Source: Giardia intestinalis (lineage: Eukaryota). Taken from it: 64,000 nt of DNA. The notes below the pieces were generated by a model. It searched no databases, was not told where the DNA came from, and saw only the letters and a list, made by a program, of their open reading frames with translations. A program made the position numbers and the translations under genes. Positions within the stretch are counted from its first letter, which is position 1; the number at the start of each line of letters is the position of its first letter. Positions 1-64,000 of this stretch are shown here, in pieces. The stretch lies in NCBI GenBank assembly GCA_000002435.2, contig CM018792.1; one strand, written 5' to 3'.

Positions 1-587
1 TCAATATTTTTCACAAGAAAAGTCTGTTTTCAATAACGCATGCAAATCTTGAGGATTGGTCTCGACGCTATAGACTCTTCGCTAGTTACTACTTACCTTA
101 CTACAGTGGTCGCAAAGATCCTCCAAGATCACACAACACGCTGCCTCTCTACCAGGGTCGTTACACTGCAAACGATGGACTCTTAATACATAAGTACTGG
201 ACATGATAACTAGTTAGATATCATGCAGGTGGAGTGCCGCTATGTCCCCAAGCTTGCTTTCTCGACGGACCCGTGTCCGGCATGCCCGTCACAGTGCGAC
301 AGCTGCTCTGGTTTAACCTTTCATCTTTCAAGGGAGGAGCTCGGTGTCATTACTTTATAGTCCATTCTTGTAAACGCATAGCAAAGTAGTAATCATCCCA
401 GAGAAAACGGACACACCTCTTACTTCGACTAGCCGCTGTATGGTGCTTTTTTTGGCACTACTGGTGCCCAGGCTGCTAGCCACCTGTTATCAACGAGTAA
501 TTACTACTAGTCATAACAGATAGTCAATGCAGAGAAATGCTTGGAAAGTTCAAACAAGTTTAAAAATACAAAGCCGTCCGTGTGCCC

Positions 588-2219
588 ATGCTCTTTGGAA
601 TCCTTTTGTTGATTTGTGGCATAGCAGAGAACGCCCATCCAGATGGAAGGGACCTACACATTCCACAAAAGTACTCTATGAAGGGCCACTTTGACGTTGT
701 CTTTGGGTCCGTCAGCCAACCGCTTGAAGTGAAGATGGACACGGCCGCCCATCGTCAAGTTATTTCTTTCTTCGATGGGCTGCATAGCACCCTGGTCCGC
801 GACACATTTTATGCCTACGTTTATACGCGCAAGACAGGCCACAGTTGTATGAGCTACAATGCGCCTGCCTTTCTCAGACCAGCACTAACAGACATGCTGC
901 CAGCACTAGCCGATTTTAGCTTCGTTGAAGAGGTCGTTGAGAATGGAATGACCCTGTATCACTACGCCTATGAGCAGGTTTTGCGGCCTTCTGAGGACTA
1001 CAATGGCACATTTACGTATAGTCGCACCGATCATCAGGACTTTTACTGTCTTCCGCTGAACTTTGTGGATGGAAAGCTTTACTGTCAGCCTAGACGTTGG
1101 GAGATGCATGGATACAATCAATGGACAGGCTCACACTTCGACTTCTACGTTCTCAGTTATGATGCATTCGACATCGATCCACTCTTCACTGATGCAGACT
1201 TTTCTACTCCCGAGTCCTGCAGTGGGAGGAATTCTGCCACGGACTTCCATCCTCGCAGCTTTATTGAGGACATATTTACCAACTTCCGAGAGCCGCATGG
1301 TAGCGACGATCAGCATGACAATATTCGTCTGAATCCGTCGCATACCTTTACTGTATCGCGCACACGGATGTCAGAAACAGATTTTGAGCTGTTTCTGCGC
1401 ACCAGGACAGGCCTTGTCCGTAAAACAGTGGAGCAGGAAAGGATTGCCAGGGAGACTCAGTACTTCTACGAGGATATTCCCGAGCACAGTGACACGTGGT
1501 ACTATTCTGAAGAGAACCAGAAGCGAGTTCAATTCCCTCGCCAGCTCGATTGGCGCGTGCGAGGGGTCATTACACCTGTCAAGGACCAGGCTGCGTGTGG
1601 GTCTTGCTGGTCGTTCGGTGCTGCAGGAACCATAGAGGGGCGCCTCAACGCGCTTAAGTGGAAGCGTGGAGAGCGTGATACCCCGCTTCTGCGTGTGTCT
1701 GAGCAGTCCATCATCTCCTGTGTCTGGAACGAGGACAACAACGGCTGCAATGGAGGGCTTACTTACGAAGCGCTTACCGCGTACATCAACGAGTTTTCTG
1801 GGCGGATTGCGTACGAGATGGACTCTCCGTATCTCGGCGTAGAGTCTCTTTGTAACGAAAGCATCTTCACGTCAGACCATGGGCGCATACGCGGGGTAGC
1901 CCATGTCAAGGAGTACGACATCGGAGCTATGAAGTATGCGCTTCTAAGCGGGCCTGTCTCCATCGCTGTGGCCGTCACGGAGACCTTCTCCTGGTATAGC
2001 GGGGGTGTCTTTAACGACCCTGCCTGTGCAAGTGGCGTCGACGATTTGGCCCACGCTGTTCTACTCGTCGGCTGGGGGACCGATGAGGTTGCAGGGGATT
2101 ACTGGATTGTCCGCAATAGCTGGTCTAACGCATGGGGCATTGACGGCTATATGTACCTTAGCATGAAGAATAATATTTGTGGCGTCCTCACATGTGCAGA
2201 CTACGTGATGGTTGAGTAA
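588..2219 (+). CDS. Papain-family (C1) cysteine peptidase with a ~300-aa N-terminal extension; cathepsin C (DPP-I)-like. The track start at 582 is GTG; the ATG at 588 gives the signal-peptide-like MLFGILLLICGIAENA.
   Basis: Catalytic Cys box QLDWRVRGVITPVKDQAACGSCWSFGAAGTIEGR. His box HAVLLVGWGTD and Asn/Trp box YWIVRNSWSNAWGIDGYMYL near the C-terminus. An N-terminal motif GSHFDFYVLSYDAF resembles the cathepsin C exclusion domain. AGTAAAT poly(A) signal overlaps the stop. Confidence 0.8.
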   Translation: MLFGILLLICGIAENAHPDGRDLHIPQKYSMKGHFDVVFGSVSQPLEVKMDTAAHRQVISFFDGLHSTLVRDTFYAYVYTRKTGHSCMSYNAPAFLRPALTDMLPALADFSFVEEVVENGMTLYHYAYEQVLRPSEDYNGTFTYSRTDHQDFYCLPLNFVDGKLYCQPRRWEMHGYNQWTGSHFDFYVLSYDAFDIDPLFTDADFSTPESCSGRNSATDFHPRSFIEDIFTNFREPHGSDDQHDNIRLNPSHTFTVSRTRMSETDFELFLRTRTGLVRKTVEQERIARETQYFYEDIPEHSDTWYYSEENQKRVQFPRQLDWRVRGVITPVKDQAACGSCWSFGAAGTIEGRLNALKWKRGERDTPLLRVSEQSIISCVWNEDNNGCNGGLTYEALTAYINEFSGRIAYEMDSPYLGVESLCNESIFTSDHGRIRGVAHVKEYDIGAMKYALLSGPVSIAVAVTETFSWYSGGVFNDPACASGVDDLAHAVLLVGWGTDEVAGDYWIVRNSWSNAWGIDGYMYLSMKNNICGVLTCADYVMVE

Positions 2220-2282
2220 ATTGCCCGGGTTGGTGAATGTGCTCTGGCCTTGGTCAAAAAATGTCCTTGCCAAGTCATAAAA

Positions 2283-4016
2283 ATGAAGACACTGGCTTTG
2301 CTTCTTTCTGCAGCAGCCTGGTCCATCCCCAGCACGCCCACTATTTACAAATGCAAGGCAACATTTAGGGCACCCTATGGCAATAACACGCAACACTTTG
2401 AGGTTGCTTTTGATCTGTCCCAGAATCGGGAGAGAACAAGCTTCTACAACAAAGATGGAACTTTAATAGATCAGGAAATTATCAACTATGACCACTACTA
2501 TAATATCCGCACGGAGCGTAACAGAACCGCTTGCTACAAGTCAACCCCGCCCTCTAATATGGCAAAGCCGGTTAGAACAGGTAACCCCCGTCCTCTATCC
2601 TATCTTGTTCCCACTCTCACCAATGATTGGGTCGACATGGGGACAGCCATTGTTAATGGCCGCTATGTTAACCACTACAGACTTAACGGAATCGATGAGG
2701 CTCAATCAGATCTTCACACGTACATCAGCACACGTGCCTTTCAGCAAGATTTTTACTGCTATAAGGACGAGTCGGTCTGCATTCCTGTAAGATGGACGAT
2801 GCGCTCGATTTCCGCATTTGGTTCTCACTTTGATCTTTATAGCCTTGACTACACTGCTTGCACAACAGAAGTCGAAGACTCTGATTTCGCAGAGCCGTTT
2901 ATCTGTAAGTTCATAGAGGATCCCGACTGGGATAACTGGGACAATGACCCAGACAACCCAGTCGGTCCTACATTTGAAGCCCTTAAACGTATTTTTGGCG
3001 GCAACACGCTTACTCGTCTTCTCTCAGCATTCTCTAGACAGAGTTCTCCCAAAGAACTTTCTAATGACCACGCGACTGCTTTGAAGGCGAACGTGGAACT
3101 CATAGCCAAAATCAATAGCAACAGCAGCTATACATTTACAGCAGCGCCAAACCATTTCAGCCATATTGACATACAGACAGCTCTATCGGCGTTAACTGGC
3201 TTCAGACGCACTAAGAGGAGGATTGAAAATGGCAGAAACTACATACAGAGCAGCAGTGGCGAATGGCATGACGTTCCTCTTTTTGACGCAGATCATCTGA
3301 AGAATGAAGACCTTCCACAGGAACTTGACTGGAGGGTTCGGGGTATCATGAACATGGCAAAGGATCAGGTGGCTTGTGGATCTTGTTGGACCTTCGGAGC
3401 CATTGGTACCATTGAGGGACGCATAAACAAGCTTCGTGTCGTTGAGGAGGGTCTGCGACACGAGCCTCTAAAGGCATACTCCGAGCAATCTATCGTAGAC
3501 TGCTACTGGGGATTTGGATCGTTCGGCTGTGATGGTGGGGACACCCTTGCAGCTCTCAAGTGGCTAGTCGAGAACAATGGAGGTCGAGTCGCATTCGAGT
3601 CGGAATATCCATACCTTGGGCAAAATGATCTATGCAAAGAGGCTCTCTTTGATCACGAATCGTTCTATTTCGTCACAGGTTATAGCGCAGTAAAGCAGTA
3701 TTCCATTCCAAGCCTCAAGGCAGCGCTCCAGGACGGACCTGTGGCAGTTTCTATTGGTATTACAGAGTCTCTGTTATTTTACTCTGGTGGTGTCTATAAC
3801 GATCCCGCGTGCCCATACAAGTACGACGACCTTTCACACGCCGTTCTTGCTGTTGGTTATGGGACAGACGACACTTACGGAGACTACTGGATCGTTCGGA
3901 ACAGCTGGTCGCCACTTTGGGGGATGGATGGCTACTTCTACCTTTCAATGAAGGACAACATCTGTGGAATCCTCACCGACGCCAGCTACGCGGTAGTTAA
4001 CAAAAGAAAAAGCTAA
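2283..4016 (+). CDS. Second cysteine peptidase, a tandem paralogue of the upstream gene with the same cathepsin-C-like architecture. The track start at 2250 is TTG; the ATG at 2283 gives the signal peptide MKTLALLLSAAAWS.
   Basis: QELDWRVRGIMNMAKDQVACGSCWTFGAIGTIEGR, HAVLAVGYGTDD and YWIVRNSWSPLWGMDGYFYL. Shares the N-terminal block QDFYC...W(E/T)M....GSHFDLYSLDY with the upstream paralogue. AGTAAAT lies 1 nt after the stop. Confidence 0.8.
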   Translation: MKTLALLLSAAAWSIPSTPTIYKCKATFRAPYGNNTQHFEVAFDLSQNRERTSFYNKDGTLIDQEIINYDHYYNIRTERNRTACYKSTPPSNMAKPVRTGNPRPLSYLVPTLTNDWVDMGTAIVNGRYVNHYRLNGIDEAQSDLHTYISTRAFQQDFYCYKDESVCIPVRWTMRSISAFGSHFDLYSLDYTACTTEVEDSDFAEPFICKFIEDPDWDNWDNDPDNPVGPTFEALKRIFGGNTLTRLLSAFSRQSSPKELSNDHATALKANVELIAKINSNSSYTFTAAPNHFSHIDIQTALSALTGFRRTKRRIENGRNYIQSSSGEWHDVPLFDADHLKNEDLPQELDWRVRGIMNMAKDQVACGSCWTFGAIGTIEGRINKLRVVEEGLRHEPLKAYSEQSIVDCYWGFGSFGCDGGDTLAALKWLVENNGGRVAFESEYPYLGQNDLCKEALFDHESFYFVTGYSAVKQYSIPSLKAALQDGPVAVSIGITESLLFYSGGVYNDPACPYKYDDLSHAVLAVGYGTDDTYGDYWIVRNSWSPLWGMDGYFYLSMKDNICGILTDASYAVVNKRKS

Positions 4017-4023
4017 AGTAAAT
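4017..4023 (+). terminator. AGTAAAT poly(A) signal of the second cysteine peptidase. The equivalent for the first peptidase is at 2215-2221, overlapping its stop.
   Basis: AGTRAAY immediately after the TAA. Confidence 0.6.
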
Positions 4024-4086
4024 TCTGTGGACGCTGTCTAATTAGTGCAATCAGGTGACTTGGTGGCGTGGTCTGAAACTTAAAAA

Positions 4087-4725
4087 ATGGCCAGTCCTAA
4101 TCACGAGTATCTCTTCAAGCTTTTGGTCATTGGAGACTCTGGAGTGGGCAAATCCGCTCTTCTTCTGCGCCTGTGTGATAAGATCTTTAATGCGTCGTAC
4201 ATTACGACGATAGGTGTAGACTTCAAGGTCAAATCGCTAAATATAAAGGACAACACTGTTAAATTACAAATATGGGACACGGCCGGCCAAGAGAAGTTCC
4301 GGACCATTACTTCTACGTACTACCGGGGGGCGCATGGGATCATGGTTGTCTACGATGTCACTTCTCGAGAATCATTTGACAATGTGAAGACATGGCTGAA
4401 GGAGATTGCAAACAACGCTAGCGATAACGTTGTAAAGTATATTATAGGTTCAAAGAAGGACCTTCGCGATAGTGCGGGTTCCATCAATGCTTCGCACGTC
4501 TCCACAGAAGAGGGGAGGAAATTCGCTGAAGAGCTGGGGATCTCTTTCATCGAAACGTCGTCCAAATCCGGAGAGAATGTTGAGCAGGCCTTTGTGGACT
4601 TGGCCGTTCGCATTATTGAGACCCAGGGCACGACTGCTCAAGGCGGCGGACGCGTTATAAACAATCCTGCAGTGGTATCTCTGTCCGACCCAGCAACTAA
4701 GAAGGACAGCAAGGGGTGCTGCTGA
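4087..4725 (+). CDS. RAB1: Rab1-family small GTPase
   Basis: G1 GDSGVGKS, effector region YITTIGVDF, G3 WDTAGQE, RabF YRGAHGIMVVYDVT, G4 GSKKD, and a C-terminal GCC prenylation motif. Close to Rab1 throughout. Confidence 0.9.
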   Translation: MASPNHEYLFKLLVIGDSGVGKSALLLRLCDKIFNASYITTIGVDFKVKSLNIKDNTVKLQIWDTAGQEKFRTITSTYYRGAHGIMVVYDVTSRESFDNVKTWLKEIANNASDNVVKYIIGSKKDLRDSAGSINASHVSTEEGRKFAEELGISFIETSSKSGENVEQAFVDLAVRIIETQGTTAQGGGRVINNPAVVSLSDPATKKDSKGCC

Positions 4726-4780
4726 TCTCTGACCTGTTTGTGCCTTGATAATATGGTGCCTCGAAATAAATTGTTCATTG

Positions 4781-5698
4781 ATGTTTGCATCGTTTGCGGT
4801 GAGCTTGGACGATGGAAGCAGCCTAAATGGCCCCGGGCTCTCCCTCTCCATGCGGCTGAAGCGAGCTGAGGGTAATCAGCTGAGAGTAGAGCTCGAATCC
4901 TCTGCCGCACTGACCTCTTGTGAATGCCGGATCAACGAGCCTGAAATGCGGCGTTTAACACACTCCATGCTACCAGAAATGTTAAACCCCAGTTCTGCTT
5001 CCATTGCAGGCTCACAACTTACGAGTTCAGCCTATTTTTCTCCAAAGCCTCTTCAGTTGCATGTGAGTAGGCCTTCTGCATACTCTGAGCCCCCAGAACA
5101 GACAGTTATCTCTCCGCCAATGATAGTGCAGCAGTCATCGTGCGAGCCGGAGCTGTCGTCGGTCTCAAAGCTTGCCGCAGTCTCATCAACTAATGAGCTA
5201 AGTAAGTGCTTCCAATCAGTGGCAAATTCAAGACTTCCACTACCGGGGCCACCTCCTTCGCAAAAGCAACAAGCACCCCCGCTCCTGTCGCCAACCTCCA
5301 GCAAGTCAAGTGAGTCAAGTGATGATACAAGCAATAGCATTAACAGCAGCACCTCCTCTGATATGAAATCACGTTCTCGCTCAGCTTCTCTTCCTCCGAC
5401 TGGACTTCAGGCAAACCCACAACCAGAACAACATCAAGCTTCTACCAACCGACAAGCTGCTGGAAGTGATACTAGTGATAGCGACGACAGTGATAATAAC
5501 ACTAGTAGCGCAGTTAGCGCATTGCTACAGAGGGCAGCCATGCCATATGCGGGTCCAAAGAAGCTGGATGTGAAGCAGGGCATTGATTTCAAGAAACAGC
5601 GCGAGAAGCTGTCTCAGGCATCCAGCTTGCCACTAGAGGCTTTGATGTCAGCAGATTTTATGAGTGCAGCCGTTTCCATGGCCAAGCAAAATACCTGA
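4781..5698 (+). CDS. Hypothetical Ser/Pro-rich low-complexity protein. The track start at 4745 is TTG; the first ATG is at 4781.
   Basis: A 305-codon open frame fills the gap between the Rab gene and the next gene. The composition is biased (S, P, Q, D runs) and I recognise no domain. Confidence 0.4.
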   Translation: MFASFAVSLDDGSSLNGPGLSLSMRLKRAEGNQLRVELESSAALTSCECRINEPEMRRLTHSMLPEMLNPSSASIAGSQLTSSAYFSPKPLQLHVSRPSAYSEPPEQTVISPPMIVQQSSCEPELSSVSKLAAVSSTNELSKCFQSVANSRLPLPGPPPSQKQQAPPLLSPTSSKSSESSDDTSNSINSSTSSDMKSRSRSASLPPTGLQANPQPEQHQASTNRQAAGSDTSDSDDSDNNTSSAVSALLQRAAMPYAGPKKLDVKQGIDFKKQREKLSQASSLPLEALMSADFMSAAVSMAKQNT

Positions 5699-5741
5699 GT
5701 TACTACTCAGCTTGCGAAGACTACGAACGTGCATATTTACT

Positions 5742-6131
5742 ATGAATAAAATTAAAATGATGGCAAACAATCCTGAGCTGGACATGTATGATAGCTGGTT
5801 TTTAAAGGTGGGAGACGCACCCATAGAGGCTCACAACATGGCTGATCTGTCCTTCACCCTTCAGCAGATAGCTGAGTTACTCAAAGACCGTACAACGGCT
5901 ATATCTCAGGGCTTTATCAATGGCACACAAAACTACAATATCTTCTATTACGACACTTGGGATAATAATAGACGGATAGTTACAGGACGATCTCATGATT
6001 TCAGTGTAGGCCTTTGCTTGGTGGAGGATCCGTCTCTCAATGCCATCTTTTTGGGACTGTTCGCATACCCTATTTTGGTAAGCGAGGCCACGCGCCAAGC
6101 TCTTCTTATTCTAGACCTGTGTGCTTCTTAA
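5742..6131 (+). CDS. Small hypothetical protein of 129 aa, possibly with a longin/roadblock-like small fold. The ATG at 5742 follows the stop of the upstream ORF.
   Basis: Open frame with a hydrophobic core IFYYDTWDNNRRIVTGRSHDFSVGLCLVEDPSLNAIFLGLFAYPIL. Its 3' end overlaps the convergent helicase gene by 21 nt. There is no clear family signature. Confidence 0.4.
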   Translation: MNKIKMMANNPELDMYDSWFLKVGDAPIEAHNMADLSFTLQQIAELLKDRTTAISQGFINGTQNYNIFYYDTWDNNRRIVTGRSHDFSVGLCLVEDPSLNAIFLGLFAYPILVSEATRQALLILDLCAS

Positions 6132-9100
6132 CTCAAAAACCATTGGTTCATTGAGCGACAACTCTGATAGATCTATTGTGATCTCTTTGTCCATTCCCAA
6201 GAAGCAATCGGACAATGCGCTGATGCAAAGAGAGGAGACGAACGGAATTATAAACTCCTGTGAGCGTTCTCTTGCAAACCCAGAGAGCCTTTTGTAGTCA
6301 ATCACTGTATCCGTCTCCGACTCAGATAGCACAAGGAACCATGTATGTGGCTTAGACTTCTTGTAGACTTCTGAGGAAAACTGCTGGGGAAACGGACTAG
6401 CTTGTATGCTGGATACGTGCTTGAGAGATATAATAACGCAAACAAACTTTCCAGTATGTTTAGACTTGTCTGGAATATTTGCTGGTCGGTTTATACGCGT
6501 TATCGTCGCTCTAATAATTAGATTAGGATATTTCATAAGCTCCTCACATAATTCTTTTCGCTGTATGCCTGAGAGTAGCTGATGTTTTCCTAGAAACTCA
6601 GTTAGCTGTTTCCTGCCCAGCTTGTGGAACTCGTCCACTAATTGTTGTAGTGTACTAATGCCGTTGGCACTTAACTTTTGAAATGTTTTCTTATTACTCT
6701 GCAGTGCATTACGCAATGAAGAAATAGAGAGCATAGGCTCCATGTTAGGCCACAGACCTTGCACAAGTCCCTGGGAAAGCTGCACCACTGTCTGTACAAT
6801 GCTGCGCGAGAGGCGCTTTGCTAACGCTATTTCTACGGTTGCAACCGTTATGCGGATTGCTGCATCAATGATGGTCACTAAGTCCAACCAGTAATCAACC
6901 ACTGGAAGCTCAAATGCTCCCTGCAACGATGAGCGCACAAGTTGTGCTTGAAGAAGAATGTGTGCTTTAAAGCTGGGCTCTGTGCATGTTATGTCGTCAG
7001 GCATGTTGTACCGTATTAGAGCACCAGAGAATTCTCGCTTGCCGTCCCAGAGATATTTTTGGAGAAGCAGAGCTGAATCCCGATCTTCGTTATGTCTAAT
7101 GGGTATTTCCTGGAACTCCTCGCACCGCACCAGCATGTCAAGATACGATTGCAGCGTGTGTGTCTCGCCTGTAAGCCAGGTATTAATAAGAGCTCCTGAT
7201 CTGGTACGGATATAATAGCGAGAGACAATCTCTCCTAATGGAGTCGGGACAGCCAGGATGTTTTTCACTTTGACATCAATATCCTGAAAATATAGACGTG
7301 TGGGTGTGTCCTGGGCCTTGGGAGGCTTTTTGTGTAGTGAAATGAACTTGTTATCTGACAGTTCAAGAAGAGCAGTTTCTATCCATGCATAGATTTCTTG
7401 CGTTATTATGAAGTCTCGCAAAGTTTTTCTATTTGCCAGCTTGATGAGATAAACTCCTGTTCTGCAGAATAGTTTAGAGTCACGGCGTGAGACAAGTCTG
7501 TGGTCATCAACTGAAGATATGCCTAGATATAGCCGGAAGGCGGCTTCCATCTCTTGTAGTTCTCTCGTGGGAGTGTAGCTTGTGTCCTCGAAGTCGGCCT
7601 TCTCTAGCATCTCCTGTAAGTTTTCTACTAGCGGATCTGGAAATATATTGTAGAACAGTGGATTGCGTCTGGCGCGAATGTATAGGAAGCTATTTTGGAG
7701 CCAATTTCGCAGTTCAAACATGGTTCTAGATCCAAAGGATGCCACTTCTGCATTGATTATATCAGGAAAGTGTGTTGTCTGGTGCTTAATGTTTGTTGCC
7801 TTTTTCTTCATCATAGCAGCTACAATAGGCGAGGTGTTTGTACAACTTATCATGGAGCTCTCGAAAGGAAAGGGCTCGGAGAAGAATTGCTTGTAGAACT
7901 CCTTCATACAAGTTTTGCAGAAGATGAAGCACACTGATTGAGGCTCACTTTGGAGTTGGAGCTCTATTCCGTTAATAACATCTCGCACAATGTCCTTGCC
8001 CATGTTCTGAATAGAAGGAGCCTGCTCTGTAAAACGCGTTAGTCCATCGACCACCGCTTCCTTGTTTGGAAATCGCCCTCCAGAGCTCATAATGTATGCC
8101 TGATCAATTATTTTATTACTCACGAGATAGTCGAAAGCATCCTCTCCAAATATTCCCGTTGCAAACTTGTCCCTAAGACGGTCGAGGGTATACTGGGGGC
8201 GTCCTGCACGTCCGGCCATTTGGATAATATCTGTCGTATCATAGTCAACATATCTACTGACAGTGCCGTCAAAGTACTCACAGCCCTTGATTATGGTCAT
8301 AAAGGCAGGAAGATTGAGTCCCCAAGCCAGAGTACTCGTCGCTACAAGAATGGATATTTTTCGGTTCAGGTACAGCTTTTCTACGGCGGTCCTGTCTGCG
8401 TGGGTCATCCCAGCATGGTGGAGACCAACCCCGTGGCCTATAGTAAGCTTACAGTCAGGGTCTTGCACAAAGCTCTGCAAGTACTCACAGTTAGACCCAT
8501 CAGAGCGCAGACACGGAGGCGCAGAGGAATCCATCTCTGCAAAGGAAATCAGTGCCATTGCAGTTCGTCTAGTTTGTCTGCGAGATGCCACAAATATCAA
8601 TACAGGAAGTCTGGGACTATACTTCTTAATGGCTGTATAGATCGGTCTGTTCATGGTGGTCATTCGCGGGGAGTAGTGCCAACCGGGGAAGCCTTGAATG
8701 TGCGTCTCAAGTTTCACGGGCCGTGCAGCACTGTTGAAATTAAAGATCCCGCTGATATCCTTTACGTTAAGCCAGCGTGCCAGGTCGCCGGTATTAGCAG
8801 AGACTGTCGAAAGAGCTATTATCCGTAGCTGAGATGGCTGGTCACTTACTCCACGATCCAGCGCTAATAGCTCCGACAAGTAGCGCATTCTGCAGATTAT
8901 GGACTCTAATACGTAGCCACGGGTTGTTCCCACAAGGTGTAGCTCGTCGAAGATCATGAGGCCAATCATTTGTATGTATTTTTTCCACTGCCACTGGCGT
9001 GAAATGGCATCAAACTTCTCTGGAGTTGCTAGTATAATATCGGCACGGTAAAGAGCCGAGGCAGCTGGTAGCGACTCGCCCGTGATCTCCATGACAGAGA

Positions 9101-12100
9101 GGTTCATGTCTTTACTGAAGCTTTCTGCCCAATCGTTATATCGTTCCCTGATGAGTGCCTTCATTGGTGCAATATAGACGATCTTTGGATACACCATTGT
9201 AGCTTCGTTAGATTTAGCCTGGTATCTGTCGCGAATGTGCTGCAAAATAGCTAGCTCAGAGCATGTTGTTTTTCCAGAGCCGGTAGGACACCCTATAATG
9301 ACATTTTCTGATGTATAAAACAGTTTGTGAAACATTACCGATTGTAATAGGTTGAAATAGCTAAATCGTCTTCGAAAGTATGACTCCGCCTCGGGCCAAT
9401 GCAAAGCTTTGATAGACAAGGGTGGAATCAGTGGTATTGGGGTGAAGGATAGATTGGTATCTGTATATAATACTGTTTTCGAGTCGTTAAGCTTGGGATA
9501 TACAACGCTGCCATCGTTGAAGACTTGATAAGACTCTTCAGTTGCAGTGAGCACAGGCTTCAATGAAACCTCTGTCCTTTGCCTGATTAAATGGCCTCCA
9601 AGCCAAAGCTCCGGAAATGTTACGACAACAAGCCTTGCTTCGAGCACCATGGCTTCAGTTGATTGAGTCGCTGTCGCTCTTGGCACGATATCAAGTTCGG
9701 CATTATCTTCTAGTTCTCGTGTATATTCGCTGTAGGACTTCACCTCCGTACCAGGTCGTCGCGGCCTCCAACTGCCAACCCTCAAAATCACAGTCGTTAT
9801 ATAGCCGCGAGAATAGGTCTGCTCCGTAAGCGTTACCCGCTCATAATGAACAGCGGAATTGGTAGTCTGACTATACACTATAACTAAGAAATCCATAGAC
9901 TCTCCGTGGATGGCCCTATTCCACCGAAAAGCCGCAGTGCATGATAGTGAAAGACGGAGAATGCGATTAGATACAGGGTAAAGAGAGGCTTTGGTAATCA
10001 GCCTGGGCACGAAGGCTATGCTCTCATGAAGCTTCTTCGCCTGGCTGCGGTCGTATATATATGTGGAGATATCATCAACGGTCATAGAGAAAAATGAGTT
10101 GGGAGATGGAAAGTCCTCTGCGTTCTTGTGATGTTCAAAGTCGATGATAAGTTTCTCCGTCAAAATTTCACCCACTCCTTGGCGCTTTCTAACTTCTAAT
10201 GTCACAAGGTAGTGATTCTTGATATGCTCCATTGATCCAACCGGTGAGCGAACAATTGGCCAAAATGGAAGAGACGTCTGGAACCAGCGCTGGTACTCAA
10301 TGCTGCTCGCCAGATCATACAGCTTAAGCGCCTCTGAAACCCTCTGAAGCACAAGTGAGGCCTCAGCAAAAGCACGTAGAATCCGAGGAGCGACTGTCAC
10401 ACAAAGGCGTTGGTCTGTTGCTAGACTCTGAACACGAAGCCTCCACTGGGAGATAAAGCTTTGAAGAATAACGTTAACCTTGTAGGGCGCACTGTCAATA
10501 TCCGCTGTATTCGTAATATTGAGTCTGCAGATGGCTTGTGAGTTGGATTGGCTTTGGAGAGAATCACGAAACTTCCGTAAATCTTTTTGTGAAAATGCCT
10601 CCGAAGCAGACACCTTGTTGCTGCGGCGGTCACTGGTTGTGTCGTTGGAATAGAAACCAAGGTATTCGAAGCTGTCCCCACTCAAGAGTGACAGCTCCTC
10701 CAGCTCTGACTTGCGCATAATGAACTTTGAAAAGTCTGAGCACTCACAAAGACATCCTAGGAGAGTGTCGTGAGTGACTCTTCCGACGACTGAATCCTTA
10801 ATGAGTGATATAAATCTGCAAAAGTTTCTGAAGGAGACGTAGTAATAGCTACAAATTCTTCCTATTTCAGTCGGAAATAGATGCTCGTTATCGGTATCAA
10901 GTGTTACGACTTTGTTGCTAGCCAAGTTGAGAATTGCGTTCATGACGCACTCCCTTAGAGTATGATCTAAGGATACAGATGTGAATAAGTTTCCATTGCC
11001 TCGTGAGTCTGACTTTGTGATCCTGGCGCCATAGAGCCATGGCATGTTGACCACACGAGTAGCTAGGAAGCTGCGTCGTAAAAGCGAAACACAGTCAGTT
11101 ACAGACGAGACGTTACCCAGGATTACTTCTGCATTGAGGATGTCCGGAAGAGCCTGCTGCATGTGGGATTCAATCGGTGACTCATTATTTAGCAGCCTCA
11201 CAAACGTGTCCAGCTTTTCTATATCGGTCAATATAATGCCATGGCCTACCTCTCCAGATGCCGTGTACTGGGGGCGCCCAGCACGTCCAAAGATCTGTTG
11301 GATATCTAGGACGTCTATATCTGTTGCCTTAGTTATCTGACCAGCGACCCCAGCAGAGAAAATATCTGTGCCTCGTATGATGACGGTGGAACATGGCATA
11401 TTGACACCCCAAGCGAGAGTAGCAGTGCAGCATACAACGCGGATCTTACTATCTCTGAAGAGTTGCTCAACAGTCTGCCTTTGGCTCTTTTCCATGCCTG
11501 CGTTGTGATAGGCAACTCCACAGCCAATAAGTTGGGACAAATCATCTTGCTTGCCACTGGAGATACTCCTCAGGATATTAGAAGAAATATCAGGCGTGGG
11601 AATGGCTCCCTGTTGAATCAGTGCGCGGAGCATATCCCCAATCAGTCTGGCAAGGATCTGTGTGCCCATGCGACTGTGGACAAACACAAGAACCTGATTC
11701 TGTCTTTGCAATAGCTGCTCCTTAACAAGAGAGACAGTAACAATGTCCATGACGTCGTGAGAGCTGTACCCCCGCATGTTGCTCATAGACCCTGAGGTTG
11801 AGGCTTGGGAATCTGTCCTCTTTGATAGCACATGAGTCATCTTGCTCTGGAACTTCTCCAGTATCTCATGCTCAGACTCAACTAGTCCCTTTACTACAGG
11901 GAAACAGTGTGGTCTGGAAACAGAACAGAAAGCACGCATTTGCTTTGAAAGTGGCTGGTTGTTAAGCTCGTCGGGTGCGTACTTTTGCATGTAATAATAG
12001 ACGTCTGAGAGTTGCAGAGGATCGCTGGGATCGGAACTGCTTTGAGTGGTCAGACGATTGAGTTTCTCCTGGTTGACTGTGAGCTGAGGCTTTATGCCAA

Positions 12101-13376
12101 TTATTGTCTGTGCCAGCGGAACTGGCCTATACTCTTGACCATAGTACAGAAGGCCTGCTGGGGGGACATGTAGAAACTCTGCCACATCCTTATAGTTAGG
12201 AATGGTCGCGGATATGCCGACAATACGCATGAATTTCTGAGTCGTTTCACTGTATTGAAGTGTGCGCATGATAATGGATTCAAGAACCGGTCCTCGCTCA
12301 GAAACGCCGAGCAAGTGAATCTCATCGATGATAAGTAGAGTTTGCCGTTGAATCAGGCTAACCTCTCCAACCGGTTTCCTGGTTAAGACGTCCCACTTTT
12401 CCGGCGTACAGATCAGCAAATTCGCCTCTAGTAACTTGGCTTGCGGCGGCGCCTCATCACCAGTACACTCTAGTACAGTCAATCCCAGCTTCTCCAGTTG
12501 CTCTGTAAATGTTGTAGTCATCTCAGACGCCAGGGCCTTCATGGGTGTTAGATAGACAACCAGTTGGGTACTCTTTGCAGAAGAGGGAGGGGTAGTGGTG
12601 GCCTGCTTTGGGATGACGGGTGCATTAGAAAACGTTATGATGTGCTGCGTAGGCTTGGGCTTATCGTCGCTCGGGAGGAGTAAGTCCGATGAGAAAGCAC
12701 GGAGCATGCAGAGCAAGGCACACACCGTTTTTCCTGCACCAGTAGGCGCACAAAGAAGGACATTGCAACTGTTATTGAAGAGAACCTCATAGCTTTCAGA
12801 CTGAATACGATTGAAGTGCGTTATTCGCTTGGGAAAAACCTTTTGATACTCTAGGGGCAGATCAGAGACAGGTCGCAGAGACGAAGTAGTGGAAGTAGAG
12901 AGCACGGGGACATGGGGTATATAAATGGTTTGTGTGATTGTAGACGGAATGGTTATAAGGGAGGAAAGGTGGGTAGCGTCCTCAAGATTCTCCTCGGAGA
13001 CATAAGGGTGAACATCTGATTGTTGAGAGGCTTGCTTTGACTTTATATTAATGGATATGCGATTGGGCAGAGTTTCTTGCTTGGCAGCCTGCGTCGAAAG
13101 AGCAGCTTGAGTGTCAGAACTAAGCTGTCCTAAGCTAGTACCTGGGCATAACAATGTAAACATCTCGACATAGTCCTCTCGGTTGCTAAGAATGTCATTG
13201 AATAAAGGGTCATCTAAGACACTGTATGACAATAATTCAAGCAGGCTGTTCTTGATCTCTTCATTGGAGCTGGGTGAGGCAAGGATCTGCATGACTGCTA
13301 GGAGCATCTCCTCGTCCGTGATTTGCATCCTTTGTGCATACGGGGAGAGAAGCTTCAGAAGAGTGTGAGACTCCAT
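6111..13376 (-). CDS. BRR2: Double-cassette Ski2-like DExH RNA helicase with Sec63 domains, Brr2 (U5 snRNP 200K) / ASCC3 family, 2421 aa
   Basis: Cassette 1 has LLCAPTGAGKT (Walker A), IIDEIHLLG (DEIH) and a Q-rich motif VI, FGRAGRPQYT. Cassette 2 has GCPTGSGKT, FDELHLVG and MAGRAGRPQYT. The N-terminal extension is about 470 aa. The ATG is at 13376 (minus strand). Confidence 0.85.
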   Translation of the reverse strand: MESHTLLKLLSPYAQRMQITDEEMLLAVMQILASPSSNEEIKNSLLELLSYSVLDDPLFNDILSNREDYVEMFTLLCPGTSLGQLSSDTQAALSTQAAKQETLPNRISINIKSKQASQQSDVHPYVSEENLEDATHLSSLITIPSTITQTIYIPHVPVLSTSTTSSLRPVSDLPLEYQKVFPKRITHFNRIQSESYEVLFNNSCNVLLCAPTGAGKTVCALLCMLRAFSSDLLLPSDDKPKPTQHIITFSNAPVIPKQATTTPPSSAKSTQLVVYLTPMKALASEMTTTFTEQLEKLGLTVLECTGDEAPPQAKLLEANLLICTPEKWDVLTRKPVGEVSLIQRQTLLIIDEIHLLGVSERGPVLESIIMRTLQYSETTQKFMRIVGISATIPNYKDVAEFLHVPPAGLLYYGQEYRPVPLAQTIIGIKPQLTVNQEKLNRLTTQSSSDPSDPLQLSDVYYYMQKYAPDELNNQPLSKQMRAFCSVSRPHCFPVVKGLVESEHEILEKFQSKMTHVLSKRTDSQASTSGSMSNMRGYSSHDVMDIVTVSLVKEQLLQRQNQVLVFVHSRMGTQILARLIGDMLRALIQQGAIPTPDISSNILRSISSGKQDDLSQLIGCGVAYHNAGMEKSQRQTVEQLFRDSKIRVVCCTATLAWGVNMPCSTVIIRGTDIFSAGVAGQITKATDIDVLDIQQIFGRAGRPQYTASGEVGHGIILTDIEKLDTFVRLLNNESPIESHMQQALPDILNAEVILGNVSSVTDCVSLLRRSFLATRVVNMPWLYGARITKSDSRGNGNLFTSVSLDHTLRECVMNAILNLASNKVVTLDTDNEHLFPTEIGRICSYYYVSFRNFCRFISLIKDSVVGRVTHDTLLGCLCECSDFSKFIMRKSELEELSLLSGDSFEYLGFYSNDTTSDRRSNKVSASEAFSQKDLRKFRDSLQSQSNSQAICRLNITNTADIDSAPYKVNVILQSFISQWRLRVQSLATDQRLCVTVAPRILRAFAEASLVLQRVSEALKLYDLASSIEYQRWFQTSLPFWPIVRSPVGSMEHIKNHYLVTLEVRKRQGVGEILTEKLIIDFEHHKNAEDFPSPNSFFSMTVDDISTYIYDRSQAKKLHESIAFVPRLITKASLYPVSNRILRLSLSCTAAFRWNRAIHGESMDFLVIVYSQTTNSAVHYERVTLTEQTYSRGYITTVILRVGSWRPRRPGTEVKSYSEYTRELEDNAELDIVPRATATQSTEAMVLEARLVVVTFPELWLGGHLIRQRTEVSLKPVLTATEESYQVFNDGSVVYPKLNDSKTVLYTDTNLSFTPIPLIPPLSIKALHWPEAESYFRRRFSYFNLLQSVMFHKLFYTSENVIIGCPTGSGKTTCSELAILQHIRDRYQAKSNEATMVYPKIVYIAPMKALIRERYNDWAESFSKDMNLSVMEITGESLPAASALYRADIILATPEKFDAISRQWQWKKYIQMIGLMIFDELHLVGTTRGYVLESIICRMRYLSELLALDRGVSDQPSQLRIIALSTVSANTGDLARWLNVKDISGIFNFNSAARPVKLETHIQGFPGWHYSPRMTTMNRPIYTAIKKYSPRLPVLIFVASRRQTRRTAMALISFAEMDSSAPPCLRSDGSNCEYLQSFVQDPDCKLTIGHGVGLHHAGMTHADRTAVEKLYLNRKISILVATSTLAWGLNLPAFMTIIKGCEYFDGTVSRYVDYDTTDIIQMAGRAGRPQYTLDRLRDKFATGIFGEDAFDYLVSNKIIDQAYIMSSGGRFPNKEAVVDGLTRFTEQAPSIQNMGKDIVRDVINGIELQLQSEPQSVCFIFCKTCMKEFYKQFFSEPFPFESSMISCTNTSPIVAAMMKKKATNIKHQTTHFPDIINAEVASFGSRTMFELRNWLQNSFLYIRARRNPLFYNIFPDPLVENLQEMLEKADFEDTSYTPTRELQEMEAAFRLYLGISSVDDHRLVSRRDSKLFCRTGVYLIKLANRKTLRDFIITQEIYAWIETALLELSDNKFISLHKKPPKAQDTPTRLYFQDIDVKVKNILAVPTPLGEIVSRYYIRTRSGALINTWLTGETHTLQSYLDMLVRCEEFQEIPIRHNEDRDSALLLQKYLWDGKREFSGALIRYNMPDDITCTEPSFKAHILLQAQLVRSSLQGAFELPVVDYWLDLVTIIDAAIRITVATVEIALAKRLSRSIVQTVVQLSQGLVQGLWPNMEPMLSISSLRNALQSNKKTFQKLSANGISTLQQLVDEFHKLGRKQLTEFLGKHQLLSGIQRKELCEELMKYPNLIIRATITRINRPANIPDKSKHTGKFVCVIISLKHVSSIQASPFPQQFSSEVYKKSKPHTWFLVLSESETDTVIDYKRLSGFARERSQEFIIPFVSSLCISALSDCFLGMDKEITIDLSELSLNEPMVFELRSTQV

Positions 13377-13415
13377 TAAGTATTCAAAAAATGAAGCCTC
13401 AATCTTTAATCATTA
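13377..13415. promoter_or_regulatory. 39-bp AT-rich bidirectional initiator region between the divergent helicase (-) and the 894-aa gene (+)
   Basis: gtattcaaaaaatgaagcctcaatctttaatcatta lies between two ATGs. Giardia promoters are short AT-rich elements next to the start codon. Confidence 0.5.
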
Positions 13416-16100
13416 ATGCCGATACTTTCTATCGTTGATGCACATATTGACCCAACAGGCTCTGTCCAGGCTGTGATGGAAAAGGTGAGTGATATACCTG
13501 ATGATTCCTTGGAATTAGAGGCAGAGGCACTAAGCACATACTTGCAGGTCATCTTTAGTGCGGAAAGTGTGCCAAAGGACAGCATACAAAATCTCCTTGT
13601 TGCTCTTGATAAGAGGTGCATTGACCTACTGTCCTGTCACATCCGGCTTCCTCTCTGCGTCCAGGCTCTTGGGGAGACGCTACGGGGCGCCTTATCAGAA
13701 TTGAGCATAGAGCACGGGAGGCCCCGTGATCGTGACATTGACAGCTCAGGACATGCAAGCGAAATCGTTTGCTCTATGCTTTGCTACTCTGTAAGCGCAT
13801 GTATCTCGCTTTCACAATCTATAGGGCTCAGGGGGCTCATTAGAACCTTAGACAGTTATCTCCCCAAAGGCCCCATTTTTGACTTTATTATTCAGCGCTG
13901 CCTTTCTTCCAAGTTCTTCACACCAAATACAGAAACATTGTTAAGCGGCGTGGATACTCTCTGTAGTAGGGGAAAATATGCCACCCTTTCAGCGTCTATC
14001 TCCATTAGCAACACTTCTGTAGCCACAGATATTATAGCGCACTTGTTAGCATGCCATTCGCGGGACTTTTTTCGTGTGTTTGCAACCAGCTTAGAAAGTG
14101 AGGGCCATCGGGCATCTACACTGCTAGAATCATTTACACTAGAAGTACTTACTCAACGGCTGACAAAAGTTTTTCCCTATGATGCATCCTCTATGCCTAC
14201 TTCGTGGATAGGTGCCTTTGTCACCTATGTGGTGGAGTCTACTAGTGACCTCACATTCATGGCTGCTTTCTCCAGTTGCTTCTTCACCTGGATCTTCCAG
14301 TTTCATTCGATTTCTTCGAGTGACGCAACTGCGCAAGACGTCTGGGCTTTTACACTTTTAGACAGATTGGCTACTGTGATGACAATGTGCACGCGGGCCG
14401 CAGAACGATTTCTGCGTGGAATGTGCACGTGCTTAGCTATGCTCACACATGCTGAAGTGCACACTTTCATTTTTAGACAAACCAGCAGGCCACAGTCAGC
14501 ATCTCTAGGGGCTGAGCTCAACTTGATTATCGCAATACTAACGAAATTAGTTAAGGCAACACGCATGTTCATGCAGGTCTCGCCCGCCTTAGAGTCGAAC
14601 CAGCTTCTTCTCATTGATACTGCCGTGCCATATCTTCAAGCACTCATTCTCTCGGATAGAGATGCAGCCACCAAGCAGCTGAACACTTTCGCAGATGCAC
14701 ATGCAATTATTAACATAAGTAAAGGCTTTGCCGATTCTCTTGCATCAAGGAGTGATCTTCTGTTGTATATTGTCACCAACAACATCACATTACAAGGAGT
14801 TACTGACCAGAGTCAGGAACAAAGCTCTACCCTGGCTTTAACCACGCACACCACCATAACAGAAGACCCGGATAACACAGGTCTTGTTTCAATTGCCAGC
14901 ACAAGCCGTATCGCCAGTACATCGTTGTCCGGGCTTCTTGCAGATGTTCTCGGCCAAGAACCTATTCCAGGAGATCTGCTATCAAACCTCCACAAATCAA
15001 TACCAAAGTCTTTGGAGGAGGCCATCTCTCTCTTGCAGTATCCATCTGGGCAGCCGCAGTCTCGCTACTATCACATACTATCCCTTGCATCTCTGCCTCC
15101 ACTGATTAAAAATACATCTCAGATTATCATCATCAGTAAGGCCCAAGAGCTACTGGACTCCGTTCTTTGGTTAGACGACATAGCCACCTTGCAAACAATC
15201 AAGGGTAAGAGTGCGTGGCATGTACTGAAGGCCCGGTCCATCTCTAGCGCAATAGAAAAGGCACCTTATGTGGTGGGTACCACGCTTATCGAGCGCTCTC
15301 TTCAGAAGCACAAGGCCACAGTGGGGGGCTTTATAATTGGACTCCGTGCTGTGACTGAAATCTCCCACCGACTCACAGCCAGGCAAGCACTCTGCCTGAT
15401 AAGTACACTTAACAATCGCAGTCAGATTTTTTTCCATAAGATAGAGCTCACAGAGCCAGTCTTCTTCACCCTCACTAGCCTAGTGGATACCATTTCTAAA
15501 TCCGCAGACAGGCAGGTTCTGTGTTGTGTTCCTCTATGCTGCGATAGCTATGCTGACCACGTAGTAAGGAAGTGTCTACTTTCTGCAAATGGGTCAGTTA
15601 GCGAGTCTGTTACAAAGGGAGAGAAGCTGTTTATAGCCACAGTAATACACGCTTGTGCTCAAACAACAGGTGCTCTGAGGCTCTTGCTCTTTGAATTCTC
15701 TAAGCGAAATAATGCACTGAAACAGCCAAATGAGATAGAGGAAAGCTCTTTGCCAGCTTCGCTCCTACTAACAAGCACAGACTCTCTGGGACGAGCTCTT
15801 AAGTCATTTTCTGCAGTAACTAAACTTTCGCAGTTGTCAGAAGAAGGATGCGACATATCCATCGGGAATATAATTCATGGTACAAGCGCAGAGCTGGTGG
15901 GAAGCCAGATGGACTACTGCCAGTCTCTACAGGGCTTTGATGTGATAGATAAGATAACACAGATGTTCTCGAGTAAGTCATCGATAGATGCCGAATGTAG
16001 AACCCTATTGCAGGGAGCTGCAGAGAATATTCTGGGCTTCTTTGGCCTTAAAGAATACGGTGAGCTACTTCTTGAGAAGACTAGCTATCATCAAAGTTAA
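13416..16100 (+). CDS. Hypothetical protein, 894 aa
   Basis: Long uninterrupted ORF with an ATG at 13416. It is transcribed divergently from the helicase across a 39-bp AT-rich region. I recognise no domain. Confidence 0.6.
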   Translation: MPILSIVDAHIDPTGSVQAVMEKVSDIPDDSLELEAEALSTYLQVIFSAESVPKDSIQNLLVALDKRCIDLLSCHIRLPLCVQALGETLRGALSELSIEHGRPRDRDIDSSGHASEIVCSMLCYSVSACISLSQSIGLRGLIRTLDSYLPKGPIFDFIIQRCLSSKFFTPNTETLLSGVDTLCSRGKYATLSASISISNTSVATDIIAHLLACHSRDFFRVFATSLESEGHRASTLLESFTLEVLTQRLTKVFPYDASSMPTSWIGAFVTYVVESTSDLTFMAAFSSCFFTWIFQFHSISSSDATAQDVWAFTLLDRLATVMTMCTRAAERFLRGMCTCLAMLTHAEVHTFIFRQTSRPQSASLGAELNLIIAILTKLVKATRMFMQVSPALESNQLLLIDTAVPYLQALILSDRDAATKQLNTFADAHAIINISKGFADSLASRSDLLLYIVTNNITLQGVTDQSQEQSSTLALTTHTTITEDPDNTGLVSIASTSRIASTSLSGLLADVLGQEPIPGDLLSNLHKSIPKSLEEAISLLQYPSGQPQSRYYHILSLASLPPLIKNTSQIIIISKAQELLDSVLWLDDIATLQTIKGKSAWHVLKARSISSAIEKAPYVVGTTLIERSLQKHKATVGGFIIGLRAVTEISHRLTARQALCLISTLNNRSQIFFHKIELTEPVFFTLTSLVDTISKSADRQVLCCVPLCCDSYADHVVRKCLLSANGSVSESVTKGEKLFIATVIHACAQTTGALRLLLFEFSKRNNALKQPNEIEESSLPASLLLTSTDSLGRALKSFSAVTKLSQLSEEGCDISIGNIIHGTSAELVGSQMDYCQSLQGFDVIDKITQMFSSKSSIDAECRTLLQGAAENILGFFGLKEYGELLLEKTSYHQS

Positions 16101-17826
16101 TTTCGCAAACACTCTGCTGAGCGCAATCCGGATCCTCTTTCTCGAAGAAGCTGTCCACCTCCAGACACTCCTTTTGGGGGCACTCCCCATCCTGCACTTG
16201 CCAAGGAATAAACTGTCTGGGTCCAGATTGATCCAGCTTCAGAGGAGGACTTGTTGACATTGGTTCTTTCTCCTGTGTGAGCTGGCTGATACAGCATGTG
16301 CTTGAATAGCTGTAACAAGTATATTCATTCCGTCTGTGTCTCCTGTGTATATCTTGAGATGCACCTAACCTGTCGCTTTGAGAAAGAGACGATGATAGTG
16401 TTGGCGTACTGAAGGTCATATTGGTGCGTGATAACAAACTGTCAAGTATGCTGGCAGAGAAGGGTTTGGAACTTGATGATTGCATGCTCATGGGAACTCC
16501 CCAGCGTTTCAGAGTCCAGTCCACGGTGTTAGAGATGTTAACAGAGTAGCTATCTAGCTTGTTGATGGAGGAAACGCCCTGTTCTTGATTAGAGGGGTCT
16601 TTGAGCAAACCCAGAGGTCTATCAGAACAATATTTAAATCCAGAGTTATAATAGTTCTCCTCTGACCCTTGAGCTCGCGCTACAGGGCTCTCTGGCCGCT
16701 CATCCAACACACATATACTGTCATCCATTGCTACACCATAGAAGGTATTTAGTGTGGGGAGAGATCTGGAAGAGAAAGGGTAGAGAGCCGACATCCCGTG
16801 CTGGAATGGACAATTAATCCACTCATAAGCTAATTCAACCGGCGTTTCCCCTAAAGGCTCCATATCATCTTTTGGCCGTTCTGGGACAACAATAATCGGG
16901 AACCCACGCTGATCTGTCTCCCGCATACGTGAGTAAGACCCAGCAATCAAGCGGCAATCGTCTATCCAAACAGATCGGGCGCTGTGTCGCGTTGTTATGC
17001 GTGAGTAATACTCAAGCACGTAATTATTCCTGCGATTGTAAAAGAAGACAGCATCATTGGATGAAAGTACAGCAAGGTGCGTCTTATTGAACTCTCCCCA
17101 CAGGACACTGCCGCTTTCCACAGACGGCTCGACTAGGTTACAAAGCAACGAAGTTGATCGAGTATCCCATATCCTAGCCGGGGTGCCTGGCCTTTCTACC
17201 GATATAAAGACCTGCTTTGATGTCTCCATGTGTTGCTTTATACACACTTTTGCATTATTGGGGCATTGCTCTATTTTCGGTACACTGTCAAGAGAGTAAG
17301 TGCGAGTAGACAGAGAGCCAAATCTATTTATCTCGTGCAACTGAAGCTTGTTAGAGCGGAGGTCTACCCAGCCAAATGTGCCATTTGTGAAGCCTAAAAG
17401 AACTGTATTCTGATCGCCCGGAGCAGTAGACAGAGATGAAATAGGAGCGTGAAGTGGAATGTCTTGTGCATGGAGATTGTCCATGCAACACGTCGTAAGC
17501 GTGTATCCCCGTGCTGCCAGTATATATCTCCCTAGAGATGCCAGATCAGAAACGGAGGCGGGAGCCAGCGTTCCCGGCTCTGTGAAAGAGGGAAGGGTTA
17601 ACGCAGGCGTGGGGCTGTTCAAGGAAAGTGCATGGACCGTCCCCTTGCGGGTACCGGCAATAACCAAAGAGTGGCCGGGGTGGGCACTGGTTATAGCTGT
17701 GATTGCAAAAGGTGTAGCGGCCGCATAATGAGCAACGTAGCTAGCATGGAGGTGTCTGCAGGCACGCTGGCACTCAGTGAACGCGTCCGCATGAGTCCCG
17801 AGAATGTGCTCGATTTGCTGAAGCAT
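16081..17826 (-). CDS. Hypothetical WD-repeat-like protein. The track start at 17895 is TTG; the first ATG is at 17826 (MLQQIEHILG...).
   Basis: WD-like segments (GTRKGTVHALSLN, ARIWDTRS, GSVLWGEF, NDAVFFYNRRN). Its 3' end overlaps the convergent upstream gene by 20 nt. Confidence 0.55.
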   Translation of the reverse strand: MLQQIEHILGTHADAFTECQRACRHLHASYVAHYAAATPFAITAITSAHPGHSLVIAGTRKGTVHALSLNSPTPALTLPSFTEPGTLAPASVSDLASLGRYILAARGYTLTTCCMDNLHAQDIPLHAPISSLSTAPGDQNTVLLGFTNGTFGWVDLRSNKLQLHEINRFGSLSTRTYSLDSVPKIEQCPNNAKVCIKQHMETSKQVFISVERPGTPARIWDTRSTSLLCNLVEPSVESGSVLWGEFNKTHLAVLSSNDAVFFYNRRNNYVLEYYSRITTRHSARSVWIDDCRLIAGSYSRMRETDQRGFPIIVVPERPKDDMEPLGETPVELAYEWINCPFQHGMSALYPFSSRSLPTLNTFYGVAMDDSICVLDERPESPVARAQGSEENYYNSGFKYCSDRPLGLLKDPSNQEQGVSSINKLDSYSVNISNTVDWTLKRWGVPMSMQSSSSKPFSASILDSLLSRTNMTFSTPTLSSSLSQSDRLGASQDIHRRHRRNEYTCYSYSSTCCISQLTQEKEPMSTSPPLKLDQSGPRQFIPWQVQDGECPQKECLEVDSFFEKEDPDCAQQSVCEINFDDS

Positions 17827-17888
17827 CCATTCAAATAAATTATATTTATTAAAATAAGAGGATTGGAGGTTCGTAAGACTAACCAATG

Positions 17889-20810
17889 CTAGCAAACATC
17901 AAAAATCACTCGCTTGCTGATTGCTCCGTCAGGGGCCGTTTGTGTTTGCACCTTGGCCACAATGCAAATAACTTCAAACCGAAAGCGCGCCCTTCGACGA
18001 GTCATAATGCGCTTTTCTTCAAGAAACTTTTTGAGCATATTGTTTGGCCGCTTAGATGCAAGTCTATAAATCTCTTCAACCGTCTTGTTGTGTGAAGAAG
18101 GGTTCATCAGATAGTACTGGGTATTCCACGACAGATCTGCAATAGATGAGTGCTCATCGCTTTCACTTCCTGACCTCTGCTGATGACTGGAGCCCGGGTA
18201 GTCCAAATCTGATGTATCTACCGGTGCGTGGCCATATTCGGCCATGCGCTCCAGATAAAACTCATTGTAACGAAGATATCTGGGAAGGCGAGGTACCGCA
18301 AGCGTGCCTCTAGCAGAAGACTTGTAATCTGCATAAGACATGCTTGTGTCAGAGGCTCGGGAGCTCCATGTACTGGTACGGTCGGGATCACTGGCCCCCT
18401 TGTTGGAGGCAAGCGTTGACCTCATTCTGTGTCTCTCTGGGTGCATGAGATATTGAGTAAACGAAGCCTTGTCCTGTTCTGTTGGGGTAGATGATCGAAA
18501 ATAGATGTGACCAGTGGTGCTGGCGCGCATAAGGTGTGCAGCTGCATCTGTAGCTGCATAGGGAGCGTAGTTAGAATTCCTGATGCTCTCCAGGGCTGCC
18601 ACCGGAGGAAGAATACTCGGAGTGGAATGCTTGGAAGAGCGAACACAACTGGGGCCAGCAGATCTACTTGGAGTGGAGATTGTGGAGGCGTTTGGCAAAG
18701 CAAGTGAGCCAATGCGAGAATCAACTATCTTGTTATTTGTCGTCTGATTGAATCTATCAGTGGGCTCCTGTTCAACCTCGAGTAAAGTAAGCTTCACTGT
18801 CTCATTGCGCGGTGTTTGTGGTAGCAAGCGATCTTTGTCAGGACTGTGAAACTCAGCAGACACTCCATAGCCTACTTGAGCATCAGATAGACAGTCTGAC
18901 GAAGGGAGCACTTGAGTTGTATCGGACGTGTCGGTAAGCATGATTGCGTTATCTCCTGCTAACAAATCAAAGCTAGATTCATCACTATTTGTTTCAGATG
19001 GCAGCAGAAGAGTGCGTCGCTTATGGTAAGCTCGAGGTGGCTGCTTGACAGAGCTTCTTGCGGTGACCAGGCTTCTAAGCTGACTGTCCTCCCGACCCGC
19101 CTTATTTGTTGCTTCTTGTATAAAGGGTATTGCATCCTTACTGTGTGTACATGTACATGAGGAAGACTTTAGACTAGGGTCCTCTGCCAGAGAGGTGGTC
19201 CCTTCAGAGAGAAGATCAAGGCACTGTAAAAGCCGTCCAGGGCAGTCGATAGATATGTCTATATGTGAGAGGGGGGAAGAAGATAGATTGACTTCGTGAC
19301 TCCGCATAGTCTGCTCCAGGGGAGCACTGATAGCTAGAGTAGCCTGCTTAGATAATGCAAAGGGACTAACCACCTTATCGAGTGACTTGCTGGACGTGTG
19401 TAGATCATGAAACGGTGATTCTAAGTTCTGGTTATGCTGAGACTTATATTGCTGAAGAATTTTGTATACACTTTCCACAGAAAAGTCCTTATCTTGCAAA
19501 GGAGATGATCTACTTCTGCTCTCAAAATGCGTGTAGTTTAATACTTGGCTTCGCTGTTGTGCAGTATTCGATAGTGAGTAAGTAAGTCTTTTTCGGTGAG
19601 AAGAGCTCAAAGAAGGGGGGCCATCTGGAGGTGCAGGCGGTCCTACCTCAGTAGCCAGTGAAAAATCACTAGGGTGAGTAGGAGATGAGGAGTAGGGTAG
19701 AGCAGGCTGCGAGCCAGACATTATGATATCCCTTATGGCGCGAGTTCGACCCTTACTGATTGTCTGCGGGCCAAATATCCGCGTGACTCTCTCCTGTTGT
19801 GTAAGGTTGCTGAGTGAATAACTCATATCCGGTAAAGAAGTGAATAGAGTGGCCATACTCATAGACTTATCTAAAGAAGATTTGACCGATTGATGATGCG
19901 ACGGAGACAGCTTTGGGTCGGTGCTCTTCCTGTATTCAGTAGACGTTTGCTTTGGGTCAATAGGTGGTATGTCTGTGACAAGAGTGAGAGGAATGCGACC
20001 ATTGGAATCAGGTTGGCTTACAAGAAGACGTTGCTGTGAAAATTCCGATGATGGTGTATTATTTATCTGTACTGCCGATACGCTGCGAGGTATGTGTTCG
20101 TAAATTATACCAGGCATCGCAGTAGCTTTGGAACGCTTTAATAAAATAGTTCTCAGTGGACTCAGAAGCTGGCCCTTACATGCATTGGTTGGGTCAGCAG
20201 TTGTATTAGATGGATTGTCGACAAACTGGTTGATACCGTCGTTTACGACTCTCCTTCTAGAGTACTCCCGAATACCAAAGTCACGAACTGTGCAGGAGGT
20301 AGTCCACGGGGTCCGGCTCGAGACATCTATCTGAGAGCATCTACAACTTTGTGCATCTTCCTGCTTCTCGCTTAAGTCCCTGGCGGTCTCTCTAATGGGG
20401 ATATCTAGAGAATCATCACTGTGTGTGCACAAATTGTCCCTCGAACTACTAACAGATTGATCATCTAAAAGGAGAGATACCTCATCAAAAGACTCCTGCT
20501 CAGGCCGCTTCTGCTGGTGAACAGGGGGGTAAAAGGTGCCGGGTGAACACTGTCTTTGTACAGAGCAAGCAGCGCTTTTAGCACGATGAGGTACTACCCT
20601 ACAATGGGTTCGTGAAGGAGGAGGGATACAGTACACACGGAGGGGCGAGCCAACAACTCCTGTGCTCTTCCCTCGAATCAAGGAGGTCATGGTTCTCGCA
20701 ATTGGTTTCGTTGCCGGAGCCAGGGACATATGGCAAGAAGGCGCTCCACCGTGGGCTCCTTGACTACGGTCAGACAATATCGTTGAGACCACATCCTCAA
20801 CCGTAGACAT
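17889..20810 (-). CDS. Hypothetical Ser-rich protein. The ORF is stop-free up to 21296 but has no ATG upstream of 20810; I annotate from the first ATG, and the 486-nt extension is unresolved.
   Basis: Frame of 1135 codons. The first in-frame ATG gives MSTVEDVVSTILSD.... The upstream extension reads like protein (DGHLFIKREPFSRSFHFDDTVYTLGHK), and an in-frame stop lies at 21315-21317. Confidence 0.55.
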   Translation of the reverse strand: MSTVEDVVSTILSDRSQGAHGGAPSCHMSLAPATKPIARTMTSLIRGKSTGVVGSPLRVYCIPPPSRTHCRVVPHRAKSAACSVQRQCSPGTFYPPVHQQKRPEQESFDEVSLLLDDQSVSSSRDNLCTHSDDSLDIPIRETARDLSEKQEDAQSCRCSQIDVSSRTPWTTSCTVRDFGIREYSRRRVVNDGINQFVDNPSNTTADPTNACKGQLLSPLRTILLKRSKATAMPGIIYEHIPRSVSAVQINNTPSSEFSQQRLLVSQPDSNGRIPLTLVTDIPPIDPKQTSTEYRKSTDPKLSPSHHQSVKSSLDKSMSMATLFTSLPDMSYSLSNLTQQERVTRIFGPQTISKGRTRAIRDIIMSGSQPALPYSSSPTHPSDFSLATEVGPPAPPDGPPSLSSSHRKRLTYSLSNTAQQRSQVLNYTHFESRSRSSPLQDKDFSVESVYKILQQYKSQHNQNLESPFHDLHTSSKSLDKVVSPFALSKQATLAISAPLEQTMRSHEVNLSSSPLSHIDISIDCPGRLLQCLDLLSEGTTSLAEDPSLKSSSCTCTHSKDAIPFIQEATNKAGREDSQLRSLVTARSSVKQPPRAYHKRRTLLLPSETNSDESSFDLLAGDNAIMLTDTSDTTQVLPSSDCLSDAQVGYGVSAEFHSPDKDRLLPQTPRNETVKLTLLEVEQEPTDRFNQTTNNKIVDSRIGSLALPNASTISTPSRSAGPSCVRSSKHSTPSILPPVAALESIRNSNYAPYAATDAAAHLMRASTTGHIYFRSSTPTEQDKASFTQYLMHPERHRMRSTLASNKGASDPDRTSTWSSRASDTSMSYADYKSSARGTLAVPRLPRYLRYNEFYLERMAEYGHAPVDTSDLDYPGSSHQQRSGSESDEHSSIADLSWNTQYYLMNPSSHNKTVEEIYRLASKRPNNMLKKFLEEKRIMTRRRARFRFEVICIVAKVQTQTAPDGAISKRVIFDVC

Positions 20811-21397
20811 CTTCCCCGCAGATCCCGAGGTATCTGACTGGGATAGTGACAGCTTGAAAGAAGGGTCAGTGTGTTGCAAAGTACTGGGAAGGCTAAAGTT
20901 CAGCTCCGTGGTGTCCTGCTCAACGCAGAAACGAGGAGGGTTCAAGTATGCAGTGAGTTGTGACGGTTTGTGGCCTAATGTGTACACTGTGTCATCAAAG
21001 TGGAATGAGCGAGAAAATGGCTCCCGTTTGATAAACAGGTGCCCATCAGACGTGGTGGTCACCACGGCTAGAGAATGCGGATGGGGGCGAATCTTATCCA
21101 AGCCGCTATGGACGGAAATAGATAAGTTCTTATGGATCAGTTGCTCATATATCTTGTGAAAAGGCTTTGTATTGCATCTTCGAGCCGTAGCATGCTTTGC
21201 CACATATCCCTTGCGAAGCAGCAATCTATACGCAGCATTTTCTGGCCGCCTTCCAGAAGCTTTGGCCTGCCTGAGCAAGAGAAACAGTCGATGCAATTCA
21301 GTTTTTAAAGAACTTTAGAGGAGAAAATTATATTCAGTGGCTGTACTTGCGTGACTACCAGTAACGGAGGAGTACTTGAGCTACTTAGAGGACCGGC

Positions 21398-21778
21398 ATG
21401 CAGAGACATTTCTTGTATCCTCCGAGAGAACTGCCGTCCCGTTCCTTACTGCAATTCATGAGTACATCAAAGAGTCGCAAAAGGTGTGAGTTGTACAGGG
21501 TTTATAAACACTTGGCACAAGTAACTAGACAGGAAGAGTCTACTTACATTTTATCCGGCTTTCTATCTGCAGACATGGAGCGAGATATATGCGGCTCTGG
21601 AGATGAAGCCGTCCTACGCATAACTCACGACGAGGCAGGGAGTGGAGATGACAATGGACACGAAAATACTAACGAAAGTAATGAAAGTAGTAGCCTAGGC
21701 CAAGGAGACTACGAAACAAACCACTATGAAGAAGCAGACGACTTGCAAGAGAACGACGATGACTTTGGGATACTCTAA
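21398..21778 (+). CDS. Small acidic hypothetical protein, 126 aa
   Basis: ATG-initiated and divergent from the upstream minus-strand gene. It has a D/E-rich C-terminus and I recognise no family. Confidence 0.35.
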   Translation: MQRHFLYPPRELPSRSLLQFMSTSKSRKRCELYRVYKHLAQVTRQEESTYILSGFLSADMERDICGSGDEAVLRITHDEAGSGDDNGHENTNESNESSSLGQGDYETNHYEEADDLQENDDDFGIL

Positions 21779-22782
21779 CTGTATAATCGCTCAACTGCGC
21801 ATCTAACAAACTCCTGTGTCTCTTCGCAAAAGAGAGAAAGAATGACGAAGTTCCGCGTAACGACAATAGAGTAGCTCCATCGATATCCCAGGTACATTGC
21901 TAAGCTAAAAAGGCGTTCAAAGTTTCGGATGAATTTCTTCGGGTGAACAGTGCATGACACCTGCGATGGTTGGTCCCTCGTTTTCATGGGAACCTTATAT
22001 CTGAGTGTCGAGGACAGGGAAGAGGACGATAATCCTAGCGCTACTAGCATTGTAGAGCTATCTTCTGCCTTAGTAAAGACAGTGAGGCCTAAACCTTTGT
22101 CATCAACCGTCGTGGAAAACGTAGTAAACAACTTTGCCAACAAAGTGTTCGCAGTTGGCACAAGGAAGTCTTTGTATGCAGCCTGCTCTACTGTTTCGCC
22201 GTCTACAACGCTATCGGAGATTGAAGGAGACTCCAAGGAATGTGGTAATGAGCTCTGCCGGCCGTTGGTGTCGACGTGCTGACAAGACTGAAGAGATAGA
22301 TGCATAATGAGGTTGCGCAGCCGCGTGATGACATCGTCTGTCCTGTCATTCTTTCCTTTTGTGTACGTTACCGGGATTTCATAGCGTGTAGAAACTTTAG
22401 TGAAGTTCCCTCCTGACTCAAGACCACTGAGAAGAAGGTTCTCTCCTGCACAAAGAACCTGAAGCATGTAGCGGTCCCGCTTCATCAGGTAAAAGTTAAG
22501 CCATGAAGACTGACTTCCGCCTGCTTGTTCTATGACGTCCAAAATGTGCTGAGCCATGACATCCATGACAAATACCCCTGTTGCAGCAAAATCCATGGAG
22601 GAGAATAGAGAAGTGCGATCCATACGTACATGCGTCTTGCTATGATAGCAGATGAGATCAATTTTAGAATCAGGTACGCCATCATACTGAAGCAGGATTG
22701 ACCACTGTTCTTCTGGGTGGGTACGGAGAATCGAGTAGAGCAGGCTCCCCTTTCCCGCAGTCAAGGAGAAGCGGAAATGCAT
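21775..22782 (-). CDS. Hypothetical protein, 335 aa
   Basis: The ATG at 22782 lies 20 nt downstream of the stop of the preceding minus-strand gene. Non-biased composition and no recognisable motif. Confidence 0.55.
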   Translation of the reverse strand: MHFRFSLTAGKGSLLYSILRTHPEEQWSILLQYDGVPDSKIDLICYHSKTHVRMDRTSLFSSMDFAATGVFVMDVMAQHILDVIEQAGGSQSSWLNFYLMKRDRYMLQVLCAGENLLLSGLESGGNFTKVSTRYEIPVTYTKGKNDRTDDVITRLRNLIMHLSLQSCQHVDTNGRQSSLPHSLESPSISDSVVDGETVEQAAYKDFLVPTANTLLAKLFTTFSTTVDDKGLGLTVFTKAEDSSTMLVALGLSSSSLSSTLRYKVPMKTRDQPSQVSCTVHPKKFIRNFERLFSLAMYLGYRWSYSIVVTRNFVILSLFCEETQEFVRCAVERLYS

Positions 22783-22802
22783 TCACGACGGGTGGTTAAA
22801 AT

Positions 22803-25112
22803 TTACAGCCACGCAGTTGTCATGTTGGCATTGAGTGAGTAGGGAGCCTCGTCTGATAAAGGCGTGTGTAGATCCGTTTCGTGGATAAGCGCTTCTACGC
22901 ATTTGGCGAACAGGCTGTGTTCGCACAGTAAGGCGTGGGCCTTAGGATACTTGATATCTTTAGACTCTCGGAACTCTGCGAAGGTTCGGGGTACTAGAAC
23001 AGGAGCATCTGCATCAGGTATATAATCGTTTAGGCAGTCCATGTCGACAGCGTAATAGTCGTACTTTATGGCCATGAGCATCATGCTATTTACCTTCGTA
23101 CAGAACCTCATAGTCTCGCGGAATATGGACCTAAGAGCTACCACGTAAGACACGGTCCGGAGCTTAGACTTATCCGCACTGAGCTCACAAGGCACCTCAT
23201 CTTCGTTCTTTTTCACGTCCTTTAAATAGAACAAACACAAGCGAGTAATGGTGTGTTCTAATAGCGATGTGTTCTTAGGACTCAGGCTCACACCCAGTTC
23301 AATAATTCCGCTGATGATCCGCACGCCTACAGATTGAATTACCGTGCTTTCTTTGTAGTTTCTCATGATGTTCAAAATGGTACAGAGCCTGTTTGAGCGC
23401 ACAATATGACTGTACAGGAAGAACGGAGAAATGATTAAGGGGAGCTGCTTCCAGTTGAGACAGTCCCCATAGTTATAGTTCATGACATCATCCACTGAAA
23501 ACACCGTATCGGTGTACATGTCGGACCACATAAACTCTCCTATTGACGTCTCCTCCATTAGTACGATCTTTCGTAAAGCAAGGTCGGACTGTACATCATC
23601 TGTGTCTCCGGCATCGTCAAAGAACTGCATAACCACCTTGGAAGAGTTCGCTACACCGATCGCATGACTAGTATAGAACAGATAGAGGTACGAGGCGACT
23701 TGGAGAGCTCTGCTAACCTGGTCATCCGTAGTAGTTCGGTTCTCTGAGGCGCATCTGTCAATGAACGACAAGGCCTCGGCGAGTGTGGTAACTATAGTAA
23801 TAAACTTGTGAGTGTATTTTGCCTCAAATTCATCAAGTGCCTCATTATCGTAGTGTTGTAGTTCATATTTGCGCGTTTTAGCGACTAGTGTTTTGCCTCC
23901 ATCTATATTCTCAGTAGACACAGAGGTGCACTTCACCTCTTCCTCTATAGAGTAAATTAAATGACTAATAGCAGTGTTGAAATAGTCGTTACGCTCCTTG
24001 ATGAATTCGTCGGATAGCTGGGGTGTGCTATGAATCTTCCTGAATTCCTTGTAGTGAAGTGCGACAGACCGCACCACAAGGTACCTCAACATATGAATGA
24101 TAACTTGGCCGCATATTTTCAATGTCATTAGCATGTCACTTAGTTCGGTCATACTTTTAGAGCTAGTAGAGATGAACAGATACTTGTCAAGGATGAGGCG
24201 GTAGTGGTCAAAAATCTGATCGCATAGATAGGGGACATTACAGCGTAAAATAGTGGCCAATATTGTGGAGTATGCTTCTGCCCGGGTGTAGCTGGATATC
24301 TTGTTGCCGATGGCAAGCCTAGAAAAGCTCTTCAGCTTATCCTCCATAGTGGCCTTAGAGCGATCCATATCGTTGTTCTTCGTACCGGCGCTAACAACAG
24401 TGCCGGTCATGTCTGGAAGCGTAATACCTGCAACCTCGCGGACAAAGTTTCGTATGACGCAATGGGAGGCACAGAGGTCGGCTATCTTCTTCGTCATCGC
24501 ATCAGTGCGGGTCTGATAATTCGTCAGGAAGAACAGAAAGACATCCTGGGCCTTACTATTGCATATACAGGCAAGCCACTTATTGAGTAGGGCTTTATCA
24601 TTAGTAAAGAGATCAATTACAGAGGACAGTCTCTCTTGCTTCTTAAGACCTGTGAGAATGAAAAGAGAAAGTCCGTCGATAAGCTCCTGCCTGCCCTTAA
24701 AGACAGCGGAGTTCAAGGCGGGTGAGGCGACGGGAGAGTTCACATAATAATGAAGCAGAGTGAACACTCTTACAAGTATCTCCTCACTACTAAAACATGC
24801 ATCCATTATAGCAGGGTTGGATGGAAAAGCTGAAAAGATGTCAAAGGCTAACGGCGTCAAATCTGAAGGAGACTCTGGAGGAAAAGCAAGATCTAGAAGC
24901 TGTAAGATGTTATCAGGCTTTAGAAACACCTCTGTTGCGACGCGAGTGGACTGGCTTACTTCGTTGGATGTGTTCTTATCACGTACGAGGGTATCGAAGT
25001 CAACTATTAGTGGTGGCTCGCCATCGTCACGCAGACCCGACCAGTACACATGCTGATTCATGATAGCATCAACTCTGAGCAAGTGTGCTTGGGGATCTGC
25101 TTGGGGAAGCAT
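22803..25112 (-). CDS. Hypothetical protein, 769 aa, possibly helical-repeat. The N-terminal region is faintly reminiscent of SAPS-type phosphatase regulatory subunits, with very low certainty.
   Basis: ATG at 25112 and a long ORF. Only weak architectural resemblance, and no catalytic motifs. Confidence 0.6.
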   Translation of the reverse strand: MLPQADPQAHLLRVDAIMNQHVYWSGLRDDGEPPLIVDFDTLVRDKNTSNEVSQSTRVATEVFLKPDNILQLLDLAFPPESPSDLTPLAFDIFSAFPSNPAIMDACFSSEEILVRVFTLLHYYVNSPVASPALNSAVFKGRQELIDGLSLFILTGLKKQERLSSVIDLFTNDKALLNKWLACICNSKAQDVFLFFLTNYQTRTDAMTKKIADLCASHCVIRNFVREVAGITLPDMTGTVVSAGTKNNDMDRSKATMEDKLKSFSRLAIGNKISSYTRAEAYSTILATILRCNVPYLCDQIFDHYRLILDKYLFISTSSKSMTELSDMLMTLKICGQVIIHMLRYLVVRSVALHYKEFRKIHSTPQLSDEFIKERNDYFNTAISHLIYSIEEEVKCTSVSTENIDGGKTLVAKTRKYELQHYDNEALDEFEAKYTHKFITIVTTLAEALSFIDRCASENRTTTDDQVSRALQVASYLYLFYTSHAIGVANSSKVVMQFFDDAGDTDDVQSDLALRKIVLMEETSIGEFMWSDMYTDTVFSVDDVMNYNYGDCLNWKQLPLIISPFFLYSHIVRSNRLCTILNIMRNYKESTVIQSVGVRIISGIIELGVSLSPKNTSLLEHTITRLCLFYLKDVKKNEDEVPCELSADKSKLRTVSYVVALRSIFRETMRFCTKVNSMMLMAIKYDYYAVDMDCLNDYIPDADAPVLVPRTFAEFRESKDIKYPKAHALLCEHSLFAKCVEALIHETDLHTPLSDEAPYSLNANMTTAWL

Positions 25113-25186
25113 GGGTTTTTAAAATTCATTGCACAATCAGATTAGTAAAATATTTTTGAAAAGTTAAGAGGAAAAACAGGCGCATC

Positions 25187-26149
25187 ATGGACAGTGATAA
25201 CATTAAACGCTACCATGTCGTAAGCATGTCTCCAGGAAGCGGTCCTCTGCATAGGGGCGTACCAGAACAGGACTCATTTGTCCAGGGGGGTTCAGGGACC
25301 CCGGCTTCGACGTTGCAGAACAAGGTGTCTACGTCCCAGCAAACTAGTGAGATGTACAATCCTCATTTAGTATCGGCGAATGTACAAACATATCGCACTA
25401 ATACCGTGGCACCAGGTCCGCACAGCCTCAATACCTCCTTTCCAGCGTACACTGGAACACAATCCTATCAGGCCCCTTTGGTACACCCATCATATCAGAC
25501 AGCTACGCAAGGCAATTATAACACAACAACTATGCGCGAATACAATCCGCACTTGGACAAGGACGCGCGTGTGGTTAGCGAAAACGTTATAGAAGTGCCA
25601 TCTGGACTTCCCGCGCGCATAGTCAGGGAGGAGCCTGTTGAGTTTGTTAAGGAGATAGTAAGGGAGATCCCGAGGGAATATATTCAACGCACTGTGTTTC
25701 AAGAGCCGGTTACATACATACGAGAGGTGACCTATGATGAGCCCGTCCTGGTCATGGAGCAAGTCGTGGAACGGGAGCCATATGCATATTATAAACGAAC
25801 GGTTGAAAACGTCCAAGGGGGTCAACGTATCATTTCTTCAGGAGGAGCCACTGTGCCAGTACAAAGCTTTCCTCAAACTCAAACCCCCACGCAACACTAC
25901 CCTGGGCTAGCAGCTGCTCCGGGTCCTTACGCAGCATACCCAACCAATACTCAAATGATCCCAACCACCAATTACGTCCAGGGTGCTCCGCGCACGATCC
26001 CGCTGAGTGAGGTTAGCTCACGACCAGTGCCGGTACCGGGCGGTCTTCAGGTCTCTCAGCCACCTCCCTCATTAGTAGCTTCACGGGGTACTATAGGGCA
26101 GCAACATTACATGGCCGGGAATTCGCGCCTCAATACCTCACGGGGATAA
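25187..26149 (+). CDS. Hypothetical Pro/Gln/Thr-rich protein with an internal E-P-V/I-x-E repeat region
   Basis: ATG at 25187. The central block VREEPVEFVKEIVREIPREYIQRTVFQEPVTYIREVTYDEPVLVMEQVVEREPYAYY is a short-period repeat. The N- and C-termini are low-complexity. Confidence 0.5.
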   Translation: MDSDNIKRYHVVSMSPGSGPLHRGVPEQDSFVQGGSGTPASTLQNKVSTSQQTSEMYNPHLVSANVQTYRTNTVAPGPHSLNTSFPAYTGTQSYQAPLVHPSYQTATQGNYNTTTMREYNPHLDKDARVVSENVIEVPSGLPARIVREEPVEFVKEIVREIPREYIQRTVFQEPVTYIREVTYDEPVLVMEQVVEREPYAYYKRTVENVQGGQRIISSGGATVPVQSFPQTQTPTQHYPGLAAAPGPYAAYPTNTQMIPTTNYVQGAPRTIPLSEVSSRPVPVPGGLQVSQPPPSLVASRGTIGQQHYMAGNSRLNTSRG

Positions 26150-26292
26150 GCGTTGACAGATTAGAAAGTCGATGAAAACTAGGAGCTCTACCTTCCCAGC
26201 TACAAGTACCAAAGGTCTATATAGGAACAGCAGCGGAGGAACAGCGAGTGAATTAACCAAATTATTGAACATAACTGAATTTTGCCTCCTAA

Positions 26293-26724
26293 ATGCTTCT
26301 TCCCAAGGCTGGGGTAGAGATTGCAAAGGGTCTGACTGCTGGAGTACGGAGTTCCCTGTCTGTTCTTGCAGATAATATAGTAGAGAGTAGTCTGGCCCTC
26401 GCAGATATCTGGCATCATGTACGGGCGGAGGTCCGCAGCCTGGCAAAAGCGCCGAATTGGGCCAAAGTAAGGATAGCTCCCATGCCCTTGTCTCAAGCAA
26501 GCCAAATACTAGACATAGAATCTGACACTAGCCTGGACAAGATCAGGGCCCAACGTGATAAGTTGCTCGGACAGCTGTCCCTCAGTCCTTTTCTTCAGGT
26601 TAAGGTTAATGAGGCATATGAGCGTATTAAAAAAAGTAAATGCGGGCGTTATGCACACCGCCGGGAAAGCCGCAGGGAACGTTGCAGGGAAAGTAAAATT
26701 CAGATTTTAAATAAAAACATATGA
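26293..26724 (+). CDS. Possible small basic protein of 143 aa, filling an otherwise 570-bp gap
   Basis: ATG-initiated ORF. Its stop shares the 4-nt ATGA with the start of the giant downstream gene. The C-terminus is Arg/Lys-rich and there is no family match. Confidence 0.3.
   Translation: MLLPKAGVEIAKGLTAGVRSSLSVLADNIVESSLALADIWHHVRAEVRSLAKAPNWAKVRIAPMPLSQASQILDIESDTSLDKIRAQRDKLLGQLSLSPFLQVKVNEAYERIKKSKCGRYAHRRESRRERCRESKIQILNKNI
26701..26720 (+). promoter_or_regulatory. AT-rich initiator upstream of the giant gene
   Basis: cagattttaaataaaaacat immediately 5' of the ATG. It sits inside the 3' end of the putative 143-aa ORF. Confidence 0.4.
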
Positions 26725-29700
26725 GTCATAAAGTGCCGGATGTCCGTGAGCAGGCCGGCGCTGAGGAGTATGACGAGACTATATATGAAACTATATACGA
26801 GTCAATATACGAGACCTATTTAGAGGACGATTTGCCTCCTGCCACAGAGCCAGCATTAGAAGCTCAGAGATCCCCTTATACCGACATGGGAAAGCCGCTG
26901 GGATCCAGGTCAGATCGCTCCTTAGTTTCATTAGAAGCAATGATTACTAATTCGGATCCTACTACCAAGGCAATGGGATTAGACGCGCTTCGTGACAGCA
27001 ATGATCATGACACAAGGACAAAGCTTGCATATGCATTCCAGTGTCTTGATGATACTAATATGATTATAACTGATGCCGCTATCCAGCTTTTAAGAGTAAC
27101 AGTTGAAGATGACCCCCTTCCTCTTTTACAAGATGCTTACGAAACGACTACGAAGGAGTTTCATGACGCAGTAGCACACATAACGTCGGATATCATTTTC
27201 AGAAGTCAGAAGATGACTGATGCGTCTATCTCTATACTGTCCATGCTTACTCAGGTGCACCTAGACCTCGCTCTTTTTATATTGACGCAGATGATGAACG
27301 GCTTTAGGCAAAAGAATATCAAGAACGTCGAAATAACAAGTACTGCTCTCAGGAAACTAGAACTGTACATAGATCGCGCCATTGATTCCTCTGCACTAGT
27401 GGAATTTCCTGGAACGCTGATCAAGAGCATAGCAGACAGCCTTACTGTTGCGTTGAAGACAAAGGGGCTAGGAATCAAAGAGGTGGCTGAGGACTATATA
27501 CTAAGTCTTACACACATCATTCCTTCGGATCTTCTACTAACTGAGTTTACCAAGAATAAGCTTACCTCTGTGAAAGGATTAACGTCTACGGGAAATACCC
27601 CCGGGCCGATTTCGCGCCCCATCACAAGGCCTCCTCCCCGGGCGCAGTCACAACCCAAGAACGCATACCAATCTTCTTCCCACAGAGGGTCCCTCAGTAC
27701 TCATGAGCCTGATAACTTGTCATCAAGAACTACAGGCTCTGTTTCTGGCAGTGGAGTCGTCGGACAGGAGCACGCCGTGGAGGGCTTAGTCGCCAGCCAA
27801 CAGTCATTTGAGGAGCAAGTTGCTGGGGGTTCACGGCAATCATTCACTGACCGTGATGACTCTCTTACGCAACCTTCCGACAGTTTCTCGAAAACAGACG
27901 AGCTAAAGTATGTCTACACACCGCCCAATTTTGACCCCGACGCCGAGGATTGGATATCTATGATGTACATTCCCCGGTCGATTCTTCCTGGGATCACTGA
28001 CAGTTCCTGGCAGATCAGAAAAGAAGCACTAGAGACGACCGAGCTTCTCTTCAATCCCTTCATTCCCCATCCTCAGCCGTCGCTCACCCTTGCCCAGTGC
28101 GAGAATAGAAAGAATAACAAGACAGTTGCAGAAGAGATACTGATGCGCATCAATGAAGTGGTGATCGGTGATCAGAATATAGCAGTGGTAATAGCTGCCC
28201 TTGGAGCTCTTCGGATCATGCTGATGTATCTTCCTTCATCCTATTATAGTTCTCACAGTAAGCGTGAAATAACCGAGTCAATACTGCAGAAACTGAAATC
28301 AAGAAAGCCGAGCCTTTTATCGCCTTGCTACAATACCGTTGATGTCATTCTGGGAAGATTTTTGACGCTCGAGGAGTTTATTGAGCTCCCCATCCTCCAG
28401 AATGCGCTTCCAGAAGTCCCCAGAGATGTAATTGATAAGATCCCCGCAAATTGCTCGTTTAAGGCATTTATAGATCAAGTTGATGAATATATTAAGAAAG
28501 ACAAGCGACCAATACCCCCATCCAAATCCGCACTCAATACGTATCTTTATATAGAGTTTTGTCGCCTGCTCCAGCGGCAAATGACATTTCTTCTCTTCTT
28601 GCTTCTGGGCGGAATTTATAAGAAGGCTGTCTTACAAAGTGTCATCCCCAGTTCTGTCATGGAGCTTCTGTGCGCATATGCTGCGTCGCCAAATGTCGTA
28701 ATTAAGTTAGACCTCAGTGAAAGCTTTCAAGCTATGCTAGCTGGGATGGGGACGCCGACTCCTCTGAAGACCAAGGAACTTAGTGGTCCATCTTTTACTC
28801 TCCCCCTAAGGATGGAAAGCATTGCAGGCCTGTCCAGTCTTCGATACTATCCACTGAGTTTTGTTGCTCATTTGTGTCGAGGATTTTTCTGTGAAAAGAG
28901 CCTCTATACTTTGTCTTTTATAAAAATATGTACCGGTACGTTAATGCGGGACATGTCCTCTGAGGTTAGAAGTGTCAGTAAGGAATTCGATGGCATTCTT
29001 AACACGTTCATGTCCCTTCATCGTAGCGCACTCAAGCAAAAATTGGGTGGAGCTTCGCGAGGATCCAGTCCGACAAAGAAGACTGGGCCTCATGCTTCTA
29101 ACGCTGCCAAAGGCCAGAATTCAGGTCACACCCAGGTAAAGCCTGCGCAAATTGCTGTTCATCCCACCGATTCTGATCTCTTAGACTTTGACCCAAAGAA
29201 GCCTTCTACACAGGCCTCTCTGAACGACTCTGATCCTACACTTGGGAAGACTCCAGTCAACACCTCTAATGCTAGCAATGCGTCCCAGAAAAGCGATCCC
29301 TTGTCGTCACCAGAAAAGCCTAAGACACCCCAGCATGCAAGTGGAAAGGCTGGAGCCCGGAGTGGAACCCCTGCCAAGATGAAGACACCTGTTCGCTCGG
29401 TGCAAAGTCAACCCCCGCAAATCATTGGGACTGCGGGAAAGACCAAGTTCATTTATTACCACGCCTATGATTTTCCTGCTGAGATTTTTCGTACTTGCTC
29501 CTTCGACAGTGGCACAAACTTCAAACGCGTCAAGATAATGCTTCGACCACCCTCGTTTTTACTCTACAAGATCGGACCTGTTTGTACATCCGATGACCTG
29601 ACGTTTGTTGAAACGCTTAACACACCAAAGTACGACTTTTCTTTGATATTCCAGCCAGCACATCCACAAGAATCCCGTGAAGGAACTTTCTATGTATTGC

Positions 29701-32700
29701 GAGATGAAGAGAAAGCATGTTCATGTGTTGAGCCGTTAGTAGATCAGTTCAGTCTCATTATAACAAAGACATTTATGGCTAGTTCACAAAAGAAACCAAC
29801 CGACAAAGGCCAAAACTTGGCTTCCACAGTTGTTTCTATATTCAGAATCATCGGTATGTTAATTATGACGTGCAATAATGAGAGCACACTGATAAAGATT
29901 CTTCCAGCTGCAGGCATTATTTTGAACACAATTTATAGCAAGGATCTAGGCCTCTATAACACGATAATTTCCGCCTACATCTATCATATTCTGACCTTTA
30001 TTCCGTACCGCTTTACGAGCAACCCTGCAAAAGTAATCACTGCGTGGAAAAAGCTTCTCACTGTTTCGTTCGATATTCACGGGCTTGTCCCAGTCTACTA
30101 CACACTATTTGCTATCATGGCAGCTATCTGCAAAGAATTGGAAAACGAAGACGGCGAACTCAACATCCGGAACGGGCAACATGTCCTGACTCTGGGAGAG
30201 TACCTACACGAGGTAGTTAAGTTTCTCCACGACAAGTTTGATCCCGTCCATTCTGCAGCAGGGTTCTCTCTTCGGGTAACATCGGAGCTTCTTATTCATA
30301 TCCTCGAGCTTGGCGCTTACCTCTACGGAGGGTGTCCAGCCCTTACAGGGCCGTCTGGGCTTCTAGTCCGTGTTAGTTCAAAGCTACTGGCTATGCTGGT
30401 TTACTTTCTCCGAAATGTTAACGGGTTAGAACAGATGGACCCTGTCTTTCTCAGCAAGGTACTGGACTGTGAAGTAATTCCCACTCTCAAGGGTCTCTAT
30501 TCATCGGGGGCCTTCGAGGCTGCTTGCATGTACAGCGCACTCAACTGCTTAAGAACGATTAGGGACGCTGATAGCGAGCTGGCGAAGTACATCCAGGCAG
30601 TGTTGACATGTTGCAATAAGACGGATTTTCCTCGTTTGACCCTAAGCACGCGTGCACCCAAGACGTGCATGCAGCTAGATGTTGAGGCAGACAGAGGGAA
30701 AATACATAATTGTGACTTCAGAAAGCCCACCAATTTGTACACCGTAATCCGCGACCTTAGCGTAAAGAATCCGGGAATTTACGATGCTCTAGCCATACAA
30801 GGGCTAGTATCAATACAAAAGTATGCTGTAGCTTCTGATAAATCACTTCAACAGCCTGCAAAGCCTGTGAATGAGCAACGCGACTCCAGAGAGCAGCGAG
30901 TTCTTGCGGGAGGAGAGACATTGCACAATGTCTCTTCAGGCTTAGTTGATGGCAGCCTCCAAGATGGACGAAAGCAGCGGTACAGTGTAGATGAGTGTAT
31001 GACTGCTGAAAGGACATCCCTGGATGGAGACCGGAGCATCAGAGAAAGGCCGCCTTCGTCGCGCCCCTCCAGTGCTAGGTCTCGACGGAGTATCTCGCAC
31101 AGAGATAGCTCAAGCATGTATGATGATGAGCAAGATACTAGCCAGGCATTTAAGCATGAAAAAGATAGAATCGGGAAGAATGACGCGCACATTCGTCAAC
31201 GAGCTGTTTTGCACCACACTATAGACTCAGCAATGAAGGCACACCAGTCAGTAGAAAGTCCAGACAATAGCCTGCAGCAGGAGGATACATCTTCTGTTCT
31301 GGCATCTGCGGAACGCACCAGTGTTACTGACGGAGATCGTGAACGCTCTACTCTTAAAAAAGCGACCTCCACGCCTTTGCGAAAGATTGCCTCGAGTATG
31401 CGGAACAAGTCGTCGACTATCTTGCAGATGAAGCTCTCTAATATTCCAGAGTTTCTCCAGCCATACTATAAGGCTCCTGGTTTTGAACTGCCACTAAGCA
31501 AGGTTTTGGGCGTATTGTCTGAATATGAAAGTGCTTTAAGCGCAGAAAAAGATTCCATGATGCGCTCTGACTTAACTATAGCCATGATTCAGGCTCTATC
31601 TCTTTATGAGGATCACAGCATTGACAGCACAAAAATAAGCCGCAAGCTTCTCCAATCTATTGATGAAAAGGTACACACAGAATCCAATGCCAATGCAGGA
31701 GACTACTACCTTCTCTTGATGACAGAACTAGCCAGGACTGGCACTGTGTTGTCTGTCTTTGAGCAGGCCTGGTCTATTGGTCTGATCAATATGCTGGGGA
31801 TGACGAGGAGGCCTATCACCAGGAGCTATGCTATTCAGGCGCTAAACATGTGCATGAATAGCCATGTTATATTAACAGCTACCTCCGTAACAAAAAGCTA
31901 TATGGGTGGATCAATTTTGAAGGCTTTGAATGGAACTTCAGCCAGCTACTCCATTACATCGCCGACAGCAGGGATAATCGCAACCATCAAGCAGGAGACA
32001 CTTAACTGGATTCTTTCTGACATGCTTCCATCCATCATTTCATTTGTGTCGGAAAGCGAGGTGTTCTACACATTCGAGAGTAGTGCTGTTTTACACCAAA
32101 TTTGGATACAGTGCGAAGATTTGGCTGCTAACTCCAAATCAACTGCAATGCGCGGAACGGCCAATGAAATACTGCACATGCTCCAACAAGTTCAAGCTGC
32201 GTGCAAGGAGCAAGAACCAAAGAAGCCTGTGCGGCCGAGCAAACTGAATAGAGAGGAGATCCTAGGCAAAGAGCTGGCTCAAACAATCAATGAGCTAGAG
32301 AAAACAACTCGATATAACAGCAAGAATACAGACGACGTCATAAAGCAGGCCCTTTCTGCGGAGCGCAACAGGCTAGCCCAGCCTCCTCGGGGGAGCAACG
32401 ATGCTAACACATCGTCTATTTGCTCCGAAGACGGCTTTTCTACGACAGCTATCTACCTTGGCGGACTGTCAACAGTACATGCTTCAGTACCTGATGACCA
32501 TCAAGGCGCGCCTCAACACAGCACCTCTGCTCGCTCAACTATGTCAAAACCTGCTATTCCTCGACATGGCAACAGTGCCAGACAGAGTCTTGATGTTAAT
32601 GAGGGTTTTGAAAGCGTTCAGAATCCTGCTGAGGCTGGCCCAGTCCGTAAAGAGTCGACTGATAGCTACATGGTGGACGATCTAAACGAACCGTCTTTTC

Positions 32701-35700
32701 GCTCTGTCGCGAATAGCTCATTACTAGAGCGACATAGCGAGCCGATGGAATCTAGAAACATCTCGCATTCATCACGGAGCTCTCTTAGCCAGAACCATCC
32801 TAGTGAGAGCTTCAATGCCCTGTCTGTTCACGGAGACAGTACCATGGCCAAGTCATCACTGGCTATAATTTTGCACAATGTCTACATACCCTTCAGCGGG
32901 CGACACGAGCATCGATTTGCCGCCGCTTGCAAGCTTGTCTGTGACAGCTCTTGCATCATCTCTCTGCTTACTCCGTATATTTTTGAGCGACAGGCATCCA
33001 TAAGCGCCACAGACATTAGAGTGGTCAGGCATGTCATCAATGAATCTATACTGAATTCAGATATCACAGCACCGATGATAGACCTCAACGGCGTAGACCC
33101 CAATAGCCTTATCCCCATTCGCTCTGTCCACTTCAATGAAGAGGACGTACACAACGGCGTTTTGGCAATCCTGAAACAATATAAAATGGAAATTGGAGCT
33201 ACCGATAAATATTCCAAAGAGAGTATTCAGGCTTTTTCCTCTGTGTCATTGCTCTACTCTGCCCTTGTTCTCTCCAACGATTTCGTCACAGAAGGATGGC
33301 GTCCTTTGGCGTCCACCGTTGCCACTGTCTGTAAGTGCATAGGGACTCTGTGCAAGTATATCAAAGACCTAAGGGATTTTAAGATCCTTGTGGGTCCCCT
33401 GCTTGTGAGGTTAACTATGCAGCCATCGTATCAAGAAAAGCTGGCCATCCAAAGAACGCTAGACGCTCTCTTTGAACGCCACCAAGCGATTGAGGAAGAG
33501 TATCTGAAGACGCCAGGCAAGCGCATTATTCGCCACTTTCTCCAAAATTACATGGAGGTATTCAATGATAACGGAGCAAACATTCACCTAAAGTATACCA
33601 CCCTGAAGGTTATTACCGAGTATCTTGAGATGATTGTCGAGGGAATAGATGATTTTCAGAAGGTCCAGCCGATTATAGAACCGTGGCTCCCCTCTGTCAC
33701 TGCCTTCTTCAAGCGTCTATGCATAGTAACGTTTAAGAAGTCCTGCAAGGTCTCGGACGAGTTGGCTGGGAAGGCGTTTATAGACTATGTCAAAACTGAA
33801 TTCAAGGACCCGGCAATTACAGTGGAATACATAAATAACATTCTTGGCACAAAGGAGAACTTTTTGTTGGCTCTTTATAACCTGTCCGGTACTAAGACTA
33901 TTAACTCGTTTAGGCATTTCTACCGAGCATTCATAGATAAGTTGAGCCCTGCAGATGCAGACCTCGTATCTACCTGGTTAGAGTCAGTCTTGAATGGGCA
34001 GACACTGCGGGTTGACATAAAGGAAGCGACAATGGTGGCAGATATGTTCAGCCCCGGAACCAATGAGTACGTTGAGTACGACATCGTCAGCATTAACGAA
34101 TCTATGGTAGATGATCTCCCCACCTCTCTTAACGATCCGCAGAATGCAACCTCGAAGCGTGCTGCCCAATCGCAGCTGACACCAACCCTTACCAATTCCA
34201 TAACCCATGCTAAGGAAGGCGTTCTTTCTAACGATCCCCTCATGGATATCTATAACACTAGTCCACACAAGGGCCAGCGCACTGACATGGATGCCCTTCT
34301 GCGAGATGCGGAACAGGTACTAGGGCAATCTTTGCGTCAGTCGCTCTCTGCTCGTGCAGTGGCTGAGAGCATGCGTTCACAGTCAAAGCAACATGATACT
34401 CTTGAAGGAGACAACGATATGGTAGAACTTTTTACACGTATGGGGACTTTGGTTACCGATGTGGACGTAGATTTGTTAGATGAGAAGGTTGCCGAGGAGC
34501 TCCGTTCTTCTAAACTATATAAGAATCGCAGCCAGCAGAAGGATGTGGGCAGGACACCAGGGACTGCTGCTTCAGTTGAGCGCGATCCCCACGAGTCTGT
34601 GGCGTCTGCAGTGCCGCCCCTGCCGGCTGCACTGTCGTCATATACTGTGCCTAGCCTAAGTTTGGATGAGGCAAGCTCGTTCAATGCAGACGCTGAGAAA
34701 GGCCTCTACCCTTCAAAGCTGCAAGATGGTCGGGTAGTCAACCATCTAGCGGATGCTATAGCGGATCGAGCTGCCGAGAAGAGCTCTGCCAACCCATCCC
34801 CGTCTAAGGAAATATCTGTCGTCAAGCTTCGGGACTTCCCCTCAACTGATAGGTTTGTCAGTCTAGCCAAAAGTACCGAAGGACTACCTCTAGCGGTCGC
34901 TGGAGTAGTAGATCAAATAGACTACAAATTCAAGACTTTGGACACTATTGAGCGGCTGCAAAGTGCAGCGCGTCTATCTGACTCTACCCTGACGGAAGCC
35001 ATGTCTTTTACCCTTAAGAGCCTTACCGATAGCATGACAGGCACCATAATCAAGACCTTCAACAGTGAAAATATGCGGAAGCTTGTCGATACCATGCTCT
35101 ACATTAAACGACAGCTCACTGTTTCGCTGCAGGATGACACAACCATGATGCTCTTTATCACAAGGATAGTATCCTTCTTACAAAATTACCTATCAAACCC
35201 TTCCTTCCGTGGGTTAGTGCAAGCCAAAGAGTTTCACGACTTGCAGGATATACCAGCAGACCTAGGAAAAAACAAGCCATCGTTTTATGGCGAGGACATA
35301 GCTTTTGAGGCGATAAAGCAGGTCCAGCGCAGTATCTCGAGCCTCTCAGGGACAGGGCTTGATCCCGTGCGGATATCCATGCTTACTCTCTTGATCGAGG
35401 ACTGTCTGACACTGCTAACGCTCATAATAGACGGGTCATCAGCGACACACTTGATTAAGGCATTGATTCAGATGTTTACTGTGATCTACGAAGAGGGCCT
35501 GCTGGTCTACAGGGCATCCGAGTTCCCTCTCTTGAGACCCTACTATACTACGAGCCATAGTATAGTCCAGAATATCCTGAACAGTCTTTTGGACAAGCTG
35601 ACCCAGATCGTGGCCCATGCACCACAGGATTTCAGTCAGGACATCATTCGTTTTCACGCAGAGTTCTTAGCCAAGAAGGAAGTTCCTCAAGCCGCCAGTG

Positions 35701-35963
35701 CCTTTTCCGGAACACTCTTCTCAATATTCTTGATTCTGTCTGGAAGTCTTTCCATGTATCCCAACATTAATAATAAGCAACACTCCAGTTATAATCTCAC
35801 GTCTGGCCACAGCTCTTGTCCGTCGGAGCTAACTTTCCTTTACCCTCGACCGTGCATCATCACCTGTATCAAGCGGCTGACAGATGATTTGGACACTGCT
35901 GCAAGAGACACGCTTTCTACTGTTTGTGGTCTAGAGATCGTTAGCCAGCTTGGCAGCCTTTGA
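26721..35963 (+). CDS. Giant hypothetical protein, 3080 aa
   Basis: One uninterrupted ORF with an ATG at 26721, preceded by AT-rich tttaaataaaaacat. N-terminal micro-repeat ETIYETIYESIYETY. Long low-complexity S/P/T stretches alternate with probable helical-repeat regions. AGTAAAC lies 21 nt after the stop. Confidence 0.7.
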   Translation: MSHKVPDVREQAGAEEYDETIYETIYESIYETYLEDDLPPATEPALEAQRSPYTDMGKPLGSRSDRSLVSLEAMITNSDPTTKAMGLDALRDSNDHDTRTKLAYAFQCLDDTNMIITDAAIQLLRVTVEDDPLPLLQDAYETTTKEFHDAVAHITSDIIFRSQKMTDASISILSMLTQVHLDLALFILTQMMNGFRQKNIKNVEITSTALRKLELYIDRAIDSSALVEFPGTLIKSIADSLTVALKTKGLGIKEVAEDYILSLTHIIPSDLLLTEFTKNKLTSVKGLTSTGNTPGPISRPITRPPPRAQSQPKNAYQSSSHRGSLSTHEPDNLSSRTTGSVSGSGVVGQEHAVEGLVASQQSFEEQVAGGSRQSFTDRDDSLTQPSDSFSKTDELKYVYTPPNFDPDAEDWISMMYIPRSILPGITDSSWQIRKEALETTELLFNPFIPHPQPSLTLAQCENRKNNKTVAEEILMRINEVVIGDQNIAVVIAALGALRIMLMYLPSSYYSSHSKREITESILQKLKSRKPSLLSPCYNTVDVILGRFLTLEEFIELPILQNALPEVPRDVIDKIPANCSFKAFIDQVDEYIKKDKRPIPPSKSALNTYLYIEFCRLLQRQMTFLLFLLLGGIYKKAVLQSVIPSSVMELLCAYAASPNVVIKLDLSESFQAMLAGMGTPTPLKTKELSGPSFTLPLRMESIAGLSSLRYYPLSFVAHLCRGFFCEKSLYTLSFIKICTGTLMRDMSSEVRSVSKEFDGILNTFMSLHRSALKQKLGGASRGSSPTKKTGPHASNAAKGQNSGHTQVKPAQIAVHPTDSDLLDFDPKKPSTQASLNDSDPTLGKTPVNTSNASNASQKSDPLSSPEKPKTPQHASGKAGARSGTPAKMKTPVRSVQSQPPQIIGTAGKTKFIYYHAYDFPAEIFRTCSFDSGTNFKRVKIMLRPPSFLLYKIGPVCTSDDLTFVETLNTPKYDFSLIFQPAHPQESREGTFYVLRDEEKACSCVEPLVDQFSLIITKTFMASSQKKPTDKGQNLASTVVSIFRIIGMLIMTCNNESTLIKILPAAGIILNTIYSKDLGLYNTIISAYIYHILTFIPYRFTSNPAKVITAWKKLLTVSFDIHGLVPVYYTLFAIMAAICKELENEDGELNIRNGQHVLTLGEYLHEVVKFLHDKFDPVHSAAGFSLRVTSELLIHILELGAYLYGGCPALTGPSGLLVRVSSKLLAMLVYFLRNVNGLEQMDPVFLSKVLDCEVIPTLKGLYSSGAFEAACMYSALNCLRTIRDADSELAKYIQAVLTCCNKTDFPRLTLSTRAPKTCMQLDVEADRGKIHNCDFRKPTNLYTVIRDLSVKNPGIYDALAIQGLVSIQKYAVASDKSLQQPAKPVNEQRDSREQRVLAGGETLHNVSSGLVDGSLQDGRKQRYSVDECMTAERTSLDGDRSIRERPPSSRPSSARSRRSISHRDSSSMYDDEQDTSQAFKHEKDRIGKNDAHIRQRAVLHHTIDSAMKAHQSVESPDNSLQQEDTSSVLASAERTSVTDGDRERSTLKKATSTPLRKIASSMRNKSSTILQMKLSNIPEFLQPYYKAPGFELPLSKVLGVLSEYESALSAEKDSMMRSDLTIAMIQALSLYEDHSIDSTKISRKLLQSIDEKVHTESNANAGDYYLLLMTELARTGTVLSVFEQAWSIGLINMLGMTRRPITRSYAIQALNMCMNSHVILTATSVTKSYMGGSILKALNGTSASYSITSPTAGIIATIKQETLNWILSDMLPSIISFVSESEVFYTFESSAVLHQIWIQCEDLAANSKSTAMRGTANEILHMLQQVQAACKEQEPKKPVRPSKLNREEILGKELAQTINELEKTTRYNSKNTDDVIKQALSAERNRLAQPPRGSNDANTSSICSEDGFSTTAIYLGGLSTVHASVPDDHQGAPQHSTSARSTMSKPAIPRHGNSARQSLDVNEGFESVQNPAEAGPVRKESTDSYMVDDLNEPSFRSVANSSLLERHSEPMESRNISHSSRSSLSQNHPSESFNALSVHGDSTMAKSSLAIILHNVYIPFSGRHEHRFAAACKLVCDSSCIISLLTPYIFERQASISATDIRVVRHVINESILNSDITAPMIDLNGVDPNSLIPIRSVHFNEEDVHNGVLAILKQYKMEIGATDKYSKESIQAFSSVSLLYSALVLSNDFVTEGWRPLASTVATVCKCIGTLCKYIKDLRDFKILVGPLLVRLTMQPSYQEKLAIQRTLDALFERHQAIEEEYLKTPGKRIIRHFLQNYMEVFNDNGANIHLKYTTLKVITEYLEMIVEGIDDFQKVQPIIEPWLPSVTAFFKRLCIVTFKKSCKVSDELAGKAFIDYVKTEFKDPAITVEYINNILGTKENFLLALYNLSGTKTINSFRHFYRAFIDKLSPADADLVSTWLESVLNGQTLRVDIKEATMVADMFSPGTNEYVEYDIVSINESMVDDLPTSLNDPQNATSKRAAQSQLTPTLTNSITHAKEGVLSNDPLMDIYNTSPHKGQRTDMDALLRDAEQVLGQSLRQSLSARAVAESMRSQSKQHDTLEGDNDMVELFTRMGTLVTDVDVDLLDEKVAEELRSSKLYKNRSQQKDVGRTPGTAASVERDPHESVASAVPPLPAALSSYTVPSLSLDEASSFNADAEKGLYPSKLQDGRVVNHLADAIADRAAEKSSANPSPSKEISVVKLRDFPSTDRFVSLAKSTEGLPLAVAGVVDQIDYKFKTLDTIERLQSAARLSDSTLTEAMSFTLKSLTDSMTGTIIKTFNSENMRKLVDTMLYIKRQLTVSLQDDTTMMLFITRIVSFLQNYLSNPSFRGLVQAKEFHDLQDIPADLGKNKPSFYGEDIAFEAIKQVQRSISSLSGTGLDPVRISMLTLLIEDCLTLLTLIIDGSSATHLIKALIQMFTVIYEEGLLVYRASEFPLLRPYYTTSHSIVQNILNSLLDKLTQIVAHAPQDFSQDIIRFHAEFLAKKEVPQAASAFSGTLFSIFLILSGSLSMYPNINNKQHSSYNLTSGHSSCPSELTFLYPRPCIITCIKRLTDDLDTAARDTLSTVCGLEIVSQLGSL

Positions 35964-35983
35964 TTAGCTAAATTTGTAATATT

Positions 35984-35990
35984 AGTAAAC
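35984..35990 (+). terminator. AGTAAAC poly(A) signal of the giant 3080-aa gene
   Basis: AGTRAAY, 21 nt after the stop. Confidence 0.55.
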
Positions 35991-36000
35991 AGTTGACTTG

Positions 36001-39000
36001 ATGGATTTGGACCAGCTCATCAGTCTGACTGTTGCAGAGCCTCTCACAGCCAATCAGCGCGCCCCCGATGCTGATATTGGTATGTTGGTGAGCCAGCTTG
36101 TGTCTCGATTAGAGTCGTCACCTGCCTTGGAGACGCAACTTCACAGTTTAAACGAGCTATCGTTGCTCGCTACAACCAACCCAGGGCCTCTTCTAGTCTG
36201 CTTGCCTTCAGTATGCAGACTATTATCGTCTCCCGCTGTGTCTCCTACTATCCTGTCGGCTTTGTTTTCGTTTTTGTGTGCGCTCTTCGCATCCAGCGCT
36301 AGAGATCAAGCAGAGGACACACAGCATCGTACAACTGCCAAGGTTAGCTTTCTAAAAGAGTCTACGAATGGGCTATCCCTTGCATTCGCATATAGTACGC
36401 AAACCCAAAACGCTGCTACGTCCCCAGCGCTGTCAGTCTTGGTATGGTTACTAACCGACACTGACTCCATGGATCTTGTCGCGAAGATCCTACAGCATAA
36501 GATACAGACACCCAGCTTCTCCACAGAAACGTGTCTGGCCGAACGCTTTGTGCAGCTTTTGCGGATTGCGAACCCTGATGCATTTACAGTTGTCGATCTA
36601 ATCTTGTCCATACCAGGGGCCATGGACGGTCAATCTACCCTCGTAGCATCATGTATTAAAGCAGGTATATTGGAACAAGCACTTAAGAATATAGAAGCAG
36701 ACAAGGTCACAACCCCTAGGGCGATATCTTCAATGCATATATTAACTAAAAGTGTAAGTCTGGCAGCCAATCTTTCATCGTCGGATGCTACATTTTCCCT
36801 ATCTCAGGAGGTGATCCAAAGAAACATCATCGGAAGTCTCGGAGACCTTGTCCACGCTTGTACATATTCGCTGATCAATGATCTAGCTAATAAAAAGCCA
36901 TTTGGAGATGCAGTTGCTACGGTACTGTCAAGGTCCCTTAGTCTGGTCAAGACACTTATTTCATCGGAGACTAAACAAGCCATTCTCGACTCTAAGATTT
37001 TCTCATATTCGCTGATGCTTGTGTGCAGCCCGGCAGATGCCGATTTTATTCATAAGGACATACGCTTAGTGTCACTCGACGCAGCAAGTCTTATTATGCA
37101 GCTAGTCGGGACTGACCAAGCTTCACATCAAAAGATGGCGAATACGGTTCTTCTGTCTCTCCAACCAGGCGTGCCAATGCGGTCTATCGATGTGCTTACA
37201 CGTCTGTCCCACATCTTGACCGCTTTAGGAGATAGGGTTGACCCAGAGTTCTATGATGCAGTTCTGCACCTGCTTTTGGGGACATATCAACACAAAGACC
37301 TGGTGTCTGGGTGCCTCAATGCAGTGACTAATCCGCTCTTCTCACTCTATAAAACATCGTGGACTGATGGCTTTAAGCTTCTTGCACGTACCTTAGGAAT
37401 GAAGGCTCCCGAGGATGTGTTAAGAAAGTCTAGCAACGAGCAATTGTATGCACGCTTTTTTGCATATGTACAAGAAGCCCAGAAAAGCTACCGAGCAGTG
37501 ATCGTTCAGGTGCTTGGGAAAGGTGACCCCGGACCGAAGTGTTCCGTATCAAAGCAGTCGTGTCTCAACTTGATGCAGTGCATGGAAAACAGTGAGTCGT
37601 CCCCAACTGTGCTTGCGGCCTCGGCGGCCTGTCTTCTTAGCATAATCACGAATGACAATAGAAATGGCCAATGTCTTGCTCTCAGTGCACTGTCTTGTCC
37701 AAAGACTATATATGATATCATACCAACTTTCCTGGGAGCACTTTTTGGGTCGACCGCCCGCGTTCTACTGAATCAGCAACCGGCGGTTAACCTTCTCACT
37801 CTTCTCATAGCTTTATTAGACATTCTTAAAAACGAGCACTTCTTCGTAGTCATTTCTTTGTTTTACATTGGTAGCCCAGCAGAGTTGGTGAAGCACCTCA
37901 GCACCTTTATAGCTGTATCATTAAAACCCGACACCTCTATACTTGTAAGAGCCATGACTGCATCCATTGTAGCATCTATGCCAGCGTCCTTCTATGCAGC
38001 AGTTTCTCCTATGCTTTCGGAGACTTTTACTAACGGTGACTCTCTGAAAACTGCGCTGGAAACTGTACTTGTTCAAGGAAAAGCAGCGCAGCTGCCTGAG
38101 TCTCCTATCCTACTTCCGCACTTAGCACGCCTCAAGACCAACATCGATACTATGATAGATACATTAAGGGCACTCCCTCTTGTTCAGAAAGCCCCAACAA
38201 CAACCCCGGCACTGCCGGTGGTCCACTCTCTGGAGGAGCCAGACCAAACGGTCCTGCCACAACCATCCACATCGCTACCACACCCGTCAGTTGTATCTGT
38301 AACTACTTTCACTCAGACAGACTTAGATGTAGACGCCCTTATGGCAGAGCAAGCGTTACTGCGACAGGAGCTTGCCCGGCTCCAAGAAGAGAATGCAAGG
38401 CTTACTCAGGAGTTATCTAGACAGATGCAGGCACCTACCTTCGGGGATCAACATACTCACGCTTCTACCAATCCAACCTTAATATTTGAGTCTCAAGCTT
38501 TTGAATCTCCTCCCATCGATATTGTAGAGAATAACACAGGTGAGATAAATATACCAGCTATAGCTAAACCCGAGCACTTGACATCAGGAACCGAGGAAAG
38601 TGACCATGCAGAAGAGAAGCTGGACAGCGAAATCCCTAATGTAGGCATATCTGACTACTTGCAGCCATTGACAGATGCCACGGCCACAAGTAATCCGGAA
38701 AACTTTTTTGATCAGATAGAGTCGCAAGCCTCTTTGACAATCAGCGCTCCGTTCGACCAAAACCCAGAGTTGCTTACCAGTAACATTTCCTTAGCAAACG
38801 CAGACCTTGGGCTATCCACACAGCTCTGCCCTGACTTGCATGTCAATCCGAGCCAAGACTTGTCGGATCCTGTCTCGTTACCACTGCCAGATGATTCGCC
38901 GACAGTACAGGAGGCTCCGCCTGTCAACGAACAACCGCCTATTCCCATGGTTCCAATGAACATACCCGTTCCAACCAGTAATACAGTGAGCAGTAGAAGG

Positions 39001-39090
39001 CCAGGTCGAGGGGGGATCAGAGCACGATATGCAACAGGCCTAAGCGAGGACGCACGCAAAAACATTGCTACGGCGGAGCAAACCAGTTAA
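36001..39090 (+). CDS. Hypothetical protein of 1029 aa with a coiled-coil segment. The track start at 35998 is TTG; the ATG is at 36001.
   Basis: Long ORF with a heptad-like stretch LMAEQALLRQELARLQEENARLTQELSRQMQ. The C-terminus is P/S-rich. Confidence 0.6.
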   Translation: MDLDQLISLTVAEPLTANQRAPDADIGMLVSQLVSRLESSPALETQLHSLNELSLLATTNPGPLLVCLPSVCRLLSSPAVSPTILSALFSFLCALFASSARDQAEDTQHRTTAKVSFLKESTNGLSLAFAYSTQTQNAATSPALSVLVWLLTDTDSMDLVAKILQHKIQTPSFSTETCLAERFVQLLRIANPDAFTVVDLILSIPGAMDGQSTLVASCIKAGILEQALKNIEADKVTTPRAISSMHILTKSVSLAANLSSSDATFSLSQEVIQRNIIGSLGDLVHACTYSLINDLANKKPFGDAVATVLSRSLSLVKTLISSETKQAILDSKIFSYSLMLVCSPADADFIHKDIRLVSLDAASLIMQLVGTDQASHQKMANTVLLSLQPGVPMRSIDVLTRLSHILTALGDRVDPEFYDAVLHLLLGTYQHKDLVSGCLNAVTNPLFSLYKTSWTDGFKLLARTLGMKAPEDVLRKSSNEQLYARFFAYVQEAQKSYRAVIVQVLGKGDPGPKCSVSKQSCLNLMQCMENSESSPTVLAASAACLLSIITNDNRNGQCLALSALSCPKTIYDIIPTFLGALFGSTARVLLNQQPAVNLLTLLIALLDILKNEHFFVVISLFYIGSPAELVKHLSTFIAVSLKPDTSILVRAMTASIVASMPASFYAAVSPMLSETFTNGDSLKTALETVLVQGKAAQLPESPILLPHLARLKTNIDTMIDTLRALPLVQKAPTTTPALPVVHSLEEPDQTVLPQPSTSLPHPSVVSVTTFTQTDLDVDALMAEQALLRQELARLQEENARLTQELSRQMQAPTFGDQHTHASTNPTLIFESQAFESPPIDIVENNTGEINIPAIAKPEHLTSGTEESDHAEEKLDSEIPNVGISDYLQPLTDATATSNPENFFDQIESQASLTISAPFDQNPELLTSNISLANADLGLSTQLCPDLHVNPSQDLSDPVSLPLPDDSPTVQEAPPVNEQPPIPMVPMNIPVPTSNTVSSRRPGRGGIRARYATGLSEDARKNIATAEQTS

Positions 39091-39423
39091 TTGTTGTAGT
39101 AGTTCGTTTCCAATATGCCAGCTTTAATAGGCTTTGGCCTTATGGACTTTGTTGAAAGATCACGCACGACCTTGGCTTCCATCCCTAGTCTATCCTTTGA
39201 AGCCTTTTAAAGTACTGCAAAATAAAGGCTCCTAAGTTAGGGGAGCATGTATAACTGGGATTTTCAGGTAGCACAAATTGCGAAGCTCAGTGACAACTGC
39301 GTAAATCTAAAATGCCTTACTTTTCTTCTGGGATTTGAGAAGGCTATGAAGGCGGAGTTGTTATGAACTCTACACTAACAATACTACAAAAACACGTATT
39401 TGTAGCATTTCTAGTTCGTATCA

Positions 39424-39443
39424 CCTAAAAATAAAAGCCAGCG
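39424..39443 (+). promoter_or_regulatory. AT-rich initiator upstream of G6PD-6PGL
   Basis: cctaaaaataaaagccagcg immediately 5' of the ATG. Confidence 0.45.
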
Positions 39444-41672
39444 ATGTTCAAGCCTTCCTGCGTCTTCGTCATCATGGGGGCATCAGGGGATCTTACTTAT
39501 AAGAAGCTTATCCCTGCCATCTACAGCCTTGCCTCGGACGGCTACCTTCACAAGGACACTTGCATCCTTGGCGTTGCACGCTCAGACATTAAGCTGGACG
39601 CCTTTCATAGTCGTATTAAGGACGGTATAGATAAGTATTCACGCCATGGGACAGGCCCTGGGTCTGCTACAAATCGAGAACCCTGGAGCACCTTTGTGAA
39701 GAGACTCAACTACCATCGCATAAACAACATGGAGGCACTGAGTGACTATAAGGCGCTAGCGGAGATTGTACTCTGTAAGGAGCCGTATAAGGACCTTGAG
39801 CGCGTTGTCATTTATCTTGCCCTCCCGCCTGGCGCTTTCTATGCCGCAGTCACCAACTTGGGGGAGTCGGGTCTCAATAACAGGAAGTGTACAATAGTAG
39901 TGGAGAAGCCCCTCGGGTCAGATCTCCACACAGCCATGGAACTCGAAAAGTTGCTCCACAGCCAGTTCAAAGAAGACCAGATAGCCCGCATTGACCATTA
40001 TCTGGGGAAGATGCAAGCACTCAATATGATGGGCTTCCGATTCTCCAACGCGTTTGTTGAGCCAATCTGGAATGACAAGTACATAGATCGCATCATCATC
40101 ACTGCCTCTGAGGAGATAGATGTTAATGGGCGGATCAGCTACTACGACGCCAACGGCATCATTATTGATATGGTTCAATCCCACCTTCTTCAGCTTCTTG
40201 CCCTTACGACCATGGAAGCCCCCATAGACATGACCGCAGATGGCATACGCAACGAAAAGGTGAAGCTTCTGAAGTCCGTTGACCCCATTCGTGTCGAGAA
40301 TGTCCTGACAGCCCAGTACGACGGGTACCTCAAACACGAGGGCGTTCCGGAGGGCTCTCTTGCTCCAACAGCTGTCTGTCTTAGGGTGTCCATCAACAAT
40401 GCACGCTGGAAAAGGACGCAGTTCATCATCCAGACATGCAAGTGTGGGGCTACGCGCGAGACCCGAATTGATGCTGTCATGCGTCCTTCGGGGTCGCGCA
40501 TTCTCAATACTGTTAGCATGGTTCCGGATCCTAACATTTTCTCGTTCCTCGTGCACCCCACCGAAGGGATTCAGATCAGTTTCGAAACCATGGTGCCATC
40601 AATATCTTCTTCCACTCTTGCGTGCGACAACAGTGGATGCATCGAACGGGAGCCGGGTCCGTTTTTGACCAAGCCCGTGACGCTGGACTTTGACTACCAG
40701 AAGTCGCATATCATCACCCAATCAGCATATGAGCGTCTGCTACAAGAGGCGGTTGCAGGGGATCTATCCAACTTTACACGTACTGATGAGGTAGTTGCCC
40801 AGTGGAAGATCGTAGCAAACATATTGGATAACAGCAGGAACAAGCCCATCATATACGCTAAGGGCCTTCGTCTTCTTCATCCCATCTGCCTCGACACTTG
40901 GAACTACGGAAAGGAGTACATACGTCGCTTAGCATACGGCCATTGCAGGTTGCGTGTTGCTTGGGAAATCACTGCCACGGCAATACTCGCGTGCGAGACC
41001 GTCAGTAATAAGGTCATTCACTCCGTCGCACTGTGGGCTGAGACCCACACGCTGAATAATAGCTTTGACATAATTCTCGCCGGTGGCACCACCCCCAAGC
41101 ATTGCTATGAACACATGAGCCGCCATCTGATCAAGCACTTACCACTGGAGGTGCGGAAGCGCATATTCATCTGGCTTTCAGATGAGCGTGAGGATACGTG
41201 TGCCAGGAACAACGGGAAAATGATCAAGGAGTGCTTTAAGGACAGCGGAGTTGTTATCAATGAAATCTATGATGGAAGCAAGAGCTTTGAGACCAGCATC
41301 CGAGAGTACTCAAAGAAACTCGAAGGAGTAGAGGTCTTTAGGGCAGCAATTCTGGGGATAGGCACAGATGGCCACATATGCTCACTCTTCCCAGGTTGTC
41401 TTCCCACTCTCACCAGCAGAGAAGATCAGTGCATCATGGTTGAAGTCCCTCAGCTGGGAGAGCGGCGAGCAACCATCACTCCTCTGGTCATACAAAGAAT
41501 TGCAGACGTTATCATCCTTGCCACTGGAGAAGATAAGACCACAGCATTGACTCGACTTGCCTACGCGCCTTTCCAGCCGGCCTTCATTCCTGCACAGTTG
41601 GCCACTGCACAGTCTAGCACAACTGTGGTCTGTGATCACACCGCGCGTTCATCTAGGCCAGTGTTCAATTAA
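39444..41672 (+). CDS. G6PD-6PGL: Bifunctional glucose-6-phosphate dehydrogenase :: 6-phosphogluconolactonase fusion, with G6PD N-terminal
   Basis: G6PD part: GASGDLTYKKLIPAIYSL (NADP site), RIDHYLGK (active-site motif) and EKPLGSD. 6PGL part: ILAGGTTPK, WLSDERED and LGIGTDGHICSLFPG. AT-rich initiator upstream. AGTAAAT lies 12 nt after the stop. Confidence 0.92.
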   Translation: MFKPSCVFVIMGASGDLTYKKLIPAIYSLASDGYLHKDTCILGVARSDIKLDAFHSRIKDGIDKYSRHGTGPGSATNREPWSTFVKRLNYHRINNMEALSDYKALAEIVLCKEPYKDLERVVIYLALPPGAFYAAVTNLGESGLNNRKCTIVVEKPLGSDLHTAMELEKLLHSQFKEDQIARIDHYLGKMQALNMMGFRFSNAFVEPIWNDKYIDRIIITASEEIDVNGRISYYDANGIIIDMVQSHLLQLLALTTMEAPIDMTADGIRNEKVKLLKSVDPIRVENVLTAQYDGYLKHEGVPEGSLAPTAVCLRVSINNARWKRTQFIIQTCKCGATRETRIDAVMRPSGSRILNTVSMVPDPNIFSFLVHPTEGIQISFETMVPSISSSTLACDNSGCIEREPGPFLTKPVTLDFDYQKSHIITQSAYERLLQEAVAGDLSNFTRTDEVVAQWKIVANILDNSRNKPIIYAKGLRLLHPICLDTWNYGKEYIRRLAYGHCRLRVAWEITATAILACETVSNKVIHSVALWAETHTLNNSFDIILAGGTTPKHCYEHMSRHLIKHLPLEVRKRIFIWLSDEREDTCARNNGKMIKECFKDSGVVINEIYDGSKSFETSIREYSKKLEGVEVFRAAILGIGTDGHICSLFPGCLPTLTSREDQCIMVEVPQLGERRATITPLVIQRIADVIILATGEDKTTALTRLAYAPFQPAFIPAQLATAQSSTTVVCDHTARSSRPVFN

Positions 41673-41683
41673 TGGCTCCACGC

Positions 41684-41690
41684 AGTAAAT
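41684..41690 (+). terminator. AGTAAAT poly(A) signal of G6PD-6PGL
   Basis: AGTRAAY, 12 nt after the TAA. Confidence 0.6.
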
Positions 41691-41775
41691 TGTGATAACA
41701 GACTTTTTTTATTGTCACCAGAAGTTGGTCTACAGGGGTTTGCGGCCCTGTAGTGTGAAAAATAAAACAGGAGCC

Positions 41776-43191
41776 ATGGACATTGGCATCGTGGGGCTGG
41801 GTGCAATGGGCAAAAACCTTGCGCTCAATTTCCACCGCAATAAGTTCAAGGTTGCTATCTACAACAGAACGCACTCGAAGGCGAAAGCTGTTGCCGATGA
41901 GCTCAAGTCAGAGAGCTTAAAAGCGTACGAGTCCGTCAGTGACTTTGTAGCCTCTTTGGTAAAGCCTCGTGTTATCGTCCTCCTCGTTCAGGCAGATGCT
42001 GTCGATTCTGTTGGGGAGATGATGGCTAAATGCATGCAGGAGGATGATATCATTATAGATTCAGGTAACTCTTACTACAAGCTCACAGAGGAGCGTAAGG
42101 TTCGCTTTCACAAGAACTTCAAAGTGCATTTTTACGGGATAGGCATTTCGGGCGGTGAAGAAGGCGCCCTCTGGGGGCCTGCGATAATGGTTGGCGGGGA
42201 CGAAGAGAGCGCAAGAAAGCGCCTCCTTCCACTTCTTGAGAAGGTCTGTGCAGACCCCCAGGTCGAGGGGACTGATGGAAAGAAATGCATATCTTATTGT
42301 GGGCCCGGAGGTGCTGGCCACATGGTGAAGATGGTGCACAATGGCTGCGAATACGGCATCATGCAACTTATTTCCGAGGCAATCGCCATCTTTCGCTCGG
42401 TCCTCAAGTTTTCCGTGGAACAGGTGGCCGATGTCTTTGCGTTGTATGCAAGGACCGAAGGCTGCTATCTGTTCGAAAATGTCGCCCAGATACTATACAA
42501 GAAGGAGGATGACAAGCCTCTTATTGACTTTGTCAAAGACGTGGCCATGCAGAAAGGGACTGGCCGTTGGACGTCTATCGAGGCGCTGAATCTAGGGGTA
42601 TGCGCGACGATCATTGATGCAGGCGTGGCTGCACGCACGTTCTCGAGCTCAAAGGACCGCTTTCTGATGCATGTCGAGGACTCCACCGCGTTGCTGAAGT
42701 CTGTCTTCACACAGGGTCTTTGTAAGGACGCTATCATGCGTTCTCTGCTGGCCGCTATGCTCCTTGCATTCCAACAGTCTATCTGCGTTATTCACGCCCT
42801 CTCCGAATCTATGCAATACAACACAAGCATCTTTGAGGCTCTTTGCTCCTGGCGCGGAGGCTGCATAATTCGCATGAATCTTCTTACACCGCTGGCGGAC
42901 TTCTACAAGCAGAACGCCAACAAGCGTGTACCGCTGATGCATGCAAGCTTTGTGAAGGAAAAGTACATCAATCGTGACGTTGTCTCCCAGCTCAGGTTGC
43001 TGGTCTCCTCTGCCGTGAAGGCTGGGCTGCCTATACCGGCTTTTTCGTCTGCTATGACATATCTCGACATGATCCAGACTGAGGTTCTGCCGACCAAGTA
43101 TATTCAGGGCATGAGGGATAACTTTGGAGCTCACACCTATGAAAGGATTGACAAGGAAGGTGTATTCCACTCTGTCTGGACTGAGAAATAA
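41776..43191 (+). CDS. GND: 6-phosphogluconate dehydrogenase (decarboxylating). The track start at 41692 is not ATG; the ATG is at 41776.
   Basis: N-terminal MDIGIVGLGAMGKNLALNF (Rossmann). Further motifs GISGGEEGA, HMVKMVHNGCEYGIMQLI and a C-terminal 6PGD domain. AGTGAAT lies 3 nt after the stop. Confidence 0.9.
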   Translation: MDIGIVGLGAMGKNLALNFHRNKFKVAIYNRTHSKAKAVADELKSESLKAYESVSDFVASLVKPRVIVLLVQADAVDSVGEMMAKCMQEDDIIIDSGNSYYKLTEERKVRFHKNFKVHFYGIGISGGEEGALWGPAIMVGGDEESARKRLLPLLEKVCADPQVEGTDGKKCISYCGPGGAGHMVKMVHNGCEYGIMQLISEAIAIFRSVLKFSVEQVADVFALYARTEGCYLFENVAQILYKKEDDKPLIDFVKDVAMQKGTGRWTSIEALNLGVCATIIDAGVAARTFSSSKDRFLMHVEDSTALLKSVFTQGLCKDAIMRSLLAAMLLAFQQSICVIHALSESMQYNTSIFEALCSWRGGCIIRMNLLTPLADFYKQNANKRVPLMHASFVKEKYINRDVVSQLRLLVSSAVKAGLPIPAFSSAMTYLDMIQTEVLPTKYIQGMRDNFGAHTYERIDKEGVFHSVWTEK

Positions 43192-43193
43192 GG

Positions 43194-43200
43194 AGTGAAT
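43194..43200 (+). terminator. AGTGAAT poly(A) signal of the 6PGDH gene
   Basis: Giardia AGTRAAY consensus, 3 nt after the TAA. Confidence 0.65.
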
Positions 43201-43391
43201 ATTGTGTTGTGTATGGGTTGTTGTGTGGAGTAAGGCTTGTGGAACGTAACGTTATCGGCTGTTATGTTCAACACTTTCATGTCAGCTCCACAAGGGCTCT
43301 ACAACTAGATTGTATCCACGAGCCCTGTGTGTACGTCCACTTGAAACAGGGGAACCTGGGAAAGAAACCAGACATGATCACTCAAAGGAAT

Positions 43392-44906
43392 TCACTGGGA
43401 GCTGCTGACTGCACAGGTACGGGACTGGTGGGTCGAGTCACAGCTGCAAACTCCTCCCTTGCACTGGCCATTGTTTGAGCATACTATGTCATTTTCCTTA
43501 TCAGTGATACAGGCGTCACTGACGCAAGCGCCGTTGATGAAGCGGCCGTCCTTAATGCACTCGCAGGTGTGGCCGCTTTCTTTTTCGACACAGTGTCCGT
43601 AGCCTCCGCAGACGGTCTTGGAGCCATCCGAATAAGTAGTCACGCAAACATTTGGCACACAGTAGCCGAGGACATATTGGTAATCTGTGGGACAATTATC
43701 GTAGTTCTCACACTGCTTTCCAGAGAATCCGTCCTCGCACTGGCAAGCATCGTTGACACAGAGCCCATGATGACTACAAAGGACAGAAGCGAGACTGACG
43801 CAGTCCTTGGATGCGCATGTAAGGGTGTTCACATTCCTGTAGCCTCTGTCACAGCGGCAGCTCACAGATCCAGACTCCCCTTTGACACAACTGCCGTGTC
43901 CGTTACAGACACTTACACCACCATCCGACTCGTCTGTAATGCATGCATTATCGATACATGCACCATCCACTCTTGTAGCTCCAGGAGAACAGTCTTCGCA
44001 CTGTTCTCCGCTGTACTCTGTGGGGCACTTACATTCCTTGCGTCTAAAGTTACAAGTGCCAACATTATTGCAAAGAATAACGGTGGGCCCGGTTGAATCG
44101 GTGAGGCACTTAGTAGGGTAGCATGTTCCACCTACCAGAGTCTCATCCTCCTCGCACCCGACTGTCGTGATTTCACAGAGCTTTCCATCGTAACCGTCAT
44201 CGCAGACACACTTATCCCTCTTACAATACCCGTGTCTATTGCAAACACCTTCACTCAGATTGTCTGAGATGCAATTATTGGAGACACAGGTGAATGGGCC
44301 CAGTGTGATCGCATCGAGGGGATCACATCTGCATAGATAGCTCCAATTATAGCTCATGCAGATACCCGCGCCTCCGCACTCGTCTTGGGTGCCGTCCGGA
44401 TACGTGGTCACGCACTCGTCGTAAATGCAGTTGTCCCCAACAAGAACACCTCGCTTTGCGCATATCTCACACTGATCGCCTTCAGATGTATCATCACATT
44501 GGCAGTGCGGTCCTTCCTCGCTATCCACAATACAGATCCCTCTGCCGTTACAGAGCCAAGTTCCAGTGATGCAGATCTCAGGCATGCAGTAGTAGACCGA
44601 ATTATAGAGCTCATAGCCAGGGTCACACTCGCACTTATAACGACCGTTTGGTTGCTCTCTACACTCTCCGTGACCGTTACAAAGAATCGTCCCGTCTACA
44701 CATGCAGCCGGCTGGCAGCCACTGTGAGTTGGAGAATACTTTTCATCGCAATTACAAACTCCGTAATCGTCACAGGTTCCATGACCACCACAAATTGTTC
44801 CATTAAAGAGACAAGAGCTGGGAATGCAAGAATTTTCATACTCAGTTGTGTCGGGGGGACATTCAAGGCTGTGAAGACTTATCAACAGAAACAGAAGACG
44901 AATCAT
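43392..44906 (-). CDS. Secreted high-cysteine EGF-like repeat protein (Giardia HCMP/tenascin-like type) with no TM or CRGKA tail
   Basis: Signal peptide MIRLLFLLISLHSLEC, then about 16% Cys in repeated CxxC...G(H/R)G(T/E/I)C EGF-like modules. It ends with no hydrophobic anchor. Confidence 0.75.
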   Translation of the reverse strand: MIRLLFLLISLHSLECPPDTTEYENSCIPSSCLFNGTICGGHGTCDDYGVCNCDEKYSPTHSGCQPAACVDGTILCNGHGECREQPNGRYKCECDPGYELYNSVYYCMPEICITGTWLCNGRGICIVDSEEGPHCQCDDTSEGDQCEICAKRGVLVGDNCIYDECVTTYPDGTQDECGGAGICMSYNWSYLCRCDPLDAITLGPFTCVSNNCISDNLSEGVCNRHGYCKRDKCVCDDGYDGKLCEITTVGCEEDETLVGGTCYPTKCLTDSTGPTVILCNNVGTCNFRRKECKCPTEYSGEQCEDCSPGATRVDGACIDNACITDESDGGVSVCNGHGSCVKGESGSVSCRCDRGYRNVNTLTCASKDCVSLASVLCSHHGLCVNDACQCEDGFSGKQCENYDNCPTDYQYVLGYCVPNVCVTTYSDGSKTVCGGYGHCVEKESGHTCECIKDGRFINGACVSDACITDKENDIVCSNNGQCKGGVCSCDSTHQSRTCAVSSSQ

Positions 44907-46095
44907 TATTTTTATAATCCATCAAATCCTCAACATCATTCTTACTGTCCTCCTCAAAATTCTGCTCTACTTTTGGAAGACGCTGCAGTGGAATTAAACC
45001 AACAGCGCAAAGAGCTGAAAGAGGCGTGATGGCCCCGACAAGGCAATCTATCCATGAGAAAGCACGGTAAAAGGCAGATAATACATAGCCAAGAACGTTC
45101 CCCAAAACCATTCCAGCATAGCATAATGCAGTTGCTTCTACGCAGCGTGTCTCCAAATAGAGAATCCCCATTGCTGAAGAAAGCGCGCCCGTTGCCCCCA
45201 AGGTCATAGGCCCCATCATGATTGCAGTGCTAAGAAACGTCGATGGGAAACAAAGTGAAAGACCTGAGATGGAAAGGAGGAATGTGGAGATGACTGCGGC
45301 TGGTGCTAGAGGGAGGGCTGTAATGAGTCCAGCCAGAGACGACAGAGCCTGTGCTGCGGAGAGGACAATCACCAGAATCTGTTGCTTATCCACTGTGAAG
45401 ATATCAATCCGCTGATTAAACGTTTGAAAATAATAGCTCTGATTTAGAATCACAATAAGCACCAGCACCGCAGAAATCCAGACTAGCCCTCTATGCAGTA
45501 CCAGCTTCAGCTGCTGGCATAGCTTCGAAGGTAACACAGGAGCAATCTCAATACGCCACATGGTTAATAGGAAAAATCCCGCTGCAACCCCGTGGAGAAT
45601 GAGCCAGCATCCCAAGGAGAGCTCTGGTGCAATAGGGATCTGTGTCAACTGGTAAACAAGGATCGAGATTGCAAACCCAATTGTTACGGAGACCCGGATC
45701 CGAGAGAGCTTATCTTCAAGTCGGTACGACAAGGTGTACGACCCAACGCAGAAAAAGTTAAGTATGACTTGGCCCAGAAGTATGAATGGAGGAAAAAGCC
45801 GGACTCCAAGGATAAGACACGCGATTCCTATTAGCTCTCCACTGAACATCACAAGAAATGCATAAACAAGGCCAAGCGAGACTTCTAAGCGTCTAGCTAG
45901 TAAAAGGGACATTAGGAGACCCCCTATTGTGAATGTAAGAAGACCGGTGACGTATGCTGCTGACATGAATCTTGCAGAGCCCCAGTCGTGCCGGGTTGCG
46001 CTATTTTCGAAAGCAAACCAACCGAATGTACATCCAGCTGCGGTTGCGTTGATAGATAGAACTGCCAAGTACCGTAGAAATATGCGCCAGCCCAT
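44863..46095 (-). CDS. Polytopic membrane protein, MFS-like transporter topology
   Basis: ATG at 46095. There are ≥10 hydrophobic helices of about 20 aa and a hydrophilic acidic C-terminal tail. The family assignment is by topology only. Its 3' end overlaps the start of the downstream gene by 44 nt. Confidence 0.55.
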   Translation of the reverse strand: MGWRIFLRYLAVLSINATAAGCTFGWFAFENSATRHDWGSARFMSAAYVTGLLTFTIGGLLMSLLLARRLEVSLGLVYAFLVMFSGELIGIACLILGVRLFPPFILLGQVILNFFCVGSYTLSYRLEDKLSRIRVSVTIGFAISILVYQLTQIPIAPELSLGCWLILHGVAAGFFLLTMWRIEIAPVLPSKLCQQLKLVLHRGLVWISAVLVLIVILNQSYYFQTFNQRIDIFTVDKQQILVIVLSAAQALSSLAGLITALPLAPAAVISTFLLSISGLSLCFPSTFLSTAIMMGPMTLGATGALSSAMGILYLETRCVEATALCYAGMVLGNVLGYVLSAFYRAFSWIDCLVGAITPLSALCAVGLIPLQRLPKVEQNFEEDSKNDVEDLMDYKNNDSSSVSVDKSSQP

Positions 46096-46256
46096 CTTTC
46101 GAGCTTTTTTGCCCTACCCTATCCTGCTCTGTTGCTATTGACCCCTTAAAAGGGAAAGGAATGGCATAGACATGAGAGGAAGCAGTAAAGATACCTCTTC
46201 TTTCTGCATATTCAACCCATACAAAAGGTCTAACGAAAAATCATCAGATGAATTAA

Positions 46257-47309
46257 ATGGACTTGTCTGAGCAAGAGCGACCAAAGTCAGAGTCAGCGTT
46301 GAGACTAGGGGCTACCTGCCAGTCAAGACTTTCGTGCTTTTCAGCTGTACCCACTCCTGGCGGAGATTATATTGCTATGGGGGACGTTGTCATATTCGTC
46401 GTCAGTATGGACAAGATTGTAGCGGACAAGATCACTGAGGGAAGGATATACTCATCTGCGTACGGAGAGTTCCATCACAATGATATGGTTGGGAAGCCAT
46501 ATGGAGCCAAACTGTTTTCCAAGACTAAGACGGGGTTTATCTTTGCACTGCGCTTTTCTCCGTCTCTCTGGACCCGCTCAATGGAAAGGCGGACTCAAAT
46601 TCTATTCATTCCAGATATATCTATCATTCTCACACGATCGAACATACAGCCAGGATCTAGAGTGTGTGAGGCGGGAATCGGGTCAGGGTCATTGACCCAT
46701 CACTTGCTCCATAGAATCTATCCCGGTGGACGTCTCTTCTGTTGTGACATTGATGAATCTCGCGCGAGGCTTGCACATGAGGACTTGCTGGCTCACTATT
46801 CCTCGCCGAGCTTCTCCGAGCATCTGCCTAATGGGCTTGTGGAGTTGGTGGACATCTCTCACCGAGATGTTAGCGTGCATGGCTTTCAGGAAACTGCAGT
46901 TGAAATAGACTTCGTCTTTCTAGATATGCCTTGTCCGGAAAAGGTCGTTCCCCATCTGCAACGATCGCTTAGAGTGGGAGCTCTGTGCGCTATCTTTGTT
47001 CCTTGCTTGGAGCAGGTTCACACTGCTGTGCAGGCCCTTTGCACACATGGGTTTGGCGCCTTTGAAACAATCAAGTCTTTTTCCATTACATATGAAGCAT
47101 TTTCACGATCACTTCCCGTCCCTCCGCTACGGAAGCTTACTAAAAATTCTAAAAATGATTCTACTGACGGTTCTCAGCAAAAGCGAGGAGGTGTGAGGGC
47201 TCATGTCACTGCGGACGTGGTTGACACCGTAAAATTCAGCGGTCTTACGCCTACAAAGTTTATGCGAACACACACGGGCTTTCTGCTCTTTGCTAATTAC
47301 TTTGGTTAG
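46257..47309 (+). CDS. TRM61: tRNA (adenine58-N1)-methyltransferase catalytic subunit, TRM61/GCD14 family
   Basis: RTQILFIPDISIILTRSNIQPGSRVCEAGIGSGSLTHHLLHRIYPGGRLFCCDIDESRARLAHEDL (SAM-binding motif I and the GCD14 signature). Confidence 0.8.
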   Translation: MDLSEQERPKSESALRLGATCQSRLSCFSAVPTPGGDYIAMGDVVIFVVSMDKIVADKITEGRIYSSAYGEFHHNDMVGKPYGAKLFSKTKTGFIFALRFSPSLWTRSMERRTQILFIPDISIILTRSNIQPGSRVCEAGIGSGSLTHHLLHRIYPGGRLFCCDIDESRARLAHEDLLAHYSSPSFSEHLPNGLVELVDISHRDVSVHGFQETAVEIDFVFLDMPCPEKVVPHLQRSLRVGALCAIFVPCLEQVHTAVQALCTHGFGAFETIKSFSITYEAFSRSLPVPPLRKLTKNSKNDSTDGSQQKRGGVRAHVTADVVDTVKFSGLTPTKFMRTHTGFLLFANYFG

Positions 47310-47332
47310 AGTATCGAGCAAGAAATTTATAA

Positions 47333-48328
47333 ATGATTGCTCAACGTCTTTCTGAGATTCCTGTCACGGCACTCCCCGCAACACGCATAGACAAGGCCGA
47401 TGTCTTCGAGCTCACAGTGAATGTCTCGTGGTTTGAAGCGTTGAAGTACATGGTGGAAAAGCGCATCTCAGCAGTACCTGTAAAGGACGGCGACTCGTAC
47501 ATAGGGTATATTGACCGCTTCACCTTCGTGCATTGGGCTGCGCAGTATGCAAAGAAGAGTATGGCGCAACAGGGGGAACACTCCATGGGACCGGCAACAC
47601 CGAAGGCCATCAGCGATGAAATCACCCAGATCTTTACCACACACCCATTAACACAGTTCGAGCGCACCTGCTTCCACCCTATGGTTCTTATTAAAGAGAC
47701 CGCAACGGTTAGTGACGTGGCAGACTACCTCAAGAAGCCTGGTGTGTACCGCGTCTATTTAACCACAGAGGACGGTACCATATCGGGGGTGGTGACTCAG
47801 CAAAACTTCTTTTCATGGCTTGTCAAGCAGGAGTTTGTCAAGGAGAACCCTAAGTACAAAGCTGCCGTAATCAACGACCTCGTAAACATGGCTGCAGAGC
47901 ACAAGAAAACCAAGCAATCCTATCGCACATTTGATCTGAACGATAAGACGTACACTGCTATCACCTCACTGAAGCGCAACCCCGACGACAAAGGGATGGC
48001 AGATGGCTGCGTCATGCTTGGCGAGGACGACCTCTTGGTTACAGTCCTTAGAAGGAGAGACCTAGACATCCTTGCCAAGATCGATGATCTCACTGTGCTT
48101 TGTGCTCCACTTAATCGAATGATCTCCATCGTTCGCAACACTGAAATCAACTGCACCGTCACTGCAATTACTGTTAGCACTGCTACTCCAGTGGAGGCTG
48201 TTGCCATGCGCTTGGCAATATCTCGCTTTGAGCACGCCTTTGTGGCGTCTGCAAGCGCCACCACCTGGCACGACATCCAAGACATCATCACCGACGGACG
48301 AATCATCCGATTTATCCTTTCTCTCTAG
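47333..48328 (+). CDS. CBS-domain-pair protein (AMPK-gamma-like architecture)
   Basis: Four stretches with CBS-like hydrophobic periodicity (e.g. ISAVPVKDGDSYIGYIDRFTFVHW, GVYRVYLTTEDGTISGVVTQQNFFSW). AGTGAAC lies 23 nt after the stop. Confidence 0.5.
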   Translation: MIAQRLSEIPVTALPATRIDKADVFELTVNVSWFEALKYMVEKRISAVPVKDGDSYIGYIDRFTFVHWAAQYAKKSMAQQGEHSMGPATPKAISDEITQIFTTHPLTQFERTCFHPMVLIKETATVSDVADYLKKPGVYRVYLTTEDGTISGVVTQQNFFSWLVKQEFVKENPKYKAAVINDLVNMAAEHKKTKQSYRTFDLNDKTYTAITSLKRNPDDKGMADGCVMLGEDDLLVTVLRRRDLDILAKIDDLTVLCAPLNRMISIVRNTEINCTVTAITVSTATPVEAVAMRLAISRFEHAFVASASATTWHDIQDIITDGRIIRFILSL

Positions 48329-48362
48329 AAGGACTGATGTAGTAGTCGGAAGTGAACATCTT

Positions 48363-51272
48363 TTACTCTACATTTCGCAAGACTGTCAAGAGAGCCGTCG
48401 TGTCCGGGCGAGTTAAGCCAACGATGATGAGTTGCACATTCTCGCCGTCCGCCTGATCGCTGCCCTTCGCTTTCTTTCCTCCCTTCCTAAGAGGAGTCTT
48501 TTTCGTCCTGCACGACGAGCATATCTTGGAGACCTCTTGCTCAATAGCTGTGACGTAGCCTGAACTGGGCCCCACGGCAAACACGAATGTCTCCCCAATA
48601 AATGCAACTGTTGTCTGCAAGATCCCCTTGTCATCTGCTAGCAGTTTGAGACACGGCTCTCCTGCAGAGCTTAGAAGCAGAGTCGGTGACTCATCTGAAA
48701 CTTCAAAGACAGTGAGTGCGCTAGAGATCCTCGTCGCTGCATAGGTCAGATTTGAAGTTAGTAGTTCGCCACGCAGCTGGACAGTTAGATTTTCAAGGCG
48801 CTTCATTGCTGTAAAGAATTTGTCGCCTGTCTTCACAATTCCAGCCTGATCAACACCCCACCTGTCCATCTGTGTATGCAGAATTTCACTTTGAGTATCA
48901 GTGAAGTCGAGAGCCCTTTCTCCCGCGACAAAAGTGAGGCGGACGACACCATCTGATATGCGAGTTGATTTGACGATTCTAATCAGCCCTATCTTTCCGG
49001 TATTATCCAAGTGAGTCCCACAACACGCCTCTGTATCATGGTCTGTTATGTCAACGCATCGAACGGTAGATCCAGGAACCACACCACCCTGATACAGCGA
49101 AAATCCGTACTTCTTTTCAGCTTCGTTCTTTGGAAGTTGGTACTTTCTTATCGGAATGTTATCGCGGATCATCCTGTTTGCTTCGCGTTCGATGGCACGC
49201 TCCTCATCGAAGGTGAGGCTACGATAGTGTGTTATATCCAGAGTGGCCACTTCGGTTGTCTTCTTTGCACCCGCCTGCCAAACATGAGGACCCAGCACCT
49301 TGTTAGCGGTAGCGTGGATGACGTGAGCAGCTGTGTGATGACACATCAACTGATCTCTACGCGCAGAGTCGATTGCCATTGAAACACTTGTTCCCTGGAC
49401 AATTGAGTCAGCAACAGGAGCGTTCAACTCATGCATTACGCAGTGGCCCACCTTTCTTACGTCCACAACGTCATGGATAATCATTTTGCCGTTTCCAAGA
49501 AGAAACTTGAGTACGCCGGTATCATGTTGCTGGCCCCCAGAAGTAGGATAAAAGACAGTCTTGTCCAGTATAACAAGGTTCCTCCCCTTAGACTTATCTT
49601 CCATGTTGGCAAATATACTGACCACCTTCGCGTCAGCCAACTTACGGAGCTTTTCGCCATATGGTTTAGTATAATAAACGCAATCAGTTGGGGGAAGAGA
49701 AACAGTGTCATAAAGCTGTGCAACGGCTACCTTGATGGCGTTTTTCTCCTGCTGCTCAGCAACGTGACTGTACAGATTCTCTGGGACGGGAATTCCAGTC
49801 AACTCAGAGACCTGATCCGCATTAAGTCCAAATGTAGTAACAATAGTAACCCAGTCTTCGATGGATAGGTGTCCCTTTCCTTTCTTCAGAAGCTTTTCGA
49901 CCTTGTCACGAGCGTCCTTATCTGTGGTAGTCCACCGGGTATATTCTAGTTCTAAGACTGCGCGTAAAGGCTTGAAGGGGGGAAACGACCCGGCGCCGTG
50001 GACCTCCTCCAAGTCTTGACGATGATAGTCTATGATCTGACAAAGCCCGTCAATGCCTCCTATTGCATCCCACCATCCTCGGCTAACAAGTATGTGAAAG
50101 ACACGGCGCAGAACGTTGCGTAAGTTATTGCCCCCACCAACATTTGATGGAAGCGCCCCGTCCTGGATTGCAACCATGAGAGAGCGTAGATGATCGAGCA
50201 CTATATACATCTGCCTAACAGGCTCTATCACGTTGGTGATGTCTTCTGTCGTGAGCCCCGTGCGTTCCTTTATAAGCGCCCATGCCTGAGAGATATCACT
50301 GACCTCATCTATGTTAAGCAGGCAGGAATAGCGACCAAAGCGTCTCCACACATCCCCATTGATTACATCATCCGTAATACCAATGAGTTGCGACATTTGC
50401 TTAAGGGCAGTTGGGAACGCGGTAATGTAGGAGGTGACGGAGCGATTAAGAAGCCACGGAATCCGTTCTAGACCAATTCCGACGTCCACAACCTGGACAG
50501 GAAGGGGCTCAATGGTTCCATCCGCGAACGCCTTGAATTCCATAAAAACCATGTTGCCCACCTCCAAGCCATGCATGAAGTACTCCACACAGGGGCCTAA
50601 ATTTCCACCACCAGCCCATACGTCTGCTATCAAGGTCACTTCATCCAGGTCTATGCCCATGGTCTGAAGCCATTCGAGGTTGAAGCGTATAATTTCCTCC
50701 TTGAAATAAACGTACTTTGTGCTCGTATTGAAGACTTGGATGCCAAGCATAGTGAATCCGGAATAATGACGTCCAGAAAGCCCAATAGAATCAAGATCGT
50801 TAAAGCGCAAACAGAGCTGCGGTTGAATCAACGGGTTGGCAGGGGGTTCAATTTCCCCTGTCACACAGAAAGGCTGATAGCATTGAATCCCAGCGGCCGT
50901 GAACTCGCAATCATCGCGCCATCTAGCAACGACGGGGTAGCGAGGAACAATAGTATGAGCTGGAGTGGTTTGTGTAAACGATTGGGCAAAAGAGTTCCAG
51001 ACACGACGCATAGACCAGGGGTCATCCTTACGCTCAGGCTTATCGAAGAAGGAATATTCTCCAAGGCACTCTGAGTCCCCACAGATCGTGCGGAGCTCTG
51101 TGCGGCGCCAATATAGTGTGCCGCACTTTGGACATATGTGCCGCTTGAAGCCAAAGTCATCAAAAACCACTCGAGGATAATATCGCTCCGGGTCTTCCCG
51201 GAAGCGAGGACGCCAAAGCGCCTTCATCTCCTTCGCCGTAAAGGTGGCCGGCGGATTCTTCTGCGGCGGCAT
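48363..51272 (-). CDS. AARS: Alanyl-tRNA synthetase (archaeal/eukaryote-like)
   Basis: N-terminal class II AlaRS catalytic region (FFDKPERKDDPWSMRRVW...RHYSGFTMLG). Editing-domain zinc motifs HTAAHVIHATANKVLGPHVWQAG and ACCGTHLDNTGKIGLIRI. The ATG is at 51272. Confidence 0.85.
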   Translation of the reverse strand: MPPQKNPPATFTAKEMKALWRPRFREDPERYYPRVVFDDFGFKRHICPKCGTLYWRRTELRTICGDSECLGEYSFFDKPERKDDPWSMRRVWNSFAQSFTQTTPAHTIVPRYPVVARWRDDCEFTAAGIQCYQPFCVTGEIEPPANPLIQPQLCLRFNDLDSIGLSGRHYSGFTMLGIQVFNTSTKYVYFKEEIIRFNLEWLQTMGIDLDEVTLIADVWAGGGNLGPCVEYFMHGLEVGNMVFMEFKAFADGTIEPLPVQVVDVGIGLERIPWLLNRSVTSYITAFPTALKQMSQLIGITDDVINGDVWRRFGRYSCLLNIDEVSDISQAWALIKERTGLTTEDITNVIEPVRQMYIVLDHLRSLMVAIQDGALPSNVGGGNNLRNVLRRVFHILVSRGWWDAIGGIDGLCQIIDYHRQDLEEVHGAGSFPPFKPLRAVLELEYTRWTTTDKDARDKVEKLLKKGKGHLSIEDWVTIVTTFGLNADQVSELTGIPVPENLYSHVAEQQEKNAIKVAVAQLYDTVSLPPTDCVYYTKPYGEKLRKLADAKVVSIFANMEDKSKGRNLVILDKTVFYPTSGGQQHDTGVLKFLLGNGKMIIHDVVDVRKVGHCVMHELNAPVADSIVQGTSVSMAIDSARRDQLMCHHTAAHVIHATANKVLGPHVWQAGAKKTTEVATLDITHYRSLTFDEERAIEREANRMIRDNIPIRKYQLPKNEAEKKYGFSLYQGGVVPGSTVRCVDITDHDTEACCGTHLDNTGKIGLIRIVKSTRISDGVVRLTFVAGERALDFTDTQSEILHTQMDRWGVDQAGIVKTGDKFFTAMKRLENLTVQLRGELLTSNLTYAATRISSALTVFEVSDESPTLLLSSAGEPCLKLLADDKGILQTTVAFIGETFVFAVGPSSGYVTAIEQEVSKICSSCRTKKTPLRKGGKKAKGSDQADGENVQLIIVGLTRPDTTALLTVLRNVE

Positions 51273-51295
51273 AAATTTTTCTTAGGAATTAATCA
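51273..51295. promoter_or_regulatory. 23-bp AT-rich bidirectional initiator between AlaRS (-) and the 302-aa gene (+)
   Basis: aaatttttcttaggaattaatca is the entire space between two divergent ATGs. Confidence 0.5.
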
Positions 51296-52204
51296 ATGTC
51301 GCTTGCCAGGCATTATATTAAAGAGCGTGGGGTGCAGACTGCTGAGAATGGGGAGACAGTGAGCAGAGGAATAGACACATGTGGCAGGAATGGAGAGACA
51401 GGGGGACATGAACTTTTGCTAGATTGTCCACGAGTCGTTATTTTTGGCTCTGGGCCCGGCTCTGTAACGGTTGCAAGAGAACATGCACTCGCTGGACACT
51501 ACGTCCGGCTTTTCAGGAACCTAACACTCCCACAGCTCTCGTCTGTGCCCCGCCCAGATCTGTATACAACTGCAAATTTTGATAGATTTGACATCGACGA
51601 AGAAGTCATTGACTTCCGTAGTCGGCCGGTCAATAGTGTTCTCGATCGCTTCCGAGATACGTATGATTTGTTTTACATAGATGGTGGAAGCTCTCTTGCA
51701 GCGGTTTCGGGATCTCTAAAGTCCCCCAAGTTGCCTGTAATCTACACGGTATCATCTTTCAAACGGGCATATCCACATAAGAATACAGGTGAGCTCCATG
51801 GCAGTGTTGTAATTGTGTTAGGGTGCGACTCTACATCCCTGCACACTGCAAGATGGGCGCGTGACTTAGGAGCGGCCGTCTCGATCGTATCAGGTAAGCA
51901 TCCCCACAATCCCGTGAGAGAGCATGGTATTAATTTTGGGATCCTTCATCCTCCCTACAGCATTGGAGAAAAGGATCTGGTTGCTTTCATCCGTAGCGAT
52001 CGGACAGAGAATGTGGCAGACACAGCAGCTCCCCTATTTTACTACTGTGACATCATCATCATAGGCTCGGGTGTAGAGTCTCTGACAGCTTACGACGAGA
52101 GACTGATAGGAACGGACAGTACCTACGTTCAACGGGACACCCTAATAGACCCCACGCTCACGTTAACGGGCCAGTGTCGCTGGACAGCACAACACTATAA
52201 GTAG
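51296..52204 (+). CDS. Hypothetical protein of 302 aa with three degenerate Rossmann-like G-x-G-x-x-(G/S) stretches
   Basis: ATG at 51296, 23 nt from the divergent AlaRS start. Motifs VVIFGSGPGS, VVIVLGCDSTS and IIIIGSGVES. No confident family. Confidence 0.5.
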   Translation: MSLARHYIKERGVQTAENGETVSRGIDTCGRNGETGGHELLLDCPRVVIFGSGPGSVTVAREHALAGHYVRLFRNLTLPQLSSVPRPDLYTTANFDRFDIDEEVIDFRSRPVNSVLDRFRDTYDLFYIDGGSSLAAVSGSLKSPKLPVIYTVSSFKRAYPHKNTGELHGSVVIVLGCDSTSLHTARWARDLGAAVSIVSGKHPHNPVREHGINFGILHPPYSIGEKDLVAFIRSDRTENVADTAAPLFYYCDIIIIGSGVESLTAYDERLIGTDSTYVQRDTLIDPTLTLTGQCRWTAQHYK

Positions 52205-52253
52205 ACTACCATTTACAGTCGGTTGCCAATCGATGTGCTTTGAAATCCTTCAA

Positions 52254-64000: not shown

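What the first reader, a model, noticed from the sequence alone, without database searches (positions are those of the whole stretch)
39444..43191. All three oxidative pentose-phosphate steps encoded by two adjacent co-oriented genes
The G6PD::6PGL fusion (steps 1 and 2) is followed 103 nt downstream, on the same strand, by 6-phosphogluconate dehydrogenase (step 3). Each has its own AT-rich initiator and AGTRAAY signal. Pathway-level gene clustering is unusual in eukaryotes. Combined with the fusion, it could reflect co-regulation or a shared, possibly lateral, acquisition history.
Basis: partly seen in the sequence, partly recalled or inferred. Interest (0 to 1): 0.55.

Follow-up and report, generated by a model that had tools for sequence, protein, structure and literature searches.

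The report
Ancient two-gene pentose-phosphate cluster in Giardia

Summary
The window is Giardia intestinalis assemblage A (WB). A 742-aa G6PD::6PGL fusion (39444-41672) is followed 103 nt later, on the same strand, by 6-phosphogluconate dehydrogenase (41776-43191). Each gene has its own A-rich initiator and a positionally conserved AGTRAAY signal, so this is two mRNAs, not an operon.

The fusion is already published. Adjacency holds in every Giardia assemblage examined and in G. muris, but there it lies inside an ordinary five-gene syntenic block.

The new result is that the closest relatives of the fusion are all metamonad fusions. In Histomonas (Parabasalia) and Skoliomonas sp. GEMRC (sister lineage of Fornicata), 6PGD again sits beside the fusion. 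There it is head-to-head, 62-68 nt apart, and no other neighbour is shared. One inversion of the fusion gene converts that arrangement into Giardia's.

The fused gene is monophyletic across Metamonada and mirrors the species tree. The four 6PGDs share a rare QG[LM]RD[CN]FGAH signature. Linkage is lost in Anaeramoeba, in an unidentified Giardia relative and apparently in Trichomonas.

A single co-transfer from a bacterial gnd/zwf/pgl operon is plausible but unproven. A recent Giardia-specific acquisition is contradicted.

The parts
39427..39436 (+). A-rich initiator-like element AAAAATAAAA, 7 nt upstream of the fusion ATG
   Evidence: Sequence read. One of only two exact copies in the window. 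An AAAATAAA core is kept in other G. intestinalis-like lineages.
39444..41672 (+). G6PD::6PGL fusion gene (742 aa plus stop); catalyses oxidative PPP steps 1 and 2
   Evidence: Identical to XP_001704441.1 / GL50803_8682. Motifs GASGDL, EKPLG, RIDHYLGK and GIGTDGH are visible in the translation.
39468..40865 (+). G6PD module (G6PD_N aa 9-191 and G6PD_C aa 197-474)
   Evidence: Pfam PF00479 and PF02781. In neighbour-joining (NJ) trees it groups with the other metamonad fusions at 194/200 and 86/100 bootstraps.
41031..41624 (+). 6-phosphogluconolactonase module (aa 530-727)
   Evidence: Pfam PF01182, E 1.4e-27.
41673..41775 (+). 103-nt intergenic spacer holding the 3' signal of gene 1 and the promoter of gene 2
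41684..41690 (+). AGTAAAT, a polyadenylation-signal-type motif for the fusion mRNA
   Evidence: The equivalent AGTGAAT/AGTAAAT sits just after the stop in L001, L006 and both G. muris loci.
41730..41753 (.). Palindrome CTACAGGG-N8-CCCTGTAG, i.e. two inverted CWACAG (Myb2-type) motifs, 23-46 nt upstream of the 6PGD ATG
   Evidence: CWACAG is the verified Myb2 site and lies on average 41.5 bp upstream of the start codon in encystation-induced genes (PMC8700996). There is none within 200 nt upstream of the fusion ATG. This is a lead, not a demonstrated site.
41758..41767 (+). Second copy of AAAAATAAAA, 8 nt upstream of the 6PGD ATG
41776..43191 (+). 6-phosphogluconate dehydrogenase, decarboxylating (471 aa plus stop); oxidative PPP step 3
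   Evidence: Identical to XP_001704443.1 / GL50803_14759. Motifs GLGAMGKN, GAGHMVKMVHNGCEYG, QKGTGRW and QGMRDNFGAH are visible.
43194..43200 (+). AGTGAAT, a polyadenylation-signal-type motif for the 6PGD mRNA

Best explanation
The pair is a relic of an old two-gene oxidative pentose-phosphate cluster that predates Giardia.

A fused G6PD::6PGL gene and a long-chain 6PGD gene were already neighbours in an early metamonad. That ancestor lived at least before Fornicata plus the barthelonid/skoliomonad (BaSk) clade split from Parabasalia. The two genes were inherited together. The older arrangement was probably head-to-head across a roughly 65-nt shared control region, as in Histomonas and Skoliomonas today.

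In the Giardia lineage, an inversion of the fusion gene produced the present tandem order, fusion then 6PGD. Linkage was broken independently in some lineages, and both genes were lost in Hexamitinae.

In Giardia the genes work as two separate transcription units. Each has its own A-rich initiator a few nucleotides before the ATG and its own AGTRAAY signal just after the stop. Together they convert glucose-6-phosphate to ribulose-5-phosphate with two NADPH.

Shown: domain content, signals, adjacency and orientation in each genome, and monophyly of the fusion.

Inferred: common ancestry of the adjacency, the inversion, separate mRNAs, and any selective benefit of co-location. The ultimate origin of the cluster as a piece of a bacterial gnd/zwf/pgl operon is possible; I put that at about one in three.
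For: - **Closest relatives.** A full-sensitivity search of 1.84 billion representatives gave, after Giardia itself, four fused proteins. They come from Histomonas meleagridis, 'Eukaryota sp. GEM-RC1', Kipferlia bialata and Anaeramoeba ignava.
- **Identity of GEM-RC1.** It matches Skoliomonas sp. GEMRC, a member of the BaSk clade that is sister to Fornicata (PMC11316075).
- **Histomonas context.** 6PGD at 8544-9932 (-) is head-to-head with the fusion at 10001-12163 (+), 68 nt apart.
- **GEM-RC1 context.** 6PGD at 8473-9938 (-, one 29-nt intron) is head-to-head with the fusion at 10001-12152 (+), 62 nt apart.
- **Specificity.** The fusion and 6PGD are the only homologues shared between the 64-kb window and these 22-kb loci, and between the two loci themselves.
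- **G6PD tree.** NJ trees of the G6PD domain put all eight metamonad fusions in one clade (194/200; 86/100 after adding closer bacterial sequences). The internal order matches the species tree: Histomonas with Anaeramoeba, then GEMRC and Kipferlia outside the unknown relative, G. muris and G. intestinalis.
- **6PGD signature.** The near-invariant QAQRD[YF]FGAH motif reads QGLRDCFGAH in both Histomonas and GEMRC, QGMRDCFGAH in the unknown Giardia relative and QGMRDNFGAH in Giardia.
- **6PGD tree.** Giardia plus GEMRC are recovered at 68-76%.
- **Giardia-internal conservation.** Accession numbers are consecutive or nearly so in WB, P15, GS, DH and BAH15c1. Loci L001, L002, L004 and L006-L009 all show the pair.
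Against: - NJ does not recover 6PGD monophyly of all metamonads (25% support; Histomonas is unresolved, and only 15% with GEMRC when Giardia is removed).
- The trees are simple distance trees on long branches.
- The pair is not adjacent in Anaeramoeba within +-10 kb.
- It is not adjacent in the unidentified Giardia relative from run SRR31929897.
- In Trichomonas vaginalis, one published copy of each gene has distant positional locus tags, TVAGG3_0205560 and TVAGG3_0982660.
- Kipferlia is uninformative because the contig ends 302 nt upstream of the gene.
- Only three linked lineages were seen, and orientation differs between them.
- I could not measure the background rate of shared neighbour pairs among these genomes.
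Confidence: 0.62

Rival explanations
1. Convergent clustering. The two genes came together independently in Giardia, Skoliomonas and Histomonas because selection favours co-location of consecutive pathway genes, through shared chromatin or a shared promoter.
For: Orientation differs: tandem in Giardia, head-to-head in the other two. Several related lineages are unlinked. PPP genes have been joined repeatedly in evolution, with independent G6PD/6PGL fusions and a diatom G6PD::6PGD fusion (PMC3148214).
Against: Three independent rearrangements, each with a chance of order 1e-4, are needed. A single inversion of one gene links the two arrangements. Histomonas and Skoliomonas have the same orientation and nearly the same spacing, 68 and 62 nt.
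Confidence: 0.13
2. Cassette transfer between eukaryotes. The fusion plus 6PGD moved as a two-gene piece between metamonad lineages, so the linkage is shared but not vertically inherited.
For: The oxidative branch is patchy: it is absent from Spironucleus and Trepomonas (PMC7762791). The 6PGD tree is poorly resolved.
Against: The G6PD-domain topology follows the accepted species relationships, Parabasalia with Anaeramoebae and BaSk/Kipferlia outside the Giardia clade. The GEMRC 6PGD has acquired an intron and each gene has host-type signals, which suggests long residence.
Confidence: 0.1
3. Recent operon capture. The Giardiinae ancestor acquired a bacterial zwf-pgl-gnd operon by lateral transfer, and adjacency is its remnant. 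This is the reader's lateral option and matches the 'Giardiinae (LGT candidate)' call for EC 1.1.1.49, 3.1.1.31 and 1.1.1.44.
For: PMC7762791 Table S1 and text. Bacterial loci with exactly this order exist in Vibrio sinaloensis and Hyalangium. G. muris has a precedent of a two-gene transfer from Alistipes with gene order kept. Giardia G6PD scores 300-320 bits against bacteria and 200-220 against eukaryotic PDB chains.
Against: The nearest relatives of the fusion are other metamonad fusions, not bacteria, and Kipferlia has one too. The 6PGD signature is shared with Histomonas and Skoliomonas. Vibrio and Hyalangium are not close to Giardia in either tree.
Confidence: 0.05
4. Plain coincidence. 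The genes are chance neighbours in Giardia, held together only by ordinary local synteny, and the other two cases are unrelated coincidences.
For: Within Giardia the pair lies in a five-gene block conserved with G. muris. AGTRAAY and CWACAG occur at chance frequency window-wide.
Against: The joint chance of the same pair being neighbours in three genomes is of order 1e-11. No other gene is shared among the three neighbourhoods.
Confidence: 0.04

Closest known systems
G6PD::6PGL fusion of Giardia and Trichomonas (Stover et al. 2011, PMC3148214; biochemistry in Morales-Luna et al. 2018, PMC6165198)
   Same: The first gene here is that fusion (GL50803_8682), with the same domain order, G6PD then 6PGL. 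Its G6PD part has bacterial affinities. My trees extend the clade to Histomonas, Skoliomonas, Kipferlia and Anaeramoeba.
   Different: That work treats the fusion alone. I found no mention of the neighbouring 6PGD or of gene order in it.
Bacterial pentose-phosphate operons (gnd-zwf-pgl in Bacteroidota, Planctomycetota and Acidobacteriota; zwf-pgl-gnd in Vibrio and Myxococcota; tkt-rpiB-gnd-zwf::pgl in Tunicatimonas)
   Same: The same three activities are encoded side by side. Both gene orders and even a true zwf::pgl fusion exist in bacteria. One metagenome contig has gnd head-to-head with zwf-pgl (L103).
   Different: Giardia's genes carry separate eukaryote-type start and 3' signals. The bacterial fusion is not the closest relative. 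The bacterial G6PDs nearest to metamonads carry a short-chain (about 300 aa) gnd, not the long-chain type found here.
Lateral-transfer gene pairs with preserved bacterial order in Giardia muris (mannose-6-phosphate isomerase plus sugar kinase/regulator from Alistipes, PMC7641422)
   Same: Two adjacent metabolic genes, each with an A-rich initiator, interpreted as one transfer event.
   Different: That pair is recent, more than 70% identical to its donor and species-specific. The PPP pair is 35-45% identical to any bacterium, has no identified donor and is shared across metamonad lineages.
Conserved head-to-head gene pairs with bidirectional promoters (e.g. PMC1487180)
   Same: In Histomonas and Skoliomonas the pair is divergent with 62-68 nt between start codons, the layout that typically gives co-expression and tends to be conserved.
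   Different: Giardia itself has the tandem form. Promoter sharing has not been tested in any metamonad.
G6PD::6PGD fusion of the diatom Phaeodactylum tricornutum (PMC3148214)
   Same: Another case in which steps 1 and 3 of the oxidative branch became physically linked in a eukaryote.
   Different: There the linkage is a protein fusion of different partners in an unrelated lineage.

Membership tests
Glucose-6-phosphate dehydrogenase (PF00479 + PF02781) | N-terminal NADP-binding domain plus C-terminal domain, with GxxGDL, EKPxG and RIDHYLGK motifs | tested here: met
   (159 and 225.6 bits, far above cut-offs). GASGDL, EKPLG and RIDHYLGK are read in the translation.
6-phosphogluconolactonase (PF01182) | Glucosamine_iso-fold domain with the GxGxDGH motif | tested here: met
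   (97.4 bits, aa 530-727). GIGTDGH is present. Enzyme activity of the recombinant fusion is published (PMC6165198) and was not tested here.
Metamonad-type G6PD::6PGL fusion | Single ORF with order G6PD then 6PGL, grouping with other metamonad fusions rather than with bacterial or apicomplexan ones | tested here: met
   One uninterrupted ORF. Metamonad clade at 194/200 and 86/100 bootstraps. The bacterial Tunicatimonas fusion falls elsewhere.
Long-chain decarboxylating 6-phosphogluconate dehydrogenase (PF03446 + PF00393) | About 470 aa, Rossmann domain plus 6PGD C-terminal domain, with the QKGTGxW signature and catalytic K/E in GHxVKMVHNGxEY | tested here: met
   (123 and 281 bits). Motifs visible. 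Best PDB match is Geobacillus 6PGDH at 337 bits (the organism is assigned to the entry from my memory).
Operon (polycistronic unit) | Both genes on one mRNA, with no internal 3'-end or promoter signals | not testable with these tools
   No RNA data were available. The sequence argues against it: a conserved AGTRAAY lies 12 nt after the first stop, and an A-rich initiator lies 8 nt before the second ATG.
Eukaryotic metabolic gene cluster | Non-homologous genes for consecutive steps of one pathway are adjacent | tested here: met
   Steps 1 and 2, then step 3, 103 nt apart.
Eukaryotic metabolic gene cluster | Linkage conserved beyond the surrounding synteny | tested here: met
   The pair is adjacent in Histomonas and Skoliomonas GEMRC, with no other shared neighbour. 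Within Giardia it is not distinguishable from background synteny.
Eukaryotic metabolic gene cluster | Co-regulation of the members | tested here: inconclusive
   Literature only. Both genes are up in mid-encystation. Under drugs the fusion is induced by all five compounds, 6PGDH by two. The identical AAAAATAAAA lies at both promoters, but Myb2-type motifs occur only before 6PGD.
Operon remnant from a single lateral transfer | All parts branch with the same bacterial donor group | tested here: inconclusive
   G6PD sits next to an unnamed metagenomic clade and Anaerolineae/Planctomycetota (65/100 and weaker). The best 6PGL hits are Anaerolineae/Chloroflexota. 6PGD is unresolved, and the GEMRC 6PGD is most similar to Chloroflexi MAGs at 50-51%. 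There are hints of one donor phylum but no support.
Operon remnant from a single lateral transfer | The donor group has the same genes in the same arrangement | tested here: not met
   The nearest bacterial G6PD loci carry short-chain gnd upstream (L100, L114). A Chloroflexi long-chain gnd is not next to zwf. The order zwf-pgl-gnd was seen only in the unrelated Vibrio and Hyalangium.
Head-to-head pair with bidirectional promoter | Divergent orientation with a short shared upstream region | tested here: not met
   In Giardia the genes are in tandem. The feature is met in Histomonas (68 nt) and Skoliomonas GEMRC (62 nt).

The most novel reading that the evidence does not exclude
The metamonad ancestor captured a bacterial gnd/zwf/pgl operon in one event. 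The ancestor fused zwf with pgl and kept 6PGD beside it, under a shared bidirectional promoter. This would make the pair one of the oldest conserved metabolic gene clusters known in eukaryotes, with Giardia's tandem pair a once-inverted descendant. As a corollary, the published inference that the Giardiinae ancestor newly gained the oxidative branch would be wrong: Hexamitinae lost it.
Probability: 0.25. Interest if true: 0.7.

Novelty: new member of a known kind. Interest (0 to 1): 0.55.

Why it matters
Gene order is almost never conserved between eukaryotes as distant as Giardia and parabasalids. A pathway-complete pair that stays linked is therefore a rare marker. It can help polarise metamonad relationships. 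It tests whether operon-like transfers seed eukaryotic gene clusters. It also shows that the oxidative pentose phosphate branch, the main NADPH source and a proposed drug target in Giardia and Trichomonas, is ancestral in metamonads rather than a late Giardia acquisition. Finally, it offers a simple system for asking whether neighbourhood itself matters for co-expression, because the same two genes occur head-to-head, in tandem and unlinked in related organisms.

Tried and rejected
- **6PGL-domain profile search** (Giardia-type profile). It was meant to pull out Trichomonas and other metamonad fusions. It returned only bacterial 6PGLs and used the last homology search.
- **JGI metagenome scan** with a metamonad fusion alignment. 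All 80 loci look bacterial and unfused. It added no new eukaryotic lineage but gave closer bacterial outgroups.
- **Context of a Chloroflexi long-chain gnd** close to the metamonad 6PGDs. There is no zwf nearby.
- **Partner-gene remnants** in the unidentified Giardia relative (tblastn at E 10), and orthology of its upstream 1038-aa gene with the window's 1030-aa gene. Nothing was found.
- **AGTRAAY and CWACAG enrichment.** Neither exceeds chance across the window. Only their position and conservation carry weight.
- **Trichomonas vaginalis gene context.** It could not be fetched. I relied on locus-tag numbers of one copy of each gene, although three fusion paralogues exist. A search for the neighbouring old locus tags found nothing.
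- **Tunicatimonas zwf::pgl fusion as donor.** Rejected: it is only 31% identical to the Giardia fusion, its gnd only 35% to Giardia's 6PGD, and it clusters with Bacteroidota, away from metamonads.
- **Eukaryotic 6PGD references.** Only human, sheep and yeast sequences could be retrieved, through PDB alignments. Sampling of other eukaryotes is therefore thin.


Full report
**What is in the window.** The region holds two co-oriented genes.
- The first is ORF 39444-41672, 742 aa. It matches G6PD_N, G6PD_C and the 6-phosphogluconolactonase domain family in one reading frame.
- The second has the NAD_binding_2 and 6PGD domains of long-chain 6-phosphogluconate dehydrogenase.
- Exact look-ups show both are the Giardia intestinalis WB (assemblage A) proteins XP_001704441.1 and XP_001704443.1. 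Published papers give their gene IDs as GL50803_8682 and GL50803_14759.
- The real start of the second gene is the ATG at 41776. The ORF tool's GTG start at 41692 reflects bacterial start rules.

**Signals.**
- AGTAAAT lies 12 nt after the first stop and AGTGAAT 3 nt after the second.
- The motif is not over-represented in the window as a whole (30 found, 33 expected). However, it recurs at the same position in every Giardia orthologue fetched, including G. muris.
- The exact 10-mer AAAAATAAAA occurs only twice in 64 kb, 7 and 8 nt before the two ATGs.
- On sequence grounds these are two monocistronic units, not an operon. No RNA data were available to confirm this.

**Conservation inside Giardia.**
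- Accession numbers of the two proteins are consecutive in the new WB assembly and in P15, GS, DH and BAH15c1.
- Contigs from other G. intestinalis-like lineages (L001, L006-L009) show the same tandem pair. So do two G. muris sources: L002 and L004, the latter from the reference chromosome CM016928.1.
- In G. muris the two upstream genes and the downstream cysteine-rich gene are also syntenic. The G. muris genome paper reports local synteny for 3,043 one-to-one orthologues.
- Conservation inside the genus therefore says little about selection.

**Literature.**
- The fusion is well known (Stover et al. 2011; several enzymology papers).
- Stover et al. concluded that it is shared by Giardia and Trichomonas and that the G6PD part came from bacteria.
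- Jiménez-González and Andersson 2020 score all three reactions as 'Giardiinae (LGT candidate)'. [quoted passage not shown]
- Maruyama et al. 2008 placed Giardia and Trichomonas gnd outside the eukaryotic clade with weak support.
- None of the papers I could search mentions that the two genes are neighbours.
- On expression, both genes rise together in mid-encystation. Under nitrothiazole drugs the fusion is induced by all five compounds and 6PGDH by only two.

**Beyond Giardia.**
- A full HMMER scan of 1.84 billion representatives ranked four fused proteins directly after the Giardia-type sequences (G. muris and the unidentified Giardia relative).
- These come from Histomonas meleagridis, 'Eukaryota sp. 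GEM-RC1', Kipferlia bialata and Anaeramoeba ignava.
- GEM-RC1 corresponds to Skoliomonas sp. GEMRC of the BaSk clade, sister to Fornicata.
- In Histomonas the 6PGD gene lies immediately beside the fusion on the opposite strand, with the start codons 68 nt apart.
- In GEMRC the layout is the same, with 62 nt between start codons and a 29-nt intron in 6PGD.
- No other gene is shared among the Giardia, Histomonas and GEMRC neighbourhoods.
- Inverting the fusion gene alone turns the head-to-head layout into Giardia's tandem layout.

**Where the pair is not linked.**
- In Anaeramoeba there is no 6PGD within 10 kb of the fusion.
- In an unidentified organism from run SRR31929897 the fusion and 6PGD are the closest known relatives of Giardia's, at 43% and 47% identity. 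It uses the standard genetic code and has A-rich initiators. The two genes lie on different contigs, with other genes next to them and no remnants of the partner.
- In T. vaginalis, one published copy of each gene has distant positional locus tags.
- Kipferlia is uninformative because its contig ends 302 nt upstream of the gene.

**Are the linked genes orthologous?**
- For the G6PD domain, neighbour-joining trees (Kimura distances, bootstrapped) group all eight metamonad fusions. Support is 194/200, and 86/100 after adding the most similar bacterial sequences from a metagenome scan.
- The internal branching mirrors the species tree. The Bacteroidota zwf::pgl fusion (Tunicatimonas type) falls elsewhere.
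- For 6PGD the trees are weaker. Giardia plus the unknown relative is recovered at 100%. Adding GEMRC gives 68-76%. All metamonads together give only 25%. Human and yeast fall with gammaproteobacteria, away from the metamonads.
- A signature helps. The almost invariant QAQRD[YF]FGAH motif reads QGLRDCFGAH in both Histomonas and GEMRC, QGMRDCFGAH in the unknown relative and QGMRDNFGAH in Giardia.
- Giardia's 6PGD is simply very divergent. Histomonas 6PGD scores about 440-465 bits against bacterial, yeast and human enzymes, while Giardia's scores 274-337.

**Bacterial origin?**
- Among 80 bacterial zwf loci, gnd is often adjacent. The usual order is gnd-zwf-pgl. The order zwf-pgl-gnd occurs in Vibrio and Hyalangium.
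- One metagenome contig has gnd head-to-head with zwf-pgl (L103).
- The bacterial G6PDs closest to the metamonad clade are contigs L099, L100, L104, L113 and L114, then Anaerolineae and Planctomycetota. Where the upstream region is visible they carry a short-chain gnd, not the long-chain type.
- The best matches of the 6PGL domain are Anaerolineae/Chloroflexota proteins. GEMRC 6PGD is most similar to Chloroflexi MAG sequences. The one such gnd whose context I could read is not next to zwf.
- A single operon capture is therefore possible but unsupported. A recent capture by the Giardiinae ancestor is contradicted by the metamonad-wide clade and by the Kipferlia fusion.

**Verdict.**
The clustering is real and non-random, but its significance lies in an ancient metamonad linkage rather than in a Giardia-specific event.
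- Co-regulation and co-transfer remain open.
- Main caveats are simple distance trees on long branches, only three linked lineages, indirect evidence for Trichomonas, and no measured background rate for shared gene pairs.

Noticed in passing
window 41730-41753: Perfect palindrome CTACAGGG-N8-CCCTGTAG gives two inverted copies of the Myb2 motif CWACAG, 23-46 nt upstream of the 6PGD ATG. That is the position typical of encystation-induced genes. The fusion promoter has none within 200 nt. A related lineage (L001) keeps CTACAG plus an inverted CAACAG. L006 and G. muris do not.
   Followed up: partly
window 39427-39436 and 41758-41767: The only two exact copies of AAAAATAAAA in the 64-kb window sit 7 and 8 nt upstream of the two PPP start codons. 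This may be a shared core-promoter type or chance among A-rich initiators.
   Followed up: partly
window 53265-64000: Tandem array of at least five head-to-tail genes of about 1.83 kb encoding variant-specific surface proteins (Pfam VSP). Each is followed by AGTGAAT at a regular spacing of about 1,830-1,856 nt, and the region shows strong positive GC skew.
   Followed up: partly
L094 (Kipferlia bialata BDIP01000514.1) 303-9360: Kipferlia has an intron-rich fused G6PD::6PGL gene (GIQ81848.1, partial). A published metabolic reconstruction nevertheless scores these reactions as absent there and infers a gain in Giardiinae.
   Followed up: partly
L010-L013 (Tunicatimonas-type Bacteroidota): These bacteria have a genuine single-ORF zwf::pgl fusion of 763 aa, the last gene of a tkt-rpiB-gnd-zwf::pgl cluster. 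It is an independent bacterial counterpart of the eukaryotic fusion.
   Followed up: partly
P0283, P0284 (Anaerolineae/Chloroflexota MAGs): The best database matches to the Giardia-type 6PGL domain are two-domain proteins joining 6PGL to ribulose-phosphate 3-epimerase (PF01182 + PF00834). This is another PPP fusion.
   Followed up: no
L003 and L005 (Logan run SRR31929897): An unidentified organism carries the closest known non-Giardia relatives of both genes (43% and 47% identity). It has the standard genetic code, A-rich initiators and AGTRAAY-like motifs. The two contigs have different GC content (0.50 and 0.61), and a 2.9-kb ORF-free stretch lies upstream of its 6PGD.
   Followed up: partly
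L001 (Logan run ERR3333379): A Giardia lineage has PPP enzymes about 90% identical to WB, but its contig GC is only 0.42 and the upstream 1030-aa protein is only 55% identical. This shows how unevenly neighbouring genes diverge.
   Followed up: no
L103 (metagenome contig Ga0209284_10004386) 2940-6765: A low-GC (0.35), bacterial-looking contig has long-chain gnd on the minus strand, head-to-head with unfused zwf-pgl. This is the same layout as in Histomonas and Skoliomonas.
   Followed up: no
window 39918-40561 and 42061-43170, minus strand: Long antisense ORFs overlap both genes, and their translations even hit the orthologous loci. They are shadows of the conserved sense frames, not genes.
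   Followed up: yes
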